A DNA stretch of 64,000 nt from assembly GCA_041651355.1 (NCBI GenBank), contig JBAZJK010000001.1, positions 753,489 to 817,488 of the forward strand. The letters run 5' to 3'. Both the position numbers and the translations under genes were made by a program. Position 1 is the first letter of the stretch; the number at the start of each line of letters is the position of its first letter. The notes beneath the pieces were generated by a model. The model saw only the letters and a list, made by a program, of their open reading frames with translations. It was not told the DNA's origin and did no database searches. This document shows, piece by piece, positions 1-64,000 of this stretch. This DNA is from Patescibacteria group bacterium (GTDB lineage Bacteria > Patescibacteriota > Patescibacteriia > Patescibacteriales > UBA12465).

Positions 1-261
1 AAATGTAAAAACATCAAGAACCTTGATGCTAAAGGCGGTGAGGCTAAAGATATTCCTTGCCCGGCCTGTGGCGAGGGAAAAATTGTTAAAAAATTTAGCC
101 GTCGCGGCGCCTTCTATGCTTGTAATAATTACCCGAATTGCAAAAACGCCTATTGGGGGGAACCGACAGGCGAAAAATGCCCAGATTGCGGGGCTTTATT
201 GGTTAAGGAAAAAACTGGAAAAATAAAATGTAGCGACCGATCCTGCGGACACGAGGAATAA
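1..261 (+). CDS. topA: DNA topoisomerase I, C-terminal zinc-ribbon fragment (5' end cut by the window edge)
   Basis: Frame 1 is open from base 1 to TAA at 259-261. The translation (..CPACGEGKIVKKFSRRGAFYACNNYPNCKNAYW..CPDCGALLV..CSDRSCGHEE) contains repeated Cys4 zinc ribbons typical of the TopA C-terminus. It is absent from the ORF track because it has no start codon. Confidence 0.55.
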   Translation, partial: KCKNIKNLDAKGGEAKDIPCPACGEGKIVKKFSRRGAFYACNNYPNCKNAYWGEPTGEKCPDCGALLVKEKTGKIKCSDRSCGHEE

Positions 262-275
262 GAATTTCACAAATG

Positions 276-308
276 AAAAACAGGTCTCTCTAAGAGGCCT
301 GTTTTGTT
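276..308. terminator. Bidirectional intrinsic terminator
   Basis: Stem CAGGTCTC/GAGGCCTG (8 bp, one G-U pair) is flanked by an A5 run and TTTTGTT. It lies between convergent genes. Confidence 0.6.
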
Positions 309-316
309 ATTTAAGC

Positions 317-631
317 TTATTTTTTTGCCTTAGCTTTTTTGGTTTCTTTCTTCTCCTGATAAGCCGCCTTGCGATCTTTAATAAAATCCATGGCATGCTT
401 GGCAAACTCGGTAAACATCATTAAAGAAGCAGCGCCATTGGTGAATTTATTCTTAATATTAGCTACGATTCCTTCAGCCTCAATAGTAATCTTTTCTATC
501 CTCTTAGTGATCTTATATAATTTTTGGATGCTAGCGACGAAATAATAAATCGCCCAACACAGAAAGAAGCTCAGAGCCAAGACGCAGACCGACAGGACTA
601 AATTTAAGATGTCATTTGATGTTGAAAACAT
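317..631 (-). CDS. Small membrane-anchored hypothetical protein with a Lys-rich tail
   Basis: 104-aa ORF with one N-terminal hydrophobic helix (LVLSVCVLALSFFLCWAIYYFV) and a KKETKKAKAKK C-terminus. It is the last gene of the minus-strand valS-pheST run. Confidence 0.5.
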   Translation of the reverse strand: MFSTSNDILNLVLSVCVLALSFFLCWAIYYFVASIQKLYKITKRIEKITIEAEGIVANIKNKFTNGAASLMMFTEFAKHAMDFIKDRKAAYQEKKETKKAKAKK

Positions 632-668
632 ATTTTAAAAAATTAATTTTCCTCCTTAAGGCGCCGGA

Positions 669-3086
669 CTAGAAATTTCTCAACTGCGCCTCAAACTTAT
701 TTTCTAAATGGCTGACTAGACGGGATTGCAACTCATCGACTTCGCTGGCTTTCAGGGTTCTCTCTGGCGACTGGTAGCTTAGATGGAAGGCCAAACTCTT
801 AAGATTGCTAGCTAATTTCGAACCACTATAAACATCAAAAAGCTCTACCCGGACGATCAGTTCACTAAAGTTCTTAATCTCTTCCCTGATTTCATTATAC
901 AATACTTTTTGCGGAATCACAAAAGCTAAATCGCGAGTCAAAGCCGGATAACGGGCTGGCTCTTCATATTTTTTATTCTTAGCTTGTAGAAATAGGTCGT
1001 GCAAACTGCGCCAATCAATTTCAGCTACTGAGCAGGCTTTTTTCAAACCGAAATCACCAGCCCGATCTTCGCTGACCCGAGCTATCAAACCTAAAGAGAC
1101 ATTTCCGACACATACCTTAGCGGCTAAACCCTTGCTGGCCCAAGGAGTCTCTTCTTCGAGTGGCAAAAAATTAGTCTCTAAGCCTTGCCCTAATAGACTT
1201 TGTAAAAAGTTATTGACGCGACCCTTGAGATTAGCAAAAGAATCTCCTTGGTTACTTGCTATTAGTAGAGCTAAAAATTTATCCTGATATGGCAAGAACT
1301 CTCCATTATTATCTTTATTGATCGTCCCGCTTAAAGGCTTAAAAACCCGGCCGATCTCAAACAGGGCAATCTCTTCATAATTGAACTGGTTGGTGCGGAC
1401 ATTATTTAATAAGCCCACCAAAAGGTTCTGACGCAAAAGAGTGTGTTGTTCGGAAATAGGATTAACCAAGCGAAGATTGTTAGACCAATCAAGGTTTAAT
1501 TTCTTCAGCTGGGTTTCATTCACGAAAGAATAATTATAAATCTCTGTAAAATGATTTTCTTTAGCTAAAATATCTTGAACCTGCCTTTCTAATTCATTCT
1601 CAGTCAGCGCTAAGGGTGGTCTTAGCTGTACTACCGGCCAAACCGCTTCGATGTTATCATAACCATAAATCCGGGCGACTTCTTCTAAAATATCTTCTTT
1701 GCTAGAAACATCTTTAGCGGCCCGCCAGGTCGGAATCAGAGCGGAAAATTCATTATGAGAGACGCTAACACTAAAACCAAGCTTTTCCAAGATATGAATA
1801 ATTTTTTTCTTATCTATCTTAAATCCTAAGCGCTGACACAGCCAATCATGGCTAAATTGGACTGGTCCTAGATAAAGGTTGAAGCTGGCTGATTCGCTTA
1901 ATTGGCTGCCTAGAACCATATCGGGGCAAACTTGTTTTAATAAGAATATGAAACGACGCCAGGCTAAATCGCTTAAATTGGGGTCCAGACCTTTCTCAAA
2001 GCGCATCGAGGCTTCAGTCCGTAAACCTAGGGTAGAAGAAGTCTTTCGAATAGAAACTGGTTCGAAATTCGCCGATTCCAAGATGATGCTTCGTGTTTCC
2101 GCTTTGATGCCGCTCTCCAAGCCCCCCATAACTCCGGCAATAGCGAGTGGTTTCTTGCCGTCGGTGACAAGAAGCATATCCTCGCTCAAATGGCGCTCGA
2201 CCTCGTCTAGGGTGACTAAGCTTTCCTGGCGTTTAGCCCGGCGAACAACAATTTGCTTGATATTATCAGCCGCAAAAGCATGCAAAGGCTGGCCCAGCTC
2301 CCACATCACATAGTTGGTTAAGTCGACTACATTGTTAATGGGCTTGAGACCAACGGCGAGAAGGCGATCCTTGAGCCAAGCTGGAGATTCTTGAATCTTG
2401 ATGCCATCAATCTTAATCGCCTGATATCTTGGACAAAGTTTTGCATCTTCAATTTTTAAACTAAGCTTTTCTTTCGCTTCCAACTTAAGTTCAAGATCGA
2501 TAAAATCACTATAGGGCTTTAACTTTAAATCAAAAATAGTAGCCACCTCACGAGCTAGGCCGTATTGACCCCAAAGGTCACTCCGATTTGATAAAGACTT
2601 ATTGTCTATCTCTAGAATAATATCATCATGATTTAAATAAGCAGAAAATTCTTGGCCAATTTTTGCTCTGTCTAAAACCATTATCCCGGAATGATCATGA
2701 CCTAAGCCGAGCTCATCTTCAGCACAAATCATACCTCTTGATTTGACGCCCCTGATTTCTGACTCTTTGATCTCTAGGCCATTCGGTAGCTGCGCGCCCA
2801 CTAAAGCGACCGGCACTAATTGGCCAACCGCGACATTAGGGGCGCCACAAACTATTTCCAAAACCTCTGAGCGGACATCAACTTTAGTCAAGCGTAGACG
2901 ATCAGCATTAGGATGGGGTTCAACTGATAAAACCTTGCCGACGATAACCCTGTCATACCGCTTAGCGAGATCGGTAATACCCTCAACTTCAACCGTGTGC
3001 ATCGTTAGTTTGTCTCTCAATTCGAACGGACTGATCGATTTTGGCAATTTTACAAAATCCTTCAGCCAATTAATGGATAATAACAT
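669..3086 (-). CDS. pheT: Phenylalanine--tRNA ligase beta subunit
   Basis: 805 aa. The N-terminal tRNA-binding OB domain (VGKVLSVEPHPNADRLRLTKVDV), B3/4 and B5 regions and a C-terminal anticodon-binding-like domain are present. It lies immediately downstream of pheS. Confidence 0.95.
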   Translation of the reverse strand: MLLSINWLKDFVKLPKSISPFELRDKLTMHTVEVEGITDLAKRYDRVIVGKVLSVEPHPNADRLRLTKVDVRSEVLEIVCGAPNVAVGQLVPVALVGAQLPNGLEIKESEIRGVKSRGMICAEDELGLGHDHSGIMVLDRAKIGQEFSAYLNHDDIILEIDNKSLSNRSDLWGQYGLAREVATIFDLKLKPYSDFIDLELKLEAKEKLSLKIEDAKLCPRYQAIKIDGIKIQESPAWLKDRLLAVGLKPINNVVDLTNYVMWELGQPLHAFAADNIKQIVVRRAKRQESLVTLDEVERHLSEDMLLVTDGKKPLAIAGVMGGLESGIKAETRSIILESANFEPVSIRKTSSTLGLRTEASMRFEKGLDPNLSDLAWRRFIFLLKQVCPDMVLGSQLSESASFNLYLGPVQFSHDWLCQRLGFKIDKKKIIHILEKLGFSVSVSHNEFSALIPTWRAAKDVSSKEDILEEVARIYGYDNIEAVWPVVQLRPPLALTENELERQVQDILAKENHFTEIYNYSFVNETQLKKLNLDWSNNLRLVNPISEQHTLLRQNLLVGLLNNVRTNQFNYEEIALFEIGRVFKPLSGTINKDNNGEFLPYQDKFLALLIASNQGDSFANLKGRVNNFLQSLLGQGLETNFLPLEEETPWASKGLAAKVCVGNVSLGLIARVSEDRAGDFGLKKACSVAEIDWRSLHDLFLQAKNKKYEEPARYPALTRDLAFVIPQKVLYNEIREEIKNFSELIVRVELFDVYSGSKLASNLKSLAFHLSYQSPERTLKASEVDELQSRLVSHLENKFEAQLRNF

Positions 3087-3090
3087 ATAA

Positions 3091-4119
3091 TTAGAATTGT
3101 TCTAAAAATCTTAAATCTCCACTATTAAACAAGCGGATATCATCGATCCCGTATTTAAGCATCGCCAAACGGTTCAAGCCAAAGCCAAAGGCCAAGCCAG
3201 AATATTCCTCAGGATCCAAGCCTCCGGCCCGTAAAACGCTGGGATGGATAAGCCCGCAGCCGACGATCTCCAACCAACCGCTGTATTTGCAAACCCGGCA
3301 ACCCTGGCCCCCACATAGAAAACAAGTGTATTCACCGTTAGAACCAGGCTCGACAAAAGGGTAAAACTTAGGCCGCATCCTTAATTTAGTATTCGGGCCA
3401 TAAAGCCTTTGGCCGACTAACTCCATTAAATTCTTCAGGTGGCCGAAATTGATATTCTTATCAATCATCAAGCCTTCAAGCTGATAAAAAGTGTGCTCAT
3501 GGCGAGCATCAGTGGCCTCGCTACGATAGGTGCGGCCAGGAATTATCGCTCTTAAAGGCGCTCCATACTTTTGGATAGCCCTCACTTGGGTATTAGAGGT
3601 CTGAGTCCTCATCACCAAGTCATAAACACCCTGCTTATTCTTAAGGTCCACATAAAAAGTATCTTGCATATCGCGAGCCGGATGATGCGGCGGAATATTA
3701 AGGGCTTCAAAGTTATAATAATCGCTTTCGAGCTCCGGACCATCTAGAGACATAAACCCTAAAGAAGCAAACAAGTCTTCTAGCTCCCTCTTTGTTTGAG
3801 TCAAAGGATGCAGCGACCCTCGAGAAAACTTGGGGCCAGGCAGGGTAACGTCAATAAAATCTTGACCTGGGCGTTCGCCTTGGACTAAGCGTTTAGCTTC
3901 ATTAAACTTCGCCTCCAATTCATTTTTTATATTGTTGGCCAACTCCCCGACTTCCTTCCTTAGATCGGTGCTTAGTTCGCCCAAGCCGTGCATCAAGGTG
4001 CTTAAACGTCCTTTACGAGACAAATATGTAAGCTCCAGCTCCTTAAGGAGTTCATGATTTTTCGCTTCTTCTAGGCGAACCAAGAATTCCTCTCTCAGAG
4101 CTTGTAATTTATTCTTCAT
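3091..4119 (-). CDS. pheS: Phenylalanine--tRNA ligase alpha subunit
   Basis: Class II aaRS motifs are present (GRTYRSEATDARHEHTFYQLEG, GLAFGFGLNRLAML). The ATG at 4119 (MKNKLQALREEF) is preferred over the track start at 4173, which overlaps the upstream gene. Confidence 0.93.
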   Translation of the reverse strand: MKNKLQALREEFLVRLEEAKNHELLKELELTYLSRKGRLSTLMHGLGELSTDLRKEVGELANNIKNELEAKFNEAKRLVQGERPGQDFIDVTLPGPKFSRGSLHPLTQTKRELEDLFASLGFMSLDGPELESDYYNFEALNIPPHHPARDMQDTFYVDLKNKQGVYDLVMRTQTSNTQVRAIQKYGAPLRAIIPGRTYRSEATDARHEHTFYQLEGLMIDKNINFGHLKNLMELVGQRLYGPNTKLRMRPKFYPFVEPGSNGEYTCFLCGGQGCRVCKYSGWLEIVGCGLIHPSVLRAGGLDPEEYSGLAFGFGLNRLAMLKYGIDDIRLFNSGDLRFLEQF

Positions 4120-4123
4120 ATGG

Positions 4124-4507
4124 TTAATTATTGTTGCTTTTCTTATGAGAAGAAAAATACTCCCAGATGGCAAATATTACAACTAATAAAATTAAATTAA
4201 GCCAGCTAAAGAGATGCTGGGCTAAAAGCAGGAATAAACAGATGATAAAGCAGGCAAAAATGAGCGATTGCTTGAAAGCGAGACGGACAACCCGAAAAGC
4301 GAGTTCATGTTTTAAAACCTTAAAACGCACCACAAATCCTAATAGCGCCGCCGTGCCGAACACCGATAAAAACAGAGAGGCGTAAAAAAGCAGGAAACCC
4401 AACCAATTGGTCTTTTCTGGATCAACCAAGTTGGTAATGAAAATAAAGACACCCCAACAAAGAGCGGTCAGCATTCCCATCACTAACAAATAATTTTTTA
4501 AAGTCAT
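4124..4507 (-). CDS. Hypothetical integral membrane protein (about 4 TM helices)
   Basis: 127-aa hydrophobic ORF packed tightly between valS and pheS. The family is not recognised. Confidence 0.5.
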   Translation of the reverse strand: MTLKNYLLVMGMLTALCWGVFIFITNLVDPEKTNWLGFLLFYASLFLSVFGTAALLGFVVRFKVLKHELAFRVVRLAFKQSLIFACFIICLFLLLAQHLFSWLNLILLVVIFAIWEYFSSHKKSNNN

Positions 4508-4517
4508 AAACGATTTA

Positions 4518-7148
4518 TTATTTAAGCGATTGATTTATTTTCTCTAGCTCTTGTTGGTAGATGGCTAATTTGCTTTCCTCTTGAGCAACTATCTCTCTGG
4601 GGGCGTTAGCTTGGAATTCGGTATTAGCTAGTTTGGCCTGGGTGGCATTAACTAGCCTTTCTAAATTGGCTTTCTCTTTTCCTAAACGCGCCAACTCTTT
4701 TTCACGGTCTACGGCTCCTAACAAATAAATTTCCGTTCCCCGACTAATCACTTTGATGGCACTATCATCATCTAGTCTTTCTTTTATAAACTCCAGATCG
4801 CTGATACCCGTCTTCAAGCTTTTAATAAGCTCTGACTGCGATTCAATCAAATCTTGATCATCAGGGCTAAAAACCTTTCCCACCACCTTTTTCGCCGGCT
4901 CTACCCGATTCTGGCTGCGAGCGTCCCTAATGCTCTGGATAATCTCGATAACGCGACTTATAGATAATTCAGCTGCTTCTGAGTTCCTATCATCTTTCCA
5001 ATCATTGCTTTGCGGCCAGGCCGCCACCATCAAAAGAGAATCGTTAAAATGACTCCAGATTGCCTCGGTAACGAAAGGAATAAAAGGATGCCACAGGATT
5101 AGCACATTCTTTAAGAGATAAACGAGAATTTCGTCTTTATTCTTTTCAACTTTGGCCATCTCTAAATACCAATCTGCTAGCTTATTCCAGGTAAAATCTT
5201 CCAGGGCTTCAGCGGCTAAAGAAAACTCATAATTTTTCAGATAAATATCAACGCGCTCAACGCATGACTTAAGATTAAACAAAATCCACTCGTCAGCAGC
5301 CGTTCTAGATAGAGGAGTTTTGTCAATCGGGGTCTTATGAGAATCCTCAGAAACGCTACCCAAGATATAACGGGAAATATTCCAAAGCTTATTAACAAAA
5401 TTTCTCTTAGCTTCGGCCTTATCTTCACTGAAACGGGTAGCATTCCCTGGAGTCGATCCCATAAGCAGGGAGAGGCGCAGGGCGTCAGTGCCATATTTTT
5501 CAATCATATCTACCGGATCAACACCATTACCTTTGGATTTAGACATCTTTTTGCCGTTCTTGTCCAAAACCGTACCATGAAGATAAACCTTTTCAAAAGG
5601 AATCTCTTGTAGGGCAAATAAGGACATCATGATCATTCTGGAAACCCAAAGGGTTAATATTTCCGAACCAGTCTCTAAAACCTGAGTGGGATGAAAACGC
5701 GCTAAGTCGCCCGTTTTTTTATGTTCAGAAAAGCTCTCCGGCCAACCTAAAGTGGAAAAAGTCCACATCCCCGAAGAGAACCAAGTATCCAGAGTATCTG
5801 GATCCTGTTCCCAATTACCTGAAGCTGGCATCTCGCCCACCGCTATCTTATCGCCTTGATACCAGACTGGGATACGATGGCCGAACCAAATTTGGCGAGA
5901 GATGCACCAATCATGCAGGCTGGCCATCCAATCTAAATAACGCTGTTTGAAACGAGCGGGAATAAATGTGATTTGTCCATTAAGTGCCACTTCTCGGGCC
6001 ACTGCTTTTAAGCTTTGTCCCCCGAGCTTAGCTACCGGCCGATCAACACCAACGAACCATTGCTGAGAGGGCAAGGGTTCGATAGCGGTTCCGCAGCGAT
6101 AGCAAACCGACAAATTATTCATAACCTCTTCTTCTTTTTCTAATAAGCCGGCGGCTTTAAGATTTAAAATGATCGCTTCTCCAGCTGCCTTGGCATCTAA
6201 GCCGGCATAATCACCAAAATCCTTGTTTATCTGGCCTTCTTCGTTAATTACTTTTATGACCGGCAAATCATTATTCTCAGCCATCTGCCAATCAATTAAA
6301 GAATGGGCCGGAGTCACCCCTAAAGCCCCGGTGCCGAATTCCATCTCAACATTGTGATCAGCGATAATTTTTATATCGAGCTCCTGGCCGACAAAATTCA
6401 CTTTAAAACTCTGACCGATATATTCCTGATAACGCGGGTCCTTGGGATTGACCGCCACCGCGGTGTCACCCAATTTAGTCTCCGGTCGGGTAGTGGAAAT
6501 ACTGATAGGAAAATCGGGGCCATACTTAAAAGTATAAAGCTTAGCGCTTTGCTCCTTATGCTCGACTTCATCATCCGCCAGGGTGGAGTGACAGCGTGGG
6601 CACCAATTGACTATCCTCTCTCCGCGGTAAATAACCCCCGCCTCATACATGTCTTTAAACATTTTTCGGACTGCCTCTTGCCGGGAGTCGTCGAGGGTAA
6701 AAGCCAGGCGGGACCAATCCAAAGAGGCCCCCATTTTCCTAGTTTGGTTTAAAATCGTCGCTTGGGTAACTTCTACGAATTTACTTACTTCGGCTAAAAA
6801 TTTATCCCGACCTAAGGCGTGACGGCTCAAGCACTTCTCGGCTAACAATTTTTTTTCAACCACGTTTTGGGTGGCGATAGCCGCATGATCCGTGCCTGGC
6901 AACCAAAGCGTCCGATATGATTTCAAACGGTAATAACGGATTAGCAGATCTTCGATGGCTAACATCATGCTATGGCCAACGTGTAATTTATCCGTAATGT
7001 TAGGAGGAGGCAGGATGATGGTATAAGAAGGCGCCCCTGGTTCAAGGTTCAAATTATCCGGATTAAACAGCCCGGATTCTTCCCATTGTTTGTAGATTTT
7101 AGCCTCATAATCCTGAGGATTATAGACCTTGTTAAATTCAGCTTTCAT
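4518..7148 (-). CDS. valS: Valine--tRNA ligase
   Basis: HIGH-type motif (LHVGHSMM), KMSKS motif (KMSKSKGN) and a C-terminal coiled coil are present. The ATG at 7148 (MKAEFNKVYNPQDYE..) is preferred to the TTG at 7184. Confidence 0.95.
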   Translation of the reverse strand: MKAEFNKVYNPQDYEAKIYKQWEESGLFNPDNLNLEPGAPSYTIILPPPNITDKLHVGHSMMLAIEDLLIRYYRLKSYRTLWLPGTDHAAIATQNVVEKKLLAEKCLSRHALGRDKFLAEVSKFVEVTQATILNQTRKMGASLDWSRLAFTLDDSRQEAVRKMFKDMYEAGVIYRGERIVNWCPRCHSTLADDEVEHKEQSAKLYTFKYGPDFPISISTTRPETKLGDTAVAVNPKDPRYQEYIGQSFKVNFVGQELDIKIIADHNVEMEFGTGALGVTPAHSLIDWQMAENNDLPVIKVINEEGQINKDFGDYAGLDAKAAGEAIILNLKAAGLLEKEEEVMNNLSVCYRCGTAIEPLPSQQWFVGVDRPVAKLGGQSLKAVAREVALNGQITFIPARFKQRYLDWMASLHDWCISRQIWFGHRIPVWYQGDKIAVGEMPASGNWEQDPDTLDTWFSSGMWTFSTLGWPESFSEHKKTGDLARFHPTQVLETGSEILTLWVSRMIMMSLFALQEIPFEKVYLHGTVLDKNGKKMSKSKGNGVDPVDMIEKYGTDALRLSLLMGSTPGNATRFSEDKAEAKRNFVNKLWNISRYILGSVSEDSHKTPIDKTPLSRTAADEWILFNLKSCVERVDIYLKNYEFSLAAEALEDFTWNKLADWYLEMAKVEKNKDEILVYLLKNVLILWHPFIPFVTEAIWSHFNDSLLMVAAWPQSNDWKDDRNSEAAELSISRVIEIIQSIRDARSQNRVEPAKKVVGKVFSPDDQDLIESQSELIKSLKTGISDLEFIKERLDDDSAIKVISRGTEIYLLGAVDREKELARLGKEKANLERLVNATQAKLANTEFQANAPREIVAQEESKLAIYQQELEKINQSLK

Positions 7149-7253
7149 ACCTTTAAAATTACCAAAAAAAACGCCCTGAGTCAACCGAAAAAGCCTTGAC
7201 TCGGGCTAAAAAATTCTCTATATTTAAAGATTAAATCTATCGCATTAGACAAC

Positions 7254-8393
7254 ATGCTCAACCAAGAACAGCAAATCTTCAAACAAATAGAGAAAGCTAA
7301 TAATATCATTATCGTCTTCCCTAAAATAGCGGATGGCGACGTCTTGGCTTGTGCCCTGGCCTGGCTTCTATTTCTAAAGAAACTAGACAAAAAAGTGGAA
7401 ATAGTTGGGGGACAGCCTCTCTCCCTCAAAACCTGGTCATTCCTACCTGGGTCAAGCGAAATTAAAGAGAACATTGATAACCTAAGGAACTTTATCGTGT
7501 CTTTGGATATAAAGAATGCCAAAGTCGGACAAATCAAATATCTAGTAGAAAACAACCAGCTTAACTTCATCATTTCGCCTAAATCTGGCTGGTTCACGCC
7601 AGAAGATGTCTCCGCTTCGGCCAGCGGTTTCAAGCATGATTTGATCTTGAGCCTAGGAACGGCTGATTTAGAGTCTCTCGGGGACGCCTATGACCAGAAT
7701 GTCGAATTTTTCTACAAGACCACTATTATAAATATTGATAACCACCCAGACAATGAAGAATACGGACAGATAAATTTCATCGACCTCAACTCTCTATCCT
7801 TGACTGAGGCCAGCTTCCATCTTTTCAAGGCATACCAAGAAAAAAATATCGATGAGGATATCGCTACCTGCCTATTAGCTGGAATAATTGCAAAAACCAA
7901 GAACTTCAAGACGCCTAACTTGACCCCGCGCATCCTTCTCAACAGTTCTGATCTGATCAATCTCGGCGCGCGCCGCGAGGAAATAACTGATCGCCTATAC
8001 CGGTCAAAAGGCCTCAACGTCCTAAAACTTTGGGGGCGAGCCCTAGAAACATTGCAAGCCGAGGCCGGTAACCACTTGATTTGGTCAATTCTAAATAAGG
8101 AAAATCTGCCCCCCAACTATAACCCAGAAAATGACTTAAATGATATCATTGATGAGCTGATCATCAACATTCCAGAGGCTAAGATCATTATTGCCTTTTA
8201 CCCTGGCGATAATGATAATGAGAGCCGCGCCCTCGTCTACTCCGTTAAAAACATCGACCTTAAAGAAATATTCAAAAACTACGAGCCAGAAGGAAGGATA
8301 AAATCCGTCAAAATAAAGATAAACCACGAGCTTACCAAAGCCAGCGAAGAGATAACAGAGTTAGCCAAAAAAGCGCTTGTCAAAATAGTTTAG
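7254..8393 (+). CDS. DHH-family (NrnA-like) phosphoesterase homolog with degenerate catalytic motifs
   Basis: 379 aa. An N-terminal DHH-like layout (IIIVFPKIADGDVLACALA ... INIDNHPDN) is followed by a DHHA1-like C-terminal half. The canonical DHH triad reads DNH. Confidence 0.55.
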   Translation: MLNQEQQIFKQIEKANNIIIVFPKIADGDVLACALAWLLFLKKLDKKVEIVGGQPLSLKTWSFLPGSSEIKENIDNLRNFIVSLDIKNAKVGQIKYLVENNQLNFIISPKSGWFTPEDVSASASGFKHDLILSLGTADLESLGDAYDQNVEFFYKTTIINIDNHPDNEEYGQINFIDLNSLSLTEASFHLFKAYQEKNIDEDIATCLLAGIIAKTKNFKTPNLTPRILLNSSDLINLGARREEITDRLYRSKGLNVLKLWGRALETLQAEAGNHLIWSILNKENLPPNYNPENDLNDIIDELIINIPEAKIIIAFYPGDNDNESRALVYSVKNIDLKEIFKNYEPEGRIKSVKIKINHELTKASEEITELAKKALVKIV

Positions 8394-8404
8394 GTAGGTA
8401 TAAT
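8377..8404 (+). promoter_or_regulatory. Candidate sigma70-type promoter for the tRNA-Ile/tRNA-Val pair
   Basis: TTGTCA (8377-8382), 16-nt spacer, TATAAT (8399-8404), about 40 nt upstream of the first tRNA. Confidence 0.4.
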
Positions 8405-8444
8405 AAAGGTGCTAGCCATTTTTTCTAGAATCATCTATAATATC

Positions 8445-8518
8445 GGGCATATAGCTCAGTTGGTTAGAGCACCGCTCTTATAAAGCGGGGGTCGATGGTT
8501 CAAGTCCATCTATGCCCA
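8445..8518 (+). tRNA. tRNA-Ile, anticodon UAU
   Basis: The cloverleaf was folded by hand: acceptor GGGCATA/TATGCCC, anticodon stem CCGCT/AGCGG, loop CTTATAA, T-loop TTCAAGT. No CCA is encoded. Confidence 0.85.
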
Positions 8519-8524
8519 CTAAAC

Positions 8525-8598
8525 GGACCCGTAGCTCAGTTGGTTAGAGCGTTACGTTGACATCGTAAAGGTCGCCCGTTCGAGCCGGGCCGGGTCCA
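8525..8598 (+). tRNA. tRNA-Val, anticodon GAC
   Basis: Acceptor GGACCCG/CGGGTCC, anticodon stem TTACG/CGTAA, loop TTGACAT, T-loop TTCGAGC. No CCA is encoded. Confidence 0.9.
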
Positions 8599-8602
8599 CA
8601 CT

Positions 8603-8632
8603 AAAAACAAGCCTGTCATCGGGCTTGTTTTT
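8603..8632 (+). terminator. Intrinsic terminator after the tRNA pair
   Basis: Stem ACAAGCC/GGCTTGT followed by a T5 run. Confidence 0.65.
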
Positions 8633-8692
8633 ATTAAGATAATATTTACTTTTCCCTGAAAGACTGATAAATTAGAGAGGTAGATACTCTAT

Positions 8693-9142
8693 ATGATTAA
8701 AATATTCAAAAACCCTAAGATAAAGAATGAAGAAAAAAATAACCGTAACAGTTTTTTGGAAGAAATCGCTCAAGATCAAGATGATTGGAGCCAAGAAGAT
8801 CAAATTGAAGGACAATTAGCTATTGATGTTTATCAGACCAAACATAAAATTATCATTAAATCGACTATTGCTGGCGTCAAACCGGAAGATTTAAAGATAT
8901 CGCTCCATCACGATCTCTTAAGCATCAAAGGACATCGTCACCTCGATGAAAACATCGATGAGAACGACTATCTATTTAAAGAGTGCTATTGGGGTAATTT
9001 TTCCCGAGCGATTATCTTACCGTCTGAAGTCGACCCCGGCCGCATCGATGCCGTTCTGGAAAACGGCATCCTAACTATTAGTTTAGAAAAAATCAAAACC
9101 GAACCGGTACAGATTGCTGTCCAGGAAGAAGAATCCGAATAA
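8693..9142 (+). CDS. Hsp20/alpha-crystallin family small heat-shock protein
   Basis: 149 aa with an alpha-crystallin domain (AIDVYQTKHKIIIKSTIAGVKPEDLKISL..LSIKG...FSRAIILPSEVDPGRIDAVLENGILTISLEK). Confidence 0.85.
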   Translation: MIKIFKNPKIKNEEKNNRNSFLEEIAQDQDDWSQEDQIEGQLAIDVYQTKHKIIIKSTIAGVKPEDLKISLHHDLLSIKGHRHLDENIDENDYLFKECYWGNFSRAIILPSEVDPGRIDAVLENGILTISLEKIKTEPVQIAVQEEESE

Positions 9143-9166
9143 TATAGGCCTTAAGGCCATACATCT

Positions 9167-11065
9167 ATGGTCAAGAAAACTAAACACGTTGTAATATTCT
9201 CCCTGCTGGCCGTGCTTATAATAGCGATGGCGACCGGGAGCATTTTTTTATACCAATCTTGGCGAAATCAACAAGGCAAAATATACCCAAAGCTCTATCT
9301 GGGCTCATACCAATTAGGTGGCCTAAGCCAAGACGAGGCTTTACGCTTAATCAGTGAAAAAAGTGCGGAATTAAGCAAACAAGGTTTAAATTTCTCATAC
9401 AATAACAAAAAATTAAATGTTGGACCAATCGTCTCAGCCGGATCAGATGCTTACGCTATTAATGTTTTTACGCTCGACCCAGAAAAAAACCTACAACTGG
9501 TCCTAGACTACCAGGGTCAGGGTTTCTTAGCCTATCTCCGCTACCGCTGGCAAATCCTCTTTAAAAACCCTCAACTCCAATTCAGCTACGATTTAGACCG
9601 GGAGGAACTAACAAAAATATTAAACGAAGCCTTCCATGACCAGGAGATCCCAGCTGTCAACGCTGGTTTCAAGCTAGCCTCTGAAAAAGATTTAAACTTT
9701 CAACTAGAAGCCGAGAAGGCCGGAAAAATAATAGACTACGAAGCTGCTTTAAATGAAGTGGAAAATAACCTGGCTCGGCTGAATCAGCAAACTATCTTCT
9801 TGAAAACCAAGACCGAATATCCGGAAGTCTATCAGAAAGACTTGCCCGCCCTAGAGGCTGACGCGCGGGCAATTTTGAGCCAAGGTGAAATAACTTTGAA
9901 TTTTAAAGATAAAAAATGGCTCGTCAACTTAACCAGGATAGCCTCCTGGCTTAAGACAGAAAAAAAAGACTCCTCCCTATCCCTTGGTCTGGACCAAGAA
10001 AAAATACAGGAATTTTTAAAAGACAAAATAGCTCCAGAGATAGACAAGGAAGCGGCCTTGCCTCGTTTTTCTATGATCAACTCTCGCCTCGCTAATTGGC
10101 AGCTCGGAGAAGATGGGCAAAAATTAAACTTGGAATCAAGCAGCCAAAAAATACAAAAAGAATTTATCGAAGACAAGAAAAACAGCATCGAACTGGAAGT
10201 CGACGTAGTAAAAACTGATAATTCTAACCCGGAAAACAATCTCAATATCAAAGAAATAATCGGCACCGGCCATTCAAACTTCTCCGGTTCACCAGCTAAT
10301 CGCCGCCATAATATCAAAGTCGGGGCCGATACGCTTAACGGCCTACTGATAAAACCAGGAGAAGAATTCTCCTTAGTCAAAACCCTGGGGGATGTTGAAG
10401 AAGGGTCTGGCTATTTGCCGGAATTAGTGATTAAAAACAATAAGACGGTGCCCGAATATGGCGGGGGTCTCTGCCAGATCGGCACGACCGTCTTCCGTGC
10501 CGCCATGCAAAGTGGTCTGCCGATTACCGAGAGGCGCAATCATTCATACCGAGTTAGCTACTACGAGCCGGCCGGGATGGATGCCGCGATTTATATTCCT
10601 AAACCAGACGTTCGTTTCCTCAACGATACCGGCAACTATATCCTGATACAAGCCCGCATCGAAAAAAGTGATCTTTATTTCGATTTCTGGGGAGTTAGCG
10701 ATGGACGTCAGGTGGAAATCAGTAAACCAACCATATACAATATAGTAAAACCGGGGCCGACCAAGATCATCGAAACCACTGACCTTAAGCCTGGCGAAAA
10801 AAAATGTACAGAAAAAGCCCACAATGGAGCTGATGCTTTCTTTGATTATAAGGTTGTCTACGCGCAGGCAAATTCTAGTGAAGACGCAACAAAAAAAGTG
10901 CGCTTTAATTCGCACTATGTCCCTTGGCAGGAGGTCTGCTTAGTCGGAGTCAGTGCCAGCAGTACGGCTAGCAGCACGGCTTCCACCAGCCCCATTATAG
11001 CCACCAGCACTAATCCCGATATTGAATCAGCTACTAACACTGCTAGTAGCAGTCAAACAAACTAA
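9167..11065 (+). CDS. VanW-domain protein, membrane anchored, with a Ser/Thr-rich tail
   Basis: 632 aa. An N-terminal TM helix is followed by a VanW core (GEEFSLVKTLG..GGGLCQIGTTVFRAAMQSGLPITERRNHSYRVSYY). The C-terminus is low-complexity (SASSTASSTASTS..). Confidence 0.8.
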   Translation: MVKKTKHVVIFSLLAVLIIAMATGSIFLYQSWRNQQGKIYPKLYLGSYQLGGLSQDEALRLISEKSAELSKQGLNFSYNNKKLNVGPIVSAGSDAYAINVFTLDPEKNLQLVLDYQGQGFLAYLRYRWQILFKNPQLQFSYDLDREELTKILNEAFHDQEIPAVNAGFKLASEKDLNFQLEAEKAGKIIDYEAALNEVENNLARLNQQTIFLKTKTEYPEVYQKDLPALEADARAILSQGEITLNFKDKKWLVNLTRIASWLKTEKKDSSLSLGLDQEKIQEFLKDKIAPEIDKEAALPRFSMINSRLANWQLGEDGQKLNLESSSQKIQKEFIEDKKNSIELEVDVVKTDNSNPENNLNIKEIIGTGHSNFSGSPANRRHNIKVGADTLNGLLIKPGEEFSLVKTLGDVEEGSGYLPELVIKNNKTVPEYGGGLCQIGTTVFRAAMQSGLPITERRNHSYRVSYYEPAGMDAAIYIPKPDVRFLNDTGNYILIQARIEKSDLYFDFWGVSDGRQVEISKPTIYNIVKPGPTKIIETTDLKPGEKKCTEKAHNGADAFFDYKVVYAQANSSEDATKKVRFNSHYVPWQEVCLVGVSASSTASSTASTSPIIATSTNPDIESATNTASSSQTN

Positions 11066-11075
11066 TCCTATTATA

Positions 11076-11235
11076 CAAAAAGACCGACTTTAACGGGTAG
11101 GCAAGAAAATTTCTCCTAGGAATTCTCGAGCTCACTACAATCAATTAATATCATAATTGATTAAAGTAAGCCCAAAAAACCCTAGCAAGAAAATCCCCAT
11201 GCTTGTCGTGCCTGACCCGTTACAATCGGCCTTTT
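11076..11235. other. Intergenic element bounded by inverted repeats (candidate structured ncRNA or MITE-like element)
   Basis: AAAAAGACCGACTTTAACGGGTAGGCA (11076-11102) pairs imperfectly with TGCCTGACCCGTTACAATCGGCCTTTTT (11210-11235). An internal 9-bp hairpin AATCAATTA/TAATTGATT is present. GCAAGAAAAT is repeated at 11101 and 11185. Confidence 0.35.
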
Positions 11236-11317
11236 TCTTTTTGTAAATTAAATAACTAAGTACTATAGCATAGTAAAAATTATTTGTCAATAGTAAGTAA
11301 CGCCGACCCGAGCACCA

Positions 11318-12172
11318 TCAATCAAAAGATAATTTATCAATAACATATTTGCCATTATTAGCATAAATTTTAAGATCACCATCGAAGTCGGTTCTAAAAA
11401 CTTTAAATTTTAAACCAGCTAATCTCAGTAAAGTGCTGGTAGCTGGGTGCCCGAATTTATTATTCTCACCAACAGAAATAATCGCTACCGTAGCGCCGCT
11501 TGCCTTTAAAAATTCCGGGGTACTAGCAGTCTGAGAGCCATGATGAGATATTTTAAAGAAGCCCGCCGATAAATCCAACCCTGAATCAATCAAAGATCTT
11601 TCAACTTTCTTGCCCGCGTCGCCAGTGAATAGAACGGCTACGCCGGGGCACTCGAACTTAAAAACTAAAGATGAATCGTTAACATCGGAAATAATAAAAT
11701 CACTTTCAGATAAAGGGTATAAAAAATTTAGGGAACAGCCCGCTCGTAATCTGATTATCTGCCGGTGCGAAACTATATAAGTTCTCTGTCGGGAAAGTTG
11801 TGAAAATAATTGATCCGCCGCCGTATCAGAAAATAATGATGACCGCACGACATTCTTAACCTGATAACGCCGCCAGATTTCTATTAACCCGAATAAATGA
11901 TCGTCGTGCGGATGACTAAGGATCAGATAATCTATCTGTCTTTGCCAAAAAGACAAGACTAAACCCAGCTTCTTTAAAACTGATAAATCCGGGCCGCCAT
12001 CCACCACAATCAACTCCCCGCCTCGGCTTTTGATCAAAATAGCATCTCCTTGCCCGACTTGGAATATAAAAATCTCTGCCCCAGGCAGCTGCTTATCAAA
12101 CAAGAACAAAAAAAGAACGATGAAAATAAAAATAGCTATTAATGGCCAAAATAACTTATTTTGATCGCCCAT
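11318..12172 (-). CDS. ComEC/Rec2-related metallo-beta-lactamase domain protein
   Basis: 284 aa. An N-terminal TM helix is followed by an MBL fold (QVGQGDAILIKS..VVDGGPD, ILSHPHDDHLFGL, HHGS). It corresponds only to the C-terminal domain of full-length ComEC. Confidence 0.7.
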   Translation of the reverse strand: MGDQNKLFWPLIAIFIFIVLFLFLFDKQLPGAEIFIFQVGQGDAILIKSRGGELIVVDGGPDLSVLKKLGLVLSFWQRQIDYLILSHPHDDHLFGLIEIWRRYQVKNVVRSSLFSDTAADQLFSQLSRQRTYIVSHRQIIRLRAGCSLNFLYPLSESDFIISDVNDSSLVFKFECPGVAVLFTGDAGKKVERSLIDSGLDLSAGFFKISHHGSQTASTPEFLKASGATVAIISVGENNKFGHPATSTLLRLAGLKFKVFRTDFDGDLKIYANNGKYVIDKLSFD

Positions 12173-12263
12173 AAAGCATTTCGATAAAAAATAACCCGGA
12201 ATAAGGAGTAAACTAGGTAATAATATAGCAGACCCTGATAAAATCTAAATAAACTATTTACAA

Positions 12264-12300
12264 ATACAAAGGCCACCCCAGAACAGGGTGGCCTTTGTAT
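12264..12300 (-). terminator. Intrinsic terminator downstream of the Lys-rich small ORF
   Basis: Perfect 15-bp stem ATACAAAGGCCACCC/GGGTGGCCTTTGTAT with a 7-nt loop. On the minus strand the GC core is followed by UUUGUAUUUGU. Confidence 0.7.
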
Positions 12301-12364
12301 AATTTTTAAATTAATAAAACTTACTAATTTCTAAATTAATAAATTTTACAATTTGAAGCTATGC

Positions 12365-12481
12365 TTATTTTTTCTTTTTAGCTGGTTTCTTCTTAGCAAC
12401 CTTCTTCACAGCTTTTTTTACAGGTTTCTTCTTAGCAACCTTCTTCACAGCTTTTTTAGTAGCTTTTTTCTTAGTAGCCAT
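12365..12481 (-). CDS. Lysine-rich histone-H1-like small basic protein (38 aa, below the ORF-track cutoff)
   Basis: Reverse-strand ATG at 12481 and TAA at 12367-12365. Translation: MATKKKATKKAVKKVAKKKPVKKAVKKVAKKKPAKKKK. GGAGGTG Shine-Dalgarno (12489-12495) lies 7 nt upstream. The ORF has its own promoter and terminator. Confidence 0.6.
   Translation of the reverse strand: MATKKKATKKAVKKVAKKKPVKKAVKKVAKKKPAKKKK
12384..12457. repeat. 39-bp tandem duplication inside the Lys-rich ORF
   Basis: GGTTTCTTCTTAGCAACCTTCTTCACAGCTTTTTT occurs at 12384 and 12423 and encodes two KKAVKKVAKKKP units. Confidence 0.9.
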
Positions 12482-12578
12482 AATTATTCACCTCCTTTCA
12501 TGAGAATAATTGATCTAAAAATTTATTTTTTTAAAAATAAATTTATCGTTCTTTCTAAAATTTTATATCTCTAAGTTA

Positions 12579-12607
12579 ATTATACTCTTTTATTTTTTTT
12601 ATGGCAA
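12579..12607 (-). promoter_or_regulatory. Sigma70-type promoter for the Lys-rich small ORF
   Basis: On the minus strand: TTGCCA (12607-12602), 17-nt spacer, TATAAT (12584-12579). Confidence 0.55.
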
Positions 12608-12618
12608 TAGTTTTAACT

Positions 12619-12651
12619 AAAAAAATCTCCCATCGCTGAGATAGGAGATTT
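12619..12651 (-). terminator. Intrinsic terminator of the argS-glyQS operon
   Basis: Stem AAATCTCC/GGAGATTT (8 bp). On the minus strand it is followed by a T7 run, just after the glyQS stop. Confidence 0.6.
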
Positions 12652-12674
12652 ATTTCTAAAAAAATTATCACCCA

Positions 12675-14087
12675 TTAAAATTTATCCGCTAAGAAATTTT
12701 TTAATTCAGAAATCTTGACTCGCGGTAATTCGGCGCCACTCCTCTTGTCACCCCTAGTTCTAATCGTGACGTCATTATTTTCCAGACTATCGAAATCGAC
12801 CGTGATACAAAAAGGCGTTCCGATTTCGTCTTGGCGACTATAGCGCTTACCGATGTTGCCATTATCGTCAAACTCACAATTATAGGCAAGCTTTAAAATA
12901 TTAAAGACCTCTTTGGCCTTGGCCACTAAATCCGGTTTATTCTTAAGCAAAGGAAAGACCGCTAACTTCACCGGGGCTAAATTATAGGGTAGATCTAAGC
13001 TAACCCTGACTTCGCCGTTTGTTTCTTCCTCGCGGTAAAATTCGCTTAAGACGGCCAAAAAAGTCCGACCCACGCCAACGGATGATTCGATGATATGGGG
13101 CAAATATCTTTCTTGGCTACCAGTATCTACATAACTTAAATCCTGACCGGAAGCTTGGGAGTGGACGCTAAGGTCATAGTTCCCGCGGGCATGGATGCCC
13201 TCTAATTCAGAAAAGCCGAAAGGAAAATTATACTCGATATCATACGCGGCCTTAGCGTAGAAAACTAGATTCTCATGCTTATGCCAACGTAAATTTTCCG
13301 GGTTCAAGCCTAAATCAAGATAATATTGCCAACGGGCGGAGCGCAACTTTTCATATTCTATCATCTCCTGGCTGGGATGGACGAAATACTGCATTTCCAT
13401 TTGCTCAAATTCCCGAGTACGAAAAATAAATTGACGGGCCGTGATTTCATTGCGAAAGGCTTTACCGATCTGAGCGATGCCGAAAGGAATCCTGACACGA
13501 GCAGAGTCTAAGACATTCTTATAATTAACATAAATGCCTTGGCAGGTTTCTCCCCGTAAATATACCGGCTCTTTCGTCCAATCGCTGGTAAAATTTCCTA
13601 GATTAGACTGGACCAATAAATTAAATTTTTTCAGATCGGTAAAATCACTTGATCCGCAAGCCGGACATTTTATCTTCTTAATATTTTTAACAAACAGCTT
13701 GCTGATTTCTACTTCGCTCATCTTTTCGTCAGCCTTGAGCCCAATTTCCTCCAAGGCATGATCGACGCGTAAACGCTGGTGGCATTTCTTGCACTCAACC
13801 AAGGGGTCAGAGAAGCCTTTGACGTGGCCGCTAGCTTCCCAGATGCGGGGACTCATGAAGATAGCCGAATCCAAACCGACTACATCTTCCCGCCACTGTA
13901 CCATGTTTTGCCACCAAATCCTCTTAATATTATTAGCTAATTCTACGCCATAAGGTCCGAGGTCATAAATAGCAGCCATGCCGCCATAGATTTCCGATGA
14001 GGGATAAACGAAGCCGCGCCGTTTGCATAAAGAAACTATTTTTTCCATCTTCTTGCTATCATTTTGTTTGAATTTAGCTGTTTTCAT
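12675..14087 (-). CDS. glyQS: Glycine--tRNA ligase (homodimeric class II type)
   Basis: 470 aa with CKRRGFVYPSSEIYGG, RGETCQGIYVNYK and FRNEITARQFIFRTREFEQMEMQYF motifs and a C-terminal anticodon-binding domain. An alternative start is M14 at 14048. Confidence 0.93.
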   Translation of the reverse strand: MKTAKFKQNDSKKMEKIVSLCKRRGFVYPSSEIYGGMAAIYDLGPYGVELANNIKRIWWQNMVQWREDVVGLDSAIFMSPRIWEASGHVKGFSDPLVECKKCHQRLRVDHALEEIGLKADEKMSEVEISKLFVKNIKKIKCPACGSSDFTDLKKFNLLVQSNLGNFTSDWTKEPVYLRGETCQGIYVNYKNVLDSARVRIPFGIAQIGKAFRNEITARQFIFRTREFEQMEMQYFVHPSQEMIEYEKLRSARWQYYLDLGLNPENLRWHKHENLVFYAKAAYDIEYNFPFGFSELEGIHARGNYDLSVHSQASGQDLSYVDTGSQERYLPHIIESSVGVGRTFLAVLSEFYREEETNGEVRVSLDLPYNLAPVKLAVFPLLKNKPDLVAKAKEVFNILKLAYNCEFDDNGNIGKRYSRQDEIGTPFCITVDFDSLENNDVTIRTRGDKRSGAELPRVKISELKNFLADKF

Positions 14088-14106
14088 AATTTTAAAATCT
14101 TGTAAA

Positions 14107-15813
14107 TTACATTTCCTCCAAAGTTTCGATGCCTAATAACTCTAGACCGTTACTCAAAATCTGCCCCAACGCTTGCAACAAACTTAGGCGCCAAGTTTTT
14201 TCTCGGCTCTCAGCCTGTAAGACATTAACTGATTGATAATAATCGTTGACCATTTGGGCTAAAGAAAAAAGATAATGAGCAATTTCCGAGGGATCACGTT
14301 TAGCGGCAGCTATTTCCCTGATCTCAGGATATTTAGCCATAGTCATCAACAAATTCTTTTCTTTTTCTAAAATTAAGCCCTCCAAATCAGCTGGGCAAGT
14401 TAAGCGTTTACGCCCAGACTTCCTAATAAGACTTTTAATACGAACCAAAGAATATTGCAAATAAACAGCGGTGTAGCCGTTGAGGCGCAAAGCTTCATTG
14501 ATATCAAAGGTAATAATCTTGTCAGCTGAAACTTTCAGCATCTCAAACTTGATTGTCCCCAGGGCTAGCTTTAAAGCGAGTTGGTCGATCTTCTTTTGGT
14601 TCCAATCAGAGTGCCTAGACTTAATTTCCATCTTGTTCTTTTCCCAAGCCTCCTGCTTTAATTCCTGATAAGTGATAACGTTGCCGGTCCGCGAAGCCAT
14701 CATGCCCCCAGGCAAGGTGACAAAATCATAAACTAAATGGCTACGTTTATTCTTGTCTCCCATTAGCTCCAATATCTTAAATAACTGTTTGAAATATAAG
14801 CTCTGACGCAAATCCACCACATAAATGGATTCAGCCAGCTTATATTTCTTGGCTTTAATCAAAGCTAAGGCTAAATCAGCCACCGGGTATAAAGCCGTGC
14901 CGTCAGATCGAATGATGGGCAAAACGCCTAAATCATAGGCTTGCAAATCGGCCACAATCGCTCCTTGGCTTTTAACCAAAATGCCTTTAGCTAATAAAGA
15001 CTCAACTATTTTTAGCCCCTGTCCTATTACTTCGCTTTCATAAAACGTTTCCTGGAATACGATTCCTAACTCTTTATAAATCTTGGCGAAATAAACCAGG
15101 CTCCAACGGCGGCTGGTCTGCCAGAGCTTGTACATCTTGCCCTGCCGTCCCTCAATCACTTTCATCACTTCCGCCACCTCGCTCTTAGCCTTTTCGTATT
15201 CAGAAATTTTCTGAGAAGCGGCGCTATAGCATTTGCCTAAGAGATAGCCCTTATCCAGACCTTTAGCTGAATCGCCGATGCGGCGCAGATAATCCTCCCA
15301 AAACCACAGAGTCTTGGCAACATGAATCCCGAAATCATTTATATAGGAAACCGGTACCACTCGATAACCGCTACTAGATAATAAACGAGAAGCCGACTCC
15401 CCGTAACAAATATTGCGCAGATGCCCCACATGATATTCCTTATGAGTATTGCCATTAGAATACTCTATCATCACTGTCTGTTTGCCGCCGATATGGCTCT
15501 GTCCGAACTTAGCGCCCTGCCGGCTGATATCTTTAATCAGGGAAGCGGCTAGATATTCTTCTTTGAGATAAAAATTAAGATAAGCCCCCTCTGCCCTGAT
15601 TTCTTTAATAACTTGCTTTAGCTCTGGATGCTGACTATATTGATCGGCTAAATCCTTGGCTACCAAGACCGGATTCCTTTCCAACTCCTTAGCTAAAATA
15701 AAACAAGGCAGGCTTAAATCACCTAAGTCCGCTTGGGGAGGATAAATAAAATCACCAGCCTCCCGGTCTAAAACCTTAGCGATCATTTTTCTTATCTGTT
15801 CTAAAACTGTCAT
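14107..15813 (-). CDS. argS: Arginine--tRNA ligase
   Basis: 568 aa with an N-terminal Arg-tRNA-synthetase add-on domain, a HIGH-type motif (HVGHLRN) and a C-terminal DALR anticodon-binding domain ending ..LGIETLEEM. Confidence 0.93.
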   Translation of the reverse strand: MTVLEQIRKMIAKVLDREAGDFIYPPQADLGDLSLPCFILAKELERNPVLVAKDLADQYSQHPELKQVIKEIRAEGAYLNFYLKEEYLAASLIKDISRQGAKFGQSHIGGKQTVMIEYSNGNTHKEYHVGHLRNICYGESASRLLSSSGYRVVPVSYINDFGIHVAKTLWFWEDYLRRIGDSAKGLDKGYLLGKCYSAASQKISEYEKAKSEVAEVMKVIEGRQGKMYKLWQTSRRWSLVYFAKIYKELGIVFQETFYESEVIGQGLKIVESLLAKGILVKSQGAIVADLQAYDLGVLPIIRSDGTALYPVADLALALIKAKKYKLAESIYVVDLRQSLYFKQLFKILELMGDKNKRSHLVYDFVTLPGGMMASRTGNVITYQELKQEAWEKNKMEIKSRHSDWNQKKIDQLALKLALGTIKFEMLKVSADKIITFDINEALRLNGYTAVYLQYSLVRIKSLIRKSGRKRLTCPADLEGLILEKEKNLLMTMAKYPEIREIAAAKRDPSEIAHYLFSLAQMVNDYYQSVNVLQAESREKTWRLSLLQALGQILSNGLELLGIETLEEM

Positions 15814-16003
15814 TTATTTAAATTTTCTTATTTATGGGTCGAACTGAAAAATACGGACAAAAACAAGAAAAACGGCATCTTTCCAAAAACAAAAAAATTT
15901 GGTAATTATTTAGATTTTATGATATAATATTAACAAACTTCTTTGGTTTTTTCAATAATATAAAAAAAATTAACAAGCTAAGAGTCTTAGCTATTTTAAA
16001 CTT

Positions 16004-16990
16004 ATGTTCTCTTATCGCGCTTTATTAAAACAAGCCTGTAAAATCAGCTGGCAGCACAAATATCTTTGGTTTTTCGGCCTATTTGCGGCCATGCTAAGCG
16101 CTGGCGGCGGCTGGCGACTACTAACCCAAAACATTCAAGCTAATTATCAGGGGGATTTCTGGTCTGGCCTGCTGGGTTTCCTTAATGTGAAATTCTTCTA
16201 TCAAAATGTCACCGTCGGATTAGCCAATATGTTCAAATACGACTGGATATTTGCCTTAGATAACATCCTGGGCCTTATTTTGATTGGCTTTATCGCCATC
16301 TTCTTCATCTGGCTAACTGTCGCCTGCCAAGGCGGCCTGATCAGCCATATCCAAAAAATTATCAACCACAAGAAAGGCTCTACGCCGGAATTAATGGTTA
16401 AAGACGGTTTGCATACCGGACACTTAAGCTTCTGGCCGCTATTCGGATTGAATATACTTTTCAAAGTCCTGATTAATTTTGCCTTCATCTTAATCAGCAT
16501 CCCCTTCTTATTCCTAACCTTGACTGACAACGGTTGGCTCGGAGCTTCTTATATCCTTTTATTCCTAATCTTCATCCCGGTGGCTATCGCCCTTAACCTC
16601 ATCGTTAGATATGCTATGGCTTATGCGGTTATCGAGAAAAATTCTTTCGTGGAGGCGGTTGAAAATGCCTGGCGCCTATTCAGCAAAAATTGGCTGATTA
16701 GCATGGAAATGCTAATTGCTCTGTTTATAATCAATTTCGTGGCTGGCGCTTTAATCTTATTATTTCTCACTATCTTCGTTCTGCCGCTTCTCATCGTTAG
16801 TGTCACCTTCGCCATGGGCTGGCTAACCGGCTTGATGATAGTTATCGGTTTGATCGTCCTCGCTCTAGCCGGATCTGTCTTAACTACTTTCGAGAATGCG
16901 GGCTGGGTCAGCCTTTTTGTCCGTCTAGAAGAAAAAGGCGGATTAGCAAAATTAGAAAGAATTTTCCAAAAAAAGAAAAACAAAAAATAA
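16004..16990 (+). CDS. Hypothetical polytopic membrane protein
   Basis: 328 aa with at least 6 predicted TM helices and a Lys-rich C-terminus. It lies 4 nt upstream of the fused PilB gene. The family is not recognised. Confidence 0.5.
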   Translation: MFSYRALLKQACKISWQHKYLWFFGLFAAMLSAGGGWRLLTQNIQANYQGDFWSGLLGFLNVKFFYQNVTVGLANMFKYDWIFALDNILGLILIGFIAIFFIWLTVACQGGLISHIQKIINHKKGSTPELMVKDGLHTGHLSFWPLFGLNILFKVLINFAFILISIPFLFLTLTDNGWLGASYILLFLIFIPVAIALNLIVRYAMAYAVIEKNSFVEAVENAWRLFSKNWLISMEMLIALFIINFVAGALILLFLTIFVLPLLIVSVTFAMGWLTGLMIVIGLIVLALAGSVLTTFENAGWVSLFVRLEEKGGLAKLERIFQKKKNKK

Positions 16991-16994
16991 AGCT

Positions 16995-19900
16995 ATGAGC
17001 GGTTTCTCCTCGATTGAAAACTTGCTAGATCCGGCCGATGAAGCCCAAGACGAAGAAAGCGTCGGCGCCCAACTCAGCCGCAAACAACAAGAAATAAAAA
17101 ACAAAGAAATAGAAAGGCAAACTGAGGCCAAAGCGAAAAGCGCTGGCCTTAATTATGTTAATCTTAACGGTTTCCCCATCAGTCCAGAAGCGCTATCGAT
17201 GGTAGACGAAGATGAGGCTAAAGAAATCAAGGGCGCTTGTTTTTTTTATGACGGCCATGCCATCCGCTTGGCGTGTTTAGCTTATACCAAGAAAATCGAG
17301 GATAAAGCCCTGGAACTACAAAACAAATATTTTGCCGAGGTAAAAATATATTTGATTTCACCGGCTAGCTTCGCTCGCTTATTGGATTTCTATCACGCCC
17401 TGCCCAAAACAAAAAAAATAATCGGTGGAGTGGAAATCAAAGAGGAAGATTTGGAAAAATTTAAACAGGAAATTAGTAGCTATAAAAGCTTGAACGCCAA
17501 AATAAACGAAGTGAATATCTCTGATGTCGTAACCCTGCTTTTAGCTTCAGCTATGAAAACCGGGGCGAGCGACATTCATGTTGAAGCTGAAGAAAGCCGC
17601 GTTGTCATCCGTCTGCGTATCGATGGCGTTCTGCAAGAGGCGGCCACGATTGAAAAGTCACAATGGCAAAAAATTATCAGCCGTCTTAAGATAATCTCAA
17701 AAGTTAAGATTAACATCGATGATAAGCCGCAAGATGGCCGTTTTTCCATATATTCTCAAGCGAAAAAAATTGAAGTCCGATCTTCTTTCCTGCCCACCGC
17801 TTACGGCGAAAGCGTCGTCATGAGGCTGTTAGACTCCCAAGCCGTACCTCTAAACCTTAAAGGCTTAGGCATCCGCCCTAATATAATCGAAATCTTGGAA
17901 AAAGAAATCTCTAAACCGAATGGCTTAGTTTTGACTACCGGACCGACTGGCTCAGGCAAAACCACTACCTTATACGCAATCATCAACCAGCTCAATCGGG
18001 CCGGCACTAAAATAATTACCCTGGAAGACCCAGTCGAATACCAACTAGAGGGTATCAATCAGAGCCAAGTCGATGCCGCTCATGGCTATTCTTTCTCTGA
18101 TGGTTTACGTTCAATCTTACGTCAAGATCCGAATATCGTCATGGTTGGAGAGGTGCGCGACCTAGAAACCGCCGAAATAGCTGTCCAGGCAGCTCTGACT
18201 GGCCATTTAGTCTTATCAACTCTACACACCAATGACGCCGCCGGAGTCATCCCGCGCCTTTTAGATATTGGGGTCAAACCATATTTCTTGATTCCCGCGA
18301 TTAACGCCGTTATCGGCCAGCGCTTAGTCAGAAAGCTTTGCCCCCATTGCCGCCTTGAACACGCGCTAAGCGCCGAAGAAGATGAACAGATAAAAAGAAT
18401 CTTGGCGGTAATATCCCCTAAAGCCGGAGTTGAGGTTCCACCCACATTGCCGACGATCTACAAGGCAAATCCAAGCGGTTGCGCGGAATGTAATTTCATC
18501 GGATATAAGGGGCAATTAGGTATCTTTGAAATTTTTACCATGGCCGATAACCTTAAGCAATTAACAGCGGATAATGCTCCTTCTTTTCAAATATTGAGAC
18601 AGGCGATTGAAAATGGCATGCTCACCATGCTCCAAGATGGCATATTAAAGACCTTAGATGGTGAAACTAGTCTCGAAGAAATTTACCGTGTCGTTGGTGA
18701 TTTTGATTATGTGAACGAACTTTATGACTTAATTATTTCCCAAACCATCGGCCGGGGATTAGTTGTAAGCCAGGAAATCAAACAAACAGCCGAAACTCTT
18801 AGCCAGAACCTTGGTGGACTGAAAGATAAGCTCCAAAACCTTTCCTCTCAAGAACTCTTGAATTTGACAATGGCGGTCGCGGCCGCTTCTGAAGCCGGCG
18901 ATATACACATCGAGCCAGAAGAAGCTAGCGTTAAAATCCGCTTCCGAATCGATGGCGTCTTGCATGATATCGCTGATATCCCTAAAACCCAATACCTGCC
19001 CCTGATTGCTGAGATAAAGACCTTAGCTGGCTTTGCCACCAATGTCAGACGGGCAACCCTAGATGGCCGGTTTTCCTTAATCTTCCCAGAGAAAAAAATA
19101 GATTGCCGCCTATCAATCATCATCGGCGGACGAGGAGAAACGATCGTTATCCGCCTGCTAAACAATTCAGCGGCAACTTTAAAAATGGAAAAATTGGGCA
19201 TTACCGCCAGTACTAAAGAAACCTTGGAAAAAGCCATCAAGAAAACCCGAGGTATTATCCTAACTACCGGTCCGACCGGTTCCGGTAAGACCACCACTCT
19301 CTACTCCCTACTGAACGAACTCAATCATCCGGATGTAAAAATCATTACAGTCGAAGATCCAATCGAATATGAGTTAGCCGGAATAATGCAAACCCAAATT
19401 GATCCAGAAAGAGGCTACACTTTTGCGGCGGCCATCCGCTCCCTCCTACGTCAAAATCCCAACATCATGATGATTGGAGAAATTAGAGATGAAGAAACAG
19501 CTAAGATCGCCCTAGAAGCCGCCTTAACCGGACACTTGGTGCTTTCCACTATCCACGCCAACAGCGCCGCTGGAGCTATCTCCCGTTTTGCTGGCCTAGG
19601 TATCGACCGCAAAATCTTAGCTAATGCCATAGAGTTTGCTATCAGCCAAAGACTTGTCAGACGCTTATGTCCACATTGCAAAAAGAGCTATGAAATAGAT
19701 GCCGCTACTGAAGAAAAAATCAGGAATATCTTTAAAGACCTAAAAAACCCGGCTATTAAAATACCTAGTGGCCGGACATATTATCAGGCGGTTGGTTGCG
19801 ACAAATGCGGTAATATCGGTTACAAGGGACGGATTGGCCTGTATGAAGCCATGGAGAATAACCCTGAATTGCAAAAAACTATCAGCGCCGAAACTAGTAC

Positions 19901-20018
19901 GGATCATGAGATTGAGCTAGATGCCGTCAACCAAGGGATGGTCACTATAGCTCAGGATGGTATTATCAAAGCCTCGCAAGGTGACACTAGCTTAGATGAA
20001 GTATTCCGAGTTATTTAA
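16995..20018 (+). CDS. Tandem-fused double PilB/GspE-type secretion ATPase
   Basis: 1007 aa. An N-terminal T2SSE_N-like domain is followed by two complete ATPase cores. Each core has Walker A GPTGSGKTTT (nt ~17940 and ~19267), an Asp box (LEDPVEY / VEDPIEY), Walker B (IVMVGEVRD / IMMIGEIRD), a His box (TGHLVLST) and a CPHC...CxxC tetracysteine. Confidence 0.9.
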   Translation: MSGFSSIENLLDPADEAQDEESVGAQLSRKQQEIKNKEIERQTEAKAKSAGLNYVNLNGFPISPEALSMVDEDEAKEIKGACFFYDGHAIRLACLAYTKKIEDKALELQNKYFAEVKIYLISPASFARLLDFYHALPKTKKIIGGVEIKEEDLEKFKQEISSYKSLNAKINEVNISDVVTLLLASAMKTGASDIHVEAEESRVVIRLRIDGVLQEAATIEKSQWQKIISRLKIISKVKINIDDKPQDGRFSIYSQAKKIEVRSSFLPTAYGESVVMRLLDSQAVPLNLKGLGIRPNIIEILEKEISKPNGLVLTTGPTGSGKTTTLYAIINQLNRAGTKIITLEDPVEYQLEGINQSQVDAAHGYSFSDGLRSILRQDPNIVMVGEVRDLETAEIAVQAALTGHLVLSTLHTNDAAGVIPRLLDIGVKPYFLIPAINAVIGQRLVRKLCPHCRLEHALSAEEDEQIKRILAVISPKAGVEVPPTLPTIYKANPSGCAECNFIGYKGQLGIFEIFTMADNLKQLTADNAPSFQILRQAIENGMLTMLQDGILKTLDGETSLEEIYRVVGDFDYVNELYDLIISQTIGRGLVVSQEIKQTAETLSQNLGGLKDKLQNLSSQELLNLTMAVAAASEAGDIHIEPEEASVKIRFRIDGVLHDIADIPKTQYLPLIAEIKTLAGFATNVRRATLDGRFSLIFPEKKIDCRLSIIIGGRGETIVIRLLNNSAATLKMEKLGITASTKETLEKAIKKTRGIILTTGPTGSGKTTTLYSLLNELNHPDVKIITVEDPIEYELAGIMQTQIDPERGYTFAAAIRSLLRQNPNIMMIGEIRDEETAKIALEAALTGHLVLSTIHANSAAGAISRFAGLGIDRKILANAIEFAISQRLVRRLCPHCKKSYEIDAATEEKIRNIFKDLKNPAIKIPSGRTYYQAVGCDKCGNIGYKGRIGLYEAMENNPELQKTISAETSTDHEIELDAVNQGMVTIAQDGIIKASQGDTSLDEVFRVI

Positions 20019-20032
20019 TATAAGAAACAAAT

Positions 20033-20611
20033 ATGATCAATGCTAAATTTTTAGTCCAACTTAAAAAAGAATATCGCACCCAAGAATCGGAACGCCGCCA
20101 AATTATCAGCGCTTCAAATAATATCCTATTCCAAGCTAAGAAGACGATTTTTGCCTTGCAACGACAGGATTTCTCTGCGGGCCAGGAAAAACTGGAAGAA
20201 ATGGCTAAGCTGCTTAAGGATTTAGCTCAACGCTTCGGCGCCAACCGCTTGAATCAAGAGGGGACATATAAAGCGGCCGTGGAAGAATACCTCGAAGCCT
20301 ATACTTTTCATCAAATTATAAAAGGAAAGAAAATAGATAAGGTTAAAGGCCTATCCTTAGACCACAGCAGCTACCTCGGAGGTATCTGCGACCTCATCGG
20401 AGAACTAGTCCGCTATGCTACCAACCAAGCGGCTAAGGGCAAATTTTCCGAGGTCGAAAAAATCAAAGCTATTTCCGAAGATATTATGGCCGGGCTTCTA
20501 GATTTCGATATGACTGCCTATCTGAGAACTAAATACGACCAAGCCCGAGGCCACTTGCGTAAACTCGAACAAATGGCTTATGACATTAGAATCAGGTCTT
20601 TAGATAAATAA
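20033..20611 (+). CDS. Translin-family protein
   Basis: 192 aa. The C-terminal half aligns by eye with human translin: SLDHSSYLGGICDLIGELVRYA ~ HLDVEDYLSGVLILASELSRLS, and LRTKYDQARGHLRKLEQMAYDIRIRS ~ LRKRYDGLKYDVKKVEEVVYDLSIRG. Confidence 0.7.
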   Translation: MINAKFLVQLKKEYRTQESERRQIISASNNILFQAKKTIFALQRQDFSAGQEKLEEMAKLLKDLAQRFGANRLNQEGTYKAAVEEYLEAYTFHQIIKGKKIDKVKGLSLDHSSYLGGICDLIGELVRYATNQAAKGKFSEVEKIKAISEDIMAGLLDFDMTAYLRTKYDQARGHLRKLEQMAYDIRIRSLDK

Positions 20612-20616
20612 GCCTT

Positions 20617-21117
20617 ATGCTGGCCGCCATCATTTCCGATATCCATGACAACCTAGTGAACCTAGATAAATGCCTTGATTGGTGTCAACAAAAAGGGGTG
20701 ACCTCCCTGATTTGTCTGGGAGACCTTACTAACTCGGAAAGCCTGGCTAGAATAGACGCTAATTTCCTCGAAAAAATTTTTCTGATCCAGGGCAATGCAG
20801 AAATATATCAGACAGAAGAAATAAAAAATTTCCCCAGGATCAAGAATTGCGGACGCTACGGATGGATAAGATTAGATGATGTTAATATCGGCTTAGTCCA
20901 TGAGCCGTTTTTTATTAACCAGTTAATAAAGGAGAACCAGGAGATAAACTTTGATTTTATTTTTTACGGCCACACCCACAAACCCTGGCTTGAAGAAAAA
21001 AATGGCTTTAAAATAGCTAACCCAGGAACCTTGGGCGGTGTCTTCCAAGCAGCCAGCTTTGCCATTTTAGACTGCCAAAATAAAAGATTGGATTTAAAAA
21101 TACTCAACGAACTATAG
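20617..21117 (+). CDS. YfcE/MJ0936-type metallophosphoesterase
   Basis: 166 aa with calcineurin-like motifs (ISDIHDN, LGDL, GNAE, GHTH). Confidence 0.8.
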   Translation: MLAAIISDIHDNLVNLDKCLDWCQQKGVTSLICLGDLTNSESLARIDANFLEKIFLIQGNAEIYQTEEIKNFPRIKNCGRYGWIRLDDVNIGLVHEPFFINQLIKENQEINFDFIFYGHTHKPWLEEKNGFKIANPGTLGGVFQAASFAILDCQNKRLDLKILNEL

Positions 21118-21128
21118 TTAGCCCTAAC

Positions 21129-21159
21129 AAAAAAACAGTCTTCAATCAGACTGTTTTTT
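21129..21159. terminator. Bidirectional intrinsic terminator
   Basis: Stem CAGTCT/AGACTG flanked by A7 and T6 runs, between convergent genes. Confidence 0.65.
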
Positions 21160-21173
21160 ATAAAATAAAATTA

Positions 21174-23669
21174 TTATTTTCCTAAAATTTCCTTAAGATA
21201 TTTAGCTGTATAACTATTTTTAGCTTGAGCTACTTGCTGAGGACTTCCTTCTGCGGCGATATAACCACCCTTATCGCCACCTTCTGGACCAAGATCTATA
21301 ATCCAATCAACCGCCTTAATTACATCAAGGTTATGTTCAATAATCAGGACGGTATTACCCTGGTCAACCAGCATATTCAACACTTTCAATAATCTTTCGA
21401 TATCGGCAAAATGCAGACCGGTAGTCGGTTCGTCTAAAATGCACAGAGTCTTACCGGTCGCTCGGCGTGATAATTCGGTGGCTAATTTGATCCTCTGCGC
21501 CTCACCACCAGAAAAAGTAGTTGCGCTCTGCCCTAACTTGATATAGCCGAGTCCGACCGAGTCTAGAGTCAACAGCTTCTGGTACAAAGCAGAAATTTCC
21601 TTGAAAAAAGGCAAAGCTTCGCTCACCGTCATCTCTAAAACATCGTAGATATTCTTGCCTTTGTAGTTTATTTCTAGAATCTCTGGCTTAAATTTTTTAC
21701 CACCACAAACATCACAAGTTAGATAAATGTCGCTCAAGAACTGCATATCGACTTTTATCACTCCATCTCCAGCACAATTTTCACAACGGCCGCCAGCTAC
21801 ATTAAAAGAAAAATGCCCAGCGCCATAGCCTTTCAACTTAGATTCTGGCAAAACAGCGAACAAGTCGCGAATATAAGTAAACGCCCCGGTATAGGTAGCT
21901 GGATTAGACCGGGGTGTCCGGCCAATCGGCGACTGATCAATATCAATCACCTTGTCGATATTATCCAAACCTTCAATCGACCGGTGCTTGCCTGGCAAGG
22001 CCTTAGCTCGATAAAATTTCTGCTTCAGAACGTTGGCTAAGATATCAGTCATCAAGGTAGATTTGCCAGAACCGGAAACACCAGTAATCGCCACCAGCTT
22101 ACCGAGAGGAATCTCGACATCGATATTTTTCAGATTATGCTCACTAGCGCCGATAATCTTCAGGCTCTGCTTTTTACCAGGCCGAAAATTATCCCTAGCC
22201 GGAATTTGCTTAATGCCGCTCAAATATTTCCCGGTTAGAGATTCTGGGCAATCCTTGATGCCAGCCGGCTGGCCGCTATATATGATGTGTCCGCCCATCT
22301 GGCCGGCGCCCGGACCGATATCAACTAAATGATCAGCCGCTAACATCATAGCGGCATCATGTTCGACCACAATAACAGTATTATCGTTATCCCGGAGATT
22401 TTTTAGCATCGCTATCAACTTATCATTATCTCTCTGGTGCAAGCCGATTGATGGCTCATCCAAGACGTAAAGGACTCCGCTTAGAGTCGACCCGACTTGA
22501 GAGGCCAAACGGATACGCTGGGCTTCACCGCCTGATAAACTGGCGGCCGAGCGGGTCAAACTCAGATAATCTAAGCCGACTTTCTCTAAAAATTCTAAAT
22601 TCTTAATCATTTCGCCAATAATCGGGGCGACTATTTCCGCTTGACCGTTCAAATTTTTAGCGCCAGCTATAAGGGTGCTGAGAAACGACTTGAGTTGGCT
22701 GACATTCTTGTCCGCTAGATCATAAATCGAGAGACCATCTATCTTCACTGCCAAGACGGCTGGCTTCAAACGCTGTCCATGACAGGTTGGGCAAGATGTT
22801 TCGCGCATACATTTCTCGATCTCTGACTTTATGAAGCCCGACTTAGTCTCTTGGTAGCGCTGTTTGAGCATTTTTATCAAACCAAAAAAATCATCATCCC
22901 CGAAAAGAAGGAAATCCAGCTCGGTCTTAGAAAAATTCTTAATAGGGCGGTTCAGGTCAAGCTGACGGCTTTCGAGTTTAACCCTCAAATCACTTAAAAA
23001 AGAGGTTTGATTGGCAAGGTTGAAGTGACGCCAAGGCTTAATGGCTCCCTCAGCAATACTGAGATTAGTGTTCAGCACTAAGTTTGGATCGATCTCTAAT
23101 TTCACACCGAGGCCCAGGCAATCAGGACAAGCTCCATAGTTAGAATTAAAAGAAAAATCTTTGGGTTTTAGATTGAGAAGCTGATGCGAGCACTGTTCAC
23201 AGGCATAGGACCACTCGCTACGCTTATTGCCCGTAATTTTCCCATTCCTATTAGTGCTCGGCTTCAAATCTTTGATTTTCTTTAATTTTATCTGACAATT
23301 AGGACAGTATGGAATCCCGATTTTAGCGAACAAGAGACGCAAATAATCATATATCTCTGTTATCGTCCCCACTGTGGAACGAGGATTGTGCCCTACTGTC
23401 CTTTGATCGATAGCGATTGCCGGAGACAATCCTTCGATTAGATCTAATTCTGGCTTATCTAACAGATTGACGAATTGCCTGGCATAAGAAGACAAAGATT
23501 CAACATAGCGACGCTGGCCTTCGGCATAAATAGTATCAAAAGCTAATGATGATTTGCCTGAACCAGATAAACCGGTGACGACAATCAGCTTATGTCGGGG
23601 CAGGTCAATATCTATATTTTTTAAGTTATTAACGCGCGCTCCGCGAATTTTAATCAAATTATCTGGCAT
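21174..23669 (-). CDS. uvrA: Excinuclease ABC subunit A, short form lacking the UvrB-binding domain
   Basis: 831 aa with two ABC modules ([14 protein letters not shown] / [12 protein letters not shown]; [10 protein letters not shown] / [12 protein letters not shown]) and zinc modules. Only about 33 aa separate CPNC and CEQC, where E. coli UvrA has about 130 aa. Confidence 0.9.
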
Positions 23670-23693
23670 GTTGTCTGGTTTAATTAATAATAT

Positions 23694-24731
23694 TTAAAAA
23701 ATTGGATAAAAGAGCTTCAGCATAAAAACCAGAAAACGATCACTAGTCTTCATGAGAGGCCGTGGATTTTGAAAAAATTCTCCCTCTTTTTTCCACTTAG
23801 CTAAAATCTTCTCTAAATCAGCAATTAAGTTCTTCTGGCGGAAAAAGACGCCTGCTTCCATATTAAGGCCGAAAGAAAGGATATCGATATTAGGAGAACC
23901 GACTACGCCTTCCACGCCATCGATTAACATAATTTTGGCGTGGTTCATAAAAGGCAGAAAATAAAATTTTACCCCCAAAGATGACAAACGGCAAGCATTG
24001 ATATAATTAATCTTATTCAAAGGCCCGACGTCTGTAAACTTAGGTATGATAATCTCGATATTAACCCCGCGCCGGATAGCCTCATCAAACAAGGCAATCA
24101 GCCATCTCGGCGGCAAAAGATAGGGGGTGGTTATCTGGATAAGGCTCTTGGCCTCAATTATCTTCTGCCGATAATAATTATTAAGGTAATATGAATTCTT
24201 ACGGCTAGTCCAGTTATCAAGCAGCCAGGACTTTATTTTTTGGGATAAAGCCGCCTTCTGATGGATTAAGATGGATGCTTTGCGGCCCCCGGCCATGCGA
24301 TAGGCATAGGCAAAAGATTTTAAAATCGGCTTTACGATTTTACCTTCGATCCGAATATTTAAATCGTTCCAGTAACGGGTTTTTTCTTTAATATTAACGC
24401 CCCCCAGAAAAGCTATCTTATCATCTATAATCACAAATTTACGATGGTTACGCCTCAGCCAATGGCTAAAAAACAGGAATTCCACACCGGCCGCCTTCAA
24501 ATCATTAACGTCAGAATTTTTCAAATCAAAGCTGCCAAAATAATCAGCCACAATCACAACCTCCACCCCTGACTGAGCCTTAGCCTTGAGCCTGCCCAAG
24601 AAATCGTGGGTGTTATTGGTATCAGCTAAAAAGATATACATTTCTATATAAATGGATTTCTGGGCTAAGTCAATCGCTTTAAGCATCCCATCCCAGGCCT
24701 TGAGCGAAGTTTTATAAAATTTATATTTCAT
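23694..24731 (-). CDS. Phospholipase D / cardiolipin-synthase-like protein (two HKD motifs)
   Basis: 345 aa. HKD motifs: [18 protein letters not shown] and [18 protein letters not shown]. Confidence 0.8.
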
Positions 24732-24822
24732 TTTTTTAGTTTAAATAATCAAGGCTAATTATAGCACTAATTTATGATTCTTTTAAGGCTAAGGCAGCTT
24801 AGGTGACAATATTGACATAAAA

Positions 24823-24853
24823 ACACAAGACAGGCCTTTAGCCTGTCTTGTGT
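24823..24853 (-). terminator. Intrinsic terminator after tRNA-Glu
   Basis: Perfect 13-bp stem ACACAAGACAGGC/GCCTGTCTTGTGT with a 5-nt loop. A U-run follows on the minus strand. Confidence 0.7.
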
Positions 24854-24855
24854 AC

Positions 24856-24927
24856 GCAGTCCCTGGGGGAATCGAACCCCCGTTATCAGGATGAAAACCT
24901 GACGTCCTAACCACTAGACGAAGGGAC
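24856..24927 (-). tRNA. tRNA-Glu, anticodon UUC
   Basis: The reverse complement folds as a cloverleaf: anticodon stem TCAGG/CCTGA, loop TTTTCAT, T-arm GGGGG TTCGATT CCCCC. No CCA is encoded. Confidence 0.88.
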
Positions 24928-25045
24928 CAGATGAAAAAATAAAATCTACCATTTATAAACTGAGATTACGGTAGATTTTTTTTCTGAAGTATGTTAATAC
25001 TAAAAATAGTATAAATAACTTTTTTTGTCTAGTCAAGATTAAATT

Positions 25046-26071
25046 ATGTATATTTTAGGCATAGAAACCAGCTGCGACGAAACCGCCGCCTCTATCATTA
25101 AAGCTGATTCCCAGGGGAAAATGGCTGTTTTATCAAACATCATATCCTCACAAATAGATATTCATAAGAAATACGGAGGAGTAATTCCTGAGATTGCCGC
25201 CCGGGAACATATTCTAAATATTCTGCCAGTAATAGATGAATCATTCAAGAAAGCTGGTATAGGCCCAGAAAAGATTAACCTAATAGCCGTTACCAAGGGG
25301 CCGGGACTAATCACCTCCCTAATTGTCGGTGCTGAAACGGCTCGGACCCTAGCTTCGGTCTGGAAAAAGCCTATGATAGGCATCAACCACATAGAGGGTC
25401 ATATCTACTCTAATTTCATAGCTCCCCACCGAACCATTAAATTTCCGGCCTTAGTTCTAACTGTTTCTGGCGGCCACACCCTCTTAGTTATTATGAAGGA
25501 GCATAACCAATACAAGATGATCGGGGAAACTCTAGATGACGCCGCTGGAGAAGCTTATGACAAAGGCGCTAAGATGCTAGGGCTCGGTTATCCAGGCGGT
25601 CCGATTATCTCTCAATTAGCGGCTGAATACAAAAAAATGGGACAAAAATCAAATTTGATATTTCCTCGCCCTATGTTGCATGCTAAAAACTTTGATTTTT
25701 CCTTTTCTGGACTAAAAACATCCCTTCTATACCAACTCAAAAAAGACAAGAACTGGAAAAAGAGGATTAATGAGTATTGTTTTGCCTATCAAGAAGCGAT
25801 TATTGATATATTAGTTAAAAAAACTCTCAAAGCCGCCGATAAATATAATATTAGAACTATAATGCTGGCCGGAGGCGTTTCGGCTAACGGGGCTCTACGG
25901 GAAAAATTCATTCAAGAACTAGATAAAAAAAGGCTTTTCTTAGTTCCAGATCTCCAATATACCACTGATAACGCCAGTATGATCGCGGCGGCGGCCTACT
26001 TCCGCTACCAAAAAGCCAAGAATTGGAAAATTCCCAGCCTCAAAGTTGACGCTAACTATAAATTATCATAA
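25046..26071 (+). CDS. tsaD: tRNA N6-adenosine threonylcarbamoyltransferase
   Basis: 341 aa with GIETSCDET and INHIEGH motifs and a Kae1/Gcp fold. Confidence 0.93.
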   Translation: MYILGIETSCDETAASIIKADSQGKMAVLSNIISSQIDIHKKYGGVIPEIAAREHILNILPVIDESFKKAGIGPEKINLIAVTKGPGLITSLIVGAETARTLASVWKKPMIGINHIEGHIYSNFIAPHRTIKFPALVLTVSGGHTLLVIMKEHNQYKMIGETLDDAAGEAYDKGAKMLGLGYPGGPIISQLAAEYKKMGQKSNLIFPRPMLHAKNFDFSFSGLKTSLLYQLKKDKNWKKRINEYCFAYQEAIIDILVKKTLKAADKYNIRTIMLAGGVSANGALREKFIQELDKKRLFLVPDLQYTTDNASMIAAAAYFRYQKAKNWKIPSLKVDANYKLS

Positions 26072-26085
26072 TATATAGAAATAAA

Positions 26086-26159
26086 GGCTGGATGGCGAAG
26101 TGGTCCAACGCTGCAGTTTGCAAAACTGTCATTCGTGGGTTCGAATCCCACTCCAGCCT
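26086..26159 (+). tRNA. tRNA-Cys, anticodon GCA
   Basis: Acceptor GGCTGGA/TCCAGCC, anticodon loop TTGCAAA, T-arm GTGGG TTCGAAT CCCAC. No CCA is encoded. Confidence 0.88.
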
Positions 26160-26162
26160 CAG

Positions 26163-26195
26163 AATAAGTCTAAGATATCTTAGACTTATTTTTTA
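26163..26195 (+). terminator. Intrinsic terminator after tRNA-Cys
   Basis: 28-nt perfect palindrome AATAAGTCTAAGATATCTTAGACTTATT followed by a T5 run. Confidence 0.7.
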
Positions 26196-26230
26196 TTTAC
26201 CCAAATTAACAATTAAAAATAAATAAAATC

Positions 26231-26259
26231 TGTGGATAACTTGTGTTTTTTGTGTATAA
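26231..26259. promoter_or_regulatory. Two same-orientation DnaA-box matches
   Basis: TGTGGATAA (26231-26239) is the exact reverse complement of TTATCCACA. TGTGTATAA (26251-26259) corresponds to TTATACACA and fits the consensus TTATNCACA. Confidence 0.4.
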
Positions 26260-26366
26260 ACTAAGACTTTAAGTCTACTATTTCTTAGACTTAAATATTA
26301 AATTTTTACATTATTTGGCTATTATAAAACAAATTTTGTCATAAAGTACAACTTAAGTCCATAATA

Positions 26367-26395
26367 TTGACCCCATTTTCTAAAAATGATATAAT
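26367..26395 (+). promoter_or_regulatory. Strong sigma70-type promoter with extended -10
   Basis: TTGACC (26367-26372), 17-nt spacer, TGaTATAAT (-10 at 26390-26395). Confidence 0.6.
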
Positions 26396-26401
26396 AAAGA
26401 T

Positions 26402-26478
26402 ATAGAAATGAACATTAACAATTTAAGCTAAAAGGAAATTTACCGAAAAGTTCTTTTGGGTCAATTTCCTTGCTTTTT
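26402..26478 (+). ncRNA. Candidate ~77-nt small RNA or leader transcript
   Basis: Bounded by the promoter at 26367-26395 and a 16/18-bp hairpin (AAGGAAATTTACCGAAAA / TTTTGGGTCAATTTCCTT, 26432-26471) plus GCTTTTT. It contains the 7-codon mini-ORF ATG AAC ATT AAC AAT TTA AGC TAA (26408-26431). Confidence 0.35.
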
Positions 26479-26537
26479 AACTGATTATCAATCTCCATTT
26501 TATTAACACTGGCGTAATAAAATCTACTCCAGATGTT

Positions 26538-26546
26538 TTATCCACG
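26538..26546. promoter_or_regulatory. DnaA-box-like 9-mer (8/9 match)
   Basis: TTATCCACG against the TTATCCACA consensus. It lies next to a very AT-rich tract (26550-26650). Confidence 0.3.
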
Positions 26547-26791
26547 TGCTAAACAAAAATAAAAATTTGATAAGTAACAAAAAGATTATTTACTAAATTT
26601 CTATAAAAATAGCAAAAACAATTAAAAAAATCGATAAAACATACTAATAATCGGTAAAAAGCCAGCTTTTAAGCCAGTAAAAAGCTCAATCCCTAATACG
26701 GTAAATATTTCAACTCTAAATAAGGAGGAACAAAGAAATATTATTAGGGACGAGGCTCAGAATATACCCCTTATAAATCATAAATTTATAT

Positions 26792-26820
26792 AAAAAGGGG
26801 CCCGTCTGGGCCTCTTTTTT
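26792..26820. terminator. Intrinsic terminator, no ORF upstream
   Basis: Stem AGGGGCCC/GGGCCTCT (8 positions: 7 Watson-Crick pairs plus one G-U pair) with GTCT loop, an A5 run before and a T6 run after. Confidence 0.6.
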
Positions 26821-26835
26821 ATACAAGAATTAATA

Positions 26836-26864
26836 TTGACATTTTCAAACAAATATACTAATAT
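26836..26864 (+). promoter_or_regulatory. Sigma70-type promoter of the 107-aa orphan gene
   Basis: TTGACA (26836-26841), 17-nt spacer, TAATAT (26859-26864). Confidence 0.55.
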
Positions 26865-26905
26865 AAGCTCAGTTCCGTAAAACAATCAAAAAAAATATAT
26901 TGACC

Positions 26906-27229
26906 ATGGAAAATCTGATCTTTTTTCAAAGGACTTTAAACCCAACAGTCCTAAAGGTTTCTATTCGCAGCGGTAGCGAAAACCGCACGGTAGATGCTGC
27001 TAATCGGCTGAACAAAGAGTTGGCGGATAAAATCGCATCTGCCCATATTTCAAAGGCCTTTACCGGTCTGTGTGCCAGCTTCATCGACATCGAGGATGGA
27101 AGACTGATAATCTCGACTGATGTCGGAAAAATCGAGCCTAACAGCACCGAAGAAGAAGACAAAATCTACATTCAAGAGATTATGGAAGCCCTGGAAAACG
27201 CTGGGATTAATAAAGCTATAAGAATGTAA
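26906..27229 (+). CDS. Hypothetical protein (orphan, 107 aa)
   Basis: The ATG at 26906 (MENLIFFQRTLNPTVLKV..) is in frame with the track's TTG at 26900. The ORF has its own promoter and terminator and appears more GC-rich than its flanks. No family is recognised. Confidence 0.45.
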   Translation: MENLIFFQRTLNPTVLKVSIRSGSENRTVDAANRLNKELADKIASAHISKAFTGLCASFIDIEDGRLIISTDVGKIEPNSTEEEDKIYIQEIMEALENAGINKAIRM

Positions 27230-27262
27230 AGACACGCCGCCTCCAAGGTTTAAAAACACGAG

Positions 27263-27289
27263 AAAGCCGCTCACCTAGGGTGGCTTTTT
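27263..27289 (+). terminator. Intrinsic terminator of the orphan gene
   Basis: Stem AAAGCCGC/GTGGCTTT (one G-U pair) with a 9-nt loop and a T-run. Confidence 0.5.
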
Positions 27290-27346
27290 GATAATTGCCT
27301 TTTTCTGGATAACTTGGTTTAATAGACTTATATTTATAATCACACT

Positions 27347-28411
27347 ATGTCCCTATCAATCGGTATCGTCGGTTTGCCCAACGTCGGCAAATCAACCTTA
27401 TTTAATATTCTAACTAAAAAGGGTGTAGAAGCAGCCAATTACCCCTTCTGCACCATCGATCCTAATGTTGGCGTCGTTAAAGTCCCTGATTTTCGCTTAG
27501 ACAAACTAGCAGAAGTATCTAAACCAGCTAAAATAATCCACGCTACCATCGAATTCGTGGATATCGCCGGCTTAGTGGCCGGGGCCAGCCAAGGAGAGGG
27601 CTTGGGTAACAAATTCTTGGCCCACATCCGGGAATGCGACGCTATCTGCGAAGTAATCAGGGATTTTCAAGACAAGAACATTATTCACGTTACAGGCAAA
27701 ATAGATCCAGAAAGCGACCGAGAAACCATTAATCTAGAGCTCATCTTAGCGGATTTAGCTACAGTGGAGAAACGCTTAGACAAAACTAGACGTGATTCTA
27801 AAAGCGGGGATAAAGAATTAATCTGGCAGGGACAAATCTTAGAAAAAATTAATAAACAGCTAAGCGATAGCCGGCCAGCCAGGGATTTAGAGTTTAGCCC
27901 CGAAGAAATGATATTTGTGAAAACTTTAAACCTATTAAGCATCAAACCCCTAATTTACCTGCTTAATATCGATGAAAACCATGAAAGCGATAAGTTTTCC
28001 CATCCCGGAGAAGAATTAATCAAGATCAATGTTCGGCTAGAAAATGAAATAGCTAATCTGCCAGAAGAAGAACAGGCAGAATATATAAAAGAGCTGGGCC
28101 TAGCTCAAAGCGGACTAGACAAACTAATCCAAAGCTCCTACCGCATTCTTGGCCTAGAAACATTTTTTACGACCGGAGCGGATGAGAGCCGGGCTTGGAC
28201 TATAAAAAAAGGAACTATCGCTCCTCAGGCAGCTGGGGTCATCCACACCGACTTCATTAAGGGCTTTGTCCGGGCAGAAGTAATCAATTGGGAGAAATTC
28301 ATTAATGCCGGCAGCGAAGCTAGAGCCAAGGAATCAGGTCTGGTACGTACTGAAGGCAAAGATTACGTGGTTCAAGATGGAGATGTCTGCCACTTCCTGA
28401 TAAACAAATAA
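27347..28411 (+). CDS. ychF: Ribosome-binding ATPase YchF
   Basis: 354 aa with a G1 motif (GIVGLPNVGKSTLFN), a coiled-coil insert and a C-terminal TGS-like domain. Confidence 0.93.
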   Translation: MSLSIGIVGLPNVGKSTLFNILTKKGVEAANYPFCTIDPNVGVVKVPDFRLDKLAEVSKPAKIIHATIEFVDIAGLVAGASQGEGLGNKFLAHIRECDAICEVIRDFQDKNIIHVTGKIDPESDRETINLELILADLATVEKRLDKTRRDSKSGDKELIWQGQILEKINKQLSDSRPARDLEFSPEEMIFVKTLNLLSIKPLIYLLNIDENHESDKFSHPGEELIKINVRLENEIANLPEEEQAEYIKELGLAQSGLDKLIQSSYRILGLETFFTTGADESRAWTIKKGTIAPQAAGVIHTDFIKGFVRAEVINWEKFINAGSEARAKESGLVRTEGKDYVVQDGDVCHFLINK

Positions 28412-28418
28412 AATCACC

Positions 28419-28448
28419 AAAAAACACCCCTATTCCAGGGGTGTTTTT
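28419..28448. terminator. Bidirectional intrinsic terminator
   Basis: Stem ACACCCCT/AGGGGTGT flanked by A and T runs, between convergent genes. Confidence 0.7.
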
Positions 28449-28465
28449 GAACATAAAATTAATCT

Positions 28466-29614
28466 TTAAGCTGTTTGGCGCTTAGCTTGAGACCTTTCCG
28501 CTTCTTTTTTCTGCAAGAATTTCTCGGGATTTTCTGTGCTGACCATTAAATTCAAGGGAGCAACGGCAAAGTTAGGGTTCTTCTTGTCCACGAAAAAAGC
28601 GTCTGGATTCACATCAAAGTAATATTCGCCCTCGGGCAAATCATTCGAGAATTGAACATATCTAACCTGCTTATTCGCGTTAGCTTCACGATCATGAAAA
28701 CGCATGATATTCAATAGTTGGCGTCGACCCTTGAATTCTTGGGATCGAAAATTAGCTTTCGGCCAACCTTTATAAGCAGCGTATTCCTGAGCGCTCTCTA
28801 GAATTTGAGCTTCATTCAATTCACCACCTTTGGCAAAACTAGGGCGGGGCAATCGTTGATTTTTCAGCCAGGCAACCGAAGCTTCCATAACCTTTAACTC
28901 TTCTTCAGAAAACTCCGGGACATCCTTCCAGCTGTCTTCTGACTTAGCAATACTCACCTTAGCTCGAGCCGGATTAGTGATTTTATCCTCTAATAAAGAA
29001 ATGCTTTTAGATAAATCTAATCTTTTTTCTTGGATATTACTGATAAAACCATTCCGCTGGGAATCTAGGCCCTTATTAGTAGAGTAGACGATGCTACCAT
29101 CAATTGGTCCTCTGTCCAAACCAGCTTTCTCGTTAGCGGCGGCAATCTCGAAATCTAATTCGCCCAGCCTTTCTTTCATTTCAATTAATGATTTAAGGTC
29201 TTCCTCAGAAGCATTTGCTCTTTCCTGCTCAGTAAAGGGCAAGCCATCATCAGACTTAGCGGCCAAATATTCTCTATAGAAAATGGCTAGATTCCTAACC
29301 TCATCTATATTTTTAAGCGGCTGTGCCCCTTTGCCAGTCTTGAGATAATCCTCACATTGTTTCATTAAATCCCTTAATTCCCACTCTTCCCGTTCATATT
29401 TTTCCATTAATTCTCCAATTTCTCCACCCCGACTATTATCAGCCACTGTTTCATTGAAAACATATTCATCTTCAAAGCCTGGCTCATTATAATTATTCTC
29501 GCGGTCTACGACGTCCCAGCCTTCTCGGCGGTTTTTAGGATTAGGCTCTGGCTCGGCCTTATAATCATAATTATCATCCTCCTTAGAAACGTGCCTGAAT
29601 TCAAAAAGTTTCAT
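28466..29614 (-). CDS. Acidic hypothetical protein (382 aa), no recognisable domain
   Basis: Long ORF with protein-like composition. It is Glu/Asp/Asn-rich and has no signal peptide or TM helix. Confidence 0.55.
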   Translation of the reverse strand: MKLFEFRHVSKEDDNYDYKAEPEPNPKNRREGWDVVDRENNYNEPGFEDEYVFNETVADNSRGGEIGELMEKYEREEWELRDLMKQCEDYLKTGKGAQPLKNIDEVRNLAIFYREYLAAKSDDGLPFTEQERANASEEDLKSLIEMKERLGELDFEIAAANEKAGLDRGPIDGSIVYSTNKGLDSQRNGFISNIQEKRLDLSKSISLLEDKITNPARAKVSIAKSEDSWKDVPEFSEEELKVMEASVAWLKNQRLPRPSFAKGGELNEAQILESAQEYAAYKGWPKANFRSQEFKGRRQLLNIMRFHDREANANKQVRYVQFSNDLPEGEYYFDVNPDAFFVDKKNPNFAVAPLNLMVSTENPEKFLQKKEAERSQAKRQTA

Positions 29615-29687
29615 AAACTTAAAATTAATTATAAATCTTAATTATATTATAGCATAAACCGAAAAATTTTTATCAAAAAATATATCA

Positions 29688-29716
29688 TTGACAAAAAATC
29701 AATTTGATTATAATAT
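29688..29716 (+). promoter_or_regulatory. Sigma70-type promoter
   Basis: TTGACA (29688-29693), 17-nt spacer, TAATAT (29711-29716). An overlapping TATAAT sits at 15-nt spacing. Confidence 0.5.
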
Positions 29717-29766
29717 AAGCGAACCTAAGCCACTATCTTTAATAAAAACTTAAAAAACCATGAGCC

Positions 29767-30048
29767 ATGACACGGCACCGACAAGAAGGCCAAAAATTGC
29801 GACACAAAAGAAAAACCCGTAATGTCATCCGCTTATTAAATGCCAATATCGGAGACCTGAATTTAAGCGTTATCGCTCGAGCTAGCTTAGAAAAAATGGA
29901 TATTAAAAATCTAGCTCAATTTAGGAACGATTTACTCGAGTCCAAAGTGGATCTTAAAAATATGGGTCTGAAAGCCAGAGAAGAGCTGCACCAAATATTT
30001 AAGACCAACCACATCAAAATGCCAGCCAATTGGATATGGGGCCTATAG
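29767..30048 (+). CDS. Stand-alone protein resembling the RNA polymerase alpha C-terminal domain (helix-hairpin-helix)
   Basis: 93 aa. DLNLSVIARASLEKMDIKNLAQFR..LKNMGLKAREELHQIF..ANW aligns by eye with E. coli RpoA-CTD [40 protein letters not shown]..ENW. The N-terminal tail is basic. Confidence 0.55.
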   Translation: MTRHRQEGQKLRHKRKTRNVIRLLNANIGDLNLSVIARASLEKMDIKNLAQFRNDLLESKVDLKNMGLKAREELHQIFKTNHIKMPANWIWGL

Positions 30049-30100
30049 GACAAAAAAGCGAAGATTTAATCTCCGCTTTTTTCTTATATAAGACTTTCGA

Positions 30101-31291
30101 TTATTTCTTCTCCAAGATAAGTATCTCTCTGAATACTCGCTGGCCAGGCCGACCATAGACGATGGTCTGGCGCTCAGTAATTTTTAAATCCTTAGATGAT
30201 AGTAAGGCCTGGCTAAAAGGCGGGACTATTTTGAAGCTGCCTAAATCTGGAGACAAAAAGTGTTTATTCAAAAATACCGGCCAAACCATCACGACACGGC
30301 CACTGCTCTTCAAGACTTTAGAGAATTCTAACAAAGCTTTGGAGTAGAGGTCATTTAATTCCCTGGCCACGGCGGCCGGCTGGAAAAAGCCTCGTTGCGG
30401 CCCCAAATAAGGCTCCGTCACGATATAATCAATCGATTCTTTTTTGATGAACCTTTCTAAATCCAAGACGCTTTTCTTAAATAATTGGTAATGGCCGTCA
30501 CTGATGCTAAAATTACTGATCAGCCATTTCAGGTTAGCCCGGGAATCATCCAGGGCCGTCTTGGAAATATCGCTACCGATAACCTGCTGGAAACCGATTA
30601 AGAGCGCTTCGGTTAAAATCGTGCCCGAGCCACAGAAAGGGTCAAATAAATTGGTAGCAGGGGATACATGAGGACCAGTAGCCAGATTAATCATCATCTG
30701 TGCCAGCTTCGGGGGTAACATTCCGGACTTATCGTCCCGGCCCGGTCGGCCATAATCCCTTTTTGATAAACCTTTAAAATCCTGGACGGCTAGGGTGCGG
30801 CCGATTAGAATATTCTTTTCCTGCCGAATCAAGACGATTTCCGCTCCTCTGGTTAAAAGTTTGTTCTGAGCGATAATCACGCTGGATAAATTAGCTTCCC
30901 GACTGACAACTAAGCGGGAATTAATCTTTTTTTCTCTTAAAAAATTCTTTAATTCCAAGCCGATAATCTTCAAATTAACCGGCTTCTGACCATAAAAAGA
31001 AAAACCGAAATTAAACTTACCTGCAGGTAGCGAGGGCTTAGAACACAGGATATTGAATAAGCCTTTTAACTTATCAATTATCTGGTTCTGGCCACCCACG
31101 ACTTCTTCCTCTATCACTCCGACCTTGATTGTCCCACCTAAGCGCTTGATCAAATTCTCAACTGGTAAATCGACGGCTTCCATTAATAAAACCTCCGGGC
31201 TAGCTAGCCAGCATTTAGCATCAGGAAAAAGGGCTTGGATTTCCGCAACTGACAAGGCAGGATGATTGCCTAAAACAAAGAAATATCTCAT
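30101..31291 (-). CDS. SAM-dependent RNA methyltransferase (Trm11/RlmL-like, with a THUMP-like N-terminus)
   Basis: 396 aa with motif I (LFDPFCGSGTIL) and motif IV (DYIVTEPYLGP). Confidence 0.65.
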   Translation of the reverse strand: MRYFFVLGNHPALSVAEIQALFPDAKCWLASPEVLLMEAVDLPVENLIKRLGGTIKVGVIEEEVVGGQNQIIDKLKGLFNILCSKPSLPAGKFNFGFSFYGQKPVNLKIIGLELKNFLREKKINSRLVVSREANLSSVIIAQNKLLTRGAEIVLIRQEKNILIGRTLAVQDFKGLSKRDYGRPGRDDKSGMLPPKLAQMMINLATGPHVSPATNLFDPFCGSGTILTEALLIGFQQVIGSDISKTALDDSRANLKWLISNFSISDGHYQLFKKSVLDLERFIKKESIDYIVTEPYLGPQRGFFQPAAVARELNDLYSKALLEFSKVLKSSGRVVMVWPVFLNKHFLSPDLGSFKIVPPFSQALLSSKDLKITERQTIVYGRPGQRVFREILILEKK

Positions 31292-31561
31292 AATTTTAGA
31301 TTAACTACTTCCAAGATATAACAATTTGCTAACTATTGCAATTTTATAAGATTCATGATAAGCTAAGCAAACAAATTAATAAACAAATATCTTTCCCACG
31401 CCCTGGCTGATAGCCAAGGCAATCCTATCAACTAGAATAGGATTAAAGGTATTCTAAGCCCTCAGCGATCTTGGAATACTGGGGTTTTAATTTAATCAGG
31501 GGTTTTAAAGAATATTTAGAGAAGATTTAAATAGTTTTTAAGCCCTGACGCTAATATAATT

Positions 31562-32080
31562 ATGTCAAAAACCAAAGCTAGCGGCTCATCTCATTATGAG
31601 ATCCTCTTTATTGTCCCTAATAAATATACTGAGGCTGAAGCCAAACAAGTTATCGCTAAGACCAGCGATATCATTAAAGAAAACGGGGGTACGATCACCC
31701 TGGAAGAATATTGGGGCAAGAAAAGATTAGCCTATGCCATCAAGCAAAACCACTATGGCTACTATGGCTTATTTGAATTTGACCTAGAAGGGGAAAATTT
31801 AGCTAAACTCGATAAGACCTTCCGTCTTTCCAACGAAATCTTGCGCCACCAGATTGTTAAAAAAGCCCTGCGCAGCCCAGAAGAAATAAAACTGGAAAAA
31901 GAAAGACGAGAAAAAATCGATCTAAAAAAAGCGGAAGCCGAAAAAGATAAGAAACCAAGCAAAGCGGCCGCACCAGCCAGCCCCGCCAGTAGCGCCCCTA
32001 CCAGCGCCAAAGCTAAAGTCGATTTAAAAGATTTAGATGAAAAACTGGAAGGCATCTTGAGTGCGACCGATTTAATTTAA
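31562..32080 (+). CDS. rpsF: 30S ribosomal protein S6 with an extended Lys/Ala/Pro-rich C-terminal tail
   Basis: The S6 core (HYEILFIVPNKYTEAEA...WGKKRLAYAI..HYGYYGLFEF) is followed by a roughly 70-aa low-complexity tail. Confidence 0.9.
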   Translation: MSKTKASGSSHYEILFIVPNKYTEAEAKQVIAKTSDIIKENGGTITLEEYWGKKRLAYAIKQNHYGYYGLFEFDLEGENLAKLDKTFRLSNEILRHQIVKKALRSPEEIKLEKERREKIDLKKAEAEKDKKPSKAAAPASPASSAPTSAKAKVDLKDLDEKLEGILSATDLI

Positions 32081-32112
32081 TCGCCTCTTAAAATAAACTA
32101 AGCTTCAAACAT

Positions 32113-32544
32113 ATGAATCTTAACAAAGCAATGCTTATCGGCAATTTGACTCGCGACCCGGAAATAAAAACCACCCCGTCGGGTCAAACCGTAGCCACCT
32201 TCTCTATCGCCACCAATCTGGTCTGGACTGATCAGAGCGGCGTGCAGCAGAAAAAAACTGAGTTCCACAACATCGTCGCTTGGAGAAAATTAGCCGACAT
32301 CTGTGCAAAATACCTGCGCAAAGGCTCCAAGGCTTACGTCGAAGGTCGCTTGCAAACAACTGACTGGACTGGACAAGACGGCGTCAAGAGATATCGGACG
32401 GAAATCGTCTTGGAAAACATGATCATGTTGGATGCCAAAAATACCAATAGCGGCAATAGTTCCTATAGCTTGCCCGAGGAATTGCCAGCGGAGGCGGAGA
32501 TGGTCGATGAAGAAGAAATCCGCGTAGAAAATATACCCTTCTAA
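32113..32544 (+). CDS. ssb: Single-stranded DNA-binding protein
   Basis: OB fold (MLIGNLTRDPEIKTTPSG..) and an acidic C-terminus ending ENIPF. Confidence 0.92.
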   Translation: MNLNKAMLIGNLTRDPEIKTTPSGQTVATFSIATNLVWTDQSGVQQKKTEFHNIVAWRKLADICAKYLRKGSKAYVEGRLQTTDWTGQDGVKRYRTEIVLENMIMLDAKNTNSGNSSYSLPEELPAEAEMVDEEEIRVENIPF

Positions 32545-32558
32545 GAATTTAAAAAAAT

Positions 32559-32771
32559 ATGAATAACAAAAAACAAAAAGATTGTCATTTTTGCGCCAAC
32601 CAAATCGAAGTCGATTATAAGGATGGTCGCACCCTTAAAAAATTCGTCAACTTCTACATGAAAATACTACCTGGTAGCCGTACCGGGGTCTGTGCTTGGC
32701 ATCAAAGAAAATTAGCCGCCGCCATAAAAAGAGCCCGCGTCATGGCGCTAATGGCTCCAACCCACAAATAA
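32559..32771 (+). CDS. rpsR: 30S ribosomal protein S18
   Basis: 70 aa (CHFCANQIEVDYKD....RKLAAAIKRARVMALM), in the conserved rpsF-ssb-rpsR order. Confidence 0.9.
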   Translation: MNNKKQKDCHFCANQIEVDYKDGRTLKKFVNFYMKILPGSRTGVCAWHQRKLAAAIKRARVMALMAPTHK

Positions 32772-32776
32772 ACCAT

Positions 32777-33334
32777 ATGTTAAACTTTAACGAAATAAAG
32801 TTGGGCAAGGTCATTAAAGCTAACGACGAGCCTTATGTCATTATCAAAACCGAACACCATAAGATGGGCCGGGGCGGTGCTGTCCTTAAAACCAAGCTAC
32901 GGAATTTAATCAACGGCAACATCCTGGAAAGAACCTTCCAAGGAGCAGAAAAAGCAGAAGAAGCTGAAACGGAAAGGAAAAAGGCTAGTTTCATGTATAA
33001 AGACGCCAATGAAGCCTATTTTATGGACGCCGATACTTATGAACAATTCAGCATCGGTCTAGAAGAAATTGGTGATAAAGAAAAATTCCTAAAGGAAGGA
33101 ATCGAAGTAAATACTCTTTACTACAATAGTCGCCCAGTGGCCGTAGAACTGCCGATCAAAATGGAATTCAAGGTCGTCAGCGCACCTCCGGGAATAAAAG
33201 GCAACTCTGCTGGCAACGTTAACAAACAGGTTGAGCTAGAGGGGGGATATAAGATCAATGTCCCAATGTTTATCAACGAAGGCGATATTATCCGAGTCAA
33301 CACTGATACTGGCGAATACGTAGAAAGGGCCTAA
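32777..33334 (+). CDS. efp: Elongation factor P
   Basis: The ATG at 32777 (MLNFNEIKLGKVIKANDEPYVIIKTEHHKMGRGGAVLKTKLRNL..) is preferred. The track start at 32696 overlaps rpsR. Confidence 0.93.
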   Translation: MLNFNEIKLGKVIKANDEPYVIIKTEHHKMGRGGAVLKTKLRNLINGNILERTFQGAEKAEEAETERKKASFMYKDANEAYFMDADTYEQFSIGLEEIGDKEKFLKEGIEVNTLYYNSRPVAVELPIKMEFKVVSAPPGIKGNSAGNVNKQVELEGGYKINVPMFINEGDIIRVNTDTGEYVERA

Positions 33335-33360
33335 AGACAACAAAATATTCCCGATACAAG

Positions 33361-33396
33361 AAAAGGCTGCCCGCTTTCGCTGGCAGCCTTTTTTTA
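33361..33396. terminator. Bidirectional intrinsic terminator
   Basis: Stem AAAAGGCTGCC/GGCAGCCTTTT with a T-run, between convergent genes. Confidence 0.7.
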
Positions 33397-33427
33397 TTAA
33401 AAGAAGAGAGAACTAATCACTTAATGA

Positions 33428-34210
33428 TTACTTTAAACTTTGCTTATCGTCTTCGCTGATAACATTAAGGTTTTCAACCAGGGCTTTATTTTTCTTCTTA
33501 TTCGAACGGTAATAGCTAATGAATCCGCTAATAATTCCACCTATTAAAGCCGATAGATATATTGGAGATATTCCCGGAGACCCTGCTGTCAGCACCAAAA
33601 AAACAAACAGGATGGCGACATTCAAAATTACATCTGGCCATAACCTTTCAAGAGCTGAACATAAAAGTACGCTGAACAGACTGCTTAGGAAAAAGGCGCC
33701 GATTAACAACCAATAATCAAACCTCACCTCTTCATAAGAGTAATCTTTGAATTCACTAAAGAGAGTTTTTTCCTTCTCAGAGTAAGTAGCCAAGGAGGCT
33801 GTAAATTCATAAGGCCTATGCTTCATTAAATTAAGAAAACCGCTTCTTTTGGTTTCTCCGCGCTGAGGGCCAAGCTGACAACGAATAGTTTGGCCGGGAT
33901 TCAAGATTAAATCCAGCATACGATAAGAATATACCCAGTTAGCGATCTTTTCTCCACTGCACCTAACGAGCATAATCTTATAACTGGTAACTTGTTGATA
34001 TGTTGTAACCAAGGAATCACCAATCAAGGTGTCGTGTTTTACTTCGCTTACTTTGGCATAAGGCAAAACGATCTTACAGATGTTTGAATCCCCCCTATAG
34101 GGATACTCCCATTTAACATTTGACCGGTTATATTGCTGAACGCCTTGGGCGACCAGAAATTGCGCACTCAGAACGCAAAAAACTATTACATACAAATACA
34201 ACTTTTTCAT
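33428..34210 (-). CDS. Hypothetical exported/membrane protein
   Basis: 260 aa with a signal peptide (MKKLYLYVIVFCVLSAQFLVAQG), a soluble domain and C-terminal TM helices. Confidence 0.5.
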   Translation of the reverse strand: MKKLYLYVIVFCVLSAQFLVAQGVQQYNRSNVKWEYPYRGDSNICKIVLPYAKVSEVKHDTLIGDSLVTTYQQVTSYKIMLVRCSGEKIANWVYSYRMLDLILNPGQTIRCQLGPQRGETKRSGFLNLMKHRPYEFTASLATYSEKEKTLFSEFKDYSYEEVRFDYWLLIGAFFLSSLFSVLLCSALERLWPDVILNVAILFVFLVLTAGSPGISPIYLSALIGGIISGFISYYRSNKKKNKALVENLNVISEDDKQSLK

Positions 34211-34354
34211 TATTATAAATTTTAGTGATTAATTACTTTTAATTATGAAATTTTCAAACAACTGCGCTTAGATTAGCATAAAAATATAATAATGTCAATA
34301 CTTTATGTAAAGCTTTTTTAGTGTTATAATTATATTTAGCTAATTATAAACAAA

Positions 34355-35785
34355 ATGACTCTATTAATAATTATCTTCGCCTGTCTTTTTTGTCTTCTTT
34401 GCCTGAAAAAGCTCAACTGGGCTCTTTTCTTTATGATAGCTACCCTGCCTAGCTACCTCATTCGCTTCAAAATTGGACCTATCCCCAGCACCTTACTAGA
34501 GGTAATGATCCTGATCTGTTTTGCGGTCTGGTTCTTTAAAGACAAACCATATAAACAATGGAGAAATAGAAATAACGACAAGCAGCAAAAAATTAATTAT
34601 CCTTTCCGCTGGGAAATCATATTAATATTAATCATTTCTTTCCTAGCTCTTATCCCCGCCTCTTTCTCTAGTGATGCCTTAGGAATAAGCAAGGCCTATT
34701 TTTTGGAAGCCATCTTAGTCTTTATTCTCATTATTAATGTATTTAAGGACGAAAGGAATTATCGCTCAATATTCTGGGCCCTCAGCCTATCAGCTTTCAG
34801 TGTTTCCCTTTGGGCGATTATCCAAAAAATAAGCGGACAATTCATCGCTAATCCCTTTTGGGCTAATCCACAAAATTTCCGAGCCGTTTCTTTTTATGGC
34901 TATCCTAACGCCATCGGCCTTTATTTGGGCCCGGTCATCATCATGCTTGCAGCCTTCCTAATTTCTTTGATAAAAGATGTTGATTTCAAAAAATCAAAAT
35001 TCCCTGAAATCAAGATATTTTTTTTAGGGCTCACCATTATAACATCCATAACGTCTATTATTTTGGCTCGTTCCGAAGGAGCTCTAGCAGCAGTATCAAT
35101 ATCAACTTTTGTCCTATTTATAATTTATGGCCGCCGAAGTCGCTATCTAGCCATCTCCCTGGCCCTCATATCGATAATATTGGTATCCTTTTTACCAAAT
35201 ACTAAAAACTACATTTTAGAAAAAGCTACACTAGAAAATCTTTCCGGCCGAATCAGGCAATTACAGTGGCAGGAAACCTATAACATGCTAAATGACGGCC
35301 ACTTCATATTAGGGGCTGGACTTAATCAATATCCGATAGCTATCAAGCCTTATCACCAAGAAGGTCTTTTCTTCAACCGCGATCATTTAGATAATTTCGA
35401 TCAAAGGCTCAGGGTCAGCGCCGAACTAAGGAATAAATACTGGCAGCCGGTCGAAATATATCAATATCCCCACAATATCTTTTTGAACTTTTGGAGCGAA
35501 ACTGGACTTCTTGGTGCCATATTGTTCTCATGGTTCATTATTAAATTCTTGATAACAAGCATCATCCAGGCAAAAAAATGGGGTCAAGCTAGCCAGAAAC
35601 CTGAAAAATTGATTGCACTCGGACTCTTTGGCGCGATGACAGTAATCACCCTTCATGGTCTCGTCGATGTACCTTATTTCAAAAATGATCTCGCCGTCCT
35701 ATTCTGGCTATTACCAGCGCTTTTAGGGATATTAATAATAAAAAATAATGAAAATAATCTTGCAAAAACTAATCGCCCAAACTAA
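34355..35785 (+). CDS. O-antigen ligase/polymerase (Wzy_C)-like polytopic membrane protein
   Basis: 476 aa with at least 10 TM helices and a central loop bearing a RSEGALAA-type motif, as in the O-antigen ligase family. This is a call by resemblance only. Confidence 0.5.
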   Translation: MTLLIIIFACLFCLLCLKKLNWALFFMIATLPSYLIRFKIGPIPSTLLEVMILICFAVWFFKDKPYKQWRNRNNDKQQKINYPFRWEIILILIISFLALIPASFSSDALGISKAYFLEAILVFILIINVFKDERNYRSIFWALSLSAFSVSLWAIIQKISGQFIANPFWANPQNFRAVSFYGYPNAIGLYLGPVIIMLAAFLISLIKDVDFKKSKFPEIKIFFLGLTIITSITSIILARSEGALAAVSISTFVLFIIYGRRSRYLAISLALISIILVSFLPNTKNYILEKATLENLSGRIRQLQWQETYNMLNDGHFILGAGLNQYPIAIKPYHQEGLFFNRDHLDNFDQRLRVSAELRNKYWQPVEIYQYPHNIFLNFWSETGLLGAILFSWFIIKFLITSIIQAKKWGQASQKPEKLIALGLFGAMTVITLHGLVDVPYFKNDLAVLFWLLPALLGILIIKNNENNLAKTNRPN

Positions 35786-36455
35786 CGACTATTCCCGCCG
35801 ACAGGCTGAGCAACTAATCAGGGATGGCCTAGTTGTCCTAAATGGGAAAACCGCTGTTTTGGGTGATAAAGCGGATGAAACTGATAAGATTAAGGTTGGC
35901 GGCCAAAACCTTAAGCTGGATGCAGCTAAAAAGGTTTATATCAAGTTAAACAAACCAGCTGGCTACACCTCAACCACTCGCGCATTTAAAGGAGAAAAAA
36001 ACATACTTTCTTTGGTTCAATTACCAATGCGCCTATTTAGTGTTGGCCGTTTAGACAAAGATAGCTCTGGCCTGATACTACTAACCAATGATGGAGACTT
36101 CGCCCTCCAGCTTAGCCACCCGCGCTTTCAAAAGGCTAAAATTTATGAAGTAAAAACCGCTCGCTCTGATAAAAGACCAGAAGAAATAATGTCAGCTCTT
36201 AAATCAGGAATCAATATAGGAGATGGGGACGGTAAAGTTAAGGTAAAACACGTTAAATATTTACAAAACCAAACATTTGTAATAACCTTAGGGGAAGGCA
36301 AAAAAAGACAAATCCGTCGCATGTTTCAAATGCTTAACATCAAGGTTATCAAGCTACACCGGACAGAAATTGCTAATATTAAACTGGGTAATTTAAAAAC
36401 TGGCCAATGGGAGTACCTGAAGCCAGAAGAAATAAAAATAACTAATAATAAATAA
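35748..36455 (+). CDS. Pseudouridine synthase, RsuA/RluB family
   Basis: S4 domain (RRQAEQLIRDGLVVLNG) and catalytic motif GRLDKDSSGLILLTNDG. Confidence 0.85.
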   Translation: MKIILQKLIAQTNDYSRRQAEQLIRDGLVVLNGKTAVLGDKADETDKIKVGGQNLKLDAAKKVYIKLNKPAGYTSTTRAFKGEKNILSLVQLPMRLFSVGRLDKDSSGLILLTNDGDFALQLSHPRFQKAKIYEVKTARSDKRPEEIMSALKSGINIGDGDGKVKVKHVKYLQNQTFVITLGEGKKRQIRRMFQMLNIKVIKLHRTEIANIKLGNLKTGQWEYLKPEEIKITNNK

Positions 36456-36456
36456 T

Positions 36457-36780
36457 ATGAAACAAGAAAACCTAAAATTATTTAAAAGAGCCGCCTTAAG
36501 CGCTCTGGGCGTGCTTGTCTATATCTTCCTGCTATCTTTGTTTATGAATAATGGCAATAAAATTTTCGGCGCTGAAGACAATAACATGTTAGCCCCGATC
36601 CTATTTTTAATGCTCTTTGTCTTTTCTGCCTTAGTGACTGGATTCCTTATCTTAGGCAAACCGATCATGATGTACCTGGACAATGAAAAAAAGTCAGCCC
36701 TTAAGTTACTATTCTATACCGGGGTCTGCTTGTTCGTGTTATTAATCATCACCGGCCTATTACTTTTCTTGCTGAAATAA
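36457..36780 (+). CDS. Small hypothetical membrane protein (3 TM helices)
   Basis: 107-aa hydrophobic ORF starting 1 nt after the preceding stop. Confidence 0.45.
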   Translation: MKQENLKLFKRAALSALGVLVYIFLLSLFMNNGNKIFGAEDNNMLAPILFLMLFVFSALVTGFLILGKPIMMYLDNEKKSALKLLFYTGVCLFVLLIITGLLLFLLK

Positions 36781-36788
36781 ATACACTA

Positions 36789-36875
36789 GGAAAGGTGCGA
36801 GAGTGGTTGAATCGGGCGCTCTCGAAAAGCGCTATGCCGGAAACGGCATCGAGGGTTCGAATCCCTCCCTTTCCG
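36789..36875 (+). tRNA. tRNA-Ser, anticodon CGA (long variable arm)
   Basis: Acceptor GGAAAGG/CCTTTCC, anticodon stem GCGCT/AGCGC, loop CTCGAAA, variable arm TGCCGGAAACGGCA. No CCA is encoded. Confidence 0.9.
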
Positions 36876-36932
36876 CGTTTACGTTTTTGCCAAATTGGCT
36901 TATTTTATGGATAAGACTATTTAATAAATAAT

Positions 36933-37211
36933 ATGAAAAATTTTGAAGCGCCAAATAATTACACACAATTTGAAGGTAAAAATTTAGAAGTTGATCCTGA
37001 AGGGTTTGTTCGCTTTGGTGATATAGCGAGATATTTTTTAAATCAACAATCCCAATACGCAAGTCGTTATATAGATGGTAAAATTGAAGGTTACCCTAAT
37101 CTTGGAGAGGGTTTAAGATTTAAAGGAGAAAGCTGGAATTATCATTCTGTTCAAATACACAAAGACGATATTGCTGAATTTATTAAAAGATATATAGAAC
37201 ATCAGAAATAG
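36933..37211 (+). CDS. Hypothetical protein (92 aa)
   Basis: AT-rich ORF between two tRNA genes. No family is recognised. Confidence 0.4.
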   Translation: MKNFEAPNNYTQFEGKNLEVDPEGFVRFGDIARYFLNQQSQYASRYIDGKIEGYPNLGEGLRFKGESWNYHSVQIHKDDIAEFIKRYIEHQK

Positions 37212-37297
37212 CCTCAATTTTTAAGCATTTCAGTTCTAACAACATCCACGACACTCCACAACATCGCGTTAGCACAAAATTGTTAATCAATAAAGTT

Positions 37298-37972
37298 ATG
37301 AAAAAATTATTAATGATTTCTTTTTTATTCTTAGGCCTGCTATTTTTATCAGCTTGTTCTAAAAATAATAATGAAGCTCAAGAATTAAACTCAATAAATA
37401 ATAATCCTGTAAATTCAATTTCGGAAATCAACAGAGATGTGGACAAAAATAATAACACCGAAGAGTTATTAAGCAGTGTTAGTAGTAATTGGCCGCTATT
37501 TAAAAACAATGATTATTTGTTTGAATTTAAATATCCTAATAATTCCTTAAGAACAGAAACTTTGTTAGGACAAAAAGTTATAATTCCTAAATGGAAAAAC
37601 GGAGCAGCGGTTAAAGAGGAAGTATTATCAGATAAATATTCATTAAAGATTAATTCTCAAAATGATGCTGTTGAAACTTACTATTTTAATATAATGGTTT
37701 ATCCTAACACAGACAAGAAATTTGAAGATGTTAGAAATAATGTCTTGTGCAAACCAGAAAATATCGATGTTGTCTGTGAGAATATTAAAATTGGTAATAT
37801 AGTAGACGCTTACAAGGTCACTGTTAACTCTACTCAAGCAGTGCCTGGTTCAGATTATTATTTTATTTATAAGGGTAACTATTATATTGTTCAGCACTCT
37901 ATTAAACCTACTCATGGTTCTAATGTTAATAATTTCGGCGAAGAAATTTTTAAAACTTTGTCTTTATTGTAA
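37298..37972 (+). CDS. Putative lipoprotein
   Basis: The ATG at 37298 gives MKKLLMISFLFLGLLFLSAC with a lipobox (LSAC). The protein is Asn-rich and the gene AT-rich. Confidence 0.55.
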   Translation: MKKLLMISFLFLGLLFLSACSKNNNEAQELNSINNNPVNSISEINRDVDKNNNTEELLSSVSSNWPLFKNNDYLFEFKYPNNSLRTETLLGQKVIIPKWKNGAAVKEEVLSDKYSLKINSQNDAVETYYFNIMVYPNTDKKFEDVRNNVLCKPENIDVVCENIKIGNIVDAYKVTVNSTQAVPGSDYYFIYKGNYYIVQHSIKPTHGSNVNNFGEEIFKTLSLL

Positions 37973-38010
37973 TTAAACCCTAACAGCGGCGACAACGCTT
38001 CAATTAAATT

Positions 38011-38082
38011 GCCTCTATAGTTCAACGGATAGAACGTGAGCTTCCGGAGCTTAAGATGGGGGTTCGATTCCCTCTAGAGGCG
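38011..38082 (+). tRNA. tRNA-Arg, anticodon CCG
   Basis: Acceptor GCCTCTA/TAGAGGC, anticodon loop TTCCGGA, T-loop TTCGATT. No CCA is encoded. Confidence 0.85.
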
Positions 38083-38162
38083 CAGATTAAACCGGTTGAC
38101 TAATCCTGATTAATCGTCTTAAATATATTATCGACCTTTTAAAACCCAGTATTAACCTAATA

Positions 38163-39188
38163 ATGAACACGATGGCAAAAATTCCTGCACTCCTGCAAGC
38201 CGATCCTTTAATCCAACATTTTCAGGGACTCGGCATCCCCCTTGTTGGACAGGGCAAAGTCCGAAACACTTTTCGCATCAGCCAAGAGCTTCTCTTAGCT
38301 GAAGCTACGGACAGAATCAGTATTTTCGATTTCGTCTTAAATGGCCTTATCCCTAAAAAGGGGGAAGTCCTAACCGCTCTAACCCATTTCTGGGGTAATA
38401 CCTTTGATTGCTTTCCTCACCACTTGATCAAAAGTGAGTTTGATCCCTTATACAACGGCGCCTACGATTTGAAGAAAAAATATCCAAGCATTCCCCTGGA
38501 AAGATGCCTACTGGTTAAAGATCTGACCGGAGAGCTGGATGGCTATGAATTAATCTTCCGCATGCATATCGGCGGGTCAGTGTACTCGGTTTATATCAAA
38601 ACCGGCATCGTGGCCGGCCAAAAGACAACTCCTGGCCTGCCGGAATGGTCAAAGCTGAAAATAGCAGTCTTCACGCCATCAACCAAAGCAGAAACTGGCC
38701 ATGATATCAATGTGGACGCTAAGACATACTTCGATGCCAACGGCCGCAAAGGCAGAGAGTTTATCAAAATGCTCAGAGACTTCTATGCTGCCGCTTATCA
38801 GTATGCTAAAAGACAGGGCATTCTCATCCTGGACACAAAATTTGAAGGCTCTTCATCTTTAAACATTATCGGAGATGAATTTTTAACGCCAGACTCTTCC
38901 CGCTTCTGCGATGTTAACGACTGGAAAAAAGCCATGAAAACCGGGAGCAAGCCAAAATTCATGGACAAACAATTTGTCCGCAACTGGGGAATGAAAATCG
39001 AAACCCCCTTTGGTTTTACCGGAATCAACAACCTGGATCCAGAGAACAAAGAACATGTGGATTTTGTCCACTCCCTGGATATACCAGCCGAAATCATCGA
39101 CCAGACCAGCGAAAAATACCTGGAGATATTTTACCGCTTAACCGGGATGAAACTTGCTGACTATCAAAAAGAAATGATGGGGGCATAA
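38163..39188 (+). CDS. purC: Phosphoribosylaminoimidazole-succinocarboxamide (SAICAR) synthase, long Ade1-like form
   Basis: GKVRNTF..LLLAEATDRISIFDFVLNGLIPKKGEVLTALTHFW and ILILDTKFE..IIGDEFLTPDSSRF match the yeast Ade1 motifs GKVRDIY..ATDRISAYDV..IPEKG and ADTKFEFG..DEVLTPDSSRF. Confidence 0.82.
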   Translation: MNTMAKIPALLQADPLIQHFQGLGIPLVGQGKVRNTFRISQELLLAEATDRISIFDFVLNGLIPKKGEVLTALTHFWGNTFDCFPHHLIKSEFDPLYNGAYDLKKKYPSIPLERCLLVKDLTGELDGYELIFRMHIGGSVYSVYIKTGIVAGQKTTPGLPEWSKLKIAVFTPSTKAETGHDINVDAKTYFDANGRKGREFIKMLRDFYAAAYQYAKRQGILILDTKFEGSSSLNIIGDEFLTPDSSRFCDVNDWKKAMKTGSKPKFMDKQFVRNWGMKIETPFGFTGINNLDPENKEHVDFVHSLDIPAEIIDQTSEKYLEIFYRLTGMKLADYQKEMMGA

Positions 39189-39330
39189 GAACTCCTGACA
39201 ATACAAACAAAGCTGTCTTTAAATAGGTGGCTTTTTTAATATACAAATAAATTGACAAAAAGCCTTAATTTGATAAGCTAATAAGTCAATTAGCACCTTA
39301 AACAACCAAATAATCACCAAACTTTAAACC

Positions 39331-40773
39331 ATGAAAAATCTGATCCTGCCGGGCAATCCCCGCTACCAACCTAAACAGATGCAAGACATCTTTGGCTATG
39401 ACAACCTATACCGCATGCCAATCGCTGTTGAGCTGGCGACAATGAAAGTTCTCCATGACCTTGGAATTATTCCGGACGAAGAATATGCCGCCCTGAATCA
39501 ACAAATCGAGGAAGAAATTAAGAGCGTCACTACCAGCGAAGTAGATGAAATCGAAAGCAACGTCACCCATCACGATGTGAGGGCCCTGGTGATGATCATC
39601 CAGAGCCTTATCAATGAAAAATTGAAACGCTGGGTACACGTACCGCTGACCAGCTACGATCCCTTGGATACCGGCCGGTCTTTACAGTTTTTAATGGCCT
39701 ATCGCCAGGTAATAAAACCAAGCATATATGAAACGGCTGGCTATTTGATGGAAATGACCGAAAGATATGCTAACACCTTACAAATTGGCCGCACTCACGG
39801 TCAACATGCTCTGCCGGTAACCGTTGGCTTCTGGTTAGCCAATATTTTGGACCGCCTGCTCAACAACTGGATAGAAATGGACAGATATGCTCACGCGCTG
39901 GTCGGAAAAATTTCTGGAGCAGTTGGAGCCTATAACGCCCAAATAGCCCTCGGACTCACCGGGACTAAGTTAGGGAAAAAGAGTCTTGAAAGCTTAGTCC
40001 TGAAAGAGTTGGGTTTAAAACCGGCCAGGATCAGCACGCAAATACTGCCGCCCGAGCCTTTGGCCTACTTTCTATTCAGCTGTACCATGACTTCGGCCAC
40101 TTTAGGCCAATTCGGTCGCGACTGTCGTCATTTGATGCGGAGCGAAATCGCTGAAGTGGCTGAATCATTTGAAGCCCACCAAGTCGGCTCATCGACTATG
40201 GCCCATAAGCGCAACCCGATTACCTTTGAAAACTTGGAAGGCACCTGGCTCAAAACCAAATGTGAATTTAACAAAGTGTTCGAGATTTTAATCAGCGAAC
40301 ACCAACGCGATTTGGTTGGCAGTTCGATCTTAAGGGACCTCCCTATCATCGTCATCAATCTCCAGCAGCAATTAAATACGCTGAATAAAAAAAATAAAGC
40401 CGGGGTACCTTTCTTGAAAAGGATAAGCATCGATGAAACTAACTGCCGCCGCAACTTCCAACAAAACGCTGGCTACATCCTGGCCGAGCCGATATACTTG
40501 GCCCTGCAAATGCATGGCTATGAAAAAGATGCCCATAAACTGGTTAATGAAGTTTTAATGAAAATCGCCAAAGAGAAAAAGATCAATCTCTTTGAAGCTT
40601 TACAGCTTCAAGCCCGGGAAGATGCCGAAATCGCTGGTATACTTTCTGCCTTTTCTCCTGATATGCAGGCCGCTTTTCAGACGCCAGAAAAATACACCGG
40701 TCTGGCTACAGAAAAAGCTATAGATGTTGTAGGCAGGACCCAGGATGTCATGAAACTTATGGAAATATCTTAA
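39331..40773 (+). CDS. purB: Adenylosuccinate lyase (fumarate-lyase superfamily)
   Basis: 480 aa with the signature loop GSSTMAHKRNP. Confidence 0.85.
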   Translation: MKNLILPGNPRYQPKQMQDIFGYDNLYRMPIAVELATMKVLHDLGIIPDEEYAALNQQIEEEIKSVTTSEVDEIESNVTHHDVRALVMIIQSLINEKLKRWVHVPLTSYDPLDTGRSLQFLMAYRQVIKPSIYETAGYLMEMTERYANTLQIGRTHGQHALPVTVGFWLANILDRLLNNWIEMDRYAHALVGKISGAVGAYNAQIALGLTGTKLGKKSLESLVLKELGLKPARISTQILPPEPLAYFLFSCTMTSATLGQFGRDCRHLMRSEIAEVAESFEAHQVGSSTMAHKRNPITFENLEGTWLKTKCEFNKVFEILISEHQRDLVGSSILRDLPIIVINLQQQLNTLNKKNKAGVPFLKRISIDETNCRRNFQQNAGYILAEPIYLALQMHGYEKDAHKLVNEVLMKIAKEKKINLFEALQLQAREDAEIAGILSAFSPDMQAAFQTPEKYTGLATEKAIDVVGRTQDVMKLMEIS

Positions 40774-40794
40774 AAAATAAGTATTTCCTGATAA

Positions 40795-40823
40795 AAAATA
40801 ACCGCCCCAAAAAGGCGGTTTTT
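40795..40823. terminator. Bidirectional intrinsic terminator
   Basis: Stem AACCGCC/GGCGGTT flanked by A and T runs. Confidence 0.65.
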
Positions 40824-40837
40824 AGTTTTACTCTGAC

Positions 40838-41623
40838 CTATTTTATAATCTTTGACTTATTCCAAATGAAATCAAACCAACTTTTAAGCATGACTACTAA
40901 GGGACCGCTTTCAATAAGAGAACCAAATAAACCGTCTTCCAAAGAATAAAAGGCGACCTTATCATCCCAGAGTATAATATTAGATTTCAAACGGATTAAG
41001 CCCTCGGGACGCAAGCGTAATTCCCGGAAATATTTAGAGTCTTCGCCTCTTTCATGGCCGCCTCTTTTAAGTCCAGGCCTTAAAGATCTTATAAATATAC
41101 CCTTGGCGACTCTTCGCTGCTGGTAATCCATAAGGAATTCCTGTCCCAATTTTTCAAGCATATCTAATTCTGAACCAGCAAAACGTAATTCCTTATCCAC
41201 GCTCTGAAGAGAAAGCCTAATCAGCTTTTTCAAACTCTCTTGACCCTGAAAATAAGAAAGCTGAGAATGGCTGGAAGATGGAAAGGAGCTTAAGCTTTCA
41301 AAAGCTGGCAATAACTCATGTAACTCATTTTTAAGAACAGAAATCTCTTTAGCTCTATCATTAAGAATCTCCAAAATTTCTTCAGCCTTATTAGCCTTAA
41401 TCTTGCGACCATATTCTGTCCCCTGACTAAAACAGAGCCCACGTTTTTCCAGGCTTTTAACTACATCGTAAGCATTAGTTCGCACCAAACCGCAAGTTTG
41501 CGCGATACGGCTAACTGTTTGCGGGCCAGAACTGAGTAAAAATAAATAAACTCTTTCCTCTTTATCATTAAAACCGGACTTTTTTAAAAATTCTTTAATT
41601 TTACTAGGGATTTCGAGTTTCAT
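40838..41623 (-). CDS. TrmB-family transcriptional regulator
   Basis: The ATG at 41623 is preferred. An N-terminal winged helix-turn-helix (ERVYLFLLSSGPQTVSRIAQTCGLVRTNAYDVVKSLEKRGL), a coiled coil and a C-terminal effector-like domain are present. Confidence 0.7.
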   Translation of the reverse strand: MKLEIPSKIKEFLKKSGFNDKEERVYLFLLSSGPQTVSRIAQTCGLVRTNAYDVVKSLEKRGLCFSQGTEYGRKIKANKAEEILEILNDRAKEISVLKNELHELLPAFESLSSFPSSSHSQLSYFQGQESLKKLIRLSLQSVDKELRFAGSELDMLEKLGQEFLMDYQQRRVAKGIFIRSLRPGLKRGGHERGEDSKYFRELRLRPEGLIRLKSNIILWDDKVAFYSLEDGLFGSLIESGPLVVMLKSWFDFIWNKSKIIK

Positions 41624-41713
41624 ATTAGCTTTGTTGTCGAATGTTATACGACATATATACATGTTAACGCTTTTGCTTTTAAATAGCAATATCATTCTTT
41701 AAAAACCTAAATC

Positions 41714-42043
41714 ATGGGAACAAAAACCGAAAAACTAAATTATTTAGTAGAAACTAAATTCAAGAGTCGGGGTGAAGAACACTATTTCTTTTGTAGCAAA
41801 TGCGGCTCTAAACTGCACGCCGGCATTTATCGCACTCTATTCTGCCCCCAGTGCCGTAGCTCGGAAAACCCCGAACAACTGATCGAATGGGAAATGTCTT
41901 GCTGTCATTGTCGGCAAGCTGCCGTTATCATGCTTACCTCAGATGGACGCCGCGTTTGTCGCTGCGACAACCCTAGCTGTGGCGATTTATTCTCCATGCA
42001 GGATTTAACAGGAATTGGATTAGAAGCGCCTATCGGCGGCTAA
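41714..42043 (+). CDS. Cys-rich multi-zinc-ribbon hypothetical protein
   Basis: 109 aa with CSKCGS..CPQCRS..CCHCRQ..CRCDNPSCG. It is divergent from the TrmB-like gene. Confidence 0.5.
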   Translation: MGTKTEKLNYLVETKFKSRGEEHYFFCSKCGSKLHAGIYRTLFCPQCRSSENPEQLIEWEMSCCHCRQAAVIMLTSDGRRVCRCDNPSCGDLFSMQDLTGIGLEAPIGG

Positions 42044-42061
42044 ATCTAAAATCCCAAATCT

Positions 42062-42093
42062 AAAAAACCGCCCCAACTAATGAGGCGGTTTTT
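42062..42093. terminator. Bidirectional intrinsic terminator
   Basis: Stem AAAAACCGCC/GGCGGTTTTT with an 11-nt loop. Confidence 0.6.
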
Positions 42094-42099
42094 AAAATG

Positions 42100-42173
42100 C
42101 GGAACGGACGGGACTCGAACCCGCGACCTCTGCCGTGACAGGGCAGCGTTCTAACCAACTGAACTACCGTTCC
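42100..42173 (-). tRNA. tRNA-Asp, anticodon GUC
   Basis: In the reverse complement: acceptor GGAACGG/CCGTTCC, anticodon stem CTGCC/GGCAG, loop CTGTCAC. No CCA is encoded. Confidence 0.9.
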
Positions 42174-42309
42174 TTTAAAAAAATGACTATTTGCTAAGTC
42201 AACAAAAAAAGCATAGCAAATAGATTCAGACTTGTCAAAAACGTATTTTTACCCTATAATGAATACATAAAATGATGAATTTTTATATATTTTGAGTTTT
42301 TCCAAAACT

Positions 42310-42702
42310 ATGTCAAATGAAATTAAGGTAGATGAAAAGACAATCAAGGAAATCGAAAAAAACCTGCTTCAGGAGAAAAAGCAGATTTTAGATGATTTAC
42401 AAGATTTATCTAAAAAAGATAACCATGACGCTGATAATATGGCAGCTAAATTCCCAGAATATGGGGATAAGCCGGATGAAAATGCCCAAGAAATAACAGA
42501 CTATTCGACCGCGGTTGTTACTGAAAAAGTATTAGAAAAGAGTCTAGAGGACATCAATAAGACCCTAGAGCGCATCAATAAGGGAACTTATGGGATCTGT
42601 CGTTATTGCCAGAAGCCAATCAACCCTAAAAGGCTTATGGCTAGACCAACAGCCAACTCTTGTATTGATTGTAAAACAAAGCTTCAAGAAGAAAATGAAT
42701 AA
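42310..42702 (+). CDS. DksA/TraR-family C4 zinc-finger protein
   Basis: A coiled-coil N-terminus is followed by CRYCQKPINPKRLMARPTANSCIDC. The ATG at 42310 is preferred to the TTG at 42292. Confidence 0.75.
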   Translation: MSNEIKVDEKTIKEIEKNLLQEKKQILDDLQDLSKKDNHDADNMAAKFPEYGDKPDENAQEITDYSTAVVTEKVLEKSLEDINKTLERINKGTYGICRYCQKPINPKRLMARPTANSCIDCKTKLQEENE

Positions 42703-43171
42703 GCTTTCTAAAAAAACTATTAAAAATATAGCCATAATAATCATGATGGCTATATTTTTTATACTTGACAGATGTCTTAAGTATTTAGCTCTTCAAACAA
42801 TATCAGGCCAACCGATGGGGCTCATTGGTTCATTCCTCCAATTTTCTTTCTCAAAGAACTATTTTATTGCCTTCTCTTTACCCCTGGCTGGCCTGGCTTT
42901 AAACATCTTGATAGCGCTTATTATTATAAGCTTACTTTCTTATATATTTTATCTAATAATAAATAAAAAGGCGCCAAAAAGCCTTATTCTTCCCTTGACA
43001 CTTATTTTATTTGGTGCTATAAGTAATTTTACTGATCGTTTCATCTTTGGCTATGTTATCGACTACTTCGATTGCCGATATTTTACCGTCTTTAACATCG
43101 CCGATATAATGATCAGTCTAGGCGTCGCTTATATTCTATTAGAATCATGGAAAAATAAAAAATATGTTTAG
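42695..43171 (+). CDS. lspA: Lipoprotein signal peptidase (signal peptidase II)
   Basis: The ATG at 42695 overlaps the dksA-like stop. Four TM helices are present, with C-terminal motif FTDRFIFGYVIDYF..FNIADIMISLGV. Confidence 0.8.
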   Translation: MNKLSKKTIKNIAIIIMMAIFFILDRCLKYLALQTISGQPMGLIGSFLQFSFSKNYFIAFSLPLAGLALNILIALIIISLLSYIFYLIINKKAPKSLILPLTLILFGAISNFTDRFIFGYVIDYFDCRYFTVFNIADIMISLGVAYILLESWKNKKYV

Positions 43172-43826
43172 CTATGACTCGCTAGAAAAATCTATCAATA
43201 AAATAGATAATAGCGGCACCTTACTGGAGTTCGAATGTTTTTCCGGCATCAATCAGAATAAATATGGTACCGCCTTTATCCCTTTAGCCCACCCCGAAGA
43301 ATTCACCGCTGATAAAAAAGAAAAAGACGAGATGGCTGAATATTTCCGCAGGAAAAACCTAGTTGATAAATACCATAACGAAATATATAAATTCGACACC
43401 TACTTGCCCTATGACAAGGCGATTGAACTAGTTAAGGACTGTCAACCATTTAATCCGGAAAGTCCGAGCCCAGATTTTGCCAAGAAACTACATGCCGCCA
43501 TTGAGTCATACATAAAAATAGGAGATGGATTATCTTTAAAATTCTTTACAGCCGTTAATTCCCATCTTGACTATTTCCACGGGGTCGACGCTTTCTTTGA
43601 AATTAGCGATCAATCTGATAATATAGCCGCCAGGACCACGATTGACATTAAAAAATATAACCCAGAGAAGGCCATTAAAGCCGATCTACTAATGGTGGTC
43701 ACGGAAACAGAAAAAGAAGCGTACGAGAAGGATGACCAAGCATACCAAGACAGAATAAACCAGGAAGCGAGAAAAATTGCTGTCAAACTCCTGGATAATT
43801 TTACCAAAAGAGCTAAAAAAAATTAA
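43164..43826 (+). CDS. Hypothetical protein (220 aa)
   Basis: Soluble ORF overlapping the lspA stop by 8 nt. No family is recognised. Confidence 0.5.
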   Translation: MFSYDSLEKSINKIDNSGTLLEFECFSGINQNKYGTAFIPLAHPEEFTADKKEKDEMAEYFRRKNLVDKYHNEIYKFDTYLPYDKAIELVKDCQPFNPESPSPDFAKKLHAAIESYIKIGDGLSLKFFTAVNSHLDYFHGVDAFFEISDQSDNIAARTTIDIKKYNPEKAIKADLLMVVTETEKEAYEKDDQAYQDRINQEARKIAVKLLDNFTKRAKKN

Positions 43827-43860
43827 TCAATAAAACATTTTTCTTTAAAAAAACTAAGCA

Positions 43861-44148
43861 GTGAAAAACCTAATCGGAGAGATTACCAAGAAACGTCTCG
43901 GCTTCTATCGTGTCGATGAGACAGCCCTAAAGAAACCCTTTGAATGGCCGCGAGCGGTATCCAGAAATTTCTGCACCAGCTGCGGCACCTTAACGGAAAT
44001 TGGCCCTGATTATGCCAAACTTCTGCTCAAATATGCGCCTGAGCCCCGTCCTAACATTGAAGAGTTAAAAGACTTCTATTTAGAGAGTAACGGTTGCGGC
44101 GCTTGTAAAAAAAGAAGTACACAAACCAACATTAAGCCTATCTTATGA
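43861..44148 (+). CDS. Hypothetical Cys-containing protein (95 aa, GTG start)
   Basis: Contains CTSCG...CGACKK pairs. The coding call is weak. Confidence 0.4.
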   Translation: MKNLIGEITKKRLGFYRVDETALKKPFEWPRAVSRNFCTSCGTLTEIGPDYAKLLLKYAPEPRPNIEELKDFYLESNGCGACKKRSTQTNIKPIL

Positions 44149-44218
44149 AAGGCAAGGAGCTAAAAACTCCTTTTTTTATTTAAAATTAAGTAAAATATAC
44201 AATGAATATTTAACTTAC

Positions 44219-44247
44219 TTGACATATATTTTATTTAATGATATATC
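44219..44247 (+). promoter_or_regulatory. Sigma70-type promoter implying a leaderless mRNA
   Basis: TTGACA (44219-44224), 17-nt spacer, TGaTATATC (-10 at 44242-44247). The ATG at 44254 lies 7 nt after the -10 element. Confidence 0.45.
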
Positions 44248-44253
44248 TTCTTT

Positions 44254-44943
44254 ATGCTATTTAAGGAACCAAAAATAGAGCCAGCTTTCGAACGCTACCG
44301 CGATCTTTTTGAACGTATAGTCGAAGAAGAGGTCCAGGAACTGGAAAAATGTGGTCATAGTATCGGCGAGGGGCGCACTGCGAAAGTCAAGGTTTCTGAT
44401 GTAAAAGATTTCATCTGCCTTAAAATTATTGACTATCGTCAAGTTAGGAAGAATAGCGTCAACCTTACCAATAAAGCCAACGAAGAAATGGAATTTCTGG
44501 ATAAATTATCCGATATTGATTTCCTAAAATCCATCGGGATTAATCAAAGGATAGTGCCAAGGCCGATGTATTCACAGAATAGCTCCAATTTTGGCTTTAT
44601 CTTCATGCAAAAAATCAGCGGCTTTACTATCAAAGACTGGAGAGAGGGAGGGTGTAAAACCGAGGCTCTGCCAGCTGGGTTCAATTGGAAACAATATTTT
44701 GATCAGTTAGAAGATATTATAAATAAACTTAACAATGCAAATATACACCACCGTGATTTTCATGACGGAAATATATTTGTTGATGATAAGGGCCACCCGA
44801 TTATAATTGACTTCGGTAACGCCAGAGAGACATTCTTAAGCGACGAAGACCCTTACCGGGAAGATGACTTCCGAGGTGGCACCACCGTCTACAGCTCTGA
44901 TAAAAAAATGCTTTCGGACATTAAAAAAAACATTCTAAAATAA
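44254..44943 (+). CDS. Small protein-kinase-fold protein (RIO/Kdo-kinase-like)
   Basis: 229 aa with a Gly-loop-like GEGRTAKVKV, a catalytic loop IHHRDFHDGNIF and a DFG motif (IIIDFGNA). Confidence 0.6.
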   Translation: MLFKEPKIEPAFERYRDLFERIVEEEVQELEKCGHSIGEGRTAKVKVSDVKDFICLKIIDYRQVRKNSVNLTNKANEEMEFLDKLSDIDFLKSIGINQRIVPRPMYSQNSSNFGFIFMQKISGFTIKDWREGGCKTEALPAGFNWKQYFDQLEDIINKLNNANIHHRDFHDGNIFVDDKGHPIIIDFGNARETFLSDEDPYREDDFRGGTTVYSSDKKMLSDIKKNILK

Positions 44944-44950
44944 AATAGCT

Positions 44951-45184
44951 ATGCTCAGTAGAGAAATGAAAAAAAGCATTACAACTAATGCTGAAAAACT
45001 CAACGAAGAAAATCAAACAATCCGGCTGGAGGAACCATTTAACGGCGTCCTGATCAGCCTGAACGAACCAGAAGATGAAAAGCTGAAATCACGATCGGAA
45101 AAAATCCCTTTCGCTGAAATCGGTCTGAGCCGGGAAGGCCATTTCTATCTCATCATCGAAAGAATGTTTGGAAAGAGAAACTAA
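44951..45184 (+). CDS. Hypothetical protein (77 aa)
   Basis: ORF 7 nt downstream of the kinase-like gene. No family is recognised. Confidence 0.35.
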   Translation: MLSREMKKSITTNAEKLNEENQTIRLEEPFNGVLISLNEPEDEKLKSRSEKIPFAEIGLSREGHFYLIIERMFGKRN

Positions 45185-45201
45185 GGCTAAACGCCTTAAC
45201 C

Positions 45202-45233
45202 AAAAAAGGACTGAAAACAGTCCTTTTGTTTTT
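45202..45233. terminator. Bidirectional intrinsic terminator
   Basis: Perfect 10-bp stem AAAAGGACTG/CAGTCCTTTT with an AAAA loop and a T-run. Confidence 0.7.
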
Positions 45234-45238
45234 AAAAA

Positions 45239-45658
45239 TTAGTAGAGTATTTCCCTTAAATCACCCTGTAAATGGCTAATCCTGATCTTCTGGGCGTTTT
45301 TTAAAAGCCCCTTAACTCTATCAGCCCATTCTATTAAAACCACCGTAGAATGGTTACAATAATCAGCAAAACCGATTGATTCTAGGTCCTGGGCAGAATG
45401 AAGGCGGTAAGCGTCAATGTGACAAAACTGTTTGATAGATTTATGTCCTTTCACCGGATAAACTTTCATGATATTGAAAGTGGGGCTATTAATCCTTGAT
45501 TTTATACCCAAGCCACGAGCTATACCTTTAGCCAAAACCGTCTTGCCCGCCCCTAAATCACCATATACGGCCAAAACTTCTCCACCACAAAAGTCGGCCG
45601 CTAACCTTTGGCCGAAGGCGAATGTTTCCTTATCTGATTGGCTTAATAGCTTAATCAT
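45239..45658 (-). CDS. tsaE: tRNA threonylcarbamoyladenosine biosynthesis ATPase TsaE
   Basis: 139 aa with a P-loop (GDLGAGKTVLAKG), SPTFNI and HIDAYRL motifs. Confidence 0.85.
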   Translation of the reverse strand: MIKLLSQSDKETFAFGQRLAADFCGGEVLAVYGDLGAGKTVLAKGIARGLGIKSRINSPTFNIMKVYPVKGHKSIKQFCHIDAYRLHSAQDLESIGFADYCNHSTVVLIEWADRVKGLLKNAQKIRISHLQGDLREILY

Positions 45659-45711
45659 AATTCAAGCTTAAATGATTTTCTAGAAAAATAAAAGCATGAT
45701 TCGCATAAAAC

Positions 45712-45736
45712 AAAATAAGCCTGCAAGGCTTATTTT
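45712..45736 (-). terminator. Intrinsic terminator after the tRNA-Leu/tRNA-Val pair
   Basis: Perfect 10-bp stem AAAATAAGCC/GGCTTATTTT. Confidence 0.6.
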
Positions 45737-45742
45737 ATTAAG

Positions 45743-45816
45743 TGGGCGCACAAGGATTCGAACCCTGGACCCCTTCGGTGTAAACGAAGTGCTCTAACCA
45801 GCTGAGCTATGCGCCC
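45743..45816 (-). tRNA. tRNA-Val, anticodon UAC
   Basis: In the reverse complement: acceptor GGGCGCA/TGCGCCC, anticodon stem CTTCG/CGAAG, loop TTTACAC. No CCA is encoded. Confidence 0.9.
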
Positions 45817-45828
45817 CTTCAACCCCGG

Positions 45829-45912
45829 TGGGCGAAAGAGGACTCGAACCTCCACGGCCTTGCGGCCACAAGCCCCTCAAGCTTGCGTGTCTACCAGTTT
45901 CACCATCCGCCC
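45829..45912 (-). tRNA. tRNA-Leu, anticodon GAG (long variable arm)
   Basis: In the reverse complement: acceptor GGGCGGA/TTCGCCC (one G-U pair), anticodon stem CAAGC/GCTTG, loop TTGAGGG, variable arm GGCCGCAAGGCC. Confidence 0.85.
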
Positions 45913-45922
45913 GGCGTCTAAA

Positions 45923-46288
45923 TTAAGATTTAACAACCTTTTCTTTAAGTCTCTTCTTATAGCCGGAACGCAAATAATATAATTTAGCTCGTCTCACCTT
46001 AGCCTCTTTCTTCACTTCAATCTTGGTAATAGTCGGCAAATTCAAAGGGAAGATCTTCTCTACGCCAACACCGCCATCGGAAATCTTGCGCACGGTAATC
46101 GTAGCACCAATCTCTTTTTTGTGCTTACGGGCAATGATTAGACCCTCAAAATACTGGACCCTCTCCTTTTCTTCGCCTTTAGAATTCAATTCTTTAATCT
46201 TTTGATAAACTCTAACGGTTAAACCAGGTTTTAGTTCTGGAAAACCAGCCTTGGCTTCCGGTTTATCAATCGCTTTGTTTTCAGCCAT
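45923..46288 (-). CDS. rplS: 50S ribosomal protein L19
   Basis: 121 aa (..RVQYFEGLIIARKHKKEIGATITVRKISDGGVGVEKIFPLNLPTI..). Confidence 0.93.
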   Translation of the reverse strand: MAENKAIDKPEAKAGFPELKPGLTVRVYQKIKELNSKGEEKERVQYFEGLIIARKHKKEIGATITVRKISDGGVGVEKIFPLNLPTITKIEVKKEAKVRRAKLYYLRSGYKKRLKEKVVKS

Positions 46289-46379
46289 AGTATTAATGGA
46301 AACAAATAACGCGTAGTCTAAGACAACGCGACTGTTTAAAATAATAATTCACTAACTTTCCTTTATATTATAAGTAAAT

Positions 46380-46952
46380 TCATTTCTTGTCAATATGACT
46401 CCGGACAAAGCCTAAAACAGCTTTAAAAACCTGTTTCAGGCTCAAATCGCTAGTATCTAGATAAAAATCATAGTGTTTTTTCAGGTAAGGATTGATATTG
46501 AAATACTTCTTATACCTCTTCTTATCGCTTCTTTTTCTTTCTTTCAAGCTCCGCAGAACATCTTCGACGCTATTTAAGCCATCCGCCTCGTTGCGTGATT
46601 TTTGCCCGCTTTTTTGCTTTACATCTTGCAAAATGCGCTTAGCCGCCTCATGATCATCTACATCTAAATAAATTTTAAGAGAGTGAGGGATAAAATACCA
46701 AGAAGTCCGACCCTCGATTATAAAATTGTCCTTGGTACGCCCCAACTCTTCCTGATACTTATCTACGGCCAGATCAGTCTGGGGATCGCTTTCGCCTAGC
46801 TTGTTATACTCAGCTAAGGTCAGCCCCATCTTTCTGGCTGCTTGCCGCCTCAGACCACCCATATAATAACGCGGCCAGGACAATTCATCGGCTAACATTT
46901 GCGCGATCGTACTCTTACCCGAACCATGGTTGCCACTGATGGAAATTATCAT
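46380..46952 (-). CDS. Cytidylate-kinase-like P-loop NMP kinase
   Basis: 190 aa with a P-loop (ISISGNHGSGKSTIAQMLA) and an archaeal-type CMP-kinase-like layout. Confidence 0.6.
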   Translation of the reverse strand: MIISISGNHGSGKSTIAQMLADELSWPRYYMGGLRRQAARKMGLTLAEYNKLGESDPQTDLAVDKYQEELGRTKDNFIIEGRTSWYFIPHSLKIYLDVDDHEAAKRILQDVKQKSGQKSRNEADGLNSVEDVLRSLKERKRSDKKRYKKYFNINPYLKKHYDFYLDTSDLSLKQVFKAVLGFVRSHIDKK

Positions 46953-47010
46953 ATTTTTAGTTTACTTTTCTAAATGAAGTATACTATAATGATACCATAA
47001 TCATACAAAT

Positions 47011-49674
47011 ATGTATTTAGAAAAACTAGAAATCCAGGGTTTTAAGTCCTTCGCGCATAAAAACAAATTAGTTTTTCCGGGAATAATCAGTGGCACCAAA
47101 AGAGGCATAACCGCCATCGTCGGACCTAACGGCTCGGGCAAATCAAACGTTGCCGATGCGGTTCGCTGGGTCTTAGGAGAACAAAGCCTCAAGACTTTAC
47201 GTGGTAAAAAAAGCGAAGACGTGATCTTTTCCGGGTCACATCAGAAACACCAGCTCAGTTTTGCCGAGGTATCATTATATTTGAACAATTCCGATAAATC
47301 ATTCAGCTTCAAGGTTGATAACGATAATCAAAACGGCCAAGAATCCAATGATAGCTATATAAACTACTCAGAAATAATCATCACACGTCGCCTCTACCGT
47401 AACGGTGACAGCGAATACTTGATTAACAACAGTCGCGTCCGACTATTAGACATCCAGATGCTTTTAGCTAAGGCTAATTTTGGACAAAAGACATACAGCG
47501 TTATCGGCCAAGGGATGGTCGAAAACTTTCTCAATACCAGCGCGGCTGAGCGGAAAGATTTTTTTGATGAAGCGACTGGCGTCAAGCAATTTCAGATAAA
47601 ACGCGACTATTCCTTGAATAAATTAGAAAATAGTTATGAAAACCTGCAGCAGACAGACATGTTGCTCAATGAAATCCAGCCTCGCCTGAAAAGCCTGACC
47701 AGACAGGTAGAAAAGTTAAAAAAGAGAGATGAGCTAGAAAAGGAATTGAGGGAAAAACAGCTCGATTACTATAGTTTTTTCTGGAAAGAAATAAATACCA
47801 AGTTGGAAAAAATAAATTCCGACTCTCTAGAATTAGAAAAAACTGAACGGGGGCAGAAGGAAAAGATCGAAAAACTCCTGGCGGATTTAAACAAAATTAA
47901 AAATACTAGCCAACATCAGGAAACCGAAGGCTTACGCTTGGATTTAGAAAAACTACAGGGTAATAAAAACCAATACATCAAACAGCTGGCTCGTCTGCAG
48001 GCGGAAATCGAACTTAATCTAGAAGCTCAGGGTCAGTTCGACCTTTCTTGGCTGAACAAAAAACAAGCCGAGCTGATTTTAGAGATAGAACGGGCTGATA
48101 AAGAATTAAAACTAATCCAAAATGCTGGCCCTCAAGAGAATAAAGAATTGGAAGCTGAATACCAAAAGATTCAAAAAGACTTAAGCCACCTAAACCAAAC
48201 GCTAGCTGAGAGACAGCGTAATAGCCGAGACCAAGCAAAAAACAGCCAGCCAAGCCCGGGAAACGAACTGATCAAAGAACTACTAGTCGAACTAGAAGAA
48301 ATCAGAAAAGAAAATGATTTAGAAAAAATAAGAGAATTAATAGAGAAACTGAGACAATCATACATTTCACGGCTGGAAAAGCTAGAAAATTCCGAGGCAT
48401 CTGATGTCCTTAAGGAAATCCAGACTATCCAGGCGGAAATCATCTCGATCAGTGAAAGAAAACAAGAACTAAGTGAACAGATCAGCCGCTACCGCTGGGA
48501 AAACGACAGACAGGCAGAAAGAATGACCGCGGCCAAAAAAATCAAACAACAGCTAGAACAGGACTTATTGGATATAGAGAGTAAAATAAAAAAGAGCCAA
48601 CAAAAAGTGTCTGTACCTCAGATCCAAAAAGAACAGAAAGAGCTGGAAGAAAAAATCAAAGGCATCAACCAAGAAATAGAAAATCTAGAAGATCAGCTAA
48701 GAAAAATCGCGGCTGGACAAGAAAATGAAAAAAAACAGTTATTCGAGCTCCAAAAAAACTTGCAGAATCTACAATCGGACCACAGCCGAATCCAATTAGA
48801 GCTAAACGATCTTAAAATTAACGCCACCCGGCAAGAAACCCGGCTAGAAGACCTGGAAAATAACATCCGTAATGAGAGCCTCGACCTTCTAGCCATAAAG
48901 AAACATGAAAGAAACTCCATTGAATTTGAAGCTGACAAAGCCCAAAAAAGAATCAATGACTTAAAAAATCAATTAGAGCAAATCGGCGGTATCGATCCAG
49001 AATCGGAAAAAGAATACGAAGAGACAAGGAACCGCTTTGAATTCTTAAATACCCAAACCCAGGATTTGAAACAAGCCATAGATTCTTTAGAAAAAATAAT
49101 TGGCGAACTCGATGTTAATATTAAAAACCGTTTTGATAAAGAGTTTAAAATTATCGAAGAGAAATTCAACGAATACTTTAAGATCTTGTTTAATGGCGGC
49201 AATGCCAAAATCACCAAGCTCAGCCTAAGCGAACAAGAAAAAGAAGAAAACGGAGGCAGCGAAGGCGGGGTAGAGAAAACTAATGAAGAGCTAAAACGGG
49301 TAAAACTCCTTAAGAAATATAACGCCACCGGCTTAGCCGGAATTGAAATACAGGCGACTCCACCCGGAAAAAAGATCCAATCGGTTTCAATGCTTTCCGG
49401 AGGAGAAAGAGCCCTAACTGCTATCGCCTTAATTTGTGCCATCATTAGCGCTAATCCGTCGCCTTTTGTCGTCCTGGACGAAGTTGATGCCGCTTTAGAC
49501 GAATCAAACTCGGAACGCCTGGCAAAAATCTTAGACGACCTCTCCAATCGCACCCAATTCATCGTTATCACCCATAACCGAGCTTCCATGAAAAAGGCCA
49601 ATATCCTATACGGCCTGACCATGAATGAAGGCGTCAGTCAGCTACTGAGCTTAAAGCTAGATACGGAAAAATAA
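47011..49674 (+). CDS. smc: SMC-family chromosome segregation ATPase, short form with no recognisable hinge
   Basis: 887 aa with Walker A (GPNGSGKSN), signature motif (LSGGERALTAIAL) and Walker B (VVLDEVDAALD). Residues ~170-760 are continuous heptad-like coiled coil. Confidence 0.85.
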   Translation: MYLEKLEIQGFKSFAHKNKLVFPGIISGTKRGITAIVGPNGSGKSNVADAVRWVLGEQSLKTLRGKKSEDVIFSGSHQKHQLSFAEVSLYLNNSDKSFSFKVDNDNQNGQESNDSYINYSEIIITRRLYRNGDSEYLINNSRVRLLDIQMLLAKANFGQKTYSVIGQGMVENFLNTSAAERKDFFDEATGVKQFQIKRDYSLNKLENSYENLQQTDMLLNEIQPRLKSLTRQVEKLKKRDELEKELREKQLDYYSFFWKEINTKLEKINSDSLELEKTERGQKEKIEKLLADLNKIKNTSQHQETEGLRLDLEKLQGNKNQYIKQLARLQAEIELNLEAQGQFDLSWLNKKQAELILEIERADKELKLIQNAGPQENKELEAEYQKIQKDLSHLNQTLAERQRNSRDQAKNSQPSPGNELIKELLVELEEIRKENDLEKIRELIEKLRQSYISRLEKLENSEASDVLKEIQTIQAEIISISERKQELSEQISRYRWENDRQAERMTAAKKIKQQLEQDLLDIESKIKKSQQKVSVPQIQKEQKELEEKIKGINQEIENLEDQLRKIAAGQENEKKQLFELQKNLQNLQSDHSRIQLELNDLKINATRQETRLEDLENNIRNESLDLLAIKKHERNSIEFEADKAQKRINDLKNQLEQIGGIDPESEKEYEETRNRFEFLNTQTQDLKQAIDSLEKIIGELDVNIKNRFDKEFKIIEEKFNEYFKILFNGGNAKITKLSLSEQEKEENGGSEGGVEKTNEELKRVKLLKKYNATGLAGIEIQATPPGKKIQSVSMLSGGERALTAIALICAIISANPSPFVVLDEVDAALDESNSERLAKILDDLSNRTQFIVITHNRASMKKANILYGLTMNEGVSQLLSLKLDTEK

Positions 49675-49690
49675 AAAATAAAAACAACTT

Positions 49691-49714
49691 AAAATCTGCT
49701 AAATAGCAGATTTT
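49691..49714 (+). terminator. Intrinsic terminator after smc
   Basis: Perfect 10-bp stem AAAATCTGCT/AGCAGATTTT with an AAAT loop. Confidence 0.6.
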
Positions 49715-49793
49715 ATTGTGGGCTAAACCTGAAAAACAAAATTTACTTTTTTACCTTAAATTTGATATAATATAAATGATTATCTTAAAATAT

Positions 49794-51173
49794 ATGACCA
49801 AAAAAATTTTTGCCCTTTTTCTTCTTGGAACCTTCATCATCACCTCTGGCTTCGGCTGTAAGACGACTGACTCTAAAACTAAAAAGGCCATGGAGCCAAT
49901 TACGATCAACTACTGGCGAGTATTCGATGGTCCTGATGATTTCCAAGATATTATAAAAGAATACCAAAAATTACATCCATTCGTAACTATCAACTACCGC
50001 AAGCTGCGCTACGCTGAATATGAAAATGAACTGATAAATGCTTTGGCTGAAGACCGTGGCCCGGATATTTTTTCTATTCACAACACCTGGATTAAAAAAT
50101 ATCAAAACAAGATTGCTCCTCTCCCCGCTGAAATAACGATGGCTTATCCAGTAGTTACAGGCTCAATCAAAAAAGAGGTTATCAACCAACTCCAAACCAA
50201 TAAAAGCCTGACAGCTAAGGATGTCCGGGACAGATTCGTCGACGTAGTTGGCAATGATGTGATTTTAGAAAACAACCAAATCTACGGCCTACCTCTATCA
50301 GTCGACACCTTAGCCATGTATTACAACCGGGACTTATTCAACGGCGCCGGCATTATCGAAGCGCCCAAGTATTGGAATAAGACTTTCCAGCAAAATGTCA
50401 AAAGCCTCAGCAAACAAGATCCTAAAAAAGAGATCATCCAATCAGGCGTAGCGCTAGGCGGTTCCACTAACATCAACCGGGCTAGTGATATCCTCTCGGT
50501 CTTGATGATGCAGAATGGTGCCGTGATGCTCGATAACAACACCGTCCAATTTAACCTGATTCCTAACAAGCCGGGATTTAAAGAAAACAACTTCAATCCA
50601 GGAGGGGACGCTCTAAAATTCTATACCGACTTCGCTAACCCAGGCAAAGAGGTATATTCTTGGAACGAAAAACTGCCCAATTCTCTAGAGATGTTCACTA
50701 GCGGCAATTTAGCTATATATTTCGGTTATTCCTACGATCTGCCAACGATTAAGGCTGACGCGCCAAAACTTAATTTCTCGGTCTCCAAGCTGCCCCAGAT
50801 AGAAGGCAATCCGGATGTAAATTTTGCTAATTACTGGGTAGAAACCGTATCGAAAAAGAGTAAATACATCAACGAAGCTTGGGATTTTATCCAATTTATG
50901 ACCCAAGAAAAACAGGTAAAGTCATATCTGGATAAAACTAAAAGGCCAACCGCCATCAGAGCCTTGGTCCCAGAGCAAAGAGAAAACCCCGAACTGGGCG
51001 TATTTGCCGACCAAGTCTTAACAGCTAAAAGCTGGTATCGCGGCTTAAATCCGAATATAGCAGAGAATGCTATCCTAGAGATGATTGACGCGGCTGTTAG
51101 AGATAAGGACAGCGGCCGCCTAATGGAAGCCCTAAATGATGGCGCCGCCAAAGTCCAACAATCTATTAATTAG
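49794..51173 (+). CDS. Extracellular solute-binding lipoprotein (ABC sugar-type substrate-binding protein), with no adjacent permease or ATPase
   Basis: The ATG at 49794 gives MTKKIFALFLLGTFIITSGFGC (lipobox). SBP family-1-like motifs (INYWRVFDG.., GLPLSVDTLAMYYNRDLF) are present. Confidence 0.72.
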   Translation: MTKKIFALFLLGTFIITSGFGCKTTDSKTKKAMEPITINYWRVFDGPDDFQDIIKEYQKLHPFVTINYRKLRYAEYENELINALAEDRGPDIFSIHNTWIKKYQNKIAPLPAEITMAYPVVTGSIKKEVINQLQTNKSLTAKDVRDRFVDVVGNDVILENNQIYGLPLSVDTLAMYYNRDLFNGAGIIEAPKYWNKTFQQNVKSLSKQDPKKEIIQSGVALGGSTNINRASDILSVLMMQNGAVMLDNNTVQFNLIPNKPGFKENNFNPGGDALKFYTDFANPGKEVYSWNEKLPNSLEMFTSGNLAIYFGYSYDLPTIKADAPKLNFSVSKLPQIEGNPDVNFANYWVETVSKKSKYINEAWDFIQFMTQEKQVKSYLDKTKRPTAIRALVPEQRENPELGVFADQVLTAKSWYRGLNPNIAENAILEMIDAAVRDKDSGRLMEALNDGAAKVQQSIN

Positions 51174-51176
51174 AAT

Positions 51177-51566
51177 ATGAAAAACAAAAAAATAATCGGA
51201 TTCATCATCGTTGCCTGTTTCTTCCTGGGTGGTATTAGTCGGACAGGTTCCGCCGCTCCACTAATCCCAACAAATGAAAGTGGCAACTACACTCTTAATG
51301 ATTTTGTCATCCTAGGCGTCAATATCTCTAACCTCATCTTAGGATTAGTCGGCTCCCTGTCTTTACTGATGTTCATCTACGGTGGTATCACCTTTCTAAT
51401 TTCTGCTGGCAATGCGGAGCAGGTGTCTAAAGCGCAAAAAATTATAATTGCGGCCGTAGTCGGGCTTATTATCGTATTCACCAGCTACCTGATCATCCAA
51501 TTCATTATGACTAACCTAGGATATAAATTTAATGGAGGCGTCTGGAATGCTGTTTCAAATAAATGA
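51177..51566 (+). CDS. VirB2/TrbC-like two-helix pilin-family protein (paralog 0)
   Basis: 129 aa: signal peptide, helix 1, loop YGGITFLISAGNAEQVSKAQ, helix 2 (VVGLIIVFTSYLII). It belongs to the same family as the 57128-59756 array. Confidence 0.7.
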   Translation: MKNKKIIGFIIVACFFLGGISRTGSAAPLIPTNESGNYTLNDFVILGVNISNLILGLVGSLSLLMFIYGGITFLISAGNAEQVSKAQKIIIAAVVGLIIVFTSYLIIQFIMTNLGYKFNGGVWNAVSNK

Positions 51567-52228
51567 CCCCAACATTTACCCCCAAAAAAATAATCAACGA
51601 GGAAAATATCGGAAATAAGCTGCAACAAGCTAGAGCTTTTAAAGGCTTGAGCTTATCCCAAGTCAGCGAAGCGATAAAAATTAAAACCTCATACATCGAG
51701 GCCTTAGAGGAAAACAATTATCAAACGCTTCCCTCCGGCTTATACCGATCAAGTTATTTAAAGAAATATGCTAAATTCCTAGGATTAGATGAGAAATACT
51801 TATTCGCACAACAAGGCCCGCAATTTTTAGAAATAAACAAACAAGACAACCCCTTTTCCAGGCCAATTATCCAAAAAAGAAAATTACTAGTTTTTCCTAA
51901 AATAATTCGCAATCTCCTAATCACCATAGTCATCCTAATCTGTCTTTTCTACCTGGGCCTTTATATTAAAAAGATCTTCTTCGCTCCCTATCTCATAATA
52001 TCCCAACCGAACAAGAATCTAGTCCAGGATTCCAACCGATTAGAGGTAATCGGCCAGACGGAGGTAGAAGCCGAGGTCAGAATCAATAATGAATTAGTCT
52101 TAAACAATAAAAATGGACAATTCTCTCAAACGCTCATCCTTAAGAAAGGCTTGAACAATATCGTTATCGAAGCCAAAAAAAAATATAGCCGCACCCAAGT
52201 CGTCACTAGACAAATTTTAATCCCTTAA
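51563..52228 (+). CDS. RodZ-like helix-turn-helix membrane protein
   Basis: An N-terminal XRE-type HTH (IGNKLQQARAFKGLSLSQVSEAIKIKTSYIEALEENNY), one TM helix and a C-terminal beta-rich domain. An ATGA overlap links it to the upstream pilin gene. Confidence 0.55.
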   Translation: MTPTFTPKKIINEENIGNKLQQARAFKGLSLSQVSEAIKIKTSYIEALEENNYQTLPSGLYRSSYLKKYAKFLGLDEKYLFAQQGPQFLEINKQDNPFSRPIIQKRKLLVFPKIIRNLLITIVILICLFYLGLYIKKIFFAPYLIISQPNKNLVQDSNRLEVIGQTEVEAEVRINNELVLNNKNGQFSQTLILKKGLNNIVIEAKKKYSRTQVVTRQILIP

Positions 52229-52232
52229 AAAT

Positions 52233-52787
52233 ATGCTTCAACTAAGCAAAACAAATCCTTTGATAGACATCCGTTACATTATCGACCGCATCGGTTTTGA
52301 AGAAAACGACAAGGTGGCCGAGCTTGGCTGCGGCAGTTTTGGTTATTTCGTTTATCCTATCGCCCGCCTAGTTGGTAAAAATGGCCGGGTATATGCCGTC
52401 GATATCCTAAAAACCGCCCTAGAAGAAATCAAGAGAAAAGCCATCCAGGAAAACCTTAGACAAATAGAGACTATCTGGAGCAATCTAGAAATCTTCAAGG
52501 CTACTAAAATTCCCAGCAACTCACTGGATGTGGTTTTATTGATAAACGTGTTGAGTCAATCCGATAAGAAAGCGGAGATTATCAGGGAGGGCACGAGGCT
52601 CTTGAAAAGAAACGGGAAATTAGTTATTATCGAATGGAAAAGCGGTGGCACGTCTTTCGGGCCTATCCTGGAAAAGAGGCTAAAGATAGATTCTATGAAA
52701 AATGCAGCCGGACAGTTAGGCTTAAATCTAGATAAAGAATTCACCGCCGGGCCGCACCACTACGGCTTAATACTTAAAAAAATATGA
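52233..52787 (+). CDS. Class I SAM-dependent methyltransferase
   Basis: 184 aa with motif I (VAELGCGSFGY) and post-I/II motifs. Confidence 0.7.
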   Translation: MLQLSKTNPLIDIRYIIDRIGFEENDKVAELGCGSFGYFVYPIARLVGKNGRVYAVDILKTALEEIKRKAIQENLRQIETIWSNLEIFKATKIPSNSLDVVLLINVLSQSDKKAEIIREGTRLLKRNGKLVIIEWKSGGTSFGPILEKRLKIDSMKNAAGQLGLNLDKEFTAGPHHYGLILKKI

Positions 52788-53167
52788 AAAACCTTCTAAG
52801 CTTCAATTACTGGTTCAATCTAAGACCGGAGGCACTTAACCCTATGGCTAATAAGGCCTTCATCGCCCTTATCTTGTTACTAGTGATTGGCGGCGGCATC
52901 TTCCTATGGCTTAAGAACAGAAAAGGCTTTTATCGCTTCCTGTTCAAAAAACTATACAATTTCAGCATCAGCAATGCGATTATCGGTTTATTATTTCTAT
53001 TTTTTAACTACGAAAACGCTATCTTTTTCTCGGCCCGCTTCTGGCTCCTAGCCTGGTTGATCATGATGATAATCTGGCTGATATTCATTGCTAAAGAACT
53101 AAGAAAGATACCTCTTCAGAAGCGCCAAGCCCAAGAAAATAAAGACTATAAAAAATATATTCCCTAA
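52784..53167 (+). CDS. Hypothetical membrane protein (3 TM helices)
   Basis: 127 aa. It overlaps the methyltransferase stop by 4 nt. Confidence 0.45.
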   Translation: MKNLLSFNYWFNLRPEALNPMANKAFIALILLLVIGGGIFLWLKNRKGFYRFLFKKLYNFSISNAIIGLLFLFFNYENAIFFSARFWLLAWLIMMIIWLIFIAKELRKIPLQKRQAQENKDYKKYIP

Positions 53168-53169
53168 AA

Positions 53170-53197
53170 TAAAAACCCTCGAATCCGAGGGTTTTTT
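53170..53197. terminator. Bidirectional intrinsic terminator
   Basis: Stem ACCCTCG/CGAGGGT flanked by A5 and T6 runs. Confidence 0.7.
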
Positions 53198-53215
53198 GGT
53201 GCTTATCTTTAGAGG

Positions 53216-53965
53216 CTAACTTTTGAGACCGCTTGACGCTTTTAACAAGCGTTTTTTTAATTTTAATAAATTGGTCAGAAACTTGAAACTATCACGAAAA
53301 AATTTAACCTTACTGGGACGAGCTTGGTATCTTTCTTCCCGCCAATCAACCGGGATCTCTTGCAGGCGCCAACCCTGTCTAGCAGAAAAAACTAAGAGCT
53401 CGGTATCAAAAAACCAATGATCATCTAAAATCTCTTGAGCGACTGACCTAAAAACCTCATTTTTAAAAGCCTTGAAGCCGCACTGGGAATCAGAAAAACG
53501 GTGGCCCAGGAGGAGACGAGATAAAGCGTTGAAAATATAGGAACTCAAGGTCCGGTACCAAGAGCGATCAGTCTTTGACCCGGATAACAAGCGAGAAGCA
53601 AAGACTAAATCGGCTTCATTGCTTAATATCGGTTGTAAAAGAGCGGGCAGAGCTTTAAGATCAACCGCCAAATCAATATCCATATAAACCAAGACTTCGG
53701 CCTGGCTCAGCAAGAAATAATGTTTCAAGGACCGCCCCTTGCCGCCTAGTTTAAACTCTAGGGATTGAATTTTTTCCGGGAATCTCAAACATAAATCGCG
53801 GGTTATCTGAGCCGATTGATCGTTAGAGCCGTTAACTATGACCAAAAGGCGCCAATCTTTGTCTTGAAAAAATATTTCCCGCCCAAGATAATCAAGCACC
53901 TTTAAAATATTACTTTCCAAAATTTTTTCTTCATTGTAGACAGGGAGGCAGATCTCTATTTTCAT
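53216..53965 (-). CDS. Family 2 glycosyltransferase (polyprenol-phosphate sugar synthase-like)
   Basis: 249 aa with N-terminal CLPVYNEE, a DxD motif (YMDIDLAV) and a Dpm1/GtrB-like layout. Confidence 0.78.
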   Translation of the reverse strand: MKIEICLPVYNEEKILESNILKVLDYLGREIFFQDKDWRLLVIVNGSNDQSAQITRDLCLRFPEKIQSLEFKLGGKGRSLKHYFLLSQAEVLVYMDIDLAVDLKALPALLQPILSNEADLVFASRLLSGSKTDRSWYRTLSSYIFNALSRLLLGHRFSDSQCGFKAFKNEVFRSVAQEILDDHWFFDTELLVFSARQGWRLQEIPVDWREERYQARPSKVKFFRDSFKFLTNLLKLKKRLLKASSGLKS

Positions 53966-53966
53966 A

Positions 53967-55367
53967 TTACTTCACTTTATAAAAATATAACTTATCCTCG
54001 ACGTCAAAGACTAGATCATATTCACGCCTGATATATGATTCTACCACATTATCACGCTTATGTCGGAAACGCTGCAAAGGATCAGCATAAGCTAAAATGG
54101 CACAATCTGGCCTATTTTCAGCCAGGTCGCCAAGAGCTGAGGCGAACTGTTCTTCAGTCTGATGCCCGCTAATTAAGATATCAAAACTAGTAGCATTAAC
54201 CTTGCCGGATTCAAAATATAGATTAGGGAAAAATGGACCGACAAAAAGATAGGGCGAATGACAATTCTCTTGTATATAGGCAATAAATTTCTGGCTGCGG
54301 AAAGAAAATGGCCCCCACCACTTATCCTTAAGGTAAATAATCGAGGGAACAAGTAGCTGTAAAATAAAGATTAGAGCTACTACAGCCAGAACTATTTTCT
54401 CTATAATTCCCGACCTTACGGTTCTTAGATAGATAAAAGAAGCCAGACTAAATAAAGGGAAAAGCGATAAAAATAGATGATACTTATCGGGCAGGGGCCA
54501 ACAAGCGACTAATAAAAATGCTTGCAAATAAAGCAATAAGCGTAAATCTTGACGTTTTTCTCGGCGTAAAAACAGCACAACTAGCAGCCAAATAACGGAA
54601 AAAAGTCCTAATCTGGCGTAAGAAATACGATTAGCTTCAATGTAGTGCAATAGAGGGAAATCTATTAAATTGGAATACAACACCTTTAGAGGCCATAACA
54701 ACAGGATAAGCAAAGGAGCGATAGTGCTGATTGTATAATAAAATAATACCTTGGCTTGCGCGACGAACTCTTTTCTGAATAATAAGCTGAAAAAAATAAA
54801 AGAGGCCGCGGCCCCAAAAAATGCCAAACCCTTTTGTTGTAAGAACAATATTCCCAGGCCGCTCATTAGTCCCGCCCAACAGACTGATATAATCTTGTTA
54901 TCTTTTAAATAAGACAGCAAAAAATAGGTAGCCCAAATCAAGCAAACAGTATTAAAAACATTATGGTTAATCAGCCAAAACCAAGCAGAGACAAAAACCA
55001 AAAAAATAGGGATTATATAATTAATCCAGGATCGACAAACTTTTTGGCTAATAGAAAAAATACCGACTATCCCGACAAACCAAATCAAATCGGCCAAAAT
55101 TTGAGCCGGCCAGAAGCCCACCCCAAATATCTTCCAACAAAAGTAGACTAAATAGAAGCCAGCCGGAGGAATAAAGGCAAAAAAATCAAGATAAAGCTGC
55201 CGGTGATTAAACAGGTTCCAGGCGCCACCCAGTAAAACGCCCTCATCACTGTTTAAATAATGGGTTGAATGCAGGAAAAAAATGCCAAAAAATATCGTTA
55301 ACCAATAAATTAGTCGTAACAATTTTGATGGCTTTAAAATTTTATTCCTTATTGCTATTTTTTTCAT
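53967..55367 (-). CDS. Polytopic GT-C-type glycosyltransferase (ArnT/PMT-like), putative
   Basis: 466 aa with about 11 TM helices and an acidic motif in the first external loop (NSDEG). It starts 1 nt from the GT2 gene. Confidence 0.5.
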   Translation of the reverse strand: MKKIAIRNKILKPSKLLRLIYWLTIFFGIFFLHSTHYLNSDEGVLLGGAWNLFNHRQLYLDFFAFIPPAGFYLVYFCWKIFGVGFWPAQILADLIWFVGIVGIFSISQKVCRSWINYIIPIFLVFVSAWFWLINHNVFNTVCLIWATYFLLSYLKDNKIISVCWAGLMSGLGILFLQQKGLAFFGAAASFIFFSLLFRKEFVAQAKVLFYYTISTIAPLLILLLWPLKVLYSNLIDFPLLHYIEANRISYARLGLFSVIWLLVVLFLRREKRQDLRLLLYLQAFLLVACWPLPDKYHLFLSLFPLFSLASFIYLRTVRSGIIEKIVLAVVALIFILQLLVPSIIYLKDKWWGPFSFRSQKFIAYIQENCHSPYLFVGPFFPNLYFESGKVNATSFDILISGHQTEEQFASALGDLAENRPDCAILAYADPLQRFRHKRDNVVESYIRREYDLVFDVEDKLYFYKVK

Positions 55368-57012
55368 TTCGATGATAAAGGAGGCTAACAGAATCAGAGT
55401 ATACCAGAGTCCAATCAGACGAAGAGGCTAAAAAATCCAATAATTCATTATCTTTATTGATTTCATCTTCGTTAATCATCATGAAGCTCTTTTCAAAAGC
55501 ATTCAAATGTAGCCGTCCTACCGGATTCCTAGATAAAACCAAATCTATATTATATTCCTCAAGCTTATCAACCAGCTTATCCTGATCAAAAAAATCAAAA
55601 TATTCTTCTAAGATAGAACGTCCTTTAAAATCAGCCTGGGGCATGCGTCCATCTATAAATAATTGCTTTTCTGGATATCGCCACAGCAAATAACCGCCCC
55701 AGCCAAAATCGTTAAACAAACGCTGGTTCTTAAAAAGAGGTTCGGATTTTATAAAAGCTAGAGCCTGACAAGGATAGAGGAATTGTCGGCGGCCGGGCCG
55801 ATATTTATCCTCGCAAAAATTTTGGAAGGGATCCTGAGTGAACTTTATTCCTAAAGCCAAATTAGCAGTTACCACCAAGAAAGTCGAAATAATAAAAAAC
55901 TTGATAAAGATATCTAGGCCCCTATTCTTAAGAGTTAGTCTCTCTTCTTTTGTTTTCCAAACCGGCAAAATATCACTAATAAATAATTTAAACAGGAGAG
56001 GAAAGGAAACGATAAAAAACAGAGGAAAGTGACGCCTTGATTTAATGGCTAAAACTAAAAAGAACAAAAACATCAGGCCGGCGAACAAATCCAATTTTAT
56101 CTCTTTCTTTTTAAGAATTTTCCTAGTCCAAAAATAGATAGCCAAGAGGCTAACGGAAATATAGGTGAACTGCCAATATTGGTAAGGGAAGGCCCATTGG
56201 GGCAACCATTCAGATATATGGTTAAAATAGAAAGTGTTACCATAGCTAGAGAGGAAGTCGTAGAGGCTAAGGCCATAAGGACCTAGAAGGGTACTAACCC
56301 AAGCCAACAGCAAAAAGGCGACGAACATTAAAATTTCTAGCCAGGAGAACACCGTCGTGCGATCTAAGAAAGACAAGGCTTTTTGATTAATAACTAAACG
56401 CTCAAAAACCTTAAGCCCGATAAACATAAAAAGGATTCCTAAACCGAGTAAAAAGCCGCCGTGCAGATTCGCCCATAAATAAAAAAGTGGCAGCAGCCAC
56501 CACAAGACCAGCCATTTTCTATATTTACTATAATTTAAGATTATAACCAAAAGAAGGACAAAAAAGAGCCAAGTGATCTCTTGTATTCTGACGCCTAGAT
56601 GGGGTGCAACCGCTACAAGGGACAAGCTTTCAAATAAAATCAAAGGCCATAAATATTTTTTTAAGCTAATATTAAAATAATTATTTAAAAAATTATTTAA
56701 GATAAACAAGACAATCAAGGGTATGAAACAAAAAAATAAATTCAGCGTTAAATAACCAAGATTGTTATAAACATAGTAAATTGTCAAATTAGACAACCAT
56801 TCATGATCCACCCAAGAGAAGCCTTCAAGGGTATAATTAGAGTAATTGATGGTTGGAACCTTGCCAGTACTGGCAATTTCTTGCCCTAAGCGAAGGTGCC
56901 AACCAAAATCAGGGTCGAGATAAGAAAAAGAATGCTGTAATAAAAAAACGAACACCAGAAGGTAAAATAAGACCCAGACTACTTTATAAAAAGGCAAACT
57001 TATTTTGGTCAT
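55342..57012 (-). CDS. Large polytopic membrane protein, putative GT-C-like
   Basis: About 556 aa from the ATG at 57012 (the track uses the TTG at 57021). It has at least 12 TM helices, a first-loop motif YLDPDFGWHL and a soluble C-terminal domain. Confidence 0.4.
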   Translation of the reverse strand: MTKISLPFYKVVWVLFYLLVFVFLLQHSFSYLDPDFGWHLRLGQEIASTGKVPTINYSNYTLEGFSWVDHEWLSNLTIYYVYNNLGYLTLNLFFCFIPLIVLFILNNFLNNYFNISLKKYLWPLILFESLSLVAVAPHLGVRIQEITWLFFVLLLVIILNYSKYRKWLVLWWLLPLFYLWANLHGGFLLGLGILFMFIGLKVFERLVINQKALSFLDRTTVFSWLEILMFVAFLLLAWVSTLLGPYGLSLYDFLSSYGNTFYFNHISEWLPQWAFPYQYWQFTYISVSLLAIYFWTRKILKKKEIKLDLFAGLMFLFFLVLAIKSRRHFPLFFIVSFPLLFKLFISDILPVWKTKEERLTLKNRGLDIFIKFFIISTFLVVTANLALGIKFTQDPFQNFCEDKYRPGRRQFLYPCQALAFIKSEPLFKNQRLFNDFGWGGYLLWRYPEKQLFIDGRMPQADFKGRSILEEYFDFFDQDKLVDKLEEYNIDLVLSRNPVGRLHLNAFEKSFMMINEDEINKDNELLDFLASSSDWTLVYSDSVSLLYHRNEKNSNKE

Positions 57013-57044
57013 AAAAGGCAAATCCTCAATTTGTGGCTAAAATT

Positions 57045-57085
57045 ATGATAACATATTTGTTTTCATTTTTAAAATATGTTATCAT
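57045..57085. promoter_or_regulatory. Candidate operator: perfect 12-bp inverted repeat in a divergent promoter region
   Basis: ATGATAACATAT (57045-57056), 17 nt, ATATGTTATCAT (57074-57085), between the glycosyltransferase operon and the pilin array. Confidence 0.45.
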
Positions 57086-57127
57086 TATTAGTATCAATAA
57101 AAATTACAACTAGAAAGGTGGTGAATT

Positions 57128-57523
57128 ATGAATAAAAAATTATTAGGCAAAAGCCTTTTATCTTTCGCAATAATAATGCTTTTGATTTTACCAGTATTCG
57201 CTTTCGTTAGAACGTCTGCCGCCCAGGGTCTTGATGTTGGTATCAATGAGATCAACAATGAAATCCAATTAGGCACAGACGATCCTAGACTTATCGTCGC
57301 CAGGATCATCAACACTGCGATGTTATTCTTAGGTATTATTGCTGTTGTCATCATCTTAGCAGCTGGTTTCAAATGGATGACTGCTGGCGGCAATGAAGAT
57401 AAGGTGGCTGAATCTAGAAAGTTAATGGGAGCTGGCGTCATCGGTTTAGTTATCATTTTAGCCGCTTGGGGTATCGCCAGATTCGTGTTAGAGAGATTAA
57501 TCAATGCTACTAACAACCAATAA
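57128..57523 (+). CDS. VirB2/TrbC-like two-helix pilin-family protein (paralog 1)
   Basis: 131 aa with AAGGTGGTG Shine-Dalgarno, a signal peptide, the loop AAGFKWMTAGGNEDKVAESRK and helix 2 (VIGLVIILAAWGIARFV). Confidence 0.75.
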   Translation: MNKKLLGKSLLSFAIIMLLILPVFAFVRTSAAQGLDVGINEINNEIQLGTDDPRLIVARIINTAMLFLGIIAVVIILAAGFKWMTAGGNEDKVAESRKLMGAGVIGLVIILAAWGIARFVLERLINATNNQ

Positions 57524-57583
57524 ACCGTAGCATTATTTTCGGAGATCGATTTCGGAAAAAGTGGTCCTCATTAATAAATGGGG

Positions 57584-57624
57584 ATCACCGCCCTAAATAT
57601 AAAAATTGTATTTAGGGCGGTGAT
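57584..57624 (+). promoter_or_regulatory. Perfect 16-bp stem-loop between pilin genes 1 and 2 (no U-tract)
   Basis: ATCACCGCCCTAAATA (57584-57599), loop TAAAAATTG, TATTTAGGGCGGTGAT (57609-57624). Confidence 0.5.
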
Positions 57625-57633
57625 AACAATACT

Positions 57634-58047
57634 ATGAATTTATCTCTTATAAAAAAGACAGTTTTATTTATGGGGCTGTTTTTTTGTTTTATTTCTTCAT
57701 TCCAAGCTCTACCAGCCCTAGCGCAAACGCAAGTTGATAAAAGCTATGGTCTAGACGAGACCATGGGAGCGGACAATAGTAAATTAAGACAAGCTCTTTC
57801 AGACACCGACCCCAGGGAAAGAGTAGGTCAGATTATCGGCATCATCCTATCCTTCATCGGAGTTGTTTTCTTGGTCTTAATGATCTACGCCGGTATCCTT
57901 TGGATGACGGCGGCTGGCAATGACCAACAGGTTAACAAGGCAAAAAATTTATTGATAAACGCCATTATTGGTCTAATAATCGTCTTCGCTGCTTATGCGA
58001 TCACTGCTTACGTCGGAGACCTACTAACCAACACTAGCGGGACATAA
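57634..58047 (+). CDS. VirB2/TrbC-like two-helix pilin-family protein (paralog 2)
   Basis: 137 aa with a signal peptide, loop YAGILWMTAAGNDQQVNKAK and helix 2 (IIGLIIVFAAYAITAYV). Confidence 0.75.
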   Translation: MNLSLIKKTVLFMGLFFCFISSFQALPALAQTQVDKSYGLDETMGADNSKLRQALSDTDPRERVGQIIGIILSFIGVVFLVLMIYAGILWMTAAGNDQQVNKAKNLLINAIIGLIIVFAAYAITAYVGDLLTNTSGT

Positions 58048-58048
58048 A

Positions 58049-58444
58049 ATGAAAAAGTTAGCCAAAAATCTGATCGCCCTATGTTTGTCTGTTTTGATGC
58101 TTCTGCCGGTCCTAAGTCAGGCAGAAACTTTTAATTTTGCCACTGATACTGGCCTAGCTTCCACCAGCGACAAAGCTGGCTTCAGCCAAGAAAAGAAAAG
58201 TCCGGAAAATATAGTCCAGCCAATCATAACCGCTGTTTTATCTTTGATCGGTGTCCTATTCTTAGGTTTAGCAATTTTTGGCGGTATAAAATGGATGACG
58301 GCCAAGGGTAACGAAAAACAAGTGAATGAGGCGCAAATGATTATCACTAATGCCATAATTGGCTTAGTAGTAGTAGCGGCTGCTTATGCGATTACCTACT
58401 TTGTCCTTAAAAGCATCGCCAGCCAAACATTCAAGGGAGTATGA
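58049..58444 (+). CDS. VirB2/TrbC-like two-helix pilin-family protein (paralog 3)
   Basis: 131 aa with loop FGGIKWMTAKGNEKQVNEAQ and helix 2 (IIGLVVVAAAYAITYFV). Confidence 0.75.
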   Translation: MKKLAKNLIALCLSVLMLLPVLSQAETFNFATDTGLASTSDKAGFSQEKKSPENIVQPIITAVLSLIGVLFLGLAIFGGIKWMTAKGNEKQVNEAQMIITNAIIGLVVVAAAYAITYFVLKSIASQTFKGV

Positions 58445-58917
58445 AAAAGCTATATCAATCAATAATTATAATCCTAATCTTGACGCTGGCTATATCTTTT
58501 GGATCTTCAGCTCTTCTAGCGGCCAGTTCTACGCCCCCGGTCAACCCTAAAGAATTAAATCTCCAAGATGCCTTTAAAACTCGGGACGGTAACGTCTGCC
58601 AAGGCGGCGACACTTTAGACTGCGTGGCTGATAAAGCTGGATTTGATACCGGTAAGATAGCCCAAAATGGCAGCAACGACACCATCGAGCCGATGATCCG
58701 GACGATTATAAATATAGTCCTATCATTATTGGGGATTATATTCATCGCTTTTATCATCTATGGCGGCTGGGATTGGTTTTCAGCGCGCGGAAATGAACAA
58801 AAACTAGACCGAGCTAAAGACACTCTAACCCAAGCCATCATCGGACTGCTGATCGTCTTAGGTGCTTACGCTATCAGTTATTTTGTTCTCAACATCTTTA
58901 TCCCTTACCTAAAGTAA
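58441..58917 (+). CDS. VirB2/TrbC-like two-helix pilin-family protein (paralog 4, longest variable region, two Cys)
   Basis: 158 aa with an ATGA overlap to paralog 3, loop YGGWDWFSARGNEQKLDRAK and helix 2 (IIGLLIVLGAYAISYFV). Confidence 0.75.
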   Translation: MKKLYQSIIIILILTLAISFGSSALLAASSTPPVNPKELNLQDAFKTRDGNVCQGGDTLDCVADKAGFDTGKIAQNGSNDTIEPMIRTIINIVLSLLGIIFIAFIIYGGWDWFSARGNEQKLDRAKDTLTQAIIGLLIVLGAYAISYFVLNIFIPYLK

Positions 58918-58921
58918 AATT

Positions 58922-59329
58922 ATGAAAAAAAAATTAAAAGCCTTGCTAGTCTTGTTATTTTTAACCGCCATCTTGGTTTTGCCTTATTTCGTCTTTGCCC
59001 AAACGCCCACCAGCAGCCCCAGCAATAACCCCGTGGACAAGCTAAAGGTTGTAACTAGCGGCTCATACCAAGAAGCAGATGAATATACTTTAGCAGAGAT
59101 ACTAGGTCGAATCGCTAATGCCTTTCTTAGCCTCTTGGCGATCATTTTCATAATCCTTATCATCTTGGCTGGATACAACTGGCTTACAGCTAGCGGTAAT
59201 GAGCAAAAAGTAGAAAAAGCGAAAGACACCATGACGCGCTCGATCATCGGCCTTCTAATTATATTGGGAGCCTGGGCAATTTGGATATTCATATTAAATA
59301 GCGGCCTTATCGGGGCGACCTTAAGCTAA
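58922..59329 (+). CDS. VirB2/TrbC-like two-helix pilin-family protein (paralog 5)
   Basis: 135 aa with loop LAGYNWLTASGNEQKVEKAK and helix 2 (IIGLLIILGAWAIWIFI). Confidence 0.75.
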   Translation: MKKKLKALLVLLFLTAILVLPYFVFAQTPTSSPSNNPVDKLKVVTSGSYQEADEYTLAEILGRIANAFLSLLAIIFIILIILAGYNWLTASGNEQKVEKAKDTMTRSIIGLLIILGAWAIWIFILNSGLIGATLS

Positions 59330-59333
59330 AATT

Positions 59334-59756
59334 ATGAAAAAAATTAAACTCTTGACTTTAACATTAATGGGTTTGGTGATAATGAATCTTGGAGTCCAGC
59401 CTCTTTTAGCGGCTACGAGCTCACCAGCTATTAATATCCAAGAGCAAAGCAATAGATTTAACCAGCAGGCAGGCTTCATGTCCAGCGACCTTGGCACTAT
59501 CATCTCTTTAATCATTAAAGTGTTGTTAGGCTTCTTGGCCCTTATATTCCTAGTATTAATAATTATCGCCGGTTTCCAATGGATGACAGCGGCCGGTAAT
59601 GAACAACAGATAGAAAAATCCCAAGCGACGATTAAGGCGGCGGCTATCGGGCTGGTTATCGTTCTCTCAGCCTACGCCATTACTTATTTTGTCTTCAATA
59701 AACTGCCATTCAACATGGCCGGACCAAGCGGTCCGGTTTCTAGCGGTCCATATTAA
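59334..59756 (+). CDS. VirB2/TrbC-like two-helix pilin-family protein (paralog 6)
   Basis: 140 aa with loop IAGFQWMTAAGNEQQIEKSQ and helix 2 (AIGLVIVLSAYAITYFV). Confidence 0.75.
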   Translation: MKKIKLLTLTLMGLVIMNLGVQPLLAATSSPAINIQEQSNRFNQQAGFMSSDLGTIISLIIKVLLGFLALIFLVLIIIAGFQWMTAAGNEQQIEKSQATIKAAAIGLVIVLSAYAITYFVFNKLPFNMAGPSGPVSSGPY

Positions 59757-59776
59757 AAATAAAGATAAGCCAAAAG

Positions 59777-59808
59777 AAAAAAGGCGGCCGTTTTGGTCGC
59801 CTTTTTTT
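59777..59808. terminator. Bidirectional intrinsic terminator closing the pilin array
   Basis: Stem AAGGCGGCC/GGTCGCCTT (one G-U pair) flanked by A6 and T7 runs. Confidence 0.7.
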
Positions 59809-59827
59809 CAAAGATCGAGGTATATTA

Positions 59828-60658
59828 TTAGTAAGGGGGGTAGAAGACATATCCATGACAGGCTATACCTGCATAATTCTGGACGACTCTTCCAACCGTG
59901 AGATTAATGGCACGTAAAGTGCTACGATATTCAGTAACTACCAGGTAGTTACCGGGGACCAATGTTATCTCCATTCTCGTTTTCGCTGGTACAGCGATTG
60001 ATTGCGACAAACCGCCATTTAATGGTTTAAACTGGAATGAAACCATCCCTATAGCCTGGTTATCAATGACCACCTTCAACATTATTGTTGAATCAACCAT
60101 GGTGCCATAAATAGGCAAATGTTCCAGTACATTAATTGAGGATTCCTCACGTCTTATGACGTTAGCTTGAAGCCTGCGCTTCATGGTATTCTGAGTCATC
60201 TCTCGGGGTATCCCGGTGGTGTTAGTATAACGATCAAAGATCGCTTTCCTGTTCTGCTCTAATTGAGCAATGCGGGAGTATAACCCGGTTAATTGAGAGG
60301 CGACAGCCCTGTTGTTTCTAACCTGTTCGGCCTTGCTTTTCCTTGTTTCATTCAGGAGGCTACTGAGTTTTTTAAGCTCCCTGATGCTTTTCAACTGGGA
60401 AGTAACATCTTTTGGATTAGCCGTATCGGCTTGAAGCTTGGCAATCAGAGCCATGAGTTTGGATTCCACCATAATCGTGGAGCTGGTGTCCTCCATGCTG
60501 TTTTCCAAGCGATTTGCCTGGTTCTGTAGACGAGTAATCTCGCCTTCAATGTGGGCAATTTGCCTGTTTTCCTGCCTAGTTTGGCCGGAAGCGACGGGAG
60601 CGGTGAACATAAGCCAAAAAATGGCTAAAATTACGGATAAAAAAGTGGTTGTCTTCAT
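59828..60658 (-). CDS. Secreted coiled-coil protein with a C-terminal beta-rich domain (hypothetical)
   Basis: 276 aa with a signal peptide (MKTTTFLSVILAIFWLMFTAPVASG), about 120 aa of heptad-like sequence, then a beta-rich C-terminus. Confidence 0.5.
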   Translation of the reverse strand: MKTTTFLSVILAIFWLMFTAPVASGQTRQENRQIAHIEGEITRLQNQANRLENSMEDTSSTIMVESKLMALIAKLQADTANPKDVTSQLKSIRELKKLSSLLNETRKSKAEQVRNNRAVASQLTGLYSRIAQLEQNRKAIFDRYTNTTGIPREMTQNTMKRRLQANVIRREESSINVLEHLPIYGTMVDSTIMLKVVIDNQAIGMVSFQFKPLNGGLSQSIAVPAKTRMEITLVPGNYLVVTEYRSTLRAINLTVGRVVQNYAGIACHGYVFYPPY

Positions 60659-60782
60659 GATTGATATGTTTTTTTTGTTTAATATTCGTTGTTTTAATGT
60701 TCGAGTAAATCCTTTTTAATTTACTTAGGGTAAGTATATCACACTTTATTAATATTGTCAATATTTATCCCCAGGCCTAATC

Positions 60783-60811
60783 TTGACTTTAAAAGGCGGC
60801 TGTGATATAAA
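60783..60811 (+). promoter_or_regulatory. Sigma70-type promoter with extended -10
   Basis: TTGACT (60783-60788), 17-nt spacer, TGaTATAAA (-10 at 60806-60811). Confidence 0.5.
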
Positions 60812-60870
60812 GATAAGTTCAAAAATTCCCCTTTAATAGGGGTTTTTGATTTCCCAAATTAAACAATTAT

Positions 60871-61461
60871 ATGAAAATATTAAAGAAATTAGGTGACGAC
60901 TTAGTGCCTCTCAGTAGACGACAACATTCCTTGTTGTTCCTAATTGTCGCTTTGGTTTTCCAATTCATCTTTTTTGCTTTACCCAGCCTAGCTGATGAAA
61001 TAAATACTAAAACCGCCAGGGCTGAAGGCGACTTAACTATAAAAGGCGATTCTTTAACTAAAAGTGACCAGCTAGACATGGTTATCGAGCAAGCCATCCA
61101 AAAAAGCCTGGATAGCCAAAAAGAATACGATACTGAAGTAAAAGAAGAAATAAAAGTTATAAGCTCCAGCGTGCGCCGATTAAGCGCTTATAACTCTGAA
61201 GCTGGGCAAACCGACAACTCTCCTTGTATAACCGCTAACGGCTTTAACGTTTGCGAACATGGCCAAGAAGATACTATTGCGGCGAACTTCTTAAGCTTTG
61301 GAACAAAAGTTAGAATCCCAGAATTATTCGGTGACAGAATATTTGTGGTCCGAGACCGCATGCACAGCAAAAACGGGCAAAAGGTTGATATCTGGATGAA
61401 GAACCGCTCTGACGCCCTTAAATTCGGGGTGAAGGTGGCTAAAATAGAAGTTTTAGAATAA
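60871..61461 (+). CDS. 3D-domain (MltA/RlpA-like double-psi barrel) cell-wall protein
   Basis: 196 aa with an N-terminal anchor helix and a C-terminal SAYNSEAGQTDNSPCITANG....IAANFLSFGTKVRIPELFGDRIFVVRDRM....VDIWM, as in 3D domains. Confidence 0.62.
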   Translation: MKILKKLGDDLVPLSRRQHSLLFLIVALVFQFIFFALPSLADEINTKTARAEGDLTIKGDSLTKSDQLDMVIEQAIQKSLDSQKEYDTEVKEEIKVISSSVRRLSAYNSEAGQTDNSPCITANGFNVCEHGQEDTIAANFLSFGTKVRIPELFGDRIFVVRDRMHSKNGQKVDIWMKNRSDALKFGVKVAKIEVLE

Positions 61462-61480
61462 AACATAGATATAAAAAACA

Positions 61481-61507
61481 AAAAAGCATCCTCCTCGGTG
61501 CTTTTTT
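61481..61507. terminator. Bidirectional intrinsic terminator
   Basis: Stem AAAAGCATC/GGTGCTTTT (one G-U pair) flanked by A and T runs. Confidence 0.6.
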
Positions 61508-61532
61508 GTTTTACTAACAGTTGGTGCTAGTT

Positions 61533-63944
61533 CTAGAAAAATAAAGGCAAGAAACGACGACGTCTTAAAAATCTTTCTTTCTTTAAAATCGCTAAAGTCG
61601 TAGGCACGACCGTGTCAGGAATCAAAGAGATACTATTAATACCGCATTCTACTAAAAACTCGGCAAAATCAGGAAAATCACTAGGCCCCTGGCCGCAAAT
61701 TCCTACCTTGCGCTTATGCTTTTTAGCGCTAGCGATTAAATTCCTAATTAAAATTTTAACTGCTTCATTCTTCTCATTAGAAATTCCGGCCACTTCTAAG
61801 CTTCCGCCGGAATCTCGATCAATCCCTAAAGTTAATTGGGTTAAATCGTTAGAGCCGATAGAAAAGCCATCAAAAATCTGGCAAAACTTATCAGCTAAAA
61901 TAATATTAGCGGGTATTTCTGCCATAACATAGACTTCTAAGCCATTCTGGCCCCGCTTCAAGCCGTTGCGCGCCATAATATCCAAAACCTTCTTCCCCTC
62001 TTCAACGGTACGGCAGAAAGGAACCATCACTTTTAGATTCTTCAAACCCAATTCATCGCGAACCAATTTCAGGGCCTGGCATTCTAATTCAAAGGCCGGC
62101 AAAAAACGCTTGGAATAATAACGACTAGCACCCCGCCAGCCAATCATAGGGTTGGATTCTTCCGGTTCATAAGCTTGGCCGCCGATCAGATTAGCATACT
62201 CATTGGTCTTAAAATCAGATAAACGGACTATTACATCTTTTGGATAGAAAGCTGCGCTGATCATCGCTATTCCTTGTGCCAGACGGTCGACGAAATATTT
62301 AGCCTTGTCCTTATAGCCCGGAGTTAGAGCTTCAATTTTTTTCTTCACAGCTAAATCCTTGAGCTTATTATAATCCAGTAGGGCCAAGGGGTGAATCTTT
62401 ATGTAATTATTAATGATAAACTCTAAACGCGCTAAGCCGACTCCATCATTAGGGATAAATGAGTTAGCAAAGGCCATATCTGGTTCGGCAATATTAACCA
62501 TTATCTTTGTCTTGGGACGTTTAAGATCTTTTAAATTTGTCTTTTCAATCTTAAAAACCGACTTACCTTCATAAACATAACCTTCTTCACCGCCAGAACA
62601 ATCTACGGTCACCGCTTGTTTGTCCTTGATTTTAGTGGAAGCATTATTAGTCCCGACCACGCAAGGAATTCCAAGCTCCCGAGAGACGATGGCGGCATGG
62701 CAAGTCCTGCCTCCTTTATCGGTCACGATGGCGGCCGCGATCTTCATAATCGGCTCCCAATCAGGATCGGTCATATCTGTAACCAACACTTGGCCCGGTT
62801 TAAAATTACTAATTTCCTTAAGACTCATAATCCGATGGGCCATACCGGCACCAATCTTATTGCCCACGCTTTGGCCGCTGGTAATTACTGAACCGTGACG
62901 TCCCAATTTGTATCTCTCTAAAAAATTATAATCCCGCCGACTCTGGACAGTTTCTGGACGGGCCTGAATTATATAGAGCTCATGGTTGCGACCGTCTAAG
63001 GCCCATTCGATATCCATCGGCTTTTGATAATGTTTCTCGATATCAATGGCCCACTTAGCTAACTGCCTAACTTGGGCGTCGCTAATGGAAAATTTATCTT
63101 GATCAGCTAAACTAACCTTAACATTTTTAACCGTATTATGACCGCGGTTCTTATCATAAACCATCCGCAATCCTTTTGTCCCTAAAGATCGGGAAATAAT
63201 CGACAGTGTCGGCTTAAAGACGTAAAACTCATCCGGGTTAACCCGACCTTGGACGATATTTTCTCCGAGGCCATAGATGGAATTGATTAAAACTGCATTC
63301 GCAAAGCCGGACTCAGTGTCGATAGTAAACATAACACCAGAGGCACCCAAGTCGGAGCGGATCATTTTTTGTACGCCGACCGATAAAGCAATGGAAAAAT
63401 GATCAAAACCCTTATCAACTCGATAAGAAATTGCTCGATTAGTAAAAAGAGAGGCGATGCATTTCCTGACAGCTAACAAAAGATCTTTCTCTCCAACGAC
63501 GTTCAAGAAAGTTTCCTGCTGACCAGCGAAGGACGCGTCAGGTAAATCTTCGGCTGTAGCACTCGAACGCACAGCTACATCTAACTGAGCCACTTTGTTT
63601 TCCTGAGATAATTTTTTATAGGCTTTCACGATCGCTTGTGAAAAATCTTTAGGGAATTCTGTTTGCTCGATCAATTTCCTAATAGCTGCCCCCTTAAGCG
63701 CCAAGCTTTTTAAATCATGCGTATCCAAACCTTTCACAATTTCCTTGATTTTCTTTTTTAAACCCGTGCTCTCTAAAAAATAATTGTAAGCATAGGCGGT
63801 AGTGGCAAACCCATTGGGAATCTTAATCCCTCGACCGGATAAATGCTTATACATTTCTCCTAAAGAGGCGTTTTTGCCTCCGACTTTAGGAACATCTTTA
63901 ATGCTTAGATCAGAAAAAAACTTAATCAAATCGCTTTTTAGCAT
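61533..63944 (-). CDS. ppsA: Phosphoenolpyruvate synthase (pyruvate, water dikinase)
   Basis: 803 aa with an N-terminal ATP-grasp region (VGGKNASLGEM), a phosphohistidine swivel domain (GGRTCHAAIVSRELGIPCVVG) and a C-terminal PEP-utilising TIM barrel. Confidence 0.92.
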   Translation of the reverse strand: MLKSDLIKFFSDLSIKDVPKVGGKNASLGEMYKHLSGRGIKIPNGFATTAYAYNYFLESTGLKKKIKEIVKGLDTHDLKSLALKGAAIRKLIEQTEFPKDFSQAIVKAYKKLSQENKVAQLDVAVRSSATAEDLPDASFAGQQETFLNVVGEKDLLLAVRKCIASLFTNRAISYRVDKGFDHFSIALSVGVQKMIRSDLGASGVMFTIDTESGFANAVLINSIYGLGENIVQGRVNPDEFYVFKPTLSIISRSLGTKGLRMVYDKNRGHNTVKNVKVSLADQDKFSISDAQVRQLAKWAIDIEKHYQKPMDIEWALDGRNHELYIIQARPETVQSRRDYNFLERYKLGRHGSVITSGQSVGNKIGAGMAHRIMSLKEISNFKPGQVLVTDMTDPDWEPIMKIAAAIVTDKGGRTCHAAIVSRELGIPCVVGTNNASTKIKDKQAVTVDCSGGEEGYVYEGKSVFKIEKTNLKDLKRPKTKIMVNIAEPDMAFANSFIPNDGVGLARLEFIINNYIKIHPLALLDYNKLKDLAVKKKIEALTPGYKDKAKYFVDRLAQGIAMISAAFYPKDVIVRLSDFKTNEYANLIGGQAYEPEESNPMIGWRGASRYYSKRFLPAFELECQALKLVRDELGLKNLKVMVPFCRTVEEGKKVLDIMARNGLKRGQNGLEVYVMAEIPANIILADKFCQIFDGFSIGSNDLTQLTLGIDRDSGGSLEVAGISNEKNEAVKILIRNLIASAKKHKRKVGICGQGPSDFPDFAEFLVECGINSISLIPDTVVPTTLAILKKERFLRRRRFLPLFF

Positions 63945-64000
63945 AGGAATATTATCTTAATTTAATTTTTTATTTTATGTTATGATTATAACACATTCTT

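Follow-up and report, generated by a model that had tools for sequence, protein, structure and literature searches.

Does the three-gene operon that is transcribed divergently from a pilin array in this Patescibacteria genome put sugars on the neighboring pilins? The original prediction proposed that it does, through O-glycosylation of Ser/Thr/Pro-rich pilin N-termini. In the window (the whole 64-kb stretch of DNA analysed), the three minus-strand ORFs, P3, PMT2 and GT2, lie at the coordinates first predicted and diverge from pilin 1, the first gene of a six-gene array (table 1). PMT2 and GT2 are separated by 1 nt and P3 overlaps PMT2 by 26 nt. As the three genes abut or overlap, it is reasonable to treat them as one operon. 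The length first given for the P3-pilin 1 control region, 106 bp, is right when P3 is started at its TTG codon, but becomes 115 bp if counted from the ATG used in the database copy of P3 (P0001).

Table 1. Features of the locus, in window coordinates
Feature	Coordinates	Strand	Remarks
SBP_bac_1 lipoprotein	49776-51173	plus	Pfam match; lipobox SGFGC
pil0, seventh pilin-like gene	51177-51566	plus	PF18895
GT2	53216-53965	minus	249 aa ORF
PMT2	53967-55367	minus	466 aa ORF
P3	55342-57012	minus	556 aa from ATG; 559 aa from TTG at 57021
Shared divergent control region	57013-57127		between P3 and pilin 1
Pilin 1	57128-57523	plus	131 aa, PF18895
Structured RNA element	57561-57624	plus	pilin 1-pilin 2 spacer
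Pilins 2-6	57634-59756	plus	five tightly packed T4SS_pilin genes
Pilin 2	57634-58047	plus	PF18895 above cut-off
Pilin 3	58049-58444	plus	PF18895 above cut-off
Pilin 4	58441-58917	plus	PF18895 above cut-off
Pilin 5	58922-59329	plus	PF18895 above cut-off
Pilin 6	59334-59756	plus	PF18895 above cut-off

A type IV identity of the pilins is rejected here. All seven copies, including pil0, the seventh, which is to be added to the original account, exceed the gathering cut-off of the T4SS_pilin family PF18895 and are VirB2/TrbC-like (33.7 bits for pilin 1), and the class-III signal motif of type IV pilins was found in none of them. Since the pilins are VirB2-like and not type IV, the known cases of pilin glycosylation serve as analogies only. 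The array belongs to the VirB2-like arrays of 2-11 genes, of which 441 have been described in Patescibacteria, with an essential one in Ca. Southlakia epibionticum (PMC12102498). Glycosylation and glycosyltransferases are absent from the text of that work, where the sole "glycos" term is "glycosidases," and the paralogues are taken as host-range variation. Here, on the contrary, the six positions are ancient orthologous groups in fixed order: 87% of the best matches fall on the diagonal, and pilin 1 is a position-specific orthologue in 45/45 six-gene arrays. No virB4 accompanies the array, and neither VirD4 nor VirB6 of the T4SS machinery was found within the window.

GT2 had been likened to a polyprenol-phosphate sugar synthase, and the family assignment agrees. 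It matches PF00535 (E=2e-19) and has a DxD motif at D96-I-D98; among PDB sequences, DPMS (5mlz), ArnC and GtrB match it best. The best NCBIfam matches, all far under their cut-offs, are AglJ, dolichyl-phosphate hexose transferase, ArnC and PgfS. No TM segment was found in GT2, a soluble enzyme and putative polyprenyl-phosphate sugar synthase that would make the donor. It lies on the same strand as P3, at a distance of at most 5 kb, in 53 of 61 loci, and is mostly kept among close relatives and rare among distant ones. Most of the divergent contexts that hold both P3 and pilins lack it (L089, L090, L091 and L092); the source of the donor is thus not in every case encoded nearby, which counts against the module as proposed.

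PMT2 carries the predicted NSDEG first-loop motif within HYLNSDEGVLL (residues 35-46), with D41 and G43 invariant, and matches PF13231 (PMT_2) with 32.2 bits against a cut-off of 26.1. Its AF2 model (pLDDT 86.5) has ArnT (5f15, E=6e-7) as top fold match, although STT3 matches it nearly as well. With a presence in only ~17/80 related loci, PMT2 is an accessory, strain-variable ArnT/PMT_2-type GT-C glycosyltransferase. The three-gene module first seen beside the pilins is not what is conserved as a unit.

It is very unlikely that the three-gene operon acts as a functional unit in which PMT2 O-mannosylates Ser/Thr/Pro-rich pilin N-termini. In favor of this version, PMT2 is a genuine GT-C of the PMT_2/ArnT type, and pilins 4, 5 and 6 start with AASSTPP, AQTPTSSPS and AATSSPA, respectively. 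However, about four-fifths of the related loci with a pilin array lack PMT2, its fold is nearer to ArnT than to Pmt1/2, and no MIR domain was detected in it with Pfam. Furthermore, the Ser/Thr/Pro richness of the pilin N-termini is unrelated to the presence of PMT2 (Mann-Whitney p = 0.5-0.7; for instance, 0.220 with PMT2 vs 0.215 without, p=0.73). The original argument from Ser/Thr/Pro composition is weak: it stands for the mature N-termini of pilins 4-6 (3/7 copies) and is not general. Pilin 1, which shares the promoter region with P3, has an external DPR motif that is conserved. Its external Ser+Thr content is 10% against a background of 10.8%, and none of its external Ser/Thr positions is conserved, which counts against the pilins as acceptor. 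The external N-terminal segments of pilins 2-6 contain ~19-23% Ser+Thr, about twice the background, with conserved external columns at T43 of pil2, T34/T39 of pil3, T56 of pil5 and S39 of pil6, which counts in favor of the pilins as acceptor.

Nothing in Pfam, NCBIfam or the PDB matched P3 by sequence, whether the query was the single sequence or a 50-member profile. Its AF2 model (pLDDT 89.5, pTM 0.89) nevertheless has a GT-C fold, as does that of PMT2, and family or fold is established for all three enzymes. The best PDB matches in Foldseek are STT3, DPY19, AftA, PglB, AglB and ArnT, led by STT3 7oci_F (E=2e-5, TM 0.57). The positive-inside rule gives ~11 TM helices, with the N-terminus inside and a 169-aa C-terminal domain outside. 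The first outward loop contains YLDPDFGWHL (residues 31-40), in which D33-P-D35...H39 is invariant; by the same rule these residues and the invariant E71, R142, H184, E268 and R327 occupy outward loops or the outer tips of TM helices. The family comprises 25,875 representatives at E<=1e-3. As judged from the model, P3 is the founding member of a previously unannotated GT-C family, and the D33-x-D35 loop is proposed as its putative catalytic site.

Across species-level loci, P3 is adjacent to and divergent from a pilin array in 64 out of 77, while in 9/77 there is no pilin in the locus. Among close relatives the median spacer of the P3-pilin loci is 126 bp and the modal array size is 6. In the close clade, the neighborhood is conserved as a whole from SMC to PEP synthase (the MT+RodZ-like block in 44/56 loci, PPS in 34/51), and thus the adjacency there could be inherited gene order. 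Four loci (L020, L036, L037 and L048) have lost the housekeeping block and retained P3, pilins and GT2. In divergent lineages, P3 is beside pilins in new arrangements in five of the ten informative contexts, and in the other five the P3 locus lacks pilins. In detail, the orders are SBP, pilin, P3, pilin, pilin (L083); pilin, then P3 (L089); P3, SBP, four pilins (L090); P3, then pilin (L091); and six pilins divergent from P3, flanked by NusA and PBP1 (L092). The binomial probability of five in ten by chance is ~9e-8, under a roughly estimated chance rate of ~1.3% per context. The P3-pilin linkage is conserved independently of architecture, and it is P3, rather than the whole three-gene operon, that has stayed with the pilin array. 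Pilin glycosylation survived the tests of fold and adjacency, the two computational points on which it could have failed, and the original interpretation is partly supported.

It is possible, though somewhat doubtful, that the glycosylation targets of the module lie elsewhere in the envelope, and that the pilins are adjacent through inherited gene order. The candidates are the neighboring SBP lipoprotein, secreted proteins including those of an S-layer, and a wall or teichoic-acid-like polymer, with a mode of action as in GtrB/GT-C or Ppm1/Pmt systems. The whole-block synteny of the close clade fits such targets, as do the P3 genes without pilins, the pilin composition indifferent to PMT2, and one divergent P3 with surface proteins of the WxL and LysM types at its flanks. 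The SBP_bac_1 lipoprotein, with a Ser/Thr-rich linker downstream of its lipobox, is likewise recurrent beside P3: it adjoins pilins and P3 in the divergent L083, L089 and L090, and the pair that it forms with pil0 is kept in ~45/80 loci, turns up again next to P3 and pilins in divergent lineages, and is possibly associated with the module. Precedents exist in Streptomyces, where Pmt/Ppm1 puts sugars on the SBP PstS, and in CsbB/YfhO, which modifies lipoteichoic acid. On the other hand, the P3-pilin linkage outlasts the housekeeping block in the four loci above and every other neighbor in L091 and L092, where the pilins remain beside P3 and the SBP is absent.

Alternatively, P3 could be a non-glycosylating pilin biogenesis or assembly factor on a GT-C scaffold, for instance handing lipid over to the pilins or forming a membrane platform for the VirB2-like polymer. 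Most solved conjugative pili are indeed stoichiometric pilin-lipid complexes (PMC9905601). Divergent lineages that keep pilins beside P3 but not GT2, and a window in which VirB4, VirD4 and VirB6 were not found, are also in line with this role. It is nonetheless unlikely, as the invariant acidic/His/Arg set at the outer membrane face is typical of catalytic GT-Cs, and a donor-synthase-type GT2 is co-operonic in most close relatives. No GT-C-fold protein is known to play such a part.

A GT-C modifying an adjacent pilin has been described in TfpW of Pseudomonas aeruginosa group IV, which arabinosylates a type IV pilin from a polyprenyl-phosphate-linked sugar (bioRxiv 10.1101/2020.04.19.049825). 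By description, both TfpW and P3 are GT-C membrane enzymes with a cytoplasmic N-terminus, 11 TM helices (~11 in P3), a large outward C-terminal domain (periplasmic in TfpW) and an acidic motif, which is essential in TfpW; both genes adjoin pilin genes. They differ in the pilins concerned (type IV for TfpW, VirB2-like T4SS pilins beside P3), in the C-terminal domain (TPR repeats in TfpW; no TPR match and a likeness to the AglB globular domain in P3) and in gene position (downstream of the pilin gene, as opposed to divergent).

Three-component systems of extracytoplasmic glycosylation, such as Gtr, ArnC/ArnT and CsbB/YfhO, consist of a GtrB-like GT2, a GtrA/SMR-type flippase and a GT-C (PMC11127046). 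Similarly, GT2 here is co-operonic with GT-Cs whose active sites face outward. In contrast, a flippase gene was looked for in the window and not found, GT2 is without the TM helices that GtrB and ArnC have at the C-terminus, the core GT-C (P3) falls into no described family, and known acceptors in those systems are glycans or lipid A instead of pilins.

Structurally, P3 is matched best by STT3/PglB/AglB (GT66) and DPY19 (GT98), with E=2e-5 to 1e-3 and TM 0.45-0.57. Like P3, these enzymes have an acidic motif in their first outward loop, and the C-terminal domain of P3 also matches the globular domain of AglB (3vu0). There is no sequence-level relation, and P3 has GWGGY at the position of WWDYG in OSTs. 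Because the ArnT-like PMT2 matches STT3 nearly as well, this structural ranking is uninformative on the acceptor. With a GT2 next to P3, the donor is more likely a monosaccharide-phosphate than a pyrophosphate-linked oligosaccharide. Actinobacterial Ppm1/Pmt, a system of protein O-mannosylation, also combines a polyprenyl-phosphate sugar synthase with a PMT-type GT-C, and acts on secreted proteins as well as lipoproteins, an SBP among them; here, however, PMT2 is accessory and ArnT-like, and the conserved P3 is unrelated in sequence to Pmt.

The inverted-repeat search revealed an 18-nt dyad in the control region (57041-57058/57072-57089), which may represent two back-to-back extended -10 boxes (TGnTAnnAT); the promoter scanner placed a minus-strand TG-extended -10 (TATCAT) at 57050-57045. 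Pilin 1 is preceded by a strongly conserved SD, AAAGGTGGTGA. Its core AGAAAGG occurs in 43/63 orthologous spacers and a central AAGACAA in 33/63, each against ~1-2 expected. Transcription of the P3 operon and of pilin 1 appears to start from back-to-back promoters, and pilin 1 is probably the highest-expressed subunit. The conservation of this region across orthologous loci lends support to the coupling of P3 with the pilins.

A covarying structured RNA was found in passing between pilins 1 and 2. The spacer there, whose median fold z-score is -5.7, has a median length of 99 nt, compared with 3-10 nt for the remaining junctions. Of the 20 pairs predicted by RNAalifold, 13 show compensatory changes; 92.7% of cells are paired vs 32-52% after sliding the partners, with covariation scores of 0.556 and 0.11-0.17, respectively. 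In hairpin B the sequence itself is conserved; hairpin C shows covariation, and the extended base of C competes with the 3′ arm of B. No Rfam family matched the element, which probably determines how much pilin 1 is made relative to pilins 2-6.

In conclusion, the module very likely performs extracytoplasmic glycosylation via a lipid-linked sugar. The recurrent P3-pilin adjacency suggests that the pilins are sugar-coated, and the probability of a P3-centered module with VirB2-like pilins as acceptor is put at about 50%. At the inner membrane face, GT2 would load one sugar onto the presumed donor lipid, polyprenyl (undecaprenyl) phosphate, and a putative flippase would carry the product to the outer leaflet. 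P3 would then add the sugar, through what may be an O-linkage, to the outward N-terminal segments of membrane-embedded pilins before their assembly; its D33-x-D35 loop and C-terminal domain, both predicted outward, would fit transfer outside. PMT2, as a second GT-C in a variable slot between P3 and GT2, would diversify the modification. A point against this reading is that bacterial conjugative pili have no glycosylation on record (PMC9905601). If the reading is true, these ultra-small bacteria (CPR/Patescibacteria) would carry VirB2-like pilins with a sugar coat, a feature unreported for bacterial pilins of that type.

The glycosylation module, formed by the minus-strand genes P3, PMT2 and GT2 and transcribed divergently from a six-gene pilin array, very probably glycosylates something outside the membrane, and this is much more secure than the assignment of the pilins as its acceptor. 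The three ORFs lie exactly where the original prediction had placed them, and the first-loop motifs quoted there, NSDEG and DPDFGWHL, are both found in the proteins. Neighbouring genes touch or overlap, as they would in a single operon. P3 has an alternative TTG start at 57021; pilin 1 starts at 57128, and the spacer between the two genes is 115 bp from the ATG or 106 bp from the TTG. The setting is that of an ordinary chromosome, with aminoacyl-tRNA synthetases, SMC, UvrA and PEP synthase. The window also carries a tRNA-Ile with an anticodon uncommon in bacteria, and an apparently tandem or fused secretion ATPase.

Features of the pilin and glycosylation region and of the rest of the window
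Feature	Position (nt)	Strand	Remarks
tRNA-Ile	8445-8519	+	anticodon UAU
Secretion ATPase-like protein	16995-20018	+	1007 aa; two T2SSE (PilB-like secretion ATPase) matches
Wzy_C / O-antigen-ligase-family protein	34355-35785	+	476 aa; PF04932, E=6e-16
Conserved operon order	49776-53167	+	SBP (SBP_bac_1) lipoprotein, pilin, RodZ-like HTH_25 protein, methyltransferase, 127-aa 3-TM protein
Seventh pilin-like gene (pil0)	51177-51566	+	
Conserved 127-aa 3-TM neighbor	52784-53167		no family match
GT2	53216-53965	-	ORF
PMT2	53967-55367	-	ORF
P3	55342-57012	-	ORF; ATG start as in database copy P0001
Inverted repeat, P3/pilin 1 spacer	57041-57089		18 nt
Six-pilin array	57128-59756		
Structured RNA	57561-57624	+	between pilin 1 and pilin 2
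Two genes often after the pilin array	59828-61461		no family assignment

P3 is polytopic, with approximately 11 TM helices; its N-terminus lies inside, and the first extracytoplasmic loop (residues 30-71, placed outside by the K+R distribution) carries a conserved acidic motif. The GT-C fold expected for both large membrane proteins is borne out by the models of P3 (pLDDT 89.5, pTM 0.89) and PMT2 (pLDDT 86.5). In the Foldseek comparison with solved structures, STT3, DPY19, AftA, PglB, AglB and ArnT all matched P3 with probability 1.00, and the AglB globular domain was a separate structural match of its C-terminal domain. Among 50 sequences, D33 and D35 are invariant, as are H39, E71, W72, R142, Q144, H184, E268, W269 and R327, and the positive-inside rule locates these residues in outward loops or at outer helix ends. 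This predicted arrangement matches that of catalytic GT-Cs. A non-catalytic role of P3 in pilin assembly is improbable.

The identity of P3 as an oligosaccharyltransferase of the STT3/PglB/AglB type (GT66) was rejected. Residues 433-444 read FNDFGWGGYLLW, with GWGGY in place of WWDYG, and there is no STT3 sequence match. The ArnT-like PMT2 shares nearly the same STT3 ranking, so the rank of STT3 among the matches of P3 tells nothing of the acceptor. At the sequence level, P3 had no match in Pfam, NCBIfam or, by phmmer, the PDB sequences; a 50-member profile found none in the PDB sequences either, and a Pfam search of all 50 members gave no match, STT3 included, even at E<=10. The superfamily is very large: 25,875 representatives fall within E<=1e-3, and 3,478 within E<=1e-30. 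Of the homologues listed, those bearing a source name are labelled hypothetical, and no Pfam domain is recorded for any.

GT2 is a soluble family-2 glycosyltransferase (PF00535) with its DxD at D96-I-D98. Among solved proteins it is matched best by Pyrococcus DPMS, ArnC and GtrB, and among NCBIfam models by AglJ, dolichyl-phosphate hexose transferase, ArnC and PgfS. All of the best matches (DPMS, ArnC, GtrB, AglJ, PgfS) are polyprenyl-phosphate sugar synthases. The proposed identity of GT2 as such a synthase stands as a consistent resemblance and not as membership, since the scores are far below the family cut-offs (e.g., 54 vs 325 bits). Unlike GtrB, ArnC and archaeal DPMS, which have C-terminal TM helices, GT2 has no TM-like segment; soluble polyprenyl-phosphate sugar synthases exist, for instance human DPM1. 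The co-operonic GT2 suggests that P3 would use a polyprenyl-phosphate-linked sugar donor. A flippase gene of the GtrA or SMR type was not found among the window ORFs scanned.

PMT2 belongs to PMT_2 (PF13231; 32.2 bits vs the gathering cut-off of 26.1), D41 of its NSDEG motif is invariant, and its closest fold is ArnT (5f15). Its identity as a GT39 protein O-mannosyltransferase (Pmt1/2/4) was rejected, with no MIR and no PMT (PF02366) match; Pmt1/Pmt2 (6p25) came at rank 21 (chain B, E=0.03) and rank 31 (chain A, E=0.2) in the fold comparison.

All seven pilins, i.e., the array and pil0, are T4SS_pilin proteins (PF18895, VirB2/TrbC-like; 30.4-42.2 bits vs a cut-off of 26.6), each having two TM-like segments and a hydrophobic segment at the N-terminus. 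A type IV pilin identity was rejected, as the class-III signal motif of those pilins (G/FTLIE-type) is absent from all seven. A scan of ORFs throughout the 64-kb window revealed no VirB4, VirB6, VirD4 or other T4SS machinery. Each of the six array positions is occupied by an ancient orthologous group with an external motif of its own, and the order of the groups is fixed: 87% of the best matches fall on the diagonal (45 arrays/species), positions 3 and 4 being the least stable. Judged from these sequences, the array is a conserved set of distinct subunits and no variable cassette, and six order-conserved ancient paralogues argue against an "antigenic variation" reading of such arrays. VirB2-like arrays are widespread in Patescibacteria, where 441 have been counted and one is reported to be essential for the epibiotic lifestyle; glycosylation and glycosyltransferase have no match in that paper (PMC12102498). 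Of the two genes that often follow the array, the first encodes 276 aa and has only weak matches, pointing to a coiled coil, and the second encodes 196 aa; both products have an N-terminal hydrophobic segment.

The adjacency of module and array was compared in 80 loci from different species-level genomes, with 10-kb flanks and an encoded P3 36-61% identical to the query. Of the 77 loci whose upstream sequence was usable, 64 have P3 next to a divergent pilin array (median spacer 126 bp, modal array size 6); in 53/61 loci a GT2 comes after P3, on its strand and at most 5 kb away. PMT2 was found in only ~17 of the 80. What lies between P3 and GT2 varies between loci (e.g., L005, L008, L012, L018, and L028); this island, or slot, may hold PMT2, a polytopic protein of 225-465 aa without annotation (10 loci), a methyltransferase (9 loci), or several one-off large membrane proteins; in L028 it holds an LtaS/EptA-type membrane enzyme with a Sulfatase domain.

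Conservation of the gene block that runs from SMC to PEP synthase is nearly as strong as that of the P3-pilin adjacency, so the close relatives by themselves would also be compatible with an adjacency inherited as part of the gene order. The module would then serve other envelope acceptors, the recurrent SBP lipoprotein being the best candidate, an explanation which is rather unlikely. In four loci of the close clade, P3, pilins and GT2 are kept and the housekeeping block is gone. The SBP-pilin pair reappears next to P3 in the divergent lineages L083, L089 and L090.

The contexts of more divergent P3 homologues are a more telling test of synteny. In five of the ten informative ones, P3 lies beside T4SS_pilin genes in new architectures and with different flanks: between pilins on one strand (L083), downstream of a pilin (L089), upstream of SBP and four pilins (L090), upstream of a single pilin (L091), and, with NusA and a PBP1 gene as flanks, divergent from six pilins (L092). 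With a chance rate roughly estimated at 1.3% per context, this is very unlikely to be coincidental. The conservation of the adjacency, proposed as a check of the original prediction, holds in the close relatives and recurs in the divergent lineages, and the persistence of the P3-pilin link speaks against mere inheritance of gene order. A pilin is annotated in none of the other five contexts. One of these has a GT2-methyltransferase fusion, and another has two small membrane proteins and a GT2. In L086 (3660-8002), the P3 homologue is flanked by a WxL-like surface protein, a methyltransferase and a LysM/WxLIP protein, which favors the envelope alternative and hints that members of the P3 family may serve other surface proteins. 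GT2 is rarely kept in the divergent contexts that retain pilins.

The most likely reading, with a probability of about 0.5, is that the module glycosylates the pilins. GT2 would make a polyprenyl-phosphate monosaccharide, a flippase (none is recognised at the locus) would expose the lipid-linked sugar, and P3 would attach the sugar to the N-terminal segments that the pilins turn outward. The genes of the slot, PMT2 among them, would be strain-specific extras.

The external segments of pilins 2-6 contain 19-23% Ser+Thr vs 10.8% in the background, with a few conserved external Ser/Thr columns (T43 of pilin 2, T34/T39 of pilin 3, T56 of pilin 5, and S39 of pilin 6). Pilin 1 shows neither feature. 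The Ser/Thr/Pro-rich pilin starts described at first are present in three of the seven pilins and not in the other four. Moreover, the presence of PMT2 is unrelated to Ser/Thr/Pro-rich N-termini (p = 0.5-0.7). Composition is therefore weak as evidence, and the PMT-centred version of the original prediction is unsupported. O-mannosylation centred on PMT2, an enzyme of few loci and unrelated to pilin composition, is the least probable of the explanations considered. N-x-S/T sequons are not consistent across the pilins, so an OST-like N-linkage is also without support. Approximately 20 kb from the array, the window encodes a protein of the Wzy_C/O-antigen-ligase family. This family includes the pilin O-oligosaccharyltransferases PglL/PilO, which makes the protein a second candidate protein-glycosylating enzyme; the organism presumably has no LPS.

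Aligned across 63 loci, the inverted repeat in the spacer between P3 and pilin 1 shows two TGnTAnnAT boxes that face outward from a conserved central AAGACAA. Its interpretation as a palindromic operator was dropped after this comparison, each arm carrying the box in the outward direction. The repeat may instead represent two back-to-back extended -10 promoters, i.e., a compact bidirectional promoter, and a promoter scanner detects the minus-strand promoter of the pair. The base after TG is often identical in both arms. The SD before pilin 1 is very conserved (AAAGGTGGTGA).

The spacer between pilins 1 and 2 has a median of 99 nt vs 3-10 nt at the other junctions, and in most related loci it contains a structured RNA that folds into tandem hairpins (median z-score -5.7). 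The sequence of one hairpin is conserved (GUGAUYCUCAU...AUGGGRAUCAC). In the other, which covaries, 11 of 12 pairs show compensatory double changes; paired cells reach 92.7% vs 32-52% with the partners slid. Within the window, the second hairpin competes through its extended base with the 3' arm of the first. Rfam has no family for this RNA, and the lack of a U-tract means that it is not a canonical intrinsic terminator. The idea that the hairpin generally masks the ribosome-binding site of pilin 2 was abandoned, since in several other loci the hairpin ends at least ~20 nt before the start codon. The probable role of the RNA is to keep the ratio of pilin 1 to pilins 2-6 high.

TfpW, a GT-C whose gene adjoins that of the type IV pilin it arabinosylates, is the closest precedent. 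The present locus shares with the TfpW/TfpO type a glycosyltransferase gene adjoining a pilin gene, here a putative enzyme-acceptor pair. The general logic is that of the three-component Gtr/Arn-type systems, from which the locus differs in having no recognisable flippase. This last feature is new, together with a core GT-C family without annotation and its partnership with VirB2-like pilins.

No bacterial conjugative pilus has been described as glycosylated (PMC9905601), and a positive result would thus add a new class of pilin modification. Tentatively, and as one joint proposal, P3 could found a large GT-C family without previous description, dedicated to the glycosylation of VirB2-like pilins; the pilus, built of six conserved, non-interchangeable subunits in Patescibacteria, could be the first bacterial T4SS-type pilus to bear glycans; and the variable slot of extra GT-Cs and methyltransferases could adjust the glycan at the surface, in the service of host recognition or phage evasion. 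Through P3, ~26,000 cluster representatives outside any curated family gain a fold and a likely activity. For the pilin arrays, a conserved enzyme partner would offer a concrete handle in D33/D35, the candidate acceptor Ser/Thr residues and the donor synthase.
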